Shown here: in pieces, positions 1-64,000 of the stretch
How the letters are laid out: every line of letters begins with the position of its first letter
Position numbering within the stretch: the stretch's first letter is position 1
NCBI GenBank assembly: GCA_004431415.1
Contig: QPMI01000117.1
Location: 186,001 to 250,000 of the forward strand
Reading direction: 5' to 3'
From: Cyanophora paradoxa CCMP329
Lineage: Eukaryota; Plantae; Glaucophyta
DNA: 64,000 bases
Notes under the pieces: generated by a model
The model's input: the letters and a program-made list of their open reading frames with translations, nothing else
Told to the model about the DNA's origin: nothing
Databases searched by the model: none
Translations under genes and position numbers: made by a program

Positions 1-116
1 GCGGGCTTGAAGCCGCCGAGCTCCGGGGGGTACGCTGATTCGGGGTTTCCCTTCACGCCCAGCTTCGCTCGCGGCCGCCCCAGGCCACGAAGCGACCAGC
101 GGCGAAGCGAAATCGC
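1..116. repeat. 3' part of split repeat A, copy 1
   Basis: Exact match to 10714-10829; both copies give the same MKPPSSGGYADSG ORF start in the ORF track. Confidence 0.95.
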
Positions 117-739
117 CACAGCCAGCACTGCAGTCACTCCTAAACAGCCCTGTCGGACCGGCGGCCGCACTTCTCGGCCGTCCCTCCAATTGCACAGAGC
201 TGACCAACTCTGCAGCACCACGGCTCGCCATAGCTGCAGTGGAGCGCGATCCCGCGGCAGCAACTGCGCATGCCTCGATGGCTGGCCGGCGCAAACCCTG
301 TTCCCAGCGATCCTCCCGGAATCGGCCTCGGGCCCCGATTCACGCTTGAATCTGGTTCCTTACTGCCGTGCCGGTACGTGGATTCACGTCCGGGCCCGCC
401 CGCCACGCTCGCATCCCGCGCGCGCTGGCTATCCCGGGGGCCCACCGTCAGTCCGCGGCCGCCGGCTTGCCTATACACTCTATATAAGCGTGTATTGAGA
501 CCCGCCGCGCGATTCCTCCGGTTCCCTGACCAATTCCTGCACGCATGCTCCGGAGCTCCTCGGCGCTCGCACCGGACGTCGACACCGCCGCTGTGCCACG
601 CCGGCGGAGCTCGCGCAGGACTGCCCCGGCCTGCTGGCGCGCGCGCTGCAGACCCACCGCGAAGTCGGGCTTGGATCGTGCCTTCCGCGTGATCCACCGA
701 CGGACGGTGCCCAGCCGCTCGCGCGGCTCGGGGAGGCGA

Positions 740-2010
740 CGGAGTACGGCTCTCGCGTGCGCCTCGCGCTGTGGACGGCCCGCGTGCGCCTCGCGCTGTG
801 GTCCCTGTACTCGGAGTTCGGAGGCCGCGCGCGACTCTCGCTGTGGCCCGATCCCCCCGGCGGATTCCGGCCGCGACCGCGGCCGGCGAACTTCCACCAG
901 GAGCACGGATCTCGCGAGCGCCTCGCTGTGAGATGGGCCCGCGTGCGTTCGTCGCTGTGGGCCCCCGTGCAAGGAGTTCCGGGGCCGCGTGCGCCCCGCT
1001 GTGGCCCCAGACCGCTTCAGCGGCACCAGCCGCTCCCGCGGCCGGCGAACTCCCAACCTGGCCTTCGAATTCGACTCCCGCGTGCGCCTCGCGCTGCGGG
1101 ACGGCCCGCGTGCGCCTCGCGCTGTGGGCCCCCTACTCGGAGTTCGGAGGCCGCGCGCGACTCTCGCTGCGGCCCGCTCCGCCCCCGGCGGACCCCGGCC
1201 GCGCCCGCGGCCGGCGAACTTCGACCAGGAGCACGGGTCTCGCGAGCGCCTCGCTGTGAGATGGGCCCGCGAGCGTTCGTCGCTGTGGGCCCCCGTGCGC
1301 GGAGCTCCGGGGCCGCGTGCGTCTCGCTGTGGCCCCAGAGCTTCACCCCGGAGTACGGCTCTCGCGTGCGCCTCGATCGCTGCGGGACGGCCCGCGAGCG
1401 TGCGCGCTGTGGGCCCTGTACATATATATATATACTCGGAGTTCGGAGGCCGCGCGCGACTCTCGCTGTGGCCCGATCCGCCCCGGCGGACCCCGGCCGC
1501 ACCCACGGCCGGCGAGCTTCCACCAGGAGCACGGATCTCGCGAGCACCTCGCTGTGAGATGGGCCCGCGAGCGTTCGTCGCTGTGGACCCCCGTGCGCGG
1601 AGCTCCGGGGCCGCGTGCGTCTCGCTGTGGCCCCAGATCTAGAGCTTCACCCCGGAGTACGGCTCTCGCGTGCGCCTCGCTCGCTGCGAGACGGCCCGCG
1701 AGCGTGCGCGCTGTGGGCCCTGTACTCGGGTTCGGAGGCCGCGCGCGACTCTCGCTGTGGCCCGATCCGCCCCGGCGGATTCCGGCCGCACCCGCGGCCG
1801 GCGAACTTCCACCAGGAGCACGGATCTCGCGAGCGCCTCGCTGTGAGATGGGCCCGCGAACGTTCGTCGCTGTGGACCCCCGTGCGCGGAGTTCCGGGCC
1901 GCGTGCGTCGCGCTGTGGCCCCAGAGCTTCACGCCGGAGTACGGACCTCGCGTGCGCCCCGCTGCGAGACGGCCCGCGAGCGTGCGCGCTGCGGGCCCCG
2001 GACTCGGAGT
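740..2010. repeat. Tandem array of about four ~290-325 bp units with internal ~25-30 bp subrepeats
   Basis: TTCGGAGGCCGCGCGCGACTCTCGCTG recurs at ~817, 1143, 1442 and 1731; CGCGTGCGCCTCGCGCTGTGGGCCC-like subunits recur within units. Confidence 0.9.
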
Positions 2011-2167
2011 GCGTTACGCTGCGGACTATAGCTACGACTCTCGCTGGCGCGCGCGCTGCGAGTATTAGTCGGCCCGCTGGCGCGTCTCGAGCTCGCTGCG
2101 GACTAGCCGCTAGCGCTAGCGCTGCTGGCGCGACCGCTACAGCCTCGCGATCGATCGCGATCGCAGA

Positions 2168-2260
2168 GTGTTTTGTTTGTTTTTGGTCAATTCTAGTCGA
2201 TTCAAGGATTGACTCGACCTTAAAACAAAAACAAAAACAAAACAAACAAAAACAAAACAA
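2168..2260. repeat. (TTTTG)n and (AAAAC)n low-complexity tracts in inverted orientation
   Basis: GTTTTGTTTGTTTTT at ~2170-2184 and AAAACAAAAACAAAAACAAAACAAACAAAAACAAAACAA at ~2222-2260. Confidence 0.8.
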
Positions 2261-2639
2261 CGGACGTACCCGTTGTACCGGCCGGACTCCGGACTCCGGA
2301 GCCGCCGGACCCGCGGTACCGGTCCCGCGCCGCGCGGTCTCACTGCCGCAGTGCCAGGCCGCTGAGGCGGGCACTTCCGGGGATCCGCTGCCGCAGTGCC
2401 GCCGCTGCGGCGCCGCACGGCATGCGCAGTCTGCAGTGGCAGTACAGCCGCAGTGCCGCAGTGCGAGCTCGAGTCGGCCGGCGCCCGCAGCTGCAGTTGC
2501 CAGGCTGGCGCTTCCGCTACCGCAGTGCTGCCGCTGCCCCAGTGGCGCGTTACGCTGCGGACTACGGTCCCCGCTTGCGCTCTAGATCTCGCTGCGAGTC
2601 GGCCTGCTGGCGACCTTCCGCGCATCCGCGCCGCACCCT

Positions 2640-5600
2640 TGCGCAACCCGGGCCCCCGCACCGCAGCTCGGCTCGCCGCCGCCGCCGGACCTGCCTGCGC
2701 AGGGCGGGCCGGCCGCTGGCCCGCCTGCGGCACTCCCCGGCTGGAGCCCAGGGCTCCACCTCCGTCCCGAGGTCCGAAAACGACCTCGCGCGGCCCCGCA
2801 CCGCCACGCCACCCGCCGCCGCCGCCTGACCTGCTTGCGCGGGCGGGCCGGCCGCTGGCTCGCACGCAGCGCTCCCGGCTGGAGCCGCTGAGCCCAGGGC
2901 TCCGCCTCCGTCCCGAGGTCCGTCACGGCCTCGCGCGGCACCCGCGCCGCCGCTCGACCCGCCGCCGCCGCCTGACCTGCTTACGCAGGGCGGGCCGGCC
3001 GCTGGCTCGCCTGCCGCGCTCTCCGGCTGGAGCCTTGGTCTCCACCTCCGCCCCGAGGTCCGTCACGGCCTCGCGCGGCCCCGTGCCGCCGCTCGACCCG
3101 CCACCGTGGCACCGCCGCCTGACCTGCTTGCACAGGGCGGGCCGACCGCTGGCGCGCCTGCGACGCTCCCCGGCTGGAGCCCAGGGCTCCACCTCCGCCC
3201 CGAGGTCCGAAAACGACCTCGCACGGCCCCGCCCCCCGCGCCACCCGCCGCCGCCGCCTGACCTGCTTGCGCAGGGCGGGCCGACCGCTGGCTCGCCTGC
3301 GGCGCTCTCCGGCTGGAGCCCAGGGCTCCGCCTCCGCCCCGAGGTCCGTCACGGCCTCGCGCGGCCCCCGCGCCGCCGCTCGACCCGCCGCCGCAGCCTG
3401 ATCTGCTTGCGCAGGGCGGGCCGGCCGCTGGCTCGCCTGCCGCGCTCTCCGGCTGGAGCCCTTGGGCTCCACCTCCGCCCCGAGGCCCGTCACGGCCTCG
3501 CGCGGCCCCCGCACCGCCGCTCAACCCGCCACCGTGGCACCGCCGCCTGTCCTGCTTGCGCAGGGCGGGCCGGCCGCTGGCTCGCCTGCGGCGCTCCCCG
3601 GCTGGAGCCCCGGGCCCCACCTCCGCCCCGAGGTCCGAAAACGACTCGCGCGGCCCCACGCCCGCGCTCGACCCGCCGCCGCCGCATAACCTGCTTACGT
3701 AGGGCGGGCCGGCCGCTGGTGCGCATGCAGCGCTCCCCGGCTGGAGCCCAGGGCTCCACCTCCGCCCCGAGGTCCGTCACGGCCTCGCACGGCCCCGCGC
3801 CGCCGCTCGACCCGCCGCCGCCGCCTGACCTGCTTGCGCAGGGCGGGCCGGCCGCTGGCCCGCCTGCGGCGCTCTCCGGCTGGAGCCTTGGGCTTCACCT
3901 CCGCCCCGAGGTCCGTCACGGCCTCGCGCGGCCCCGCACCGCCGCTCGACTCGCCGCCGCCGCCGGACCTGCTTACGCAGGGCGGCCGGCCGCTGGCTCG
4001 CATGCGACGCTCTCGGGCTGGAGCCCTTGGGCCCCACCTCCGCCCCGAGGTCCGTCACGGCCTCGCGCGGCCCCGTGCCGCCGCGCGACCTGCCGCCGCC
4101 GCCTGACCTGCTTGCGCAGGGCGGGCCGACCGCTGGCTCGCCTGCGACATTCGCCGGTTGGAGCCCTTGGGCCCACCTCCACCCCGAGGTCTGAAGCGGC
4201 CTCGCGCGACCCCCGCGCCGCCGCCCGACACACCGCTGCCGCCTGACCTGCTTGCGCAGGGCAGGCCGGCCGCTGGCTCGCCTGCCGCGCTCTCCGGCTG
4301 GAGCCCAGGGCTCCACCTCCGCCCCGAGGTCCGTCACGGCCTCGCGCGGCCCCGCGCTGCCGCTCGACCCGCCGCCGCCGCATAACCTGCTTGCGCAGGG
4401 CGGGCCGGCCGCTGGCTTGCATGCAGCCCTCCCCGGCCGGAGCCTTGGTCTCCACCGCCGCCCCGAGGTCCGTCACGGCCTAGCGCGGCCCCGCGCCGCC
4501 GCTCGACCCTCCGCCGCCGCATAACCTGCTTGCGCAGGGCGGGCCGACCGCTGGCTCGCCTGCGGCGCTCCCCGGCTGGAGCCCAGGGCTCCGCCTCCGC
4601 CCCGAGGTACGTCACGGCTTCGCGAGGCCCCGCGCTGCCGCTCGACACGCCGCCGCCGCCTGACCTGCTTGCGCAGGGCGGGCCGGCCGCTGGCTCGCAC
4701 GCAGCACTCCCCGGCTGGAGCCCAGGGCTCCACCTCCGCCCCGAGGTCCGTCATGGCCTCGCGCGGCCCCGCGCTGCTGCTCGACCCGCCGCCACCACAT
4801 AACCTGCTTGCGCAGGGCGGGCCGACCGCCGTCTCGCCTGCGGTACTCTCCGGCTGGGGCCCAGGGCCCCACCTACGCCCCGAGGTCTGTCACGGCCTCG
4901 TGCGTCCCCGCGCCGCCGCTCGACCCACCGCCGCCGCCTGACCTGCTTGCGCAGGGCGGGCCGGCCACTGGCTCGCCTGCCGCGCTCTCCGGCTGGGGCC
5001 CAGGGCTCCACTTCCGCCCCGAGGTCCATCACGGCCTCGCGCAGCCCCGCGCTGCCGCTCGACCGCCGCCGCCGCATCACCTGCTGGCGCAGGGCGGGCT
5101 GGCCGCTGGCTCGCACGCAGCGCTCCCCGGCTGCGCCCAGGGCTCCACCTCCGCCCCGAGGTCCGTCTCGGCCTCGCGCGGCTTCGGGCTGCCGCTCAAC
5201 CCACCGCCGCCGCATGACCTGCTGGCGCGGGGCTGGCCGGCCGCTGGCTCGCATGCAGCGCTCCCCGGCTGGAGCCCAAGGCCCCACCTCCGCCCCGAGG
5301 TCCGAAAACGACCTCGCGCGGCCCCGCACCGCCGCGCCACCCGCCGCCGCCGCGTAACCTGCTTGCGCAGGGCGGGCCGGCCGCTGGCTCGCACACAGCG
5401 CTCCCCGGCTGGAGCCCAGGGCTCTACCTCCGCCCCGAGGTCCATCACGGCCTCGTGCGGCCCCGCACTGCCGCTCGACCAGCCGCCGCCGCAAAACCTG
5501 CTTGCGCAGGGCGGGCCGTCCGCTGGCTCGCATACAGCGCTCCCCGGCTGGAGCCCAGGGCCCCACTTCCGCCCCGAGGTCCGTCACGGCTTCGCGCGGC

Positions 5601-8600
5601 CCCGCGCTGCTGCTCGACATGCCACTGCCGCCTGACCTGCTTGCGCAGGGCGGGCCGCTGGTGCGCATGCAGCGCTCCCCGGCTGGAGCCCAGGGCCACA
5701 CTTCCGCCCCGAGGTCCGTCACGGCCTCGCGCGGCCCCGCGCTGCTGCTCGACCCGCCGCCGCCCCAGAACCTGCCTGCGCAGGGCCGGCCGCTGGTGCG
5801 CATGCAGCGCTCCCCGGCTGGAGCCCAGGGCTCCACCACCGCCCCGAGGTCCGCCACGGCCTCGCGCTCCCCTGTGCTGCCGCTCGACACGCCGCCGCCG
5901 CATAACCTGCCTGCGCAGGGCGGGCCGGCCGCTGGCTCGTCCGCAGCGCCCCCCGGCTGGAGCTCAAGGCGTTACCACCGCCCAGAGGTCCGTCACGGCC
6001 TCGCCCGACCCCGCGCCGCCGCTCGACCCACCGCCGCCGCCTGACCTGCTTGCGCAGGGCGGGCCGGCCGCTGGCTCGCACACAGCGCTCCCCGGCTGGA
6101 GCCCAGGGCTCTACCTCCGCCCCGAGGTCCATCACGGCCTCGCGCAGCCCCGCGCTGCCGCTCGACCCGCCGCCGCCGCATCACCTGCTGGCGCAGGGCG
6201 GGCTGGCCGCTGGCTCGCACGCAGCGCTCCCCGGCTGCGCCCAGGGCTCCACCTCCGCCCCGAGGTCCGTCTCGGCCTCGCGCGGCTTCGGGCTGCCGCT
6301 CAACCCACCGCCGCCGCATGACCTGCTGGCGCGGGGCTGGCCGGCCGCTGGCTCGCATGCAGCGCTCCCCGGCTGGAGCCCAAGGCCCCACCTCCGCCCC
6401 GAGGTCCGAAAACGACCTCGCGCGGCCCCGCACCGCCGCGCCACCCGCCGCCGCCGCGTAACCTGCTTGCGCAGGGCGGGCCGGCCGCTGGCTCGCACAC
6501 AGCGCTCCCCGGCTGGAGCCCAGGGCTCTACCTCCGCCCCGAGGTCCATCACGGCCTCGTGCGGCCCCGCACTGCCGCTCGACCAGCCGCCGCCGCAAAA
6601 CCTGCTTGCGCAGGGCGGGCCGTCCGCTGGCTCGCATACAGCGCTCCCCGGCTGGAGCCCAGGGCCCCACTTCCGCCCCGAGGTCCGTCACGGCTTCGCG
6701 CGGCCCCGCGCTGCTGCTCGACATGCCACTGCCGCCTGACCTGCTTGCGCAGGGCGGGCCGCTGGTGCGCATGCAGCGCTCCCCGGCTGGAGCCCAGGGC
6801 CACACTTCCGCCCCGAGGTCCGTCACGGCCTCGCGCGGCCCCGCGCTGCTGCTCGACCCGCCGCCGCCCCAGAACCTGCCTGCGCAGGCCGGCCGCTGGT
6901 GCGCATGCAGCGCTCCCCGGCTGGAGCCCAGGGCTCCACCACCGCCCCGAGGTCCGCCACGGCCTCGCGCTCCCCTGTGCTGCCGCTCGACACGCCGCCG
7001 CCGCATAACCTGCCTGCGCAGGGCGGGCCGGCCGCTGGCTCGTCCGCAGCGCCCCCCGGCTGGAGCTCAAGGCGTTACCACCGCCCAGAGGTCCGTCACG
7101 GCCTCGCCCGACCCCGCGCTGCCGCTCGACCCGCCGCCGCCGCATACCCTGCTTGCGCAGGGCGGGCCGGCCGCTGGCTCGTATGCAGCGCTTCACGGCT
7201 GGAGCCCAGGGCTCCACCTCCGCCCCGAGGTACGTCACGGCTTCGCGAGGCCCCGCGCTGCCGCTCGACACGCCGCCGCCGCCTGACCTGCTTGCGCAGG
7301 GCGGGCCGACCGCTGGCTCGCCTGCGACATTCGCCGGTTGGAGCCCTTGGGCCCCACCTCCACCCCGAGGTCTGAAGCGGCCTCGCGCGACCCCCGCGCC
7401 GCCGCTCGACACACCGCTGCCGCCTGACCTGCTTGCGCAGGGCAGGCCGGCCGCTGGCTCGCCTGCCGCGCTCTCCGGCTGGAGCCCAGGGCTCCACCTC
7501 CGCCCCGAGGTCCATCACGGCCTCGCGCAGCCCCGCGCTGCTGCTCGACCCGCCGCCGCCGCATAACCTGCTTGCACAGGGCGGGCCGGCCTCTGGCTCG
7601 CATGCAGCGCTCCCTTACTGGAGTCCAGGGCTCCACCTCCGCCCCGAGGTCCGTCACGGCCTAGCGCGGCCCCGCGCTGCCGCTCGACCCGCCGCCGCCG
7701 CATAACCTGCTTGCGCAGGGCGGGCCGGCCGCTGGCTCGCATGCAGCCCTCCCCGGCCGGAGCCTTGGTCTCCACCGCCGCCCCGAGGTCCGTCACGGCC
7801 TAGCGCGGCCCCGCGCTGCAGCTCGGCGTACCGCCACTGCCTGACCTGCCTGCGCAGGGCGGGCCGGCCGCTGGCTCGCCTGCCGCGCTCTCCGGCTGGA
7901 GCCCTTGGGCTCCACCTCCGCCCCGAGGTCCGTTCACGGCCTCATGCGGCCCTGCACCACCACTCGACCGCCGCCGCCGCATAACCTGCTTGCGCAGGGC
8001 GGGCCGGCCGCTGGCTCGCATACAGCGCCCCCCGGCTGGAGCCCAGGGCTCCACCTCCGCCCCGAGGTCCGAAAACGACCTCGCGCGGCCCCGCACCGCC
8101 GCGCCCCCGCCGCCGCCGCCTGACCGGCTTGCGCAGGGCGGGCCGACCGCTGGCTCGCCTGCGGCGCTCTCCGGCTGGAGCCCAGGGCCCCGCCCCGCCC
8201 CGAGGTCCGTCACGGCCTTGCGCGGCCCCGCGCCGCTGCTCGACCCGCCGCCGCCGCCTGACCTGCTTGCGCAGGGCGGGCCGGCCGCTGGCTCGCATGC
8301 CGCGCTCTCCAGCTGGAGCCCAGGGCTCCACCGCTACCCCGAGGTCCGTCACGGCCTCGCGCGGCCCCGCGCTGCAGCTCGGCGTACCGCCACTGCCTGA
8401 CCCGCTGGCGCAGGGCGGGCCGGCCGCTGGCTCGTCCGCCGCGCTCTCCGGCTGGAGCCCAAGGCTCCACCGCCGCCCCGAAGCCCTTGACGGCCTCGCA
8501 CGGCCCCACTCCACCACCCGGCTTGCCGCCGCCGCCTGACCTACGGGTGCAGGGCGGGCCGGCCGCTGGCCCGCCCACCGCGCTCCTGCTGGAGCTCAAG

Positions 8601-9550
8601 GCTCCGCCACCTCCCCGAGGTCTGCAGCGACCTCGCGCGGCCCGGCGCCGCCGCCCAGCTCGCTGCCTCCGCCTGATTGGCTGGCACAGGGCGGGCCGGC
8701 CCCTAGCCCGCCCGCGGCCGTCGGACGCTTCCTGGCTGGAGCTCAAGGCTCCGCCACCGCCCCAGGGCGGGCCGGCTGGTGGACCGCGCGCAGCGCCTCC
8801 TGCGGTAGCTAAAAGCTCCGCCGCCGCCCGAAGGTCCGTAGCGGCCTTGCGCGGCCCCGCGCGGCCGCTCGACCCGCTACCGCCGTCGGACCTACTCGCG
8901 AAGGGCAGGCCGGTCGCTGGCTCGCCAGCAGCGCTCTCCTGCTGGAGCTCAAGCCTCCACCACCGCCCCGAGGTCTGCAGCGACCTCGCACGGCCCCGCA
9001 CTGCCGCTCGGCTCGCCGCCGCCGCCTCGCCTGCTTGCGCAGGGCGGGCCGGCCTCTGGCTCGCCCGCGTCGCCCCCCTGCTGGAGCTCAAGGCTCCTTC
9101 GCGGCCCGAGGTCCGTCACGACCTCGCGCGGCCCCGCGCCGCCGCTCGACCCGCCGCCTCCGCCCGACCTGCTGGCGCAGGGCGGGCCGGCCCTGGCTCG
9201 CCAGCCGCGCTCTCCTGCTGGAGCTCATGGCCCCATCACCGCCCCGGGGTCCGTCACGGCCTCGCGCGGCCCCGCGCTGCCGCCGCCTCGCCTGCTGGCG
9301 CAGGGTGGCTGACCGCTGGCTCGCCCACGGTGCTGTCCCACGGGCGCTCCAGGCCCTGAGGCCCCGCGACTGCTCCCGCGGTCTTATGCGGCCCCCACGC
9401 CTCCGCGCGGCGCGCTTCCGCCGCCTAACCTGCTTGCACAGGGCAGGACGGTGGTGGGCTCACTTTCGGTGCTCACCGGCTGGGATGGTTTTAGATTCCG
9501 CCGCGGCCCCGAGGTCCGTAACGGCCTCGCGCGACTTCACGCCGACGCGC
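2640..9550. repeat. ~139-bp GC-rich tandem array (~50 units) with higher-order duplication and degenerate ends
   Basis: Unit GACCTGCTTGCGCAGGGCGGGCCGGCCGCTGGCTCG...GGAGCCCAGGGCTCCACCTCCGCCCCGAGGTCCGTCACGGCCTCGCGCGGCCCCGC. ORF-track starts step by 139 (4530, 4669, 4808, 4947). Identical ORFs are offset by 1104 bp (5077 vs 6181). Confidence 0.95.
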
Positions 9551-9960
9551 AGTGCGACCGCCTTGCCCGCCCTCCACCCGTAGCGCGCCCCTGGCCCGCA
9601 CCGCCCAGCATGACTTGTCGGCGGCGGGGATCTGGCGGCGCAACTATCAAGCGCCGCCCCGGTTCGTCGACTGTCCCATAGGGGTACGACGAGAACCCCC
9701 CAGCCTTCTGTGCCGGCTCGTTCCCTCGGGCTTCTTGGCCCGCCCCGGCCCATGTTGTTGTCCGAATTCACGCTCTCTGCCCGTCCCTCCTACAGCGCAG
9801 TGCGCTGGGGATAGGGCTCAGCGTCCGAGACACGTTGGGGTGGCGGGGAGGAGGAAAGAGAGGGGGGGGGGGGCAGGAGGAGGGTGGATCAACCCTCGCC
9901 CTCTTGATCACTTTTGTCCTTATGTATGCTATTCTGGCTGGCTGTGACCTGACTCTTGTT

Positions 9961-10512
9961 TGGTAGGGGGTACTGCATTCGTGCTGCGTTCGCTACGCTC
10001 ACCCCGCGGCCTCCGGCGGCGGTACCCGGCTTCGGATCCCCGAACCCGGAAGAAACCGCGTACCCTCCCCGGGGTACGCCGTTCGCCCCAACCGGCCCAC
10101 AAGGCGCGGCCCGAGGCCGAACGCGTACCCCGGAGAGGGTACGGCGTCAGAGCGGCCCCGATCAAGTGTACCCCCGAGCGGGGTACCCCGATCGGCCCCG
10201 CGACGGCCCGAGCGGAGTACCCCGAGCGGGTACACCGTCTCGACCCGCAACGGCCCTCCCCGGGGTACAAGCGCCTAGCACGCTTACCCCGGAGAGTTCT
10301 TGTTCCGGAACTCGCAAGGGCGAGGCCGGAATGGCATACGGCGATCCGCCCTGGTCGATCGCCAACGTATTATGATACGTGGTTCCCGGGAAAGCAGCCT
10401 TGAGCTGCCGTACCTCAGGGCCCAACCCGATGCGCTATCCCGTGCATCTAGCTAAGTAGTGTCAGGCGTAAGATAGCTAGGTCTTCTGCATTCGAATGAA
10501 GCGAGGCGTAAA
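9961..10512. repeat. Split repeat B, copy 1
   Basis: TGGTAGGGGGTACTGC...GAAGCGAGGCGTAAA, repeated at 11478-12036. Confidence 0.95.
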
Positions 10513-10829
10513 TCGGGATTTGCGCTCTCAATGCGTAAATCGAGTTTTGCGCCGACGGAATGCGAACAAAGAAGACCGTAGCCGAGCGCCAGGCACGAAA
10601 GAGCTGAGCGACTCGCTAGCCGCGGAAGCGGCGCGAGGCGAGCACGGGATTAGCAGCAGGCTGCTGCGAGCGCCCCGCAAGGGACTAGCTGAGCTAGCCG
10701 TTGGGCCGAGCCGGCGGGCTTGAAGCCGCCGAGCTCCGGGGGGTACGCTGATTCGGGGTTTCCCTTCACGCCCAGCTTCGCTCGCGGCCGCCCCAGGCCA
10801 CGAAGCGACCAGCGGCGAAGCGAAATCGC
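10513..10829. repeat. Split repeat A, copy 2 (left boundary inferred from the end of B1)
   Basis: Its last 116 bp match window positions 1-116. Confidence 0.75.
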
Positions 10830-11477
10830 TCCCGCCCACCTCCCCGCGATTTTTCCTTCCGGGGCGCCGAACCTCGCCACCCAGCGAGCCCCGGCGCCGC
10901 GAAAAGTTCGCGCAAAAAGGCAATGCATACGGCGACCAGCGCCAGCGTTCGCCGAGGGTATTATAATACGTGGTTCCTTGCCGTCTCCTGTGCACACGGT
11001 TCCGGATGTTACTCCCGCTCGGTGCCGGCCACCAGCGCGGACGTGGTCGTGCACAGCTGATCCGTGGTAATTTACAATGGTTCCGTCGAAGATTCGGGCA
11101 CGAACCGCGCAGACTCGGTGTGCCGGTCGTCATTCGTGTTTCCACGCGCGTCCGCTGGGCCCACTTGTGCCGGGCCGGGGTCCAGCGCGCCCCCAAGAAA
11201 CAGTCGCGCGGCTTCGTGGAGAATCTCGAGTTTTCCCCGCTGGGTTTTACCCTGTTTTCCTCTGGACCCGTGGGTGCCGAGCCGGGGTCCAGCGCGCATG
11301 ACCGTTACGCGGTTTTCCCGCGGTAACTTGCTGGTTTTCGAGTCTGCCGCCCCGGCGCGGGGGGAGACTTCGCGCATGATTCGGAGTCCTGTTGGTTTTT
11401 GATGAGCCTCGGTTGTCGTACGTTGTACGACTCCTTGGTCTCATGGTCGTCTGCGGACGACGGGCACGCTACGCGTG

Positions 11478-12036
11478 TGGTAGGGGGTACTGCATTCGTG
11501 CTGCGTTCGCTACGCTCACCCCCGCGGCCTCCGGCGGCGGTACCCGGCTTCGGATCCCCGAACCCGGAAGAAACCGCGTACCCCTCCCCGGGGTACGCCG
11601 TTCGCCCCAACCGGCCCCACAAGGCGCGGCCCGAGGCCGAACGCGTACCCCGGAGAGGGGTACGGCGTCAGAGCGGCCCCGATCAAGTGTACCCCCGAGC
11701 GGGGTACCCCGATCGGCCCCGCGACGGCCCCGAGCGGAGTACCCCCGAGCGGGGTACACCGTCTCGACCCGCAACGGCCCTCCCCGGGGTACAAGCGCCT
11801 AGCACGCTTACCCCGGAGAGTTCTTGTTCCGGAACTCGCAAGGGCGAGGCCGGAATGGCATACGGCGATCCGCCCTGGTCGATCGCCAACGTATTATGAT
11901 ACGTGGTTCCCGGGAAAGCAGCCTTGAGCTGCCGTACCTCAGGGCCCAACCCGATGCGCTATCCCGTGCATCTAGCTAAGTAGTGTCAGGCGTAAGATAG
12001 CTAGGTCTTCTGCATTCGAATGAAGCGAGGCGTAAA
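11478..12036. repeat. Split repeat B, copy 2 (right terminus of the element)
   Basis: Near-identical to 9961-10512; identity ends after GCGTAAA. Confidence 0.95.
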
Positions 12037-13620
12037 GGGAGAGAGCTCTGTTCTGAAGCGCATCACCATGGAGCCACTTGGGGCTTTGATGAACTCCACC
12101 AGCTTGCCGTTGGCCGTCGCGTCGTCCAGGATCGGCACCATGATCGTCCGCAGGCCTCTCGGGTCGGGCTGGGCGTCCGAGCAGGACAAGCTCGGATTCG
12201 CGCCAATGAGGCGCGGGATGATCGCTGCGGCCCGGACCGCGAGGGTCGACTTAGACCTCAGCTCGTTCGCGCGGGCGCGTGCACGCAGGGCTCACCGCCG
12301 GCGACTGCTTTCACTTGCTGCGCATCCGCCTGGTCGCGGATTCCGCGCCCTTGGTGCGGACTCGCCGTGACGGCGGCGAGCAGCTCCGGCGTCATTCACT
12401 AGTAGATAGGGGGGGGAAGTGACATTATTCTGACATTACTCTGACATTATTTAAAATGTCAGAATGAATGACATTATTCTGACATCATTCTGACATTACT
12501 AGACAGCGCGAGACTTGACCTTCAAATGCTAGAATCAGCTCGGAAACTAGGCCGGCGGGCGTCCCCGGCCCAACATTTAGCGTCGGGCGGTGCTCTTTCG
12601 ATGATGAGTGTCCGCTTGCGCCGGTTTAATGTCAGAATAATGTCATCATGCCCGATATTATCTTGACTTTACTTTGACAATATATAGCCTCTTCATACTA
12701 AACATCCGTACTATACGCGCGCGGCCGCCCGGGCGGCCCCGCAAGGAGATTTCGGGCCGGCGCTCCCCGGACGCCGGCCGCCGCGCCCGGCGTATGGATG
12801 GGCCGTGTCACAGGAAGCCGCGCACAGGAAGCGGCCCGGTGCGCCTCCGGTGGCCGCCCTAGGAGATAATGTCAGAATAATTTCAGATTAAGGTCAGGTG
12901 AGGGGTGTTCGGATGGGGGCGATCCGAGGTACGTTGCAGCGCGCATTGAAGAGACATTTAATATCATGTATAAAGGTTCAAAACGGTTGAGAGCGGCGCC
13001 GTGGGCTGGCGAGCGCGCACCAGAAAAGCGCGGAGCTTCGCTGCAGTTTCGCTTGGACAGATCGCCTCCGAAATCCCGCTGCTCCCGCGCTGCTCCCGGC
13101 CGGACGCTCGCCGCCGCCCTTAGCGTCCCCCGCCCCGCCCCAGCCTTAGCATTCCGGCCCGTCCGGCCTCGGCCTTAGCGCCCCCTCTCCGCCCTGGCCT
13201 TAACGCCTGGCTGGCTGGCTGGCTGGCTGATGTTCTCCTCTTTTGCAGGAGGTGGATCGGAAGAGAGGCGCGGGCGGACGACGGGCGCGGGCGCGGGCGG
13301 CGGGCGCAGTACTATTTAGACAGTAGTATGTTGTTAGATTGATGTTATTGTGACATCAACATGACATTATATCTGATATCACTCTGACAGTATTCTGACA
13401 TTTTGGGATAATGTCAGAATAATATCAAGTCGGACAAAAATAATGTCAGAATAATATCGGGTCTGACATTATAAATAATGTCAGAGTACTGTCAGAATAA
13501 TGTCACTTCCCCCCCCTATCTACTAGTGATTGGTTTGTCGATGAAGTGCTGATCGAGAAGCGCCAGCGCGGGCCCGAAGGCGGCTCCAGCCGTGGTCGCC
13601 AACGACGCGAGGAGCGCCAT
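12037..13620 (-). pseudogene. Gene of unknown function disrupted by two mobile elements
   Basis: Removing the CACTA element and one ATT restores an open frame from ATG 13620: MALLASLATTAGAAFGPALALLDQHFIDKP^MTPELLAAVTASPHQGRGIRDQADAQQVKAVAG, then a GT-AG intron (12295-12225), then AIIPRLIGANPSLSCSDAQPDPRGLRTIMVPILDDATANGKLVEFIKAPSGSMVMRFRTELSPF, which runs into repeat B2. Confidence 0.65.
12397..13528. mobile_element. Non-autonomous CACTA (EnSpm/CMC) DNA transposon, 1132 bp
   Basis: TIRs CACTAGTAGATAGGGGGGGGAAGTGACATTATTCTGACA and TGTCAGAATAATGTCACTTCCCCCCCCTATCTACTAGTG. 3-bp TSD ATT at 12394-12396 and 13529-13531. Many subterminal TGACATTATTC/AATGTCAGAAT repeats in both orientations. Confidence 0.95.
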
Positions 13621-14062
13621 TCTTCAGCCGCGCACTGCGCGGGCGGCTAACGTGATCAGCGACCGAGCGCCGCCGGGCGCCGGCGCCGCGTGCGGCTGCA
13701 TGTGCGCACATGAGTTCGTGCGGTTCTCGTCGACTCCGCCCGGCCGTCCGCTACGAGCCTGCGAGTCTGCGAGTCGGCGAAGTGGTCGGTTGGACGTCGG
13801 TCTGCGGCACAGCTGACAGACGCAATGCTGCTGCAACGTCGACAGACGCACTGCTGCCAGGCTGGTCGATCTGCTGCCGGCCGGGCTTTTAATTTGTGAG
13901 AACTGTGACCAGCTGGGGGGTACAGGTTGGTGCAGTGAAATGCTATCCCCATGCACGCTGTTTGTGACAGTTTGTCATCAGAATGAATTCATCCGATGCA
14001 CTTGTAATATCGAATTGAAGAGTGATAAACAGAGATCTAGACACGTGCGGGGGCCCGCCTCT

Positions 14063-17000
14063 CTAGACGGCGCGCCAGCCGGGGCCGACCTGCACGCCGT
14101 CGGCCGCGCAGCAGGGGCAGCCGCCGTGGCCGTGGCCCGCCCCGTGCCCCGCGAACTGTGCCGCCGGCAGCGGCGGGCCGACGGGCGCCGCGTATCCGTA
14201 CGCGTCCGCTGCCGCCGGCGCCGGCGGGGGCATCGGCGCCGCCGCGGGGGCCGCCTCCGGTAGTAGTAGGCCGGGGGCGCGGCGGGGCGGGGCCGGCGCC
14301 GGCGAGGGGCGCGGCGCTGGGCGGGGCCCGGCGGCGGGGCCGGGGAGCGGCCGCGGCGCGGGGCGGGACCGGCGGAGGCGGCACGGGCGCCGCGCTGGCG
14401 GAGGCGCTCGTTCTCGAGCTTCAGGCGGAGCACCTCGCTCTGCTCCGCCCCGGCCCGCGTCAGACTTGCCAGAAAGACGCGCCCCCGGGATCCGAACCTG
14501 GGACATCTGGGCGGCGATGCGGTCCGCGCGGGCCTTGGCGACGTTCGCGGCCTGGTGCGCCCTCGGCAGCACGCTGTGCGCGTACCTGCGCCCCACCGGG
14601 ACGACGTCGGGCTCGACCCGAGGGCGAGGGCTTCGATCCGCCGGGGCGGGGCGGGGCGGGGTGTACCGGTCGATGGTGGACATGAGGCGGCGCCGGGCGT
14701 TCAGCTGCGCGTCCAGCGACTTGCGCAGGTCCTCCACCTGCCGGCGGCCCTCGGGAAAAGGCTGGGCGGGGCGGGGGCGGGGGAAAGCCGACCTCTCCGG
14801 CCTCTCGGGCGAGGCGCTCCTGGACGCCGTACCCCGCGGCGCGCTCGCGCTCCAGCTGGCGCTCGAGGGCCCGCACGCGGTCGCGGCTCGCCTCGAGCTG
14901 CGCGGCCAGGTCCACCGCGCGCGCCCCCTGCTCGTCCACCTCCCCCTGCATCAGCTCCAGCTGCCGCATCAGCCCCGCGTTCTGCGCAGAGCCGGGCGTC
15001 AGAGGACGAAATCAAACAAAGAGGCGAGCGCGCGCGCCTGGCCGGCGAGGCCGTTGAGCTGCTCGGCGGCGGCGTCGCCGTCGAGGTCCGACTGGCGGAC
15101 CCGCTCGTGCAGCGCCGCCTGCTGCGCCTGCAGCCGCCGCAGCTCCTCCCGCAGCCGCTCCTGCAAAGAGAAAGAAGAAGATTAGATCCGAGCGCGCCGC
15201 GCAGGGTTCGAATTCGTTGGGCGTGCGGACGTGGAGCTTGGCGGCGGCCTGGAGCTCCATTTCGGCCTCGGTGCGGCGCGCCTGCTCCTCCCGCACCCGC
15301 TCCTTCAGCGCCTCGCACACCCGCTGCTGCGCGTCCAGCTCCCCTTCCAGCCGCCCCGCCTCCTCTGCCCCCCCCGCCCGCCCTCAGCCTTCGGCCGCCT
15401 GCTGACCCTGCCCCGCGCACCCTTCTCGCGGTCCCCGCGGCGCTCCGACGCGTCCCGGACCTTGCGGATCTGACCGCGCGGTCAGGTCCAAAAGGAAAGG
15501 GGGCGGGACCAGGGCCGGGCCTCGTCCTTGAGGCGGCGAATGGACTCGGACTGGCGCTCGCCCTTCTGGCGGAGCTCCTCCTGATCCGCCTTGGACCGCT
15601 CCAGCAGCTCCCGGTACGCCTCGAACTGGGCGCGCGCGGGGCCGGGGCCGGCGGCGGTCAGCGAGCTCTGCCTCCGCGCAGCGCAGCGGTCTGAGGGGGC
15701 GGGGGCGGACCACGCGCTCGAGCTCGGCCTTCTCGTCCTCCAGCTGCCGGATCTTGTCCAGCACGAAGCCTGCGCGCGAGCTTGACAAGGGCCGGCCCGG
15801 CCGCCCTGAGGCGGACGACAGACGGACCCTGGTCGACCCGCGCGATCGCCTCGCGCTGCACGTCCGCCTGCAGCCGCGCCCGCCGGTCCCCGCCCAGCGG
15901 CCCCGCCGCCGCGGTCCTCGGCCCGGGGCTCGGCGAGCGGCCGCGCGCGACCGGAGCTGCGGCTGGGGCGGGGAGGGCGGCGGCGGCGCCGAAGGAGAGG
16001 GCGTGGAGGTCGTTGAGGTAGGCGCCGGAGGCCCAGCCGCCGAAGACGACGACTCGGGAGCCGCCGTCCAGAAGCACCGCAGTGTGCGCGTAGCGCGCCC
16101 GCGGCGCCCGCCCGTGCACGCGCGGCGCCACCTGCGCCGCCCCCCGCTCTGCTCTGCCCTCCGCTCGGCTCTGCACGGGGTTACTAGTCACTCGCGCACC
16201 CAGCTCATGACGTCGGCGTCGAGGACGGTGACGTCGTCGAGGCAGGCGGTGTTGCCACGCGCCGTGTCGCGCCCGCCGTAGACGACGAGCGTGAGGGGCC
16301 CGCCCCAGGCCGCCGCCGTCGCCGTGTGGCGCGCCCGCGGGCGGGGCACCTGCCCGTCCGCCACCTCGGCCGCGAAGCGGTACGCCTCCGTGTCGAAGAC
16401 GAAGGCGCAGTCCAGCGCCGCGCGGTCCGCCGCCGAGCCGTTCCACCCGCCGTAGATCAGGATCTGGGGCGCGCCCGTTCCTTCCTCTGCTTCCCCGTAC
16501 CCCGCGCGGGGTGCAGGATTGTTATCATTATTCGCACCTCGTGGCTGGAGATGGGCGTCGCGCTGTGGCCCGCCCGCGCGGGGAACTGCTCCCCCGTCGT
16601 CCGCACCTTCCGCCACTCGTACGCCGCTGCGGCGCGGCGCGGCCGGTAGACCGTCGGCGGAAGTGGGCTCCGAAGAGGAGCGGAAGTGGGGGGGGGGGTA
16701 CCGAGGTCCAGGAACCAGACGTCGTCGAGGTACGTCTGGCCGTCGTACCCCCCGATGACATACACGCGGGAGCCGTGCAGGGTCGCCGTGTGGTGCGCCC
16801 GCCCCGACGGCGGCCGCCCGCGGACCTTCAGCGGCGCCCAGCGCATGCTCTCTGCGGTCCCGGATCGGCCCTGGCAGGCCGGCCGGCCGGACTGACGGGG
16901 CGGGGCGCGGCGGACCGACGTCGAGGAGCCATGCGTCGTTGAGGAGGGGCCCGGCGCCCCAGCCACCGAAGACGAGCATGTGCTTGGCATCCACCATCAC

Positions 17001-17784
17001 CGCCGCGTGCCCGTACCGCGCCGGCGGAGTCGGTCCCGACGCCGCGATCCGCTCCCACTTCATCGTGTCTGCGCCCGGAGGGGATGGATGATGATGAGCC
17101 CGGCCGCCGGGCGAGCGCGCAGGGGCGTGCGGGCGTGCGGGCGAGAGGGCGGCGGGGCGGACCGGTGGGGAGCAAGTAGAGATCAGAGAGGTGGCCCTCG
17201 CCGTTGGAGAGCATGTCGAAGCCCCAGCCGCCGAAGACGAGCATCTGGGAGTCGCCCAGCGCCACCGCCGAGTGCCCGTAGCGCGGCGAGGGCAGCGACC
17301 CCAGCGCGGCAATCTCCGACCAGCGCAGCCCGAGCGCGTCCGTCGCCTCCTCTGCGGGGCGCGGGCGCGGCGCCGGCTCAGAGCGCGACTGACGTGTCCG
17401 GAGCCCTTCAGTCGAGCTCGGGCGGGGCGGGTCCCAGCGCTCACCAGTTCGGTTCGGGTGCCATTCCTGCTCGACCCGCGCGCGCCGACGCTCGGCCCGC
17501 GGCTCCTCGGCCGGCGCGTACTCCTCCTCGTACACTTCGTCCCCGTAGTAGTCCTCCTCGTCCTGGGCGAGCTTCCTGAGCTTCTTCTGGGACTGGAAAA
17601 CGATGTAGCTAACGCACCTCTTCCCGCGCTCGCTGGTAGACTGGCTGAAGCTGCGGGCGGTCGCCGCCGGGTTGCTGGGGTTGAGCTGGCGGCGAGGCGC
17701 GAATCGGAAGTACCGGAAGCGTACCGTTTGCCTCGGAGCGCCTCCGCCGCTTCTATACATGTGACTGTGAGTAACCCGGCTCAT
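14063..17784 (-). CDS. Multi-exon Kelch-repeat beta-propeller protein with C-terminal coiled coil and Pro/Ala-rich tail
   Basis: Six Kelch motifs across exons (PSPRYGHSAV...VFGGW, PARYGHAAV...VFGGW, GRAHHTAT...VIGGY, ARAGHSAT...IYGGW, RARHTAT...VYGGR, ARYAHTAV...VFGGW). Heptad-rich exons follow (VLDKIRQLEDEKAELE, RQLELMQGEVDEQ). The last exon appears to need a 1-nt frame correction near 14260. Confidence 0.85.
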
Positions 17785-17940
17785 CTCCGCTAAGCAACGG
17801 CCCTCTTTGGTGGGTACGCGAAATGCAATCCATGACCCGTACCCCGGGGTCTTGGTAGCAGAGCGCTCGAGCGAGCTTCCGAACAAGAACCGAGCGCGCC
17901 AGCGCGCAGCGCGTCGGCTCTCTGAGCCGACGGCAGCGGG
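17785..17940. promoter_or_regulatory. Putative bidirectional promoter / 5' UTRs (156 bp between divergent ATGs)
   Basis: Kelch ATG (-) at 17784 and VPS13 ATG (+) at 17941. Confidence 0.55.
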
Positions 17941-20437
17941 ATGCCGGGCCTCATCGAGAAGTTCGTCAACAAGCTCATCGTCGAGCAGCTTGCGAAGTGG
18001 GTCCGCATCGAGAAGGGAGTCGAGATCTCTATCCTCAAAGGTTCGACCCTCGCTGCCCCTGGCCAGCTCGTGCCTGCATCGGCTGGTGCCTGGCAAATAA
18101 ACGGACGGGTGCGGCAGGATACGTGAAGATCGAGAATGTCGAGCTGCTCCCTTCGGCCTTCGAAGCGCTCAACCTGCCCATCATCATCAAGCGCGGTGCG
18201 CTCGACGGATCGCCCCTTCAACATCCCGGCGCTCGGCTCGGGCGCCCGACGCGCTCGTGCAGGCTTCGTGCGCAAAATCCACGTCAAGTTCGGGGTGCAA
18301 AGCTTCCTGCACTCTCCGTGCGTCTGCCCGCCCGCCCGATCCAACCCTCCGAGGGTCCGGGCGGCAACCTGACACGCGCCGGGGCGCTCCCTTCACTTTA
18401 CGGCGCGCAGCATCATCGTCAATGTCGGTGCGCCGGGCCGCGGCCGCGCCTCCCGCGCTCCCGCTCGCCCCCGCGCCGCCGCCGACGCGCCCGGCTGCAG
18501 AGGAGCTCCTGCTCGTGCTGGCTCCGGACGACCAGGTGCCCCCGCCGCCCCTGGTTTCCGCGGCGCCGGCGAGCCGAGCGGCGGGGGCGCAGTGGGACCA
18601 GCAGAAGGAGGCGAAGCGGCAGGCTGCGGTGAAGCAGTCGAAGCTGAACGCCGACGACGTCGTGCGCAAGTTCGTGCGCGACTCGTTCGTGTACGGCAAG
18701 ACCGCCGCCCCCGTCGAGCTCCCCAAGATCGTCGAGCGCATCGTCGACAACCTCCAGGCGCGCCCCGCCCCGCCTCCCCGCCCCCCCGTGCCCGAGCCCC
18801 CCACGAACTTGCGTGCAGGTGAACCTGAGCTTCATCCATGTCGCCTACGAGGACCACTTCACAACCCCGGATGTACGCCGCCCAAGGTCGCGCCGCCCAG
18901 CGGTCAGGGCCGCGCGCTGAGGGAGGGCCCCCGGCAGCACCCGTTCGTGGCGGGGGTCATGCTGCCGAGCCTCGTGCTGCGCCCCGGCGACCGCCGTGAC
19001 AAGAACGCTCTGTTCAAGAACCTCGAGGCCCGCCCTGAGTACCCCCCTCGCGCTTCCCCTTCCCCACTTCTCACTTCGGGGCCAGATCGACCGCCTCTGC
19101 GTCTATTGGAACGCGGACCGCCACTTCCACTCCGTCGAGGCGCGTATTTGCGTACCCCCGAGCCCCCCGCCTCCGGGGTACGACGCGACGCGCTTTCGGC
19201 GCAGGCTCTGGGCCCGGAGCAAGTCCTGCACCACCTCTCGCACGCGGTGCACACGTGCGGGCTGCCGCAGGGCGCCTCCGAGGGCCCGCCCATGCGCTAC
19301 ATCCTCTCCCCGCTCTCCTGCAAGGTCGAGGTGCGGACTGCGGACCCGCCGCGCCCTGTCCTTCGCCCTCTCAGGCGTACCCCCCGCCAGTTCGCGAAGA
19401 GGGGCCGGCTGGCCGCCAAGCTGACCAAGGAGCTCATCGCATCGGTACCCCCTCCCTTCCCTTGGATCGCCGTACTCCGCGCGGCGTCTGACCGGGGGGC
19501 GCGAAGGGCGAGCCCATCGCCACCGTCCGCATCAGCGCCCCGGACGTGCGCGGAACCCCTCTACCCCCCTCCCGGAAACCCCGTACCCCTGACTCCCTCC
19601 CCCCCTCTCCCCCGCAGGTTCATCTGGACGTGGACCCGTCCCAGATCGACGCGATCAAGCGCTTCGCCGACTTCGTCACCCAGACCGAGAAGTGCGGCGG
19701 CGGCGGCGGCTGCGGCCGGCGAACGCGGGGCCGCGCGGCTGAGCGGCGCCGGGGTACAGGTTTTTCAAGCGGCGGGAGCGGAGGCCGCGGCACTTCCTGC
19801 GGATGCGGGGCGACGGGGGCCACTCGATCCGCGGCTGGTGGCGCTACGCCATCCTGACCATACTGGACGCCATCCGCCACCGCAACCGCAAGTGGAACTG
19901 GTTCAACCTCCTGCAGCAGCGGTCCGCCCGCCCGCCCCGCCTGCCCGTCCGCCCCGGCGCCGCCCCTCGCCCCGCGATCTGATCCGCGGCCCGGCCCGCC
20001 CCCGCGCGCAGGGCGGATCGGGACCGGTACGTGGACACGCGCATCCGCCTGTACCGTGAGGGCGAGTTCTTCGACGCCGTCTACACCGAGGTACCCGTAC
20101 CCCCCTTCCCCCCCCCCCCAGAACTGAGCCGAGCCTGCGCGCGCGCCCCGCAGTGCCAGGCGATCTGCAAGGAGATCGAGGACCGGAACAGCTTCCAGCA
20201 GATCTTGTTCTTCCGCAACATATCCGACCTGGAGCTCATCCGCTCCTTCAGGCCCGCCCGCCCGCCCGCCCGCAGCCCGCCCGACCGCCCGCCTGCCCGC
20301 GCCTGCAGCATCTGACGAGGCGACGCCGGCGGCGCAGGGATCTGCCGATGGACCCGCGGCTGGAGAAGCAGCAGCTGAAGCAGATCGCCCACTTCCAGGC
20401 GGGGGACGTTTCCAGGCGGGAAAGCGGGGTCGTGGAG

Positions 20438-20468
<31 letters not shown>

Positions 20469-23400
20469 GGCGGCGGCGCGGGCGCTCCCTGTGGCGCAAG
20501 CTGAAGGACGCCCTCAAGTCCCGCAAGTCGCGCTCCCGCTCGCGGCACCGCTCCCGGTCGGCCGGCGCACTGCGCGACTCGGACGCCGAAGGGCTGCTGG
20601 GCCAGGGCCAGCAGCAGCAGCACATCGCGTTCGGCGGCGACGGCGGCGGCGGCGAGGCCGGCGGGCAGCGCGGCTCGCTGCCGGGGCGCGCGCGCAACGC
20701 GTCGCTCTCCGAGCTGGGCTTTGGTCGGACCTCGTCGCAGGGCGGGCCGCGGCCCATCACGCCCTCGCTGCAGAACTTCGACGCCGGAAGCTCCCACGGG
20801 GGCCATGGCGTCGTCGCCGTGCGCCCTTCCCGCCCCGCCACGCCCCGCCCCGCCCGTCTCCTGACCCGCGTCCCTTTGCTTCAGACGGTGGAGGACCTGC
20901 AGGCGCGGCTGCTGCAGCGGGCGAAGACGCTGCGCAAGTACGCCTCCAAGACCTCGGAGTCGCGCGCCAAGTCGATCAAGAAGCTGAAGGAGGCGGACGA
21001 CGACGCGCGCATGGCCGGCGTCGCCACCGCCAAGCAGGTGCCCGCGTCGGCGGAGCGAGCCCGAGGGGGTCCCAAGATAGGAGGCCGGAGGCGTCGCGTC
21101 CTCGGCGACCGCCACCGCTGCCTCTGGGGCCTCGACCCTTATCTCCGTCCGCGCAGATGTTCGACATGGCCGAGGACATCATGCAGCGCGTCCAGGCGCG
21201 TCCGTCCCTTCCCTTAGGACATCATGCAGCGCGTCCTGAGGGGGTCGGCTGCGCAGGGCCACTTCGCGCAGTCGACGCGCACTATGAGCCCGCAGGAGCT
21301 GCGCCAGTTCCTCCAGGTCCGCCCGGCCCGGCCCCGCCCCGCCCGCGCCGCCCATTGCCTCACGTACCCCGCCCCGCACCGGACAGGACACGGTGTACCC
21401 GGACTACGCGGCGGCGATGGAGGAGTTCTACAGCTTCAACCTCAAGGTGCGAACGAAGCGAGGCGAAGCCGCCGCTCCGAGCCGCAGCGGCAGCTCAGCT
21501 CTGCGCTCTGCGCAGGACCCGCTGGACGCGGCCGGCGGCTCCTCCTACTCCAAAGTCCGCCTCGAGATCCACCTCCAGACGTGCGCGGCGGTGGCGGCGG
21601 CCTCGGGCCCCGCTCCACTCTGAGCTAGCTACGCCTTCTGAGCTTCTGAGCGCGCGCACGCAGGGTGAACCTCATGCTCTTCGAGAAGCCCCGGCAGAAG
21701 CTGCTGCAGAAGGGCCGCCGCTCGACCATCCCGCACCCGAACTCGACGGGCCTGCGCGGCTGGGCGCGCCTCAAGAAGCTCATCCCGGCCCTCCTCGACC
21801 GCTTCCCGGACCGCGAGGCCCGCAACCGCATGTGCAAGATCGAGCTCGGCGGCGTCAACATGCAGGCCAGCCCGCCCTAACTAACCCTCCATCAATCCAT
21901 CCTAACCCTTGCCCCTCTCCTTAGGTGCGGATGAAGCTGGCGGGGGTGACGGAGGTGAGCATCGCGCTGGACGACCTCTGCGTCCGCGACCTCGTGTTCG
22001 GCCACTACTGGGGCGTCCTCGCCGAGGTCCGCCCCTTCCGCCGAGCCGGGCCGGGCTGAGCCGACGCCCGGGACGGTTATGAGCTGCTAGGAGCGCCAAG
22101 CCTCGGCTAGCTAGCCTGGCCAGATCTGAGTGAGGGGCGGCGGGGCCAGATCCGGCGGGACGTGGAGAGCGCGCCGCCGTACGTGCGGCTGGAGGTCGTG
22201 GCCAGCGACTCGCTCGCCGAGATCGACATCAAGGCGCACCACATCAAGGGCGTCTACTCCCGGTCCGCTCGGCCTCCGCCCTCGCCTCGCCTTATCACGT
22301 CTACTCACGTCTGGCTGACGACGCCTTTCCGCAGATTCGTGGCGGTGCTGATCGCGCTGATGCAGCCGAGCACGCCGGGCGCCCGCGGCGACATCCGCTT
22401 CCACGACGGCATGCGGGCCTCCCTCAACCAGGCCCGCCGCGAGCCCTCCCTCCCTCTCTACTTCCTTTCTCCCTCCCCGGCCGTCTGTCCATCTGACGGG
22501 CGGATCCGCGCACGCACGCACGGCGCAGACGATTCGGCAGTCGGCGGCGGAGACGCTGGGGCAGATGCTCTCCAAGGTGAACGAACGTTCCCCCGAAGGA
22601 ACGTTCTCCTCGCCTCTTTCTGGTCTGTCTTAACTTTCCGGCGCCGCCTATAGGTGAACGTCATTCTTCGCCTGGAGGCCCTCAACATCCACGGCTTCAT
22701 CCCTGAGGAGAGGTGCGCCCTCAGAAGCCCGCAGCTGACTGACCGACCGACTGACCGACTGACCGATTGGCTGGCGGGGGCGGCGGCAGTTACCTGTCCG
22801 TGCCGGCACACGAGCGGCACACGCTGCTGCCGGGCGGCTGGGGCAAGAGCGACGCGCTGCTCATGATCGGCGACGTCGACCGCTTCCTCTGCGAGGCAAG
22901 CGAGCGAGGGCCACCCCGCCCGCCGCCTGCCCTCTGAGAGCGCCGGCTGAGCCGCGCGCGCAGGTGCACCTGGTGCCGAAGGACATGGGGCGGGACGGGC
23001 AGCGGCACGCCCCCGTGGACCCGACGACGGCCTCCGTCCTCAACCGCATCAAGCGCGGCGCCGTCAAGGAGTCCAACCAGGTCCGAGCGTAGCGTAGCGT
23101 AGCGTAGCGGACGGCTCTGACCGACTCGGCTCGGCGCAGGAGCTCATCTTCAACACGGTGGTGCTCTCCTTCACCGGCTGCGACGGGTACCTCTGCCGCG
23201 CCTCCGAGTGGCGGGGGGAGCCCACGCGCCGCGAGAAGCGCTTCCAGGTCCGTCCTTTTCTCCCCGCAGACCGCGCCCGGCCCCGCTCCGCCGCTTGACG
23301 GGCGGCCCGGGCGCGCGCGCACACACATACACACAAACACAGCTCGCCGAGCGGTTCGACTTCAAGGTCGAGATCTACCAGGTCCGTCCGCCCGTTCGGC

Positions 23401-26400
23401 CCGCCGCCCTCGCAGTCCGCGCCGCCCGCGCCGCGAAGGATCCTAGATTTTATCTTTATTTAACGATCCTGCCCTAATTTTCGATGTCGATGAAAACCCA
23501 ATTCATCGTTTAGTATCGGACAATCCGGAAACAGCCGCTCACGGCGCGCCCGCCCCGGCAGCCGCTGCACTGGAAGTCGCAGTCGCTGCGTGTCACCTTC
23601 CCCGAGCGCGTCCGCCTCCGCATCTCCGTCCAGCAGTTCAAGGCCATGCTGGTACATACACTGCTCGAACCCTCCTCCTGCCTGGACCCGCCGCCGCCGC
23701 CGCCGCTGACCGCCCGCCCGCCCTCTCTTTCTTTCTCTCGGCGCAGGCGCTCATCAAAAGCATCCAGATCGGGCAGAAGACGGCCCGCGTCTACGGCTTC
23801 AACTCCTGGATGCACGTCTTCAACATCATGCGCGACTTCAAGGTCCTTGTCGCCAATCTCCACATTCTTTCTTTCTTTCTCTAACATCGCGGGCCGGCAG
23901 GGCGACGCCGGCATGTACCAGGCGATCACCGTCGTCCTCGGCGAGGGCGCCGAGGTGCGCCGCTTTCTTTCTTCTAGGGCTCTGCTGCCCTTTCAGACCG
24001 GCCTCACCTCGCCCCTTCCTCTTCCTGCAGATTTGCATCTACAACGAGTCGGAGGACCAGCTGGGGGTCTTCGTGAGGCAGACGCGCGTGGACATCGTCT
24101 CGTATCAGCGGACGCAGCAGATCCGGCTGCCCGTCCAGGCCGCCCGCATCTACTGCTGGTCCCGCCTCCGCGGCGCCTGGGAGACCATGCTAGAGCACTT
24201 CGACGGTGCCTTTTCGAAGCGAGCCGCGCCTAGTCTGGCTGGCCCGCCCGGCTCACCCGCTTGTCCCCGATCGCTCGCAGGCCAGGTCAAGGTCGACATC
24301 GACGTCAAGTCAGCGGGCGGGGAGGACTCGGACCGCAAGTACCCCTCCACCCGCGTCTTCGTCGCCCCCTGCGAGGCCCACAAGCTGCCCCTCCGCGGTA
24401 CCCCGCCCGCGCCCGCTCGCCCGCCCGCCCCGGCCCGCCCGACCGACTGGCCGGGCGCGCAGCGGAGCACCTGGAGCCGTTCGGAGCGGGGGCGGGCAGC
24501 CCCTTCATCCACCCCGCGAACTACGTCCCGCCCTTCGCGTACCTCGAGGCGGCCGAGTTCGGGGGCGGCAAGGCCGCTCGCGAGGCCTTTCTCGCTAAGG
24601 TCCGCCCGGCCCCGCCCCGGACCTTCTCCCGGCCCCGCCAGTCGATGACCGGGGCCCGACGCCGCGGCAGATGGCGGCGCGTGCGCGGCGCGGGGCGCCG
24701 ACGCCGCAGGAGCTGGCGGCGCTCGCGCCCTCGGCTCGGCGGCGCTCCTCGGCGGGGAGCGCGGCGACGCTGCCGCGGGGTATGAGCGCCGGGACCGCCC
24801 CGCTCTCCCTCACCATGTCCGGCCGCTCCGGACGCTCCGACGACTACGCCGAGGAGGAGGAGGAGGAGGTGCGACCCCACCGGCGGCGCCGCCGCCGTCG
24901 TGCCGCGGCCGCCCAATTGGCGGGGGGCAGGTCGTGGCGGTCGAGACGGGCGAGGAGGCGCTGGCGGTGGGCACGCAGCAGCAGTACCACCAGGGCCGCC
25001 AGAGCCACCACAGCGACCAGAGCCACCAGAACCACCACCACCAGCAGCAGCAGCAGTACCGGGCGATCGAGCCGGCCTCGCCGCGCGCCCCCGCGGAGCC
25101 CGAGTTCCCGCCCGAAGACGGGCCTGGTGCGCGCCGCCCGCTCATCCTCCTCCTTCTTCTTCGTCCGGCCGCCCCAGCGCGGCCGGCCCAACTGACTGAC
25201 AAACGACTCCGGCGCCCGCCCGCCCGCCCGCCCGCCCGCAGCGCGCGTCTGCGTAAACGCAAACCTCCCGATGGGGCTCGTCCTAGCGGACCTCTCCTCG
25301 GACTGGCAGGCCTCCTCCCGGTCCGCACTCCGCGTTCCCTCCTCGTTCCCCTCTTGCTGTTGTTCTAGAACCCTTCTTGACGGCCGGCGGGGGCAGGGAG
25401 TGGGAGATCCTGCGGACGCCCTACCAGGTCCCGCCCTACTACGTCGTGCGGAACGAGACGCGGGAGACGATCCTCGCCTGCCTCCCCGCCGGCTGGAGCC
25501 AAACCCCCGTGCGCCCCTCCCTGTCCCTTGGAGAAGGCGGCGCCGGGCGACCGACTGCGGGGCGCGCAGTCGCAGTGGACGCAGCTGCTGCCGGGCTCGT
25601 CGATGTCGCTGCCGTTCGGGCAGACGCGGTACCGCCGCTTCGACCCGGCGCTCATGGGCCCCGACGGGCGCGAGGGCCCCGACCTCGCAGTCCTACTCCA
25701 GCTCAACGTGCGCGCCTCGCCGCCCTCCTCCTCCGGTCCAGCGAACGGCGCCGGCCGGCCGGTCCTGGCTGACTGACCGCCCGCCCGGCCGCGCCGCAGG
25801 GCGAGCTGGGCCGCCTCGGGGCGCGCACGCTCCCGATGTACAGGCCCGGTGCGCTGGCCCCGCCGTCCCCCCGCCTCTCCGGCTGGGCCCTCTGAGCGGC
25901 GAGCCCGGGGCGGGCGGGCGCGCAGGGACGTACGTTGCGCCCTTCTCTGAGATCGACACGGACCTCGTCGGAGTGGTGCGCGCCCCCTTCCCCCCTGCCC
26001 GCCCGGCCGCCTCACCCGCGCGGGAAGGTGACCGTGTCGGAGCCGAGCCCGGAGCGCCTCGTGACCGTGACGCTCGCCGTGCGCTCCTGCGTCACGCTCC
26101 GCAACGACCTCGAGTACCCCGTCGAGATCGAGGCGCGTACCCCCCTTCCCCGAAAGGGGCGGCCGGGCCTTGACGGCCGCGCCGGCAGGTGGCGGTGGAC
26201 AACGCGAACGCGCACCACAACGCGCCGCAGCGGTCGGCCGCGGTCCTGCAGCCCGGCGCGCACCTCTCCCTCCCCCTCGCCGCCGCCGCCCGCGGCTCGG
26301 GCGCCGCCCTCCTCCTCCGCCCCGCCGGCCCCTCGGCCGCCGCCGCCTACTGGGCGCTGGCCCGCGTGCCCCTCGAGCCCCTCCGCCAGCCGGCCGCGGC

Positions 26401-29400
26401 CGCCCAGGCCGTCACCTTCGAGGCGCGGGGCGGGATCCCGCCCTACGCGCCGCCCGGGCAGCGGCCGCGCACTCCCGCCCCGCCCGTCCGCGCCAAGACC
26501 CCGAGCGCCGCCAACCACACCGGCCACGGCCTCCTGCAGGCGCTCCTTCCCCTCCCCTTCCCCTCCCTCCCCTTCACGGCCCCCTCACGCCCCGCGCCGC
26601 GCCGCAGAGCATCCCGGGCACCGCCGCCATCCAAAGCATGGCGCGCAACTTCCAGCACGCGGTCGCCTCCGATTTCTCCAAGTATGCCCCAGGGAACCCC
26701 TAATCTACCTTCTCGCCGGGCTTAAAAAGGACCCATCGCAGGGCGATGGCGGCGCTGGGTATGGGCGAGCACGCCTCGTCGACCACGCCGGACGGCCTCT
26801 CGACGCAGCCGTCGGCCGCCGGCCACGGGGAGGGCCCCCCGAACCCGGCCCTCTGCGCCCCGCACCTCGGCCTCGTCCTCTGCCCGCAGCCGCCGGCCCC
26901 GCACCACGCCCTCCCCGGGCGCCCGCCCGTCTGCGGCCCGCCCCTCGTGCTCGCCCTGGCGCCCCCGGTCCTCCTGCGGAACCTCCTACCCCTGGACCTC
27001 GAGTTCGCGCTGGTCGGGCGCGACCAGGCGCTGCTGGGCCCGCCGGCGCGCCTCGCCGCCGGCGCCACGCACCCCGTCTCCGCCTGCGGACCCGTCGCCG
27101 CCATCCTGCGCGCCCTCGGCTCTTCCCCCTGGAGCGAGCCGCTGTGGCTCTCGGGCCCCGATGCGGGCCGGCAGGAGAGCTGCGTGGTGCCGACGGGCGG
27201 GGACGGGCCCGGGCACGCGGGGCCGTGCCTGGCGTCGGTGCTGCAGCGGCGCGAGGCGGGCCCCGGGCGGGAGCGCTGCCTCGAGGTCGTCCTCTGCGTC
27301 CCCTACTACTTCGTCAACGACACGGGCCTCGTCCTCAGGGTGCGCGCGCTTTTTAGGGCCGAGCCGGGGCGCAGGCCAGGCCACGCCAGGCCAGGGCGGG
27401 CCGCCCCCGAGCTTAGCGCCGTCGGCCGCCCCTGAGCTTAGCGCCGTCCGCCCCGCCCCGCAGGTGGCGGCAGCGGAGGCCGTCGAGTCGACGAAGGGGC
27501 GGCCCCGCGACGCCGACGTCCGCGAGGTCTGTACCCCCCTCCCCTCCCGGCTCCCGCCCGCCCGCCCTCACAAATAAGCGTCGCCCCGCAGGTGAACCCG
27601 GCGGTGGGGGCGGAGGAGGGCGCCGGGCCCGCCCCGGGCGCCATCCACTGCGGCGACCGCGTACGCCTCGGCCTCCTCGACGACGAGGTGCGATCGAAGC
27701 GGGGGGGGGGGGGGTAGAGAGAAAGAACGAAGCGGCACCTGATTTCCTCCCATTCAAACCCGCTCCCTTCGGCAGGGCGTGGGCCACTGGAGCGAGCCGC
27801 TCTCGCTGGACAAGAAGGTCAAGGCCGGCACGCTCCTCCTCCACACGTCCGCCCGCCCGCCCCCGCCCGCCTTTCCCCGCGCCCCCGGCCCGCCCCGCCC
27901 CGCTGAGCCCCTCGCAGGCCGGCGGGGACGTACTGCTTCGGGGTGACGATCGAGGACGGGCCGGGGCCCCTCCTCAAGTCCCTCACCAAGGCCCGCCCCT
28001 AGCGCCCCCTTTGCTTGCAAGCTCTCCAAGCTGAGCTCAAAGCTTCCTGCATGCAGGTGGTGACGCTGGTGCCGCGCTTCGTGCTGGTGAACCAGCTCAA
28101 GAGCCAGGCCGAGCTCGCCCTCGCAAACCGCGCCGCCAGCCCGGTCCGCCCCGCTCAGGATCGAGCTTAAGAGCTTGAGCTTGAGTTTTCTCGTGCGGGG
28201 CGGGGCGCAGGATCACGAGCCGTCGGCGGAGGAGCAGCTGCCGCCCCTCGTGCCCCAAGCCATCTACCCCGTCTACGAGACCCTGGTTCTTCTTCTTCTG
28301 TGCTTTCCGGGCTCGATGTGACGCGCGCTGATCCTGTTCTTCTTCTTCTTTCTCGGGGCAGCCCGGGGACGAGCTGCGGGTGCGCATCGGGGGGTACGAC
28401 TGGAGCGGACCGTTCCCCTTCGACCCGACGGGGGCCGACCGGGAGCACCCGACGGAGCCGACGCCGCCGCCGCGCGAGGGCGCCGCGGCGCTGCGGGCCG
28501 AGGTCCTCCGCAGCGGGTGCCACCTGCTCCAGCTCCGTCGCCTCGGCGGGGCGCGCTCCTCGTCGCTCGGCGCCCGCGGCCGCCGCGCCTCGCTCATGGC
28601 CGACCTCGACATCACCCGCCGGGTAGGCCGGGCGGCAGTGTCGGGCGGGAGGGGCTCGAGCGCTCGCTTAAGCGCGCCTGCAGATCGTGGAGCAGGAGAA
28701 GGGGTGGGCGCGGCCGCCGCGGGGCGTCGGCAGCCGGCAGGTCAGCAAGCGAGCCTCGGGCGGCGCCGCCGGCTTCTCCCCGGAGTCCCCGAGAACTCCC
28801 GCCACGCGGCAGCGGCGCGCCTCGATCACGCTCTCGCCCGGAATGGCGAAGGCCGCCGGCGTGGAGCCCGGCGGAGCTGGCGAGACGCCGCGGCCCGCCA
28901 ACTCGTTCGGCTACGGGGCGGGCGGGGACGTTCCCGTGCGCGTCGTGCGCGCCAACGTGCACGTGAAGAAGGCCACCGTCTTCATCACGCTCGTGGAGGA
29001 GGTCAGAAGAACAACAACGAATCCCGCCCGCCCGCCCGCTTCCGCCGCGCTCCGCTGAGCGACGCCTACGCTCCGCTTTGGTTCGCTTCGCTTGAGCGCA
29101 GGTGGAGCACCAGTGCACGCTGCAGCTGGAGAACAAGACGGCGGAGGTGACGGTCGGCGAGCGCCCCCGCAACGGCCTCTCCCTCCTCTACCGCCAGGTG
29201 CCCGCCCGCGCTCCCCTTTCCAAATTTTCTGAGCGTTTTCTTCTCTCGCTCGCGGCGCAGGCGCCGCCGGGCGGGGAGGGCGACGAGGAGGACGTCAACC
29301 CGACCTCGTGGGACGTGCTGGAGCCCAACAAGGTCCCTATAAGCTTTCTGCATATTCTAAGCGGTTTTATAGGTCCTTTTATGATAGATTTTAGGTCCTA

Positions 29401-30903
29401 AGAACAAGATCTTTTTCATAGATTCTAAGCGGTGCTTCTCACGGTGCTGCGCCCCCGCTGCGCCCCAGATCCTGCCGTTCGGGTGGGAGCGGCCGGGGGA
29501 GCACCCGCGGAGGCTGCAGCTCGCGCTGCGGGGCCGGGACGGGTCGGCCGCGAGCGGCGTCGTGACGCTCGACTGGAACGAGGTGCGACTTCGTGGGCCG
29601 TGCTCGCGCTTTCGAAGCGCGGAATCTGAGCGGCCGCCGCTGCGCCGCTTTCCGCGCAGACGCACGAGGGGACGGAGCTGCCGCGGCCGCGGGCCGAGCG
29701 GTCGCTGCTGGGGGCCGGTTCCTCCGCCCTCTTCTTCTCCCTCAAGTTCGACGCCAAGGGCTCCAAGGTCGCCGGCTTGCTATTGGGACCTAAAATTTAT
29801 TTAAAAGACCTATAAACCTGGCTTTAAGTATGCAAAAAGGGCTCCTAGGTCGCCCGCGCCTCCTCCGAAGTCCCCACCGCACTCGCCGTGGAGCCTGTCT
29901 GTCTGATCGCGTGGGCGGGGCCAGATCCTGCGCGTCTTCCGCGAGAAGCGCCGGCGGCCCGGCGGCGACGGTGCGCGATCCGTGTTTGTAGTGCAGCGCG
30001 CGCGGCGCCTCGGCTGAGCCGGCCCGGCCCGGCCTGGCGCAGACGAGGAGGAGGACGACCAGGGCTTCTTCTCGCGCCGCATGCGCCTCGAGGTCTTCGT
30101 CGACGTCGACGCGGTGCCCTCCGCCCGCCCGCCCACGGCCCTCCCTGTCGCACCACGCCGAGCCGCCGGGCAGGCCGCGCTCTCGGTGTCGGACCACGGG
30201 CCGGCGCTGGGGGGCCACCCGCGCCCCCGCGAGCTGCTGGTCGTCACCGTCGACGGCTTCCGCCTGGTCAACGACAAGTGGGCCCAGCGCCAGGTCCGTC
30301 CGCCCGCCCCGCCCGCCCCGCCCGCCCGTTCGCCCCGCTTGATTCGATGCGGGCGTTCCTGATTGCGGCGGGGCTCGGGGCGGCAGGAGACGAAGATGCA
30401 ACTGGCGCGGCTCCAGATCCACAACGCGGCCGGCGGCGGCGCGCACGCCCCCTGCCCCGTCCTCCTCGGCCCCGTCCTCCGCCGCTTCGAGAGCTGGGTG
30501 CCCTGCCCGCGCCCCTCGCCCCTCCCCGCCCCGCCCGCCCGCCCGCTCAGCGCTCGCTCGCTCGCGCAGCGCCCCTTCATCGAGATGGAGATCCTGCAGT
30601 ACAGCACGGCCTGTCGGCACTACCCGCCCCCGACCCTCGCCGCGTACGCCATCGGGGGCGACCGCGGCGAGATCAAGGCCCTCCGCTACCAGGTGCGATC
30701 GGGCGAGAGGCGAGGGGCCGGCCGTCTCTAGGTTTAGGAGGCGCTCGGCGTTCCAAGATCGGGGAATCTTTTTAGGATACTTCATCGCAATTTAAAAAGC
30801 GCGCTCGCTGACGACCTGGTTGAACGGCAGGACTCTCTCATGGACACGAAGGCGAGCACGCGCATCGTCGCTAACGTGCAGCCCCTCGAGGTCCGCCCCC
30901 CCC

Positions 30904-30944
<41 letters not shown>

Positions 30945-33665
30945 CCCTCTCTGGGGGACCTTTCGACGCGAGCTTGATCGGGGGGCGGCGGCGGCGGGGC
31001 GGCGGGAGCCCCTCTCTCCTATCTATGCACCCGCCTCTATCGGACCAGCCCTTTCCTATCGGGCCGGCCCTGTCTCTGTGTGAGCCCGGCTCGACCGCAG
31101 ATCGCGGTGGACGAGGGGACGCTCGCGGCGCTCGTCGTCGTCGCCAAGCGCACCATGGCCGACGCCAAGGCGCGCGCCTGCGAAAGAACGAAGTTAGCCT
31201 GAAGGCTGACTGGCCGCGCGGGGGCAGGCGGGGCGCCTGGGCTCCCGCCTCTTCAAGGCTGCGCCCGAGCACGACGTGCCGGGCTGGGCGGCCGGCCTCC
31301 GCGCCTCGAGCCTCTTCACGGGCGCCGTCTCCAAGCAGCGCCTCAAGCGCTCCTTCTTCGGCGACGTCAACCTGCCCAAGGTATATATTATTTTGTATGG
31401 ATCGAATCTGCGTTTTGTATGGATCGATCAAATCTGCGCCCCGGAAGGTGGAGGCGGAGCTCTCGGTGGTGCTGGAGCCGGCGACGGCGACGGACGGGGG
31501 CGCGGCGGGGTCCTCGGGCGGCGCGACGTCGCTCATCGCGTCGCTGACGAGCAAGGAGGAGGGGGAGGGCGGCGCGGGGGACGGCGGGGCCCTCTCCAAC
31601 CCGGCCTCGGCCCTCGTCCGCGCCCTCGCCCTCGTCCTCGGTCCGGGCCTGCCCGCCCCGCCCCGCCCCTCCGCCCTTGAGCGAGGGGCGCAGGGACGGT
31701 GAACCGGGCGCCGATCTCGCTCTCGGGGGCCACCATCGAGCCGGTCATCGGCCTCGGCGCCGCCTTCGTGCGTCCATCCGCCTCGAACCAGAGCGGCCCT
31801 CCTCTCACCTCTCACCTCGCACCTCGCACCTCGCACCTCGCACCTCGCACCTCGCGCCTCGCGCCGCAGAACGAGCGGGTGCTGGAGAAGTACAAGTGGC
31901 AGATCGCGCCGCAGGTGGCGGCCGTCGCCGGCTCGCTGGGCGCCCTCGGGCAGCCCCTCCCCGTCGCCCGCCAGATGGTCGGCGGCCTCTGGGACTTCGT
32001 CGCCGAGCCAGGTGCCCCCTCCTCCGCTGTTTGTATGTTTTGGAGGGAGCCGACGGCCGCGCCGCGCCGCAGCGGCGGGCTTCGCGGCGCTGTGCTCGCC
32101 GGAGCCGGGCCCCGGAGTGGGCGAGGGCATCGCCCGCGGCGTCACGAGCCTCGTGACGAACACCGCGTGCCTCCCCTTCGACTGGATCGCCCGCGTCACC
32201 CGCGTGCGCCCTGCCCTCGCCTCAGCTCGGCTTGGCTTCGCCTCTGCCTCTCATCTCAGCTTCGCCACAGGCGGTGGGCCGCGGGGCGGACCTCCTCTCG
32301 ATGGACGACGCGTACGCGGCCGTGCGCCGCCGCGAGGCCGCCCAGCGCCCCGACGACGTACCCCCCCCCCCCGCCCCGCCCGTTTTGGCCCTTCCGCCGC
32401 CTTATTTTTGGACAGGCGCTGCACGGGCTGCTGCTGGGCTCGCGCTCCGTCGCGTGCGGCCTGGCGCGGGCGCTCTACGGGCTCGTCGAGGTCCCGGTGC
32501 GGGAGGGCCAGCGCGGCGGCGTCGCGGGCTTTGGCGCCGGCCTCGCGGTTGGGTGCATCGGGCTGGGCACCAAGCCCGTCGCCGGCATCCTCGACGGCAT
32601 CTCCAAGATCTCCGGCGGGTGCGCAGTCTATCCGCCCCTTTGGATTCGATCCGAGGCGCCTCGGACCGACCGAGGCGCGGCGGCGGCGGCGGGCGCAGGC
32701 TGTACGCCACGGGCGAGTCGGTGATGGCGCGGGCGCACGGCCTGCGGGGCGCCGGCTCGGGCGGGCGCCTGCCGCGCGCCTTCGGGCCCGGGGTGCCCTC
32801 GTCGACTTCTCCCGCCCGCACGCCGCCCTCAACGTGGCGCTCTCCGGCGCCTTCCCCGCGGCGGCCCCCGCGCCGCCCTCGGCCGCCCCCGGGCCCGAGG
32901 ACGGGTACGCGTGGTCCTCGCCCTCGGCCCGGGCCGCCACGTTTGCGTCCGAGCGCGAGCGCTCCGGCGGCGCGCCCGAGGTCACTGTCCTGCGGGCGCG
33001 CACCATCCCGCCCATGCCTTCCCCCCTCTCATCCCCTTCTGAGGCTCCCGCAGGCGGCGTGGGTGGCGGGGGGTACGGCGGCGATTGTGCTGACGGAGCG
33101 GCGCCTCCTCAGCGTCGTCTGCCACGCGAAGCACTTGGACGGCGCGCCCCCGTCCATTTCCGATTTCCGCTTCAATTTCCGCCCCCCCGAGCCCGTCCCG
33201 CCGCTGAGACGCCGCCGCCCCGGGCCCCCGCAGACAACTGGGCGGTCCGGTACGGGCTGGTCACGTCGTCGCAGGTCGCCTGGCAGGTGCGAGCGGCCCC
33301 GGCCCGCCCCCCGGCGCCGGAGCCGGAGCCGGCGCCGAGCGGGGCGGGGCGGGGCGGCAGGTGCCGCTGGCGAGCGTCCTGGCGTGGCGGGCGGACGGGG
33401 ACCGCCTGCGCGTGCGCCACGTCGCCACTGAGGGCTCGGCCTCCCGCCGGCTCTTCGGCGGCTTCTCCGGCGCCGAGCAGACCACGTGCGCTCGCGCTCG
33501 CGCTCACGCTCACGCCTCCGCTTCCCCTCCGCGGCGGCTCACGGGCGCGGCAGCGTGCGAGAGACGGCGGTGGAGTGCGGTTCGCCGGCGGAGGCGGCGG
33601 AGGCGGCCGCCGCGATCGACTTTGTTCTCCGGCGCGAGTCCCTCTGGACCCTCTCGATCGCGTGA
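17941..33665 (+). CDS. VPS13: VPS13-family (chorein) bridge-like lipid transfer protein with many short introns
   Basis: Chorein_N-like start MPGLIEKFVNKLIVEQLAKWV...GYVKIENVELLPSAFEALNLPIIIKRGFVRKIHVKF. IVERIVDNLQVNLSFIHVAYED and GWWRYAI motifs. VAB/SHR-BD-like PYYFVNDTGLVL and TKVVTLVPRFVLVNQL. C-terminal GLARALYGLVEVPVREGQRGGVAGFGAGLAVGCIGLGTKPVAGILDGISKISGG. Stop TGA at 33663-33665. Confidence 0.9.
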
Positions 33666-33989
33666 ACAGCCAGCCGCCCTTCGGGTCCCTCTGGAGTCTG
33701 AGCTTCGGTAGTCTGGACTCTAGATCTGGACCCGCGCGCGTGCACGTGCCGCCCTCGCGTCTCGTGATCGCGAGTCTTGATCGCTTGCGCCGCCGAGGAG
33801 TTGTTTAGCTGCAGCCTGTAGTTAGCTTAGGTATTGTCAGCAGTATGGTGCCGGTAAAACGTATGTCAGCAGCAGTCAGCAGAATGTTTTTTGCGCTTGT
33901 TTAAAGAGCATTGTGACAATGTTACTTTGTTATCTTTTAATATTACGGGGCTCGCCGCACCGTAGTTCCTGACTCGCCGCTCAGCGGCT

Positions 33990-34960
33990 GCCGTCTTCCC
34001 AGCGCGCGGCTTCGCGTCTCTTCTGCCCCCCCTTCGAATTCTCATGATCAGTTGCCCCCACTTCATCCCCATCGTCGCCGTTCTCGCCCTCGGCTATCAC
34101 CCCCTATCCTATGGCTCCTTCAGCTATTCCGCCCGCCCCCCCGCCCCCCCTCGTCCTCCCGTTCCTGCATGGCCTCCTTTGATCCATGATAGTGTTGTAT
34201 CGATCCTCGATTCTAGTCAGTCGACTTCTAGTTCTAATTTTCCCTCATTTGCTTTGCCTTTGCCTCCCTTGAGGCCTGCGTCGATGCTTGTGAGACAGTC
34301 TGGTCATTTACATCGATATCTTCCTGTACCTCGCATGATCCGAGCTTTCCCTCAGGGCCTGTCCCTTTGATCTCATTCCCTTTATCGTTAGCTTTGCCTC
34401 TTCCTCCTCCATCTCTGTCTGTTACTCTTCGGGCAGTCCCGCCTCTTTATCTTCAGCGACCGTCTGATCGTTTAGTCTATGGTAGCGAGTATTTTGTGTA
34501 TGATTCCGTTCCTCGTGTATATCCTACCCTTGCTTCTACTTCGCTTTCTTTGCCGCCCCCGCGGTTCAGCCCCGTCATCTCTGTTCCCTGTCAATATATA
34601 CTGGCCTACGTTTTGCCCCTCCTCTTTTACCACCGCTGCCGAATCCGATTTTGACTCCCTCACCTCTGCTTTTAGCATCTGCGGTACCGCAAGTTAGTCT
34701 TCATCGATCAGCCGGCGCCGTCGCTTGTTTTGCCTCTTCCACTGTTCCACATGTACCGCCGGCGCCTCGATCTAGTTTACGTGCACAGCCATCCGCTTCC
34801 TCTCCTTCGTCCGTTGCTGTTGCTACTTCGTCTTTTGTCTCTGGCTATACGGTTCAACGGTTGCTAGTTCTAGTGCACCTGCTGTGTCCTTTAGCTCTAG
34901 TGCTACTTCTTCTCGTGCTCGTTCTCCTCGTCTCTTGCGTTCTCGTGATCCGATGATCCG
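33990..34960 (-). other. Strand-skewed, stop-riddled sequence; possibly a decayed retroelement or other coding relic
   Basis: Purine-rich minus strand and lower GC than the flanks, with short E/K/R-rich frames broken by stops. No recognisable domain. Confidence 0.25.
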
Positions 34961-35437
34961 ATGATCGTGTCCCTTGTCGTGATCCCTTGTCGTCATGAGT
35001 CATGACTCATGAGGCATGACTATCGCGAACAATGATGGTTGCAACCATAGAGACTCGAATTCGAATGGCACCAGGCACCGACGCAGTCGGACGCACCGTT
35101 GCCTGCTTGTCCGTTGGCACACGCGTGGGTCACGGTGGGTGACGCCGTGACGGACACTGACGCGGACCGGTGCACGTGCACCGTGGCACGTGCCACGGCC
35201 GCGGACCACGGTGCCACGGTGAGGCGGTGCAGGCGGCAGCCTCCGGCAGGCCTGCCCTGACGGTCCTCCGGCCTGCATCCTGCAGGCTGCAGCCTGCAGC
35301 CTGCAGCCTGGCAGCTCGACGGTCACTAGAATCTCATGCATGTAGACTCTTTGTAGAGTCATTGTAGAGTCATTGTAGACGTTGACGTCGACTCAGTGAC
35401 AGAGTCAGTCACTGTCAGTGTAGAGTTTGAAATATTT

Positions 35438-35910
35438 AGTACTAGCTAGTGGGCTGCATATTTATAGCACTATAGCTAAAAGTTTTGGGGCGATCTTCTA
35501 AATATTTTCCGCCTGCTAAAGCCGAGAATTTGGAGGGGTAGTCCCGTCTCCGCCATACAAAAGCCGGCCCTGTCAAGACTGACCTACCGACGGCTACTAC
35601 TAGTAATATAAAGTTTTACCAGCTGCTAAAGCGAGCTAGTGCCTTGCCTGTAATAGGCCCTGTACATGTATACGCCCCCACAGTGCTGGAGTAGACTTGA
35701 GGCCGGGCTGTTGCCGGTACTACGGTAATTCACCAAAAACAAAATTAGTACAGGAAAATAATTAGTACTTCGCCAAAAACGCCACTAGGCAGTGGCCGCA
35801 GTGCTAACTTAGTAAAGTGGCAGTTTTGGCGATTTTCCTGTACTAAATAAAAGTGCTAACTAATTATTTTCCTGTACTAAATTAACTAGTTCTACAGTAC
35901 TAGCTAGTGA
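35438..35910. mobile_element. AT-rich foldback/MITE-like relic
   Basis: Flanked by the direct repeat AGTACTAGCTAGTG (~35438 and ~35897). Internal inverted repeats AATTAGTACAGGAAAATAATTAGT (~35743) / ACTAATTATTTTCCTGTACTAAATT (~35859) and TCGCCAAAAACGCCACT / AGTGGCAGTTTTGGCGA. Confidence 0.45.
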
Positions 35911-36398
35911 TGAGAACTGACTCACTGAGTCAGTAACTGACTAGTCTAGTCCTACTGACGGACCACTCACGTGCATGGGTCACCAAGTGACGAGAGGCTC
36001 GTCGAGAGCGAGAGGTCCGTACGTCGGGGACGGTCGGACTCGCCGAGTCGACGTCGACGTCGACGGATCCCCCGGAGTCGACGTCGACGCCGACTCGACG
36101 GTCGACGGCCCGGCCGGCGGCCGCTACGCGTAGGTCGACTCCGGCCGCGGATCCGGAGTCCGGAATCCGGAATCCGGATCCGGATCCCGCCGGCGCCGCC
36201 GCGGCCGCCCGTTACGCGGCCAGTACAATGTACATGTACATATGTACATCACAGTACATGTACATGTGCTGCGGATGATGTGCACGTGATTCGACTGGCA
36301 TTGTCCGATCTTGTAGAGCCGGGGTACAGATTTGTTCACGCGAAACGGCCGACCTCGCGATCGCGCGCGCGATCGATCGATCTGTACTGTTGTACAGT

Positions 36399-36654
36399 AC
36401 TGTAAAACATGCAATATCCAGCGTCACTTTATTTCGGCAAAACCCGAAAAATGCGCCGAAATTGTGGTTGGTCGGCATCATATTTCCGGCAAAACAGCCA
36501 GTCCGCCTAGGCGGCGGGTACATTGATCCCTCTTTTGCCATACATCTGCACAATTCTGGCAGTTTCAAATATTCGGCGCCGTGAGCCTATATGCCGATTC
36601 ATTGCCGAATAGCGCCGAATATTAAGTGCTGCCGGAGATTTCACGTTTTACAGT
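36399..36654. mobile_element. MITE with ~40-bp imperfect TIRs (ACTGTAAAAC...GTTTTACAGT)
   Basis: Left end ACTGTAAAACATGCAATATCCAGCGTCACTTTATTTCGGC; reverse complement of right end ACTGTAAAACGTGAAATCTCCGGCAGCACTTAATATTCGGC. Internal GCCGAA/TTCGGC subrepeats. Confidence 0.75.
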
Positions 36655-36732
36655 TCTACCGGTAGTGTACCGTAGTACGGTACAGACTGTACAGGTCCGA
36701 CGGTCCGACGCCGGACCGACGGTAGTATACTA

Positions 36733-36987
36733 CCGTGTAACACTTAAGTAATGCGCGCACTTAAGTAATGCGGTCCCTAATTAATGCGTTTTTTGCTGGC
36801 AAAACGCATTAATTTGGGACCGCATTAAAATCGAAGCGCTAAAAAGTGCTGTATGTACCCCCCTACTGCAGCCAAAAGGCTTCAAAACGCATTAATTTGG
36901 TGCCGCATTATTATCGATACGAGGGGTCCGGCCCGTCCGGGTCCAAAAACGCATTAATTTCTGGCGCATTAATTAAGTGTTACACGG
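36733..36987. mobile_element. Tc1/mariner/pogo-like MITE with TA target duplication
   Basis: TA|CCGTGTAACACTTAAGTAATGCGC ... GCGCATTAATTAAGTGTTACACGG|TA (one mismatch). Internal AAAACGCATTAATTT repeats. Confidence 0.9.
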
Positions 36988-37520
36988 TAGTACTGTACTT
37001 ACTATACAGTCTATACTATGGTATATGGGATAATCGCGGGCGGCGGGCGCCCGCCGCCCGGCCGGCGCCGCAGGCTGCAGCTGAGCCGCGGGCCGCGGAT
37101 CCGGAGTCCGGACTCCGGAGCGCGCGCGCGACCGCCGGCCCGGCGCCGGGCCGGTCGACCGGTACCACGCGGTCCACGCCGCGAGGGCCCGGCCCGGCCC
37201 GCGGGCCGCGACGTCGGACTAGTACTAGTACTCCCGAATTCGGACTCGCTCCGAGCCTGGCGATCGCGAGAGAGGCTCAAGTTAAGCTTTCGAAGTTTTT
37301 AACCGCGTAGTCGGCGCGTACGCAATTGCAATTGCAAATTTGCAATTGCGTACGCACCCGGTGACCGCGTTTGGGATCATCGGCCCGGGCGGCCGCGGAT
37401 CCGCTGCATCGATATCTCCGCAGATTCCGCCTGAGAAGCAAGCAAGCGCGCGCCTGCCTGAGAAGCAAGCGCGCGCTTAGGGCACTGCACAACTGCGGCG
37501 CTGCATCGATATCTGGCGGC

Positions 37521-40500
37521 ATGGACCACCTGACGTTCGAGGCTCTGGCAGAGTCCATCGCGGGCGCTGAGGTCCCGGTGACCGGCGAGCGCGCGTGGAA
37601 ACCGAAGGCGATTGCGAGAGATCGCGCCGACGCTGGCAACACTACCGCCGCGGCTCGCGGCACGGCCGCAAGGGCATGCAGCCCTGGCGGCCGCGGCTGC
37701 GGCGGCTGCGGCGCCGGCCGCGGGGCCGAGGCCGTGGACTTGGCGGCGGTGCAGATGGCGGTCCTCCGTCGGCTCCACGCTCTCGGGGCCGGTCAAAGCA
37801 GCGGCTCCGCCAGGACCGCCGCGTCACCGGCCAGCGCTGCGCAGGCGGTTTCCACGGCCGCCTGCAGCTGCGCAGCCAAGGCATTCGCGGACTGTGACTT
37901 CGAGTACGACTTGGCTCTGTCGACGGATACGGCCGCCGAGCCGTCCCTGTACGGCGCCCTCGTCGAAGCTGCGTTTGGCGGGCCTCGCGCCTCTCCCGGC
38001 GTCCGCGTCACCGTCCATCTGGAGGACGCGTCGACGACGGGCAATCGGAGCTGGAGCAGCGACGTCGTGCATAGCCACAAGGCCGAAGGCGGGCCGCACC
38101 CCCTTTGCTTCTGCGGAGGGCCGATCAGACAGCATGCATCGCGCGCCAGCGCGAGCTCGCCTGCGGCATTGTCAAGGACGGTCCTACATTCGCTGACAGC
38201 TTCGGCCGTTTGCAACGGGTTCGATTCGCTCGAATTCGCTCTTAAAATTTAGTTCTCGATTTTTCGCAACTCAGAACATCAATATTCTATCGCAGCAAAA
38301 GCGCGACACTTCGTGTTACCACGGAGGGCGTCCGGAGCACGAGTTCGTGTTTCGACGCCTCTTCTCGAGTGTTCATCCAGGCGGCAGCCAACGCGGTCCG
38401 CGCATTCAAATATCTAGATCTGCGCATCGGCATGATCATGATCCTATATATTTAATTATATTCGCTCACCGATCGCCCTTGCGTTTGCGCAGATCAGCAA
38501 TTCCGAGGGTACCTCGTTTGTCTTTAAAGCGGCTGCCGCGGTCGGCCCCGTCTAATCCCGGGCTCCGGATCCGCAGCGCTCCGCTGGGCTCGCCGAGATC
38601 GCTTTCGCGAATCCGCCCTCTGGCGAGGCGACGTGCCGCGCACCGTTCTCAGGTGCGCGCGCGTTATCGATATCTCGTATTATTAGAACTCAAAATCCGC
38701 GAGTGGGACGACTCGGCGAAAGCATGCACATGGGCCCACTGGCCAGGGCACGCGCATTTCGCTCATGACCGGTATCGCGCACCGCAGCGCCCTCGATTCG
38801 ACGCACGAAGGAGTGGCCATCGCGAACGAAGAGGGAAACAAGCTCATCTACGGGTGAGCGCGCGCTCTCGCGCGCGTCCTCGAAATGCGCTTCTAGATCT
38901 GCCGCAATTACAATGATTTTCAATTCATGACTATCGCAATCAGCAACGCGAGCTACGAGCGCCTAACCGGATTTCGCTTCCACGAGGTACGTATACTGGC
39001 CACGTTCTCAAACCGAAACATGCGCTCGTCCCATCATATTGATCGCGGTCCCATTCGCATTCGCCAGGTCGTTGGCATGCTCTGCCCCATCCTCGGCTGC
39101 GTGCAGGCGGGGAGCAAGACGCACGCAGACCTCGTCGCTGCCTTGACCGCGGGGCGATGGTGCGCACGCATGCGCACTTGAAATGTAGGTGGAGAAGCGG
39201 TCTTTGAATATTGATCCATCCATCCCGCGCGCAGCGAGGAGCTCGAGTTCGGCGCGCGGAGGAGAGACGGGACGCCCTGGGTGGCGAACGTCCACCTGCA
39301 GCCCGTCCGCTGCCCGTCCTCCGGGAAGATCACCAACTGGCTCGGGCTCGTGAGGGTGCGCTTAGATCGCATCATATATATAATTACTAGCTATGCCTCC
39401 GAGAGAGCTTCTTTGTGTATATGTTGCAGTCGCCGAAGCTCAGCTCGAGCTCGCGCTCACTCAGCGTTTCATAAGTACTTGCTAAGCCTTGAGCTTCGAG
39501 CTTAAGCTCAGCGGCTCGTGCTTACTCGGCCGCCTCCGCGCAGGATGTGACGGCCCCGCGCGTGGCGGAGGCGGCGCAGGCCGCGGCCCGCGCGGCGCTG
39601 ATCGACGCGCACGAGAAGGCGGGGAGGGCCGAGGCTGCGAGCCAGGCGAAATCCTCCTGGGTCTCCTACACATCCCACGGCACGTCTACCAAGAGATTTA
39701 TACTGTACTATTCGCCTCTGACAACCGAACGCAGAGCTGCGCACGCCGCTGCACGGCCTCATCGCGGGGACGCAGCTGCTGCTCGAGTCGCGGCCGCTCA
39801 CGGAGGACCAGCGCGAGCTCGCCAACGGGATCTGCGCCTCGGGTCAGTCCATGCTCGACTTCATAGACGACGCCCTCGATTTCGCTAAGGTTCGCGGTCG
39901 AAGCGGATTAATGTTGTACACCTATTGTCTTTCATTAAAGAAGCTCGCTCTTAACGTTTCTCGCCAGATCGAAGCTGGCAAGCTCCAGCTCGGGAGCGCG
40001 CCGTTCGGCCTCCGCGCGTGCCTCGACGCCGCCTTGTCGGCTTCGTCTGCCCGCGCCCACGTCGGCGTTCACGTGCGCGCGATCCGACGATACCAAAGTT
40101 TCTTCGTTCACCCCAGCTTGCCATCGATCTTACTCGGATGCGCGCGCGCGTCAGCTCGCTTGCTCCGTGACTGTCGACGAGGCACTGGGATCCGGTCGCC
40201 CCGTTGGAGACGAGGTCAAGCTCCGGCAAGTGCTCAACAACTTCACGTCCAACGCGCTAGTGCGATGGCGACGGCTTCGCGCACAAATTGAAGCGCAATC
40301 AATGAGCTTTCTGACCACGGTTCTGTGCAGAAATTCACGGACAAGGGCGCCGTGGTAGTCAGATGCCATGTCATGCCAGGGGACGCGAAGGTAAGCTGAA
40401 GGCTCTCTCTTGAATTGGAGAATGAAAATGACTTCAATTCTAAGCGTAATCATATTATGACAGGACGATGCCGGCATGGGCAAGGGGGGACCGGCTTCCG

Positions 40501-42828
40501 CGACTTCCGGTGCTCTTCTCGAGGTGCTTTTCATCGCTTAGATCGTGGCCTCCATCTCTTGCCGCTCTGATCATGAAAGTGGTCGACGCCCATTCAATTT
40601 CATCACCAGTTCGAGGTCGAGGACACGGGCTGCGGTATCGCCGAGGAGGACCTCGGGCGTCTCTTCGCCTCCTTTGTGCAGGTTTGCGAGCGCATCGTCT
40701 TTTAATTTCAATTCGATGCCCGCGGCCGGCTTCCGGATCCTGTCTCCCGGAGGTCTTTGATTCGTTGCAATCGCAAGCTTGAGACTGAGCGCTAGCGTGT
40801 GCAGGTCGGCGATTCAAACGAAAAGCGCAACATGGGAACTGGGCTGGTGCGCGATTCACTGTGAAAGCCCACATGCTCTGGATATCAATATATGCAACTA
40901 ATTCTTGATGATCTCGGACATTTACAGGGCCTTTGCATCGCAAAAGCGATCGTCGAGGCAATGCATGGCGAAGTGCTTATCACCAGCAAGGTGAGCCAGA
41001 TCTTTATCTAAATTAAAGCGGGTGATTAGCGTTGAATGATATTTACTACACGTGTTATTATAAGCTGATTTTTGCATTTCACTCAGCTTGGAGTGGGGAC
41101 GACGGTCAAGTTCAGCGTGCGGCTGGGCTGGATGGCGGACCAGACGCTACCAAGCAACAGAAGTGCCACGGCGTCACGTGCGTCTGCGTTTTGCATTCAT
41201 CCAATACGAAATTGAATGGTGCGATTAATTCCAACTTGCGATGGCAGCCGTCGGCGTCGACTCGGATGCGAATCAGCGGCGCGCCGCCCTGTACCCCGGC
41301 CTGCCGGCTACTGTCGTCCCCGCGCTGCGCAACATCCTCGACCACCTTTCCGTCGATCTGGTCGCGCTACCCGATTCTGAGGAGGCGGAGGTCTTCGCTA
41401 AGAATAGCAATGCCGCCCCCTGCGACTACCTCATCGTGCCCCTGCCGGCCTGCTGCTCGCTTCAAGAGGCCGAGGAAAAGGAGGAGAAAGGCCTGGCCCT
41501 ACTCAACAAATACTTCTCAGCAACGTAAGCCGCCGACATAAGGGGCGACCGCACTTGGCTGACAGTTGCTGACATGGGCGCAGCAGCGACGTCGGCGGCG
41601 CTAGCTATAGCGGCCCGCGGCCGTCGACGGCGCCGGCGGTCGTCTTCGTCTGCCCGCACGAGCGCGAGGGCATTCGCCGCGATGCGGGCGCCGGCGGGCG
41701 GTCTGCCTCGGAGCACGAGTTCATCCTGGATGGAGATGTCGGGGCAGCGGAGGAGCCGCACGAGGACGGTCGCCTCGAGCTCGAGCTCGCGACCGGCTCA
41801 GGGTCCTCTGTCGAGGTCGCCTCGGGCGGCGACTACGTGGTGGAGTTCGGATCCCGCCGGTCCAGCGTCAGCTCGGTGTATCGTTCGAATTCCGTGTCGG
41901 GCTCGGTCGTTGACAGCGCAAGCTGCAGCGGTTTCACCGTCGGCAGCCTGCGGGCGAGCACGTGCCTCACAAACGCCGGCCGCCCCATCCTTTCCACTCC
42001 ACTCACCTTCTCTCGTGTCGAGCGCGCGATCCTCAAGGCGTCCCGAGCGGCCGCCACCGCACGCGCGGGTGCAGTTCCTGGGGCAACGCATGGACATCTG
42101 AAGCTTCAGCTGCAACGCGCCATCAGCTGCAGCCCGATCACGGCGGCGGCGCCGGCCGCCGCCTCGCCGGCTCCTATGAAGCGGAGGGTCAGCTGGTACG
42201 GGCAAGATTTGCAGCTGCCGGAGCAACAGCAGCCAGCGTGCGAACCTCAAAGCCAGAGCCAACCCTGCAAGCGGAATCCCGTCCTTGTTGCCGACGACCA
42301 TCCTGTGAGCTCTCAGTCTCTGCAGCTGCCGCAGTCCATTCACTCCAAGCTGCGCGTATACTTATATATAAGGTCTCCCTTTTCGCCAGATGAACCGGCT
42401 GGTGATCGAGCGGCTGCTGGGCGGCATGGGCGTCGCCGTCGACTTCGTGAGCGACGGCGACGAGGCGCTCGCCAAGTGGGAGGCCGGGCGCCACTCCGTC
42501 GTCCTCCTCGACCTCAACATGTGCGAATTTCGAGATTTCGAGATTTCGAATTCGAATTTGATCTAGATCCGATGATCTGACTAAAGGACCGTTGAGCAGG
42601 CCGCGCATGAGAGGGATCGAGGCGTGCGAGCGCATCCTCCAGCTGTCGGACCGCGACGCGTGCGGGGGGAGCCTGAACGGGCGCCGCCCCTTCGTCGTGG
42701 CGATCACGGCGGACGCCGACGAGGCGACGCGCGAGCGCTGCTCCCGCGCCGGCATGGCGGGCTTCCTCCTCAAGCCGTTCCGCGTGGAAGAGTTTCGCAA
42801 CATGGTCTCCTCGGCCCTGCTGCGCTAG
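37521..42828 (+). CDS. Hybrid sensor histidine kinase (PAS/PAC - HisKA - HATPase_c - receiver), multi-exon
   Basis: PAS ALDSTHEGVAIANEEGNKLIY..NASYERLTGFRFHEVVG. H-box AKSSWVSYTSHELRTPLHG. N-box GDEVKLRQVLNNFTSNALKFT. G1 FEVEDTGCGI; G2 GTGLGLCIAKAIVEAMHG. Receiver VLVADDHPMNR...VLLDLNMPRMRG...AITAD...FLLKPF. Start codon and N-terminal exons are less certain. Confidence 0.9.
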
Positions 42829-43089
42829 CGTTGATCGTGATCATGACTTCAGCTTCCGACTCGAGTCACAGGCATTGAGTCACAGGCAATCTAGATCTTG
42901 TGATCATAGTTCAGCCTCGAGCTCCGATCTTCTTGTTTTACGCGCTCTGCTATTTAGTTAGAATATAATTTAGGTATATATATATATAGATGTGTTGCTT
43001 CGCGTGTCCGACGGTCTCGTCTCCTGTCCTCTCCTGTCCTTGGCCGTGGTTCTTCCGGTGATCAGGGTGTCTCATGTGTCGATGTATTT

Positions 43090-43560
43090 ACTTGTATCTT
43101 GCAATCGGGTTCTTCTAGTTTTCTTTGGCCACGTTGTGAGCGTATCTTCTAGATCTTTACAGTTCTTCCCACAGCTCAGCGGCTGTGTGAGTGCAGCTTC
43201 TGAAGTTCCAGATCCGATGATGTAGTGACGTTCTCCTTATATATTATCTTCTAAATCTGCTTTCTTTTTGCAATTGGGTTCTTCTTATTTTGGCCATTCT
43301 GTGCGTGTTAGCTTCTAGATCTTTACATCTCAACCCACATCGACGGTGTGCACGTGAGTGCTGCTTTCTGTGAGTGCTGCTTTCAGTACGTATACGCTTT
43401 CATGTTTTCTGCGTTGCGATCGAGACCCTTGACTTAGTAAGCTTGCCGAACTGATATCATGTGAGTGCGCGTAGCTCCTTCGTATATTATTCAATGTCCG
43501 ATCCTGCTCGCTCTAGATCTAAATATCCTTATCTTTGATTTTAATTGCGTTCTTTTGCGC
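43090..43560. repeat. Diverged ~170-bp tandem repeat (2-3 copies), AT-rich
   Basis: GGGTTCTTCT...TTTGGCCA...CTTCTAGATCTTTACA...GTGAGTGC recurs at ~43107-43200 and ~43277-43370, with a fainter third copy. Confidence 0.55.
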
Positions 43561-43904
43561 CCCTCGTAATGATTGTGCAGCTTCGAATTCGCTTAGAAAC
43601 ATGTACAATGTATAATTTGGTTTGCGCGACCGCGACCGCGCGCGCGAGTCGCCTGCTGCTGCTCCTCATCGAGGGCCGGCGCCAAATTTAAATAGCACGA
43701 TTAATATCCGAATTCGTACTCGAGCTCATGATCACTGAGTCGGTGACTCGGTGGATTTCTTGCCCGGCTGATTATGATCATGACTGCTTGCATTTTAATT
43801 AATATGAGTCATTTAATTATATGACAGGTTACAGGCCTAGCTGTCATGCACTGTAAAAACGCCCCGCCGCGGTGCCGGCACGCGCGCGCGCGTCACGGCG
43901 TCGT

Positions 43905-46900
43905 TCACAGCCCGCGCTTGTCCATGCGGGCCGCGCGCCGCTGCATGCGCGAGAGCGGGTCGTTGAAGGCGCTGCGAACGAAGCGGCGCCCCCAGGCCCG
44001 CCGGTCAGCCGGGCCCGAGCGTAAGCTTAGGCGGGGGAGAGGCGGAGCGTACCGGTAGAGGGTCCAGGCGACGCCGAGGCCGGCGGCGCCGGCGGCGGCG
44101 CCGGCGGCCGAGGCGGCGGGGACGTTCCCCGCGTTGTACAGGAACGAAGCCCTGCGGCCCCCATGTCAGAGGGTGCGGGCGGCAACGGGCGGTGGGCGGC
44201 GGCGCCGGCGGGCGGGGCAGGCGGACCCGATGCCGCCGGCGCCGGCGAGGAGGGAGAGGTTCGTGGCCATCAGAAGCTGCCGCACCTGCCCGGCCGCCGC
44301 GTCAGGCGCGACGGGCGCAGAAGGCGCGGCCGACGTCGCCGACGAGAGCCGTAGCTGGCGCCCTAGTGCGCAGGGGGGCGCTGCCCTGACCCAGGCCATT
44401 GGCGGCCCAGGACACACCGCCGGCTCCGCCCCCACCCCGGCCTTGCCCGCCCCGCCCCGCCCCGCCCCGCCTTGCGCGGACCTGCTTGAGGAGGCGCTCG
44501 GTCTCGACGGAGCGGGCGCGGATGGCGAGGTCGCCGCGCTCCAGCTTCCCCAGCGTCTCCTCGATCTTCTCCACCCTGCCGAGCCGTCTCAGCTCAGCCT
44601 CGAGGCTTTTGAGGCTCGCTCGCAAGCCTCCAGCTCTAGATCATGATCTCCCCTCTTCTTCTGGGCGCCTGGGGCCGGGGTGCCTTGGCGGGGCGGGGCG
44701 GGGCGGGGGCGGACCGGCCGGGGACGGTGAGGGAGGTGCCGACGAGGGAGAGGCCCTCCGAGCGCACCGTCGCCGCCGCGTCCGACCACGCCTGCGCAGC
44801 CACGAGCCTTTAGAAGTGGCGGAGGAGGGGATTCTCAGCGTAGTTTCTTAGCTTCGTCTTCTCAGCATCCTAGAGGATGCCCGCGAGAGGCGTGGGGCGG
44901 GAACGGGCCTGGGGGTCGGTGTTGATGCCGCCCTGGGGCCCGTTGAGGAGGTTGAGGATGGAGGTGAGGATCGAGACGCCCGCCCCCGCGCTCGCCTGCG
45001 CCCCGGCCCGGCCCAGGCCCGGCCGTCAGCGTCCGTCCGTCTCAGACGTCTATGATATATGCGTTAAGACGCCCGCGGGCAGCCGCTTCGGCTTGTAGTT
45101 CGTTAGAGACACGGCTCCCGCTTCGATTTGCCGGGCGCCGAAACTTCGTTGAAACTCGGGCGAAACTCGCCCGCCTCAATCTCTGCCTGCTCTGCTCTCT
45201 CTGGCTTTGGGCTCTGGGCGGACGGACCTGGGCGCCCTTGGCGGCGTCGCGGACGATCTCCTGCGCGAAGGGCGCCGCCACCTGCGCGCCAAGGCCCGCG
45301 CGCGGTCAGGAAGAGGGAGGAGGGGGGGGGGGGGGGGGGGGGGGGGAGGGGGGTCCGAGGCGGGGCGGGCAGGGCGGGCAGGGGCGGATATGCTAAAATC
45401 CAATCTCTATGTCGAAGGCTAGCTAGCCAGCGAAGCAGGCGGAGCGGGGCCGGGGGAGCGGGCCTCGGAGAACTGGAAGGCGGGGTCGAGGGACTTGCAG
45501 ATGCCCTCCAGCGTCGAGAAGGCCCGCAGCACGAACGTGAACGCTGCCGTTGTGCGCGAGTCAGAGGCGATCATCGGATCCGGAGTTCGAAGCGAGTCGA
45601 GCCGTGCGCAAGGGGCGGACAGCGCTAGCAGCTAGACAAGACGGCTAACAGCCGCACCGGCGGGGAAGCGGAAGGGCTGGTCCTCGCTGATCGAGTAGAG
45701 GTCCTCCCCGATCGCCGCCACCGTCTGCCGCGGGGGCGGAGGCGGAGGCGGAGGGCGCTGAGGGAGGGCGCGGGGCGTTCGCTGCGGGATGGAGGCTGCG
45801 CACCTGCTCGCGGGCGGGGCGGCTGTTGAGGTTGTCGAGGAAGTACTGCGGGGCGGGGGGGCGTCAGGCGGGGCGCCCGTTGTGCGCGAGAGGCGGGGCG
45901 GGGCCGGGCGGGGCGGGGAGGGAGGGGAGGGGAGGACCGACTGGAAGGGGCCGACTATTAGAACCCCCGAGGCCGGGGCCGGGGGCCGGAGGGCCGGCTC
46001 TAGAAAAAGGGCGCTAGGCCTCTAGAACTCCATCTCTCTTGAAGCCAACTAAAACATTGCCCTGAACCCGGGGCCGGGGCCGGGGGCCGGGGAGAGAGGT
46101 GGGGGGGGGGGGGAGGGGGAGGGGGGGGGGGGGGACCTGGACGGCGCGGCGGATGGGCCCCATGTCGCCCTGCGGCACGATCGCCCCCACCTCCACCAGC
46201 GCCGTGATGATCTGTTAGTGGCCGTTAGCCGCCGGGAGCAAAGGAGGGCATGGGAGGGCCTAGAGCCTTTAGCCGCTAGCCGCAGGGGAGGGGGATGAAG
46301 GGGGCCCCGGGGGGCGGGAGGGCGGGTGCGCGCCTGCTGGGCGTCCTTGTTGGCGATGCCGTAGAAGATCTGCGTACCCGGGGCGTCAAGGCGTGACAGG
46401 GCGGGGCGGGGCGTGGGCGGGGCGGGGCAGGGCGGGGCGGGGGCGGGCCTGGAGGATGCGGTCGCGGGTCAGCTGCGGGATCTCCCCCATCATGCCTGCC
46501 GGAGGCGGAGGCGTCAGGGAGGGCCGCAAGGGCGGCCGGAGGGGCCAGAGGAGAAGGCGTGAGGGAGGGCGAAGGCGACGGGGGCCTGCACCGAAGTCGT
46601 AGAAGACGGACGGCATTTAAAGTGTTTAATTCTCTAAAGTCGTATATATATGACAAGTGTTTAGATCCTTGCTAAAGGAAGCTAGCAAGCTAAATTAAAG
46701 TCGCACCGAAGTCGTAGAAGACGAGCTGCTCCTCGCCGGCGGGGCCCATCGTCACCGCGATGTTCCCGGGGTGCGGGTCCGCGTGGAACAGCCTGCGGGG
46801 CGAGGCGGCGTCGGCGGCGGCGGCGGAGAGGGAGGAGGAGGAGGAGGAGGCGGGGCGGGGCGGGCGCAGGGAAAAGACGGTCCTGGGCGGGTGCAAAGCA

Positions 46901-49900
46901 CGGCGGGCTCTACATAGCTAAGCCAAGTCTAGATTTTCAACTCTAGATGGATTTTGAAGTCTAGATAGTTGGGCCCCTCCAGGAGGGGCCGCACCCGTAC
47001 TCGGTCTAGAGGCTCTAGAGGGGGGTCCTGGGCCGGGGCCGGGCCGGGGCCGGGGCGCAGGGAAAGGACGCCAGCCATACAGCCGGGCCGGGGCCGGGGC
47101 GAGCGCACCCGTACTTGATGATCTGGAGGAGGTACGCCTCCGCCGAGCGCCGCGCGATCCGCTCCCGCTCGTACCTGCAGATCAAATCAGGTGCGAGAGG
47201 CGGCGAGGCTTGGATGGGTGGGAGGGGATGGGTGGGAGGAGCGCGGGTCGAGGGGGCGCCGTGGGCGACTGGCTGGATGGAAGGGCGGCGGGGAGGCGGG
47301 GGTGGGAGGGGCGGCATGGTCCAGGTCCAGGCGGCGTGGGTGGCCGGCTGGCTTGGCTTGGCTTGGATGGGTGGGAGGGGCGCAGGGGCGCACCCGGCGG
47401 CGTCGATCCCCTCGAAGTCGGTGATCTGCCGGCGGGGCGGGCCAGCCGGGTCAGGGGCGGGCCGGCCGGGGCGGGGTGACAGGGAGGGGCAGCCGAGCTC
47501 TAAGCTTTAGGAGCCGCCGCGCTGGTCCGACTAGGCGCGGCCCGGCCCGACATGCCCCTCTCGACCCCTCGACCCCAGGCCTACGCAACAGCACGGCGCC
47601 CCCTGACGCGATTCGGCGCCCCCCCCTCGACCCCAGGCCTAGGCTACGGCCCGGCCCCGCCCCCCGACCCGGCTAGGCGCGGGGCGCCCCCGGGGCGGCG
47701 CGGCGGACCTTGACGCCCGGGACGTACTCGAGGACGAGCATGTTGTCCGCGGAGAGCGGCCAGTACACCCGCGGCACCTTCACCTGCGAGCGCGAACGAA
47801 GCCTGACTTAGCTCGAGGCGGGGGCGGGGGCGGGGGCGGGGAGGGAAGGGGCGGGGACGATGGGCGACTTGAAACTCCAACTAGTTGACGTGAAACTTCT
47901 AGTAGCGTGTGCTAATGCTAATTTCGAAGGGGCGGGGCGGGGCGGGTGCGCACCCAGGGCACTGGGGCGAAGTTGCGGCGGAAGGTATCGGCGTTGCGGC
48001 CCTCCTACGCGCGCGCCTCGGGCCTCAGAAGACGAAGGCGCGGGCCTCGGACAAGGCAGAGGAGAGGCGGGGCGGGGCGGACGCGGGGGTAGTCGATCTC
48101 CTCGTAGAGGGTGGTGCGGCACTCCTCGTAGATCGCCAGCCACTCCCGCCCCTTCCCGTACCTGCAGGCCGGGGGGGCGGGCGGGCGGGTTGGGCCCTCT
48201 TGGAGGGGGAGGGGGCTGGAAGTAGGCACTTGGGGTGGGCCTGGAAGTAGGCGGCGAGGCCGCGCAGGATCTCGATGTCGATGTCGAAGAGCGCCTTCAG
48301 CCCCGGCCGCTGCACCTGCACGGGGAGGGGAGGAGGGCTGAGGGGGGTAGAGGCTGCAAGGGGAGACGGAGTGGGCGGACCTTGACGACGACCTCCTCGC
48401 CCGTGTGCAGCCGCGCCCGGTGCACCTGCGCGGGCGAGCGTTGTTGAGGCGAGGGAGGCTCTGGGCGAGCCAGCTAGGGCGAGACTGGGCGGCACAGATC
48501 TAGAGCCGGCTAAAGGCGGGGAGGGGCCTAGAGCAGAGCGGAGGGGAGCGGCGCTCCAGCATTTGGCTCTGGCTGGCTCTGGCTCTGGAGCCTCTGGCTC
48601 GCTAAGACTCCGGTTCGGATGGGCAGCGGGCACCTGCCCGAGCGAGGCCGCAGCGATCGGCCGCCTGTCGAACTCCGCGAACAGCTCCTTCACCCTGGGT
48701 AGGAGGGGGGGGTACGACGTCAGGCGGGGGGAGGGGTACGGGGTGCTGGGGACGGGACGGGACGGAGGGGCGCGTACCCCCGGCCGCCCTGGTCCTTCTT
48801 GATGATGGCTTCGACCTCCTCGAACGAGAAGGCGGGTACCCGGTCCTGTTGGGGGGGGGGGGGGGACGAGTTAGAAGGGGGTACGGGAATTCGTGGAAGG
48901 GGGTACGGAGGCGGGCCTGCAGCTTGGAGAGCTCCTCGACGTACTCGACGGGGAGGAGGTCCGCGCGGGTGGAGAAGAACTGGCCGCACTTACTGCGGGG
49001 CGGGGGTACAGGATCAGGAGGGGGAGAAGGGGCGTTGAAGGGGGGGCGGGAAGGGAGCGGCTCTAGCAGCAGTTGTCCGGATACAAAAAAAGGATGGAGG
49101 AGAAGAAGCTGGGGGCGGGGGAGGGGGGGTACAGCACGCACATGAAGGTGGGGCCGAGGTCGAGAATGACCTCCCGAATCCACGCCGCGAGCTCGCGCCG
49201 ACGCTTGCTGGCCGCCTCCTCGCTGTAGCCCAGGGGGTACGTCCACTTCTGCGGGGGGTACGACGGCTCAGGCGCGGGGCGAGGGCACGGCAATTCCAAG
49301 CAGCTGCTCGCCTGGTCGTTCCACCAGCGGGCAGCCTGTACCCGAATCACGAAAGCCCACGTGTCGACGAGGCGCTGCGTGGGGTTGTAGTTGCCTGCGG
49401 CGCACGCGCGGGGCGCACGTGAGGCACGGCCGGGCACGGGGCCCGCGGCGCGGCGACCGGCGGAGCGCGGCCGCGGCCGTGTGGGCGATCGCATGCGCGC
49501 ACCGTCTGTCCACCTGTACGTCGTGGCCGTGGCGAGCGGCTGGTTGCTGCACGCGGGCGTCAGCCGAAGGGTCGCAGATGCGGGCCCGGGGCCGCGCGCC
49601 GGGCGGCGGGGCGCACGAGTAGTCCTGCATAGAGGGCGGGATGAATGACGCCATTTGATTGGCAGCGCTGCTGGCTCCCGAGGCTGCCGGCATCGCCGCG
49701 CCGTTCATTATCGAGGGCGGGAGCGGCTTCGCGGCGGCGCCGTTCCGGGAGCTGCTGGCGGTCGACGGAGACTCAACAAAAGATCTCCGTGCCGGAGTGA
49801 AGCGCTGCGGCGGCTCCGCGATGGCCCGCGCGGCCTGGCTGGTCCCTTGCGCGGCACGGGCTTTGCTCGTGCTGGGCCGCGGCCGGCTGCCGAAGAACGT

Positions 49901-50069
49901 CGAGCGACGGGCGCCCTGCTCATCCGGGCGATATCCAACGAAGCGCTCCTGCAGCACAGCGCCGCCTGGGGGAAGCGCGTGCCACTGCGCGTCAGCGCGT
50001 GCGGTGGGGCGGGGCGGGAAGGCGGGGCGGACCGATGCCGGCGCTGAAGGCGGCGGAGTTGGAGGCCAT
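43905..50069 (-). CDS. Plastid-type ABC1/UbiB atypical kinase, ABC1K7/ABC1K8 (SIA1/OSA1)-like
   Basis: [15 protein letters not shown]...[11 protein letters not shown]...[104 protein letters not shown]-terminal extension [14 protein letters not shown]...RRSTFFG resembles a transit peptide. Confidence 0.92.
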
Positions 50070-50145
50070 CCTGGCCGGCGGGGAAAGGCGTGCGTCGAGC
50101 AGACCGAGGCGGTCGCGGGTACGGCTTTTTGAAGAGTTTTTTTCG
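50070..50145. promoter_or_regulatory. Very short bidirectional promoter region (76 bp between ATGs)
   Basis: ABC1K ATG (-) at 50069 and first BCS1 ATG (+) at 50146. Confidence 0.5.
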
Positions 50146-53175
<3,030 letters not shown>

Positions 53176-53258
53176 CCGGATGTGCACTGTCCAACTGTCC
53201 AATCCACATGCATATGCACTGCACTGTACAATTGACTGCCTCGCGTACCCCTGCCTGA

Positions 53259-54860
53259 CTAGTAGTGGATGGTGTCCTTGCAAACTGGCCGCACGACGCC
53301 CTCCTCGCCCTTGGGGTACAGCTTCTTGACGAGCCTCCGCGAGAGCACGGCGGGGGGTACGGGCCCCGGACCGCCCTCCCTCCGCGCCAGCCGCTCGATC
53401 GCGACCTGGGAGGGGGGATGAGGAAGGGGGTACGGAGACGAATGGAGGAGGGGGGTACGTCGCACCACTGCCGCGGCGCGAAGGCTGCACTCGGCGAGCC
53501 CGCCGGCCTGGATCGATTCGCCGGCCTGCGCGTGCGTGAGCCGCGCGGGGGTACGACGGCGCCGGGGAAGGGGGGTGCGGGCCTGCAGGGCCTTCTGCAG
53601 GTCCGCGTCGACGATCTGCAGCACCCCCTCCCGCATGAGCACCGCCACGAGCTTGTCTGCAAAGGGGGTACGCGTACGCCGCGTCAGCGCGGGCGAGGGG
53701 TACGCGGGGCGGGGCGGGGCGCGGCGGGCGCGCCGTCGGCAAGGGCCGTGAAGCGGTCGACGTCGGCGGCGTCGAGCCGGAAGCAGGGGTCCCTGGCAGG
53801 CCCGCCCCGTCATCCAGCGCGGCGGAGGAACAGGAGCGGCGCCGGCGCACCGGTCGCCGACGTTGGCGGCGAGGTCGAGGACGGCCGCCTGGACCTTACG
53901 GTGGAGTGCCAGCCTGCGAGCCGCTGCTCGCCAAGGGGCGCGGAGGGGCGAAGTGGAAGAGAAGGCGGCCCCGCACGCCACGCGCCTGAGGCCGGCGACG
54001 TCGTACGAGTCGTCGGCGGCGGTCGGGAGGGCCTTCACGAGCTCCTCGACGAGGGCGGCGGCGATGGGCCCGCCCTGCCGCGTCGCCCGCGCCGCCGCGC
54101 CCCGCAGCAGAGCAGCGAAATCCGCGCACTGCCTCGCGCGCAGCTTCGCCCCGCACGACTCCATCACCTGCGCTCGCCGGTCGGGGCGGGAGCTTCGAGT
54201 TCGGAGGCGCGCGCCTGCAGGAGGCGGTCCGCGAAGCGGCGGACGCGGCTGTCGACGAGCGTCTTGATCGCCGCGTTGCCGTCCAGCGGCGCCTCCACGC
54301 GGAAGGGGATCTGGAAGTGCTGCTCCACGTCGTTCACGGAGACGCGCGCCAGCGTCTCCGCGTCCAACTTCGCCCCGCTGATCGTCATCGAGATGAGCCC
54401 GAAGAGCTGTGTGTGTGTGTGTGTGTGTGCGCGCGCGCGCGCCGTCAGCGCGGGCGGGAGCGCCCCGGAAGCGCGCGCGGCTCGGTGCGGACGGTGGAGT
54501 TTTTGGGCCCGCGCTTGCACGTCTGGTCGAGCTCGGGGCCCCACGAGGCGCCGAAGCTGATCAGGTTCTTGAGCACGTAGAAGTCAATCTCGGCGTCGAG
54601 CTGCGGGCCACGTTAGCGCGGCGTCAACGACCGCGCCAATGGCCGCGGCCGGGGAGGCGCACCCCGTCAAAGTTGAGCGGGAGTGGCGTGAGCTCCCACT
54701 TCGCGTGCGCCTCCTTCGCCGACCCGACCTCGCGCTCCCAGAGGGAGTCGAGCTTCTCCTCGTCGATGCGCACGAGCGCTTGGGCCTTCGGCGACGCCGC
54801 GAGCGCCTCGCACGACGCGCGGACGGCCTCCAGCACGGACGCCGGCGCCGCGCCCGCCAT
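53259..54860 (-). CDS. Divergent queuosine-salvage (DUF2419 / QNG1-like) protein
   Basis: VRASCEAL...VRIDEEKL; NLISFGASW (cf. LNFGSG); LHRKVQA (cf. FYKRAQ); FTALADDKL (cf. LTxFADY); GVL; ECSLRAAAV (cf. EVEIRA); C-terminus CKDTIHY* (cf. RTIFY*). Confidence 0.7.
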
Positions 54861-54918
54861 ATGCTTGTTTCGGATCGAGGCGCTCAGCTTGGGGGTACGC
54901 GTCGCGTCGCTTCAGCCG

Positions 54919-54990
54919 TGGCGCTCAACGTTGGCGCTCAACGTTGGGGTACACACCGTGGACCGAGGCGCTCAACGTTGGGGTACACAC
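54919..54990. repeat. Short repeats GGCGCTCAACGTTGG(GGTACACAC) upstream of the QNG1-like gene
   Basis: Three copies of GGCGCTCAACGTTGG, two of them followed by GGTACACAC. Confidence 0.7.
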
Positions 54991-55518
54991 TAGCTCGATT
55001 CAAGCCGTGACCAAATTTCGAGCCGCGGCTTGCTGCTGGGGCTCGCGCTCACTGAGTCAAGCCGCCGCGGCGCCGCGGCGCGGCACAGCGGCTTGCAATT
55101 GCTGAGCTGCGCTAGCGCTAGCTGCAGTCGGCGTCATTGCTTGTTGCAATCCCCTGCACTGCGGCAATCGCCCCACCCTAATTTAGTAACCCCGCCCTAT
55201 AGCTAGGCCGGCGCCTGCCGCGTGTGCAGCCGCGGAGCTGCAGCCGCCTGATCGCGATCGGCAACGGACGCCGTCGCCCCGTGCACGTGTGCACCCGCCC
55301 TTCGAATTCGAATTCCCTTGTCCCTCGAGCTCCGGATCCGGCCGCCCCCTCCGGATCCCCGGCACGGGGGGCGCGGGGGTCGCAGGGACGCCTCCTCCTC
55401 CCCCCACTTCCCCATCCCTACGCCCTGCGTCCCTGGATTGCAAGCGATCGCAAGTCACCGGGGGCCATGGCCAGTGCGTCCGCCGCCCCGGCCCCCGCCC
55501 GCCGCCCCTGTGGAGGGC

Positions 55519-55561
<43 letters not shown>

Positions 55562-55851
55562 GGCCGGGCAGAACTAGAGCAGGCGGAGCTCGAGACAGAA
55601 ACGGACAGAAATGTCAGCCCATTGTGAACAAGCTTGAGTCATTGGCAGCGGAATTCGAAGGCATCGCGCCCATGCTCAGCGGCTCGAGCGTCATGGCCGT
55701 GCGCATGCGTCCGTGGCCATGAGGGTCGTTGGAAGCCTTGAAGTGCATCCCGACAAGTACCGAACTTTCGAATTCGCTCAAGGTGGCGCTCAAATGACTG
55801 GATCCGGATCTAGATCTGGCGACATTGACTTGCAGGACTACAGCTGCACGG

Positions 55852-56788
55852 CTACTTGAGCTCGAAAGCGCTGCAGCTGGCGGCGAGGGCGAGGCTCATG
55901 CATTCGACGAAGATCCGGCGCCCCTCCCCGCAATCCGCGCCGGCACCGGCGCCGGCGCCCCCGGCCGCGGGCTCGGGCGGCCCCGGCAGGACCACCTGCG
56001 CATGCGCAGCGCGCGGTCGTCGGCTCGATGGCAAGCAAGCAGGGTGAGGCTGCAGGTACCACGTCGGAGCAGGTGTGGGCGCGCGGGAGGCGCGGGAAGC
56101 GCTCGAGGGCGGTCCGGTGCCGGATGGAGCCCTCCGCGACGGGCTCCCGCTTGACCCACGGCTTCACGTTGATCCGCCTGCAGAACGGGAATTAGACTTG
56201 GAAGATCAAAGCTCGAGGCGCCGTTGCCGCGACAGGCTAGAGATAGCGTGGAGGCCGCCGTGCACCCCATGAGCTCGCCGTCGAGAGGCACAGACGCCCG
56301 GCCTGTCGAATTCGAAGGAATGCAATAAACATCTATGGCCTAGACAGAAACGATCCACGGCCAATGAGTTAAACGCGCCTGCGAAATCTGCGAATCGCGT
56401 GGGGCTGATCTCGCCGCTCCGGAATGCCCCGAAGAGCCACTCCTCGAGGAGCTCCCGGTCCTGCGGGGGAAACAGGCGGCGTCAGATGGGCGAAGAGGCT
56501 GGGGCTCGACCCGCTTCTGCGAGCACACGCCTTCGGATAGTCCTTCCAGCCCTCATCGAATCGAAGCTGCGCGAACGGAGGGATCCCACCTGTCAGAGCG
56601 AGTCGAGGCGACGAGATATAAATCGAATTCAAAGACGCGATCACGTTGGAGATGAGAAGGTCGGCCGTCCACGGCTGGCCTGCGAGTCGCTCAGAGTTTG
56701 CTACGAGCCTTGCCTGTGCACGCGAGCAAGCTTAAGAAAGGGTCGAACTCGCACCTGCGACCAGTAAGTCGAGCTCCTCGGGGTACAC
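55852..56788 (-). CDS. Second copy of the HECT C-terminal module (7 exons, catalytic Cys retained, no ATG of its own)
   Basis: VYPEELDLLVA|ANSERLAGQPWTADLLISN|LRFDEGWKDYPK|DRELLEEWLFGAFRSGEISPTRFADFA|GRASVPLDGELMG|RINVKPW...RFPRLPRAHTCSDV|VVLPGPP...IFVECMSLALAASCSAFELK*. Intron positions match 57524-58401. Confidence 0.8.
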
Positions 56789-56899
56789 CTGTACACCTCG
56801 CTTAGCAATTCCTGGCCATGTGTGATGGGTTCGAATGCCAACGTTAACGAGCCTGGGCGAGGGCCTCGAAAACGTTGGGCCAGCCTTGCGCGGCCGCTC

Positions 56900-57290
56900 T
56901 CGCGCCCGCCGAGCCCCCGAAGACGCTCTGGAAGACGCTCTCCGATCATCGCGTGCCCCCAGATGATCGATCGAGGCGCCCCCGTCAGCGGCCCGACCCT
57001 CGACGGTACCCCCCTTCCCCGCCCCTCCCCTCCCCCCGAGAGCGTCTGGCAGGGGTACCCCTGCTGGTGCTGGCGTGCTCTCACGGGATGGGCCCCGCCG
57101 TCGTCCGCCGCATGCTCGAGCGCGGCGCCGGTGCGCGCCGTACCCCTGAGGCGCACCCGGCCCCCCCGGCTTCCTCTCTAACGCCGTGGCAGACGCGAAC
57201 GAGGGGGGCGGGCGGGGCGTGACGCCGCTCGCCGCGGCGGCCGCGCGCGCCGCCGAGGGGGACCCCTTCCACCAGACCGAGGCGGGCAAC
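56900..57290 (+). pseudogene. Spliced ankyrin-repeat gene fragment
   Basis: Exons give GVPLLVLACSHGMGPAVVRRMLERGA|DANEGGGRGVTPLAAAARAA with GT-AG introns. No start or stop context is visible. Confidence 0.65.
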
Positions 57291-57523
57291 CCCGGCTCCT
57301 TTTCCCCCCGCAACTCTCAACTCTGCACCCCGGAGACGGAGGCGGGGTGGTGGCGGAAGATTTTTTACTGTGTCGAATATAGTCGCCACGGACAATGTAG
57401 GGAGGGAGAGAGGGTGCTCTCAATGTAGAGAAGGTAAAGATCAAGAGTCGGCGAGATGCTACGGTCTAGATCTCTTTACCGCTCTACGGCTCTCGGTCCT
57501 ACAGCGCGTAAACGTACTCGAGG

Positions 57524-60500
57524 CTATTTGAGTTCGAAAGAGTTCGCCGCCAGCGCCATGTTCATGCAGTTGACGAAGACCTGGCGTCGCTCCTCGAGCT
57601 CGACGCCGCCGGACTCGGGTCCCGCGGCCGGCGGTCCCGGCATGTCGATCTGCGCGGCCCCGGCGCCGGCGCGGGCCCCCGTGGTCATGGTCGGCACTTA
57701 CAAGGCGGAGCGCAGCAGCCCGGGGCGATTTTACCTCGTAGAAACAGGTGTGGGCCACGGGTAAGCGAGGGAATCGGCTGAGGACGTTCTTGCGCTTCCT
57801 TTCGAAGCACGGTTTGATGTTGATCGATTGTCTTTATCGTGGACATTAATGAGGAGGCGACAACACGATGAATGAATGAGCTAATGCGCACGTCACGAGC
57901 TCGCCGTCGAGGGGTACCGACGCCCGGCCTGTACAACAGCTTCCTTAGAACGACGACTCTCCATTTGATCGTGAGTTCTCTGGTCCAAACGCACCGGCAA
58001 ACTCGGCGAAGCGTGCGGGGCTGATCGCGCCGCTCCGGAACGCCTCAAAAAGCCACTGCTCGAGGAGCTCGCGGTCCTGCACGGTCTCCACGGAGTCAGT
58101 CGACCGCAGCGCCCGGAAGGTGTAAGCTCGGGGCGGGGGCTGCGGCGACTGCGCGCCTTTGAATAGTCCTTCGAATTCCAGCCGTCGTCGAATCGGAGCT
58201 ACGAGAAAACGGGGAAGCGCGCACATTAAAACCGCACTGCAGCTGGAAAATTAGAGATGAAAAGAGAAGAAAGCAATACGTTTGAAATGAGAAGTTCCGC
58301 CGACCAAGGCTGGCCTGCGAGACGTTGATGGTTAGCTCGCGAGCGAGCAAGTATTGAAGGGTTGAACCTGCGACCAGCAAGGCGAGCTCCTCTGGGTACA
58401 CCTGCTCGAAATTAATATTAAAGATGGTGAACATTTGAACATGCGCATGTCGAACTCCGCTCTAGCGGACCTGCGCGAGAGCTTCGCACATATTCCGCGA
58501 ATTCTGCGTGGCCCCCTTTCGCTTGCCGCCTGCTGCGCCCCCGAAAACGCTCTGGAATCCCTCCTGCAACGCATGGATCAGAATTCGACTGTTCCCGCTT
58601 CCAATTGTTTGTGCGTGCGTGCGCACCCGCATGGCGCCGATGTGTGGGCGCCGGGAGTCGATGCACTGCCACTGGGCGGCCCGCTTGATCAGCCGATCCG
58701 CATTTTCCTGCGTCAGCTGCGCGAGGCGAATAAGCCATTGCAAGCCCGTTTTGATGTTCTATCAGAGAGTGCGGTGCATCAGAGATCTAGAACGGGAAGC
58801 ACGCACGTCGAGGTCCGGGTCTCCCTCTACAACGCCAGGAGCGCCCTGCAAGAAACCTTCCATCGGGATCACTGTGTCCTTCCCTTCCGCGGCGAGCTGT
58901 GATCGGTTTCAGCCGAGAGAACGAGAATTGCACCCGTGATTAATATTGGAGCCTATGAACCGCGATTGCACCTGAAAAGGATCGGACAGGATAGTATAGA
59001 GCGTCTTGTGGACTTGCTGCACGCGCCCACCGTCAGAAGTCGGAAAACATAGGAATGCCAGAACGAACAACCGAAACTAAATAAAAGCTCTCACCGGGTC
59101 GAGGAACGGCTCCCAGAGCGCCAGCGCCTCGGCGGCGGTGCACGCGGCTGGCTCGAGCCCCGCGAGCAGAGGAACAAGAGGCACGAGGGAGGGCGGGAGC
59201 GGGTCCACCCCATCAGTGTCGAGAAGGCGCGTGGCGAGCGCTGAGTGTGCCCCGACCCCGCGTCAGAAACGTCGCAGCAAAACCGCTTTCTGGCAACATG
59301 CAACCGACCTCGGCCCAGCATCAGGCCCATGAAGTGGAATTTGGCGTGCAGACCAGAACCGAAATCTTCTGTGCACAGTTTAATTCGAGCTCAAGATTGC
59401 ACGATATAGATGGGATATATAGCTGTCACCATCATTTGCGTCGATGCCGCGATCGACGATTACAATTGCGGTCGATGCGGCATGCGGTCCAGGAGCCCCT
59501 GCCTCGACACGGGCCCGTTTGCCCGGTGGCTCCTCAGCTGGCCATGGGTTTTCGACTAAACTGCGCGTTTGCGTACATGCCACGGTGAATGGCTGTTCAT
59601 GAGGCGATGCAATCGCGAGGGACGACAGCCTGCTGGATTTACGGTGAATGCACCTCGAGCTTGAAGTTGAGGCGATTGGGAGGCTGCCGCGCCCCGACGA
59701 GCGCCGGCAGAGGAGTAGGGGCGCATCTGCAGCGGGCCCCGCACGCAAAGTCTCCATGTCCGAGAAAAACTGCGACGATTATGGTTGAGTCCAAGCACCG
59801 GTACGATGTAATAGTAATGAAGCAGTGAGGCAGCACCAGGCGGAAGAACTCTCGCGACAGGCCGCTGAGGTCTTTTCCGAGCTCGCCAACAAAAACGATC
59901 TCGAGGGCGTACGAGAACGCATCCGAGAGCTGCTGCTGCTCACGCTTCTGCGCCCCTTTGTAGGCGGAAAAGGCCGAGTTGAAGGAAGCGGATGGGTTCT
60001 CCTCCGTCGATCTGCCGACCTGCAAGAATTTTGAAATTTGCATGAACATTTCGATGAAATTTATATTAATTAAATCGACACGAAAGACATGCATTTTGAT
60101 CATGAAACACCAGCGCACCTTCAACTTGACTGGCTTTTGTTTGGATGACTTGAGTGTATTAAGCGCGCGTGTCCGTTCCTGTTCAAAGAATAATCTAAGA
60201 AGAATCGCCCTGTATACGTGACCGGCGCAGTCAGCGAAATATGCTCAGACGCATGATTGGCGAAGCTAAATTAAAAAGCTCAGACGACGAATTCATAGCT
60301 TCAGCTTCAATTGCAAGCTAAAAGCAACTCGAACTCACTGGCGATCTCGAAAAGCACGAAGTTTCTCGTGTAGAGGCTTTTGGGCTTGCTCGCGCTTGTA
60401 AGCGTCCTCCTATGAGAAATGACGTGCACGAGTAAGCTGAAAGAAGAAGAGGATTCGAGAGGCGAGCCTACCTCCACTTCAGCGATCTGACAGGCCATCG

Positions 60501-62790
60501 CCCTCTTCTCTTCTTCCACTTTGGCGAATGCCTGTTCGGCCTTGCTCCGGGCCAGCTGTGCCGCGTTCAGGTCCGCCTGCAGCTTCTTCGCCGGGGCCGA
60601 CTGCCGCTTCGGTCCTTCGGACGAAGCCTGCGCCTGCCAGAGCGTGGATGCGTGAGTGATCGAAAACAGCGGAGAAGGCGCCGCGGAGGAGAGGGCGCGG
60701 GCACGTGCGGGCGGACCTGCTGCTCGAAGGTCTCCTGCACGACCCGCTCGGCCTCGGCGAGCTGCGCCCTCAGCCGCTCCGCCTCCGCCCGCGCCGCATC
60801 GCGCTCCTCCACCGCCTTCTTGAACTTGGCGCCAGCTTTCTTGATGTTGCGGATTGCGTCCTCCCGCTCCTATTCACAGATCAGCGACGCAAGTATTGTT
60901 CACGATCAACGGTTGAAATTTGTGATCATGACAATCCCAGCTCGCGACGCGGCTTTAATTTTACATAAAAGAGAAATGCACCTTGTTCACTGCGTTCTTG
61001 TGCGCCTCAGTCTCTTTTTCCGCCTTGTGCAGGCGCTCCAACGCCTGAAGTTCTTCGCGTTCATATGAAAGCATGCGCTGATGCAAACGTTAACGCGGAA
61101 AGAAATTACCTTCATCGCTGCGTTCTTGTGCATCTCAGCCTCCTTCGCGGCCTTGTGAGAGTCTTTTAGTGCCTTGCTCCGTTCCTCGTGTGCCTGAAAA
61201 CGAGCTCGTCTGAAAAGAGCAGAGCGCTGAATCGATATGTATATCTCAATTTGAATGCACCTGTATCGCGGCTTTCTTGTGCTTCTCGGCTTCTCTCTCG
61301 GCCTTCTGCTGGCGCTCGACGGCCCGGCGCATTTCTTTGTTCGTTTCTTCCCACCGCTCGACAGCCTGCTCGCGCGCGCGCTCAGCACTTTTTGGTGCCT
61401 CGAGCGCCTTCTCCTTCTCCTGGACTGCTTTCTCGAGCTGAATGGCCAGGCTTGCGATCTGCTGGTCCTTCTGCGCGCCAGCCGCCGCCCGCTGCCGCAC
61501 GCTGCTCACGAGCTGCTCTGTGAGGCGTTCGACGTCAGCACGGGACTCTGCGAGCTCCGCCGTCACGCGCTGCAGCTGCTCTCGATCGTGATCGGTTGAC
61601 GTCCTCGAGTTCCGTCCTTCTTGCACCCCATCCTCCTTGGCTTGCAATTGCAATTGTCTAATGAGTACCTCTTGGCTCTGGCATCGCCTCGCGAAGAGTT
61701 CTTTCTCCTAGGGATACTCAAGTTAGTTGCGATATTGGTCCATACAAGAGGCCAGTGAAACCCGCGCTGGTCACGACCAACGTGATGTTTATAAGTGCAC
61801 CTTAACAGCGTGATCGACTTGGGTCCGAAGCTTTTCAGCGTCCTCCGAATAATCGCCCAGGAGGATGTCTTTCCCCTGATTATGAGATGATTAATTAATA
61901 TGAAGCGCAAACATCATGATCGTTCAGCAACGGGATCATGAAGAAATTGTTGTAGCTACCTTCACATCCGTTTCGGCAACCCGAAGTCTTTCCTGGAGAT
62001 CAATGTTGTCTTGCGTGATCTATACGCGCATATAGATCGAGTCAGTGAACAAGTTTCACTTTAGATTCAAATACAAGCTATTAAGCTGCACCCTCTCAAG
62101 ATCTTTTTCGAGCCTGGCTGCGCGCTTTTCAAGAATGTTTGGAAATTTGAAAGCCGCGCGTCGCTTGGCCGGCTCAAGAACTCTCCTACAATCACCCGCG
62201 GCCGGCGCGCCGGCAAGATCTGATGGCGCGGACCCTGCTCCGGTATCTCCTGACGACCTGATCTGCGCGAAAGGTCGCTTTCGGGAGATGCTAACCGCCA
62301 CTTTAAGTTTCGACGAATTGCAGACCTCGAGCTCTTTTTCATGATCGGCCTGTAAAGGCTTTTGAGGACCTAGGCCTGACCCCTCCGTTAGAATGGCGCC
62401 TCGAGCTCGCGCAAGCGCATCAGAAGGAAATTGGTATTGCCTATGCGACAAATTACAGTTGCAGTTTAGACTTGTAAATGAATACCTGAACTAGCCCTTG
62501 TAGTACTTGCACCAGCGCACGTGTACGCATCAGTAGGATCGTGGACATTCCTGATTTCGAAACTGGACGTCGATATGTACAAAATTAGAAGTCGAAAAGT
62601 AAAGTGCTGTCTATGCATCCGATTGCAACAGATCAAAGTTTCCGACCTGATAGGGGTGGCAAGTGATAGGACGCCCCTGTCATCATCATAACGAGCTTGT
62701 TTATCCTTGGAGTCTGAAGCTTTTTCGCGATCAATCGCATAGTCTCCGCTGCCACCAAGAAACGATCCATGGCCACTCTCTGTCACCGTA
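57524..62790 (-). CDS. Coiled-coil plus HECT E3 ubiquitin ligase (5' end uncertain)
   Basis: HECT N-lobe LEIVFVGELGKDLSGLSREFFRLVL; IHALQEGFQSVF; YPEELALLVA; catalytic RLPVAHTCFYE|IDMP; ends MALAANSFELK* (stop at 57524-57526). Long heptad exons at 60300-61650. Confidence 0.8.
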
Positions 62791-63294
62791 CGTTGTTAGA
62801 GCTGGGGACTTGATAAAAGAGCCACTGACTTGCCGCGCGCGTCAGTTGGGTCCGGGGAAGGGAATTTAATCATGTGAACGGGACTGTTGCACTGCAGTGG
62901 CTTGGCATTCACAGCGCGCACAAGACTCGCACAAAATGGGCGGGGGGGCTGCAGTTTGGCAGCCCCGTGCGGGACTGCACTGTCACTGCACGGCCTTGTA
63001 CTTCTTACCGCCCTTGGTGTCCCCGCCCCCACGGCCGTCGCGCGCGTGAGGCCCTGAGGCGCGGCGGCCGCGGGAGCACGGGTGCGCGTGTGCGCGGGTG
63101 TGCGGCTTGCAATTGCCTAGAGCCTCGGAGGCTGGCCTCGAGCTCCGCGCGCGCGCGATCTGCATGCGCGGGCAAGCCTGGGCGCGGGCGCAGGGACACT
63201 GCTCGAGCTCATGATCGATATCACGCTCCGCTCATGATCATGATCAGAAAGCGGCCGGCGCCGGCGGCGGCTGCGCAGCGCTAGCGGGCCAGCT

Positions 63295-63770
63295 CAGCGG
63301 CTAGTGCGACCGGCTTAAGCTTGTGGCCCGCTCGCGCGCGGTTGGAGCGGCTGTGGCGCGCGCGGCGCCGGCTAGCGTCATGATCAGCGCTAGCAGATCT
63401 AGATCTAGCTATAGACTGCCGCGCGCGCGAGAGGCGTGACAGTTCAGATCATCGGCGCGAGAGCGTTGCAATTGAGAGCGCTATCCGATCATCGGATCGC
63501 GAGCTGAAGAGGAAGCGGCCGGATCCCGGCCTGCGTTGCGTCGACGTCGCGCGAGAGGCGTGACAGTTGAAGCCGCGGCCGGCGCAGAGCTGAATTTAAG
63601 AGGAATGCGAGTGCGCTAGTGCGACTGGCTTGTGGCCGAGCTCGGGTGCGTTGACCGTGCACGTGTCGAACCGAGCCGAGCTGTGGCGTGCGCGGCTGGC
63701 GCGCGCGGATAGCGATAGCTGCAGCAGAGTGCAGTTGAGCGCTATCCGATCATCGGATCGCGAGCTGTGC
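63295..63770. repeat. Shuffled local duplications in palindrome-rich DNA
   Basis: GCGCGAGAGGCGTGACAGTT (~63425, ~63549), CTAGTGCGAC.GGCTT (~63301, ~63616), GAGCGCTATCCGATCATCGGATCGCGAGCTG (~63476, ~63737). Confidence 0.7.
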
Positions 63771-64000
63771 GGGGGGGGGGGAAGTGGTAGGGGGGGTCCG
63801 TAAACAGACTTTTGCAGGGTAAGTTAACGCACTCTCCAATGTGATTGGCTAGCGCGCGCGGCTTCCCTCCACGCGACCGCGCTCGCGTCTGGCCTCGCTC
63901 TCGCAGAACGAAATGTCGAGCATGATGCAAGCATCGACCTCGAACTGGTTTGGCCCTTATACCTGCTCCCTGTGCCTCGCTGGACCCCTTTTTGTCCCGG

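What the first reader, a model, noticed from the sequence alone, without database searches (positions are those of the whole stretch)
1..12036. >12-kb non-coding split-direct-repeat element (A...B-A-spacer-B) whose cargo is satellite DNA
Seen: 1-116 = 10714-10829, 9961-10512 matches 11478-12036, B1 abuts A2, a ~650-bp unique spacer precedes B2, and the interior is almost all tandem repeat with no RT, RNase H or recombinase ORF. Known: this split layout, including the spacer and an internal tandem array, is that of Chlamydomonas TOC1 and PAT-like tyrosine-recombinase retrotransposons, which insert without a TSD. Inference: a young, unusually large non-autonomous family that disperses a 139-bp satellite, mobilised in trans by an autonomous partner not in this window. 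The near-identical repeat copies suggest recent activity.
Basis: partly seen in the sequence, partly recalled or inferred. Interest (0 to 1): 0.8.

Follow-up and report, generated by a model that had tools for sequence, protein, structure and literature searches.

The report
Non-coding split-repeat retroelement carrying satellite arrays
This is one copy of a multi-copy, protein-less mobile element with the split-direct-repeat ends typical of tyrosine-recombinase retrotransposons (TOC1/PAT type), most of whose interior is tandem repeat; it is a well-formed new example of a known kind.

Summary
A (1-116) equals 10714-10829 at 100%. B (9961-10512) equals 11478-12036 with no substitutions, only seven one-base homopolymer gaps that look like assembly noise. 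B1 abuts A2, and 648 unique bases separate A2 from B2. About 80% of the 9.8-kb interior is tandem repeat: a roughly 290-300-bp repeat of about 4 copies and a 139-bp repeat of about 47 copies.

Contigs from two public DNA runs break at the A end and at the B start and end. In one run a contig also begins exactly at the predicted A start. Their depth puts A and B at about 25-50 times single copy and the spacer at about half that, so roughly 10-20 elements, each with two A, two B and one spacer. No reverse transcriptase, RNase H, recombinase or gag domain was found in the element or elsewhere in the window.

The best reading is a young non-autonomous split-direct-repeat retroelement (DIRS order, PAT/TOC1-like) whose internal arrays grew within the element lineage.

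Not tested:
- the left end and the absence of a target-site duplication, because both lie outside the window
- the autonomous partner
- kinship to TOC1
- the organism, which stayed coded

The scan noted this same stretch before (s1-509662). Verdict: new member of a known kind, modest interest.

The parts
1..116 (+). A1, the 3' 116 bases of the left terminal repeat. Its first ~201 bases lie left of the window.
   Evidence: 100% identical to 10714-10829. Similarity stops at 116/117.
117..739 (+). Left unique interior with no recognisable coding. Holds a TATA-like CTATATAAG near 480.
   Evidence: Sequence read. ORFs 7-495(+) and 143-697(-) have no Pfam hit. The A-to-interior junction letters CACAGCCAGCACT appear as the loose end behind 10829 in runs X1, X9 and X15.
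740..2010 (+). Tandem repeat of about 290-330 bp, about 4 copies, 74-96% alike.
   Evidence: the repeat finder families D5, D7, D8. TRF period 289 at 1433-2010. Self-blast 83-92%.
2011..2653 (+). Unique interior with short palindromes and an AT-rich hairpin (about 2168-2262).
2654..9283 (+). 139-bp tandem array of about 47 monomers. 139 is not a multiple of 3. Monomers are mostly 85-92% alike and edge monomers about 80%. One 8-monomer block (about 5000-6100) is duplicated at about 6104-7200 at 99-100%.
   Evidence: TRF, the repeat finder D1-D4, offset scan and chunk blast.
9284..9960 (+). Right unique interior. Its first ~250 bases are decayed satellite monomers (about 68-72%). A polypurine run lies at about 9838-9890.
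   Evidence: blastn of 'post' against the window. Sequence. Depth 870-1700 in X1, close to that of the spacer.
9961..10512 (+). B1, the internal copy of repeat B. It carries 7 homopolymer under-calls relative to B2.
   Evidence: Short-read contigs lie on B2 rather than on B1 across 10099-10412.
10513..10829 (+). A2, the full-length internal copy of repeat A (317 bp). It starts TCGGGATTTGCGC.
   Evidence: Its 3' 116 bases equal A1. X9 contig 20 starts exactly at 10513, and a variant contig in X1 and X9 begins at the homologous base with TCGGGGTTTGCGC.
10506..10555 (.). The B|A junction lies in an imperfect palindrome, GCGTAAA|TCGGGA|TTTGCGC. The motif recurs 27 bp later as GCGTAAATCGAGTTTTGCGC. 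Candidate recombination site; this is inference only.
   Evidence: Read. Folding of 10490-10570 is not better than shuffles (z -1.1), so the palindrome is weak evidence on its own.
10830..11477 (+). Spacer between A2 and B2, unique within the window but multi-copy in the genome. 10925-10977 resembles B 11858-11910 (80%) around the palindrome CGTATTATAATACG.
   Evidence: Depth 1135-1488 in X1 and 75 in X9, about half that of A and B.
11478..12036 (+). B2, the right terminal repeat (559 bp), starting TGGTAGGGGGTAC and ending GCGAGGCGTAAA. It holds four GTACCCC-N5-GGGGTAC hairpins at 11578-11757.
   Evidence: DNA fold of 11560-11800 gives z -6.4, with 0 of 200 shuffles as stable. Contigs end exactly at 12036 in X1, X9 and X15. 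The spacer contig in X1 ends 30 bases into B, at 11507.
12037..12392 (-). Host flank: a minus-strand reading frame (P-loop-like) that runs straight into the end of B2.
   Evidence: Depth drops about 26-fold across 12036|12037 in X1 (3671 to 140) and about 41-fold in X9 (195 to 4.7).

Best explanation
This is one copy of a non-autonomous retroelement of the split-direct-repeat type (DIRS order; the PAT/TOC/kangaroo, Ngaro and VIPER layout). It would be about 12.2 kb long if A1 is complete.

Shown here:
- the architecture A1-interior-B1-A2-spacer-B2
- identity of the repeat pairs
- lack of any recognisable protein domain
- a family size of roughly 10-20 copies
- family boundaries that coincide with the ends of A and B

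Inferred from the published model for such elements. A full-length RNA is reverse-transcribed by RT/RNase H supplied in trans by an autonomous relative. The internal B1-A2 junction serves as the template that restores and joins the two ends. The joined form is then integrated at the B|A junction by a tyrosine recombinase, without a target-site duplication.

The two tandem arrays arose from the element's own internal sequence, as with the internal array recalled for TOC1. They are copied along with it. After insertion they keep changing by unequal exchange, as the 99-100% identical 1.1-kb duplicated block shows.
For: Layout and identity.

SDR definition, 'A1-internal-B1-A2-B2, other configurations exist, no TSDs': PMC8969392. 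PAT superfamily including TOC elements and kangaroo: PMC3266345. The model requires near-identical A1/A2 and B1/B2 at insertion: PMC6681497.

Multi-copy, from per-contig depths:
- In X1: B 3671, A 3110, spacer 1135-1488, right interior 871, against 70-140 for flanking single-copy contigs.
- In X9: B 195, A 161, spacer 75, against about 5.
- In X1, A (3110) is about the spacer path (1488) plus an equal A-to-interior path.

Boundaries, from contig ends and loose ends:
- Contigs stop at 12036 and restart at 12037.
- A contig starts at 10513.
- The X9 spacer contig begins 30 bases before 10829 (the X1 one 21 bases before), and the X1 spacer contig ends 30 bases after 11478; 30 bases is what a k=31 graph gives at branch points.
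- The only reported alternative continuation after A is the window's own 117-129.

Shared private variants: at 11794 (X1 and X9) and 11804 (X1 only) all covering contigs read G. Both B1 and B2 of this copy read A.

Non-coding.

Array older than the insertion: monomers differ by 8-15% while the terminal repeats differ by 0%.
Against: - The left end is outside the window. The start of A1, the left flank and the absence of a TSD are unseen, and a B copy upstream of A1 cannot be excluded directly.
- The B:A:spacer depth ratio is 2.6-2.8 : 2.1-2.4 : 1, somewhat above the 2:2:1 expected.
- No element with RT/RH/YR and these ends was seen, and none could be searched for, because no genome of this organism was available.
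- A graph branch needs only two contexts. Copy number is shown; dispersal to many different loci is inferred.
- All runs were contigs, not reads, so the long-range link from A1 across 9.8 kb of repeats to B1 rests on the assembly alone.
- An unchecked scan note (s1-509868) reports an SDR element in this genome with RNase H but no recombinase. If that is the partner, the integration step is unknown.
Confidence: 0.75

Rival explanations
1. This is a composite repeat block and not a discrete SDR element. B-A would be an ordinary LTR or another repeat unit. The right end would be a partial tandem duplication (1.37 units) of a 1524-bp B-A-spacer unit lying next to unrelated satellite arrays in repeat-rich DNA.
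For: B1 and B2 are exactly one 1524-bp period apart (D6). B starts with TG and ends purine-rich. The B:A:spacer depth is nearer 2.7:2.3:1 than 2:2:1, which leaves room for an extra B. The left end is unseen.
Against: A1 is followed by different sequence from A2, so this is not a simple tandem unit. The sequence upstream of B1 and that upstream of B2 are unrelated yet have similar copy number, as expected for one fixed unit. Depth falls to flank level exactly at 12036. A ends in CGC rather than CA. If many-unit arrays of B-A-spacer existed, the depth ratio would approach 1:1:1.
Confidence: 0.13
2. This is an assembly artefact. An error-prone long-read assembly has mis-joined or collapsed copies of a repeat family across the satellite array, so the 12-kb unit does not exist as drawn.
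For: The window shows systematic homopolymer under-calls. The window begins inside A1. A 1.1-kb block of the array is duplicated at 99-100%. No contig spans the array.
Against: Three local junctions are corroborated by contigs from independently sequenced runs: A to interior as a 13-letter loose end behind 10829, and A2-spacer and spacer-B2 by contigs that reach about 30 bases across. The B1-A2 and B2-flank junctions show only as contig ends that meet there, and no contig is listed across interior-B1. Monomers differ by 8-15%, enough for long reads to anchor.
Confidence: 0.06
3. This is a DNA-level mobile repeat that spreads without reverse transcription, for example by reintegration of extrachromosomal circles, as proposed for mobile satellites such as MSAT-11_cRei of Chlamydomonas.
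For: De novo insertions of a satellite without TE hallmarks are documented, and their mechanism is called unclear (PMC9940879; bioRxiv 10.1101/2022.05.23.493040). The interior here is 80% tandem repeat.
Against: This element does have TE hallmarks: defined unique ends in the SDR arrangement, which is described only for YR retroelements.
Confidence: 0.06

Closest known systems
TOC1 of Chlamydomonas reinhardtii (non-autonomous DIRS/PAT-type element, dependent on TOC3)
   Same: Both are non-autonomous retroelements with split direct repeats. TOC1 is described as a non-autonomous version of the YR-encoding TOC3 (PMC5613634; PMC9940879). From my own memory of Day et al. 1988 and Day & Rochaix 1991, not checked here, TOC1 also has unique sequence between the internal repeat and the right end, and an internal 76-bp tandem array.
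   Different: This element is about twice as long: about 12.2 kb against 5.7 kb (TOC1 length from memory). Its repeats and spacer are larger (A 317, B 559, spacer 648). It has two arrays (139 bp x ~47 and ~300 bp x ~4) filling 80% of the interior. No TOC1 sequence was available, so sequence kinship is untested. The organism was not identified.
PAT-like, kangaroo, Ngaro and VIPER elements (SDR-bearing YR retrotransposons)
   Same: They share the A1...B1-A2...B2 order. Intra-element repeats are identical in young copies (PMC6681497; PMC3266345).
   Different: Those are defined by their gag, RT/RH and YR genes; this element encodes none. It cannot be placed in a superfamily, which is done by RT/RH/YR phylogeny.
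Non-autonomous transposable elements with internal tandem arrays; TE-derived satellites
   Same: A mobile, protein-less element whose interior is an expanded tandem repeat. Other first-stage notes on this genome describe a foldback and a CACTA element enclosing satellite arrays (unchecked).
   Different: Here the carrier is an SDR retroelement, not a DNA transposon or Helitron. The array makes up more than half of the element.
MSAT-11_cRei 'mobile satellite' of C. reinhardtii
   Same: Repeat DNA that appears at new loci as kilobase-scale insertions (PMC9940879).
   Different: MSAT-11 has a 1.9-kb monomer and no TE features. This element has unique SDR termini.

Membership tests
Split-direct-repeat YR retrotransposons (DIRS order: PAT-like/Ngaro/VIPER) | Terminal layout A1-internal-B1-A2-B2 | tested here: met
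   A 648-bp spacer lies between A2 and B2 ('other configurations exist', PMC8969392). The first ~201 bases of A1 lie outside the window.
Split-direct-repeat YR retrotransposons (DIRS order: PAT-like/Ngaro/VIPER) | A1/A2 and B1/B2 (near-)identical in young copies | tested here: met
   0 substitutions in 116 + 552 bases.
Split-direct-repeat YR retrotransposons (DIRS order: PAT-like/Ngaro/VIPER) | No target-site duplication | not testable with these tools
   The left flank is outside the window, and read laying was limited to one call.
Split-direct-repeat YR retrotransposons (DIRS order: PAT-like/Ngaro/VIPER) | Encodes gag, RT/RNase H and a tyrosine recombinase; for a non-autonomous member, shares its ends with an element that does | tested here: not met
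   There are no such domains in the element or the window, so it is not an autonomous member. The partner could not be searched for, because no genome of this organism was available. The protein word search with the one element ORF tried, and the first DNA pattern scan, found nothing; the second pattern scan gave only chance matches.
Split-direct-repeat YR retrotransposons (DIRS order: PAT-like/Ngaro/VIPER) | Multi-copy family whose copies end at the same bases | tested here: met
   A and B are 25-50 times single-copy depth. Contig ends fall at 10513, 10829, 11478 and 12036 in X1 and X9 between them. This is indirect evidence, because the flanks of other copies were not seen.
TOC1/TOC3 family of Chlamydomonas | Sequence similarity to TOC1 (X56231) or TOC3 | not testable with these tools
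   No algal genome or repeat library is among the collections, and the original TOC1 papers are not held.
LTR retrotransposon derivative (LARD/TRIM) | Two complete direct LTRs at the ends, TG...CA, PBS after the 5' LTR, PPT before the 3' LTR | tested here: not met
   The ends are different repeats (A on the left, B on the right). A ends in CGC. No TGG-type primer site follows A1. The polypurine run lies 70 bases before B1, and none precedes B2.
Plain satellite or segmental duplication | Repeats explained by local tandem duplication, single locus | tested here: not met
   A1 and A2 have different right neighbours. The unique parts (spacer and 9284-9960) are themselves about 6-20 times single-copy depth.

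The most novel reading that the evidence does not exclude
The family is a working vehicle for satellite dissemination. Each retrotransposition would plant a kilobase-scale 139-bp array at a new locus, giving a concrete mechanism for de novo satellite seeding. Its integration might also not use a tyrosine recombinase at all, if the RNase H-bearing SDR element noted elsewhere in this genome (s1-509868, unchecked) is its partner and truly lacks one.
Probability: 0.12. Interest if true: 0.6.

Novelty: new member of a known kind. Interest (0 to 1): 0.3.

Why it matters
How satellite arrays reach new chromosomal sites is poorly understood; the Chlamydomonas v6 genome paper calls the mechanisms generally unclear. 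A young retroelement family of roughly 10-20 copies, more than half of it a 139-bp array, would be a tractable case. Array length and monomer order could be compared between copies to ask what is inherited through an RNA copy and what changes afterwards.

It also matters for annotation. Such copies are easily split into 'satellite' plus orphan repeats, and this one interrupts a reading frame.

As a type it is not new. It has the TOC1/PAT layout at about twice the size.

Tried and rejected
- Organism identification failed. Run names are coded. Protein word searches with a Kelch ORF and an element ORF gave nothing. An exact-protein look-up gave nothing. The ESM Atlas gave only generic Kelch clusters. 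Words such as Chlamydomonas or TTTTAGGG occur in no scan note. A genome size near 100-120 Mb and many resequencing runs are compatible with a model green alga, but I do not claim a species.
- Metagenome scan with the last 25 bases of B: 0 hits.
- Metagenome scan with the degenerate B|A junction 20-mer: 45 gut-bacterial contigs of about 50% GC matching only 20-22 bases. I rejected these as chance.
- Rfam at gathering thresholds and tRNA scans of the whole window found nothing.
- The search of earlier findings by sequence with B was blank.
- The original TOC1 papers and the Poulter & Butler review are not held. TOC1's repeat sizes and its 76-bp array are therefore from memory.
- Junction palindrome as a structured site: the fold is no better than shuffles (z -1.1), so it is kept only as a sequence observation.
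- TGTAA polyadenylation signal: none on the + strand of the element. This is uninformative at 75% GC.
- RNA evidence: X15 and X18 are only guessed to be RNA. They hold a few short contigs (9201-9783 diverged, 10760-10829, 11815-12036, 11178-11401). I draw no conclusion on expression from them.


Full report
**Observation**

The repeats are real and far beyond chance. blastn of the parts against the window gives 1-116 = 10714-10829 at 100% (E 9e-57). It gives 9961-10512 = 11478-12036 at 98.7% over 559 columns (E 0). There are no further copies of A, B or the 648-bp spacer (10830-11477) in the 64 kb.

The pairwise alignment shows that B1 and B2 differ by no substitution. All seven differences are single bases missing from C or G runs in B1. 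Short-read contigs lie on B2 rather than B1. They also add single bases at several homopolymers between 9104 and 9861, at some of them in all of the covering depth. The window therefore comes from an assembly that under-calls homopolymers, and B1 = B2 is the fair reading.

A1 is cut by the window edge. Similarity of A1 and A2 stops at 116 / 10829, after which A1 runs into the interior and A2 into the spacer.

**Interior**

TRF and the repeat finder show two arrays:
- A 139-bp array from 2654 to 9283 (43.4 + 3.8 copies).
- An array of about 290-330 bp, 4 copies, at about 740-2010.

Together these are about 7.9 of 9.8 kb. 139 is not a multiple of three.

Best matches between 400-base stretches of the array, taken away from their own position, are 85-92% identical. 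The last monomers are about 80%. The array fades into 9284-9533, which is still about 70% like the monomers. One block of eight monomers (about 5000-6100) is repeated at about 6104-7200 at 99-100%.

So the array looks home-grown from the element's own sequence and older than this insertion. It has kept changing by unequal exchange, unless that block is an assembly artefact.

**Coding capacity**

Ten ORFs of the element gave no Pfam hit even at E<=1. I then scanned the 149 longest stop-free segments of the window that lie outside the 139-bp array (at least 152 aa). They hit only Kelch, ABC1, HisKA and a BCS1 lid domain. There was no reverse transcriptase, RNase H, integrase/recombinase or gag. 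The longest non-tandem stretches of the element are 620-680 bp, so there is no room for such genes. Rfam and tRNA scans found nothing.

**Is it a family with these ends?**

One search for sequencing runs found 14 DNA runs of one coded organism, with about 100-120 Mb of contigs each, holding 72-79% of the words of 9400-12392. I laid the contigs of two of them (X1, X9) and two possible RNA runs on 9000-13700.

Per-contig depths in X1:
- B (11736-12036): 3671
- A (10674-10829): 3110
- spacer: 1488 and 1135
- right interior (9279-9688): 871
- flank 12037-12425: 140
- a 5.3-kb contig from 13500: 70.6

Per-contig depths in X9: B 195, A 161, spacer 75, flank 4.7.

A and B are therefore about 25-50 times single copy and the spacer about half that. 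This fits roughly 10-20 units, each with two A, two B and one spacer. In X1, A (3110) is about the spacer path (1488) plus an equal second path. The only reported alternative continuation behind 10829, in X1, X9 and X15, is CACAGCCAGCACT. That is exactly the window's 117-129.

The contig ends fall where the repeats end:
- Contigs stop at 12036 and new ones start at 12037.
- An X9 contig starts at 10513. A variant A contig in both runs starts at the homologous base (TCGGGGTTTGCGC...).
- The X9 spacer contig starts 30 bases before 10829 (the X1 one 21 bases before), and the X1 spacer contig ends 30 bases after 11478. Thirty bases is what a k=31 graph gives at branch points.

Finally, at 11794 (X1 and X9) and 11804 (X1 only) all covering contigs read G, where both B1 and B2 of this copy read A. 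The two B copies of one element therefore resemble each other more than they resemble the family majority.

Limits of this evidence:
- These are contigs, not reads.
- A branch needs only two contexts, so copy number is shown but dispersal to many loci is inferred.
- The link across the array rests on the assembly.

**What it is**

The layout is the split-direct-repeat (SDR) arrangement. [quoted passage not shown] It is found in PAT-like, TOC, kangaroo, Ngaro and VIPER elements (PMC3266345; PMC6681497; PMC13465315).

The reverse-transcription model for these elements implies that A1/A2 and B1/B2 are near-identical at insertion (PMC6681497). That matches the 0 substitutions and the shared private variants seen here. 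TOC1 of Chlamydomonas is the classic non-autonomous case, dependent on the recombinase-encoding TOC3 (PMC5613634; PMC9940879).

I therefore read 1-12036 as a young copy of a non-autonomous SDR retroelement, about 12.2 kb long if A1 is complete. Transcription, reverse transcription in trans, use of B1-A2 to restore the ends, and recombinase-mediated insertion are all inferred and were not observed.

**Details that may bear on mechanism (sequence observations only)**

- The B|A junction sits in an imperfect palindrome, GCGTAAA|TCGGGA|TTTGCGC, and the motif recurs 27 bases later. This is the shape of a recombinase core site. As a fold, however, it is no better than shuffles.
- B holds four GTACCCC-N5-GGGGTAC hairpins and folds far better than shuffles (z -6.4).
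- B and the spacer share a 54-base motif around CGTATTATAATACG.

**Rivals**

- A composite block with B-A as an LTR and a partial 1524-bp tandem unit is not excluded, because the left end is unseen and B is slightly over-represented. However, A1 and A2 have different right neighbours. The sequences before B1 and B2 are unrelated yet equally abundant. Depth drops to flank level exactly at 12036.
- Misassembly is unlikely for the A-to-interior, A2-spacer and spacer-B2 junctions, which independently sequenced runs corroborate over 13-30 bases. The other junctions show only as contig ends, and the 12-kb span remains unverified.
- A DNA-level 'mobile satellite' like MSAT-11_cRei fits poorly, because that satellite lacks TE features.

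**What could not be done**

- The organism stayed coded and could not be identified.
- No algal genome or repeat library is among the collections, so other copies, their flanks, the partner element and any kinship to TOC1 could not be examined.
- Two metagenome pattern scans gave nothing or only chance 20-mers in gut bacteria.
- TOC1's repeat sizes and 76-bp array are from my memory of Day et al. 1988 and Day & Rochaix 1991; those papers are not held.
- If the organism has a curated repeat library, this family may already be listed there.

**Verdict**

This is a new member of a known kind, and interest is modest at 0.3. Its main value is as a clean case for asking how tandem arrays travel with retroelements.

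Noticed in passing
window 12393-13532: A non-autonomous CACTA/EnSpm-type element. It has 71-nt terminal inverted repeats (96%), ends CACTAG...CTAGTG, is flanked by ATT on both sides (3-bp TSD), and carries subterminal AATAATGTCAG repeats.
   Followed up: partly
window 12037-12392 and 13533-13640, minus strand: A P-loop-like reading frame, split by the CACTA element and cut off by B2 at 12036. In X1 its contig has twice the depth of a neighbouring 5.3-kb contig. In X9 a 495-base contig covers it with 105 letters off the window, which could be an empty site or a paralogue.
   Followed up: partly
whole window, e.g. 48709-49261, 50773-51510, 53002-53703: GGGGTAC/GTACCCC occurs 87 times against 5.6 expected (0 of 100 shuffles reach it). 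In the minus-strand ABC1-kinase gene it often sits just before intron 3' ends, as ...CGTACCCCCC...CAG. It may be a lineage-specific intron motif.
   Followed up: partly
window 9104-9861 and 9961-10512: The assembly systematically misses single bases in homopolymers compared with short-read contigs and with B2. Reading frames in this window should be treated with care; the Kelch gene at 16191-18168 (minus strand) changes frame.
   Followed up: partly
window 2100-2262: Inside the 75% GC interior lies a run of short perfect palindromes (GCTAGCGCTAGC, GCGATCGATCGC) and an AT-rich hairpin of (GTTTT)n / (AAAAC)n arms.
   Followed up: no
window 11178-11401 (spacer): A run labelled as a different organism (X18, possibly RNA) holds one 224-base contig identical to the spacer and nothing else of the stretch. 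This may be contamination, mislabelling or a shared element.
   Followed up: no
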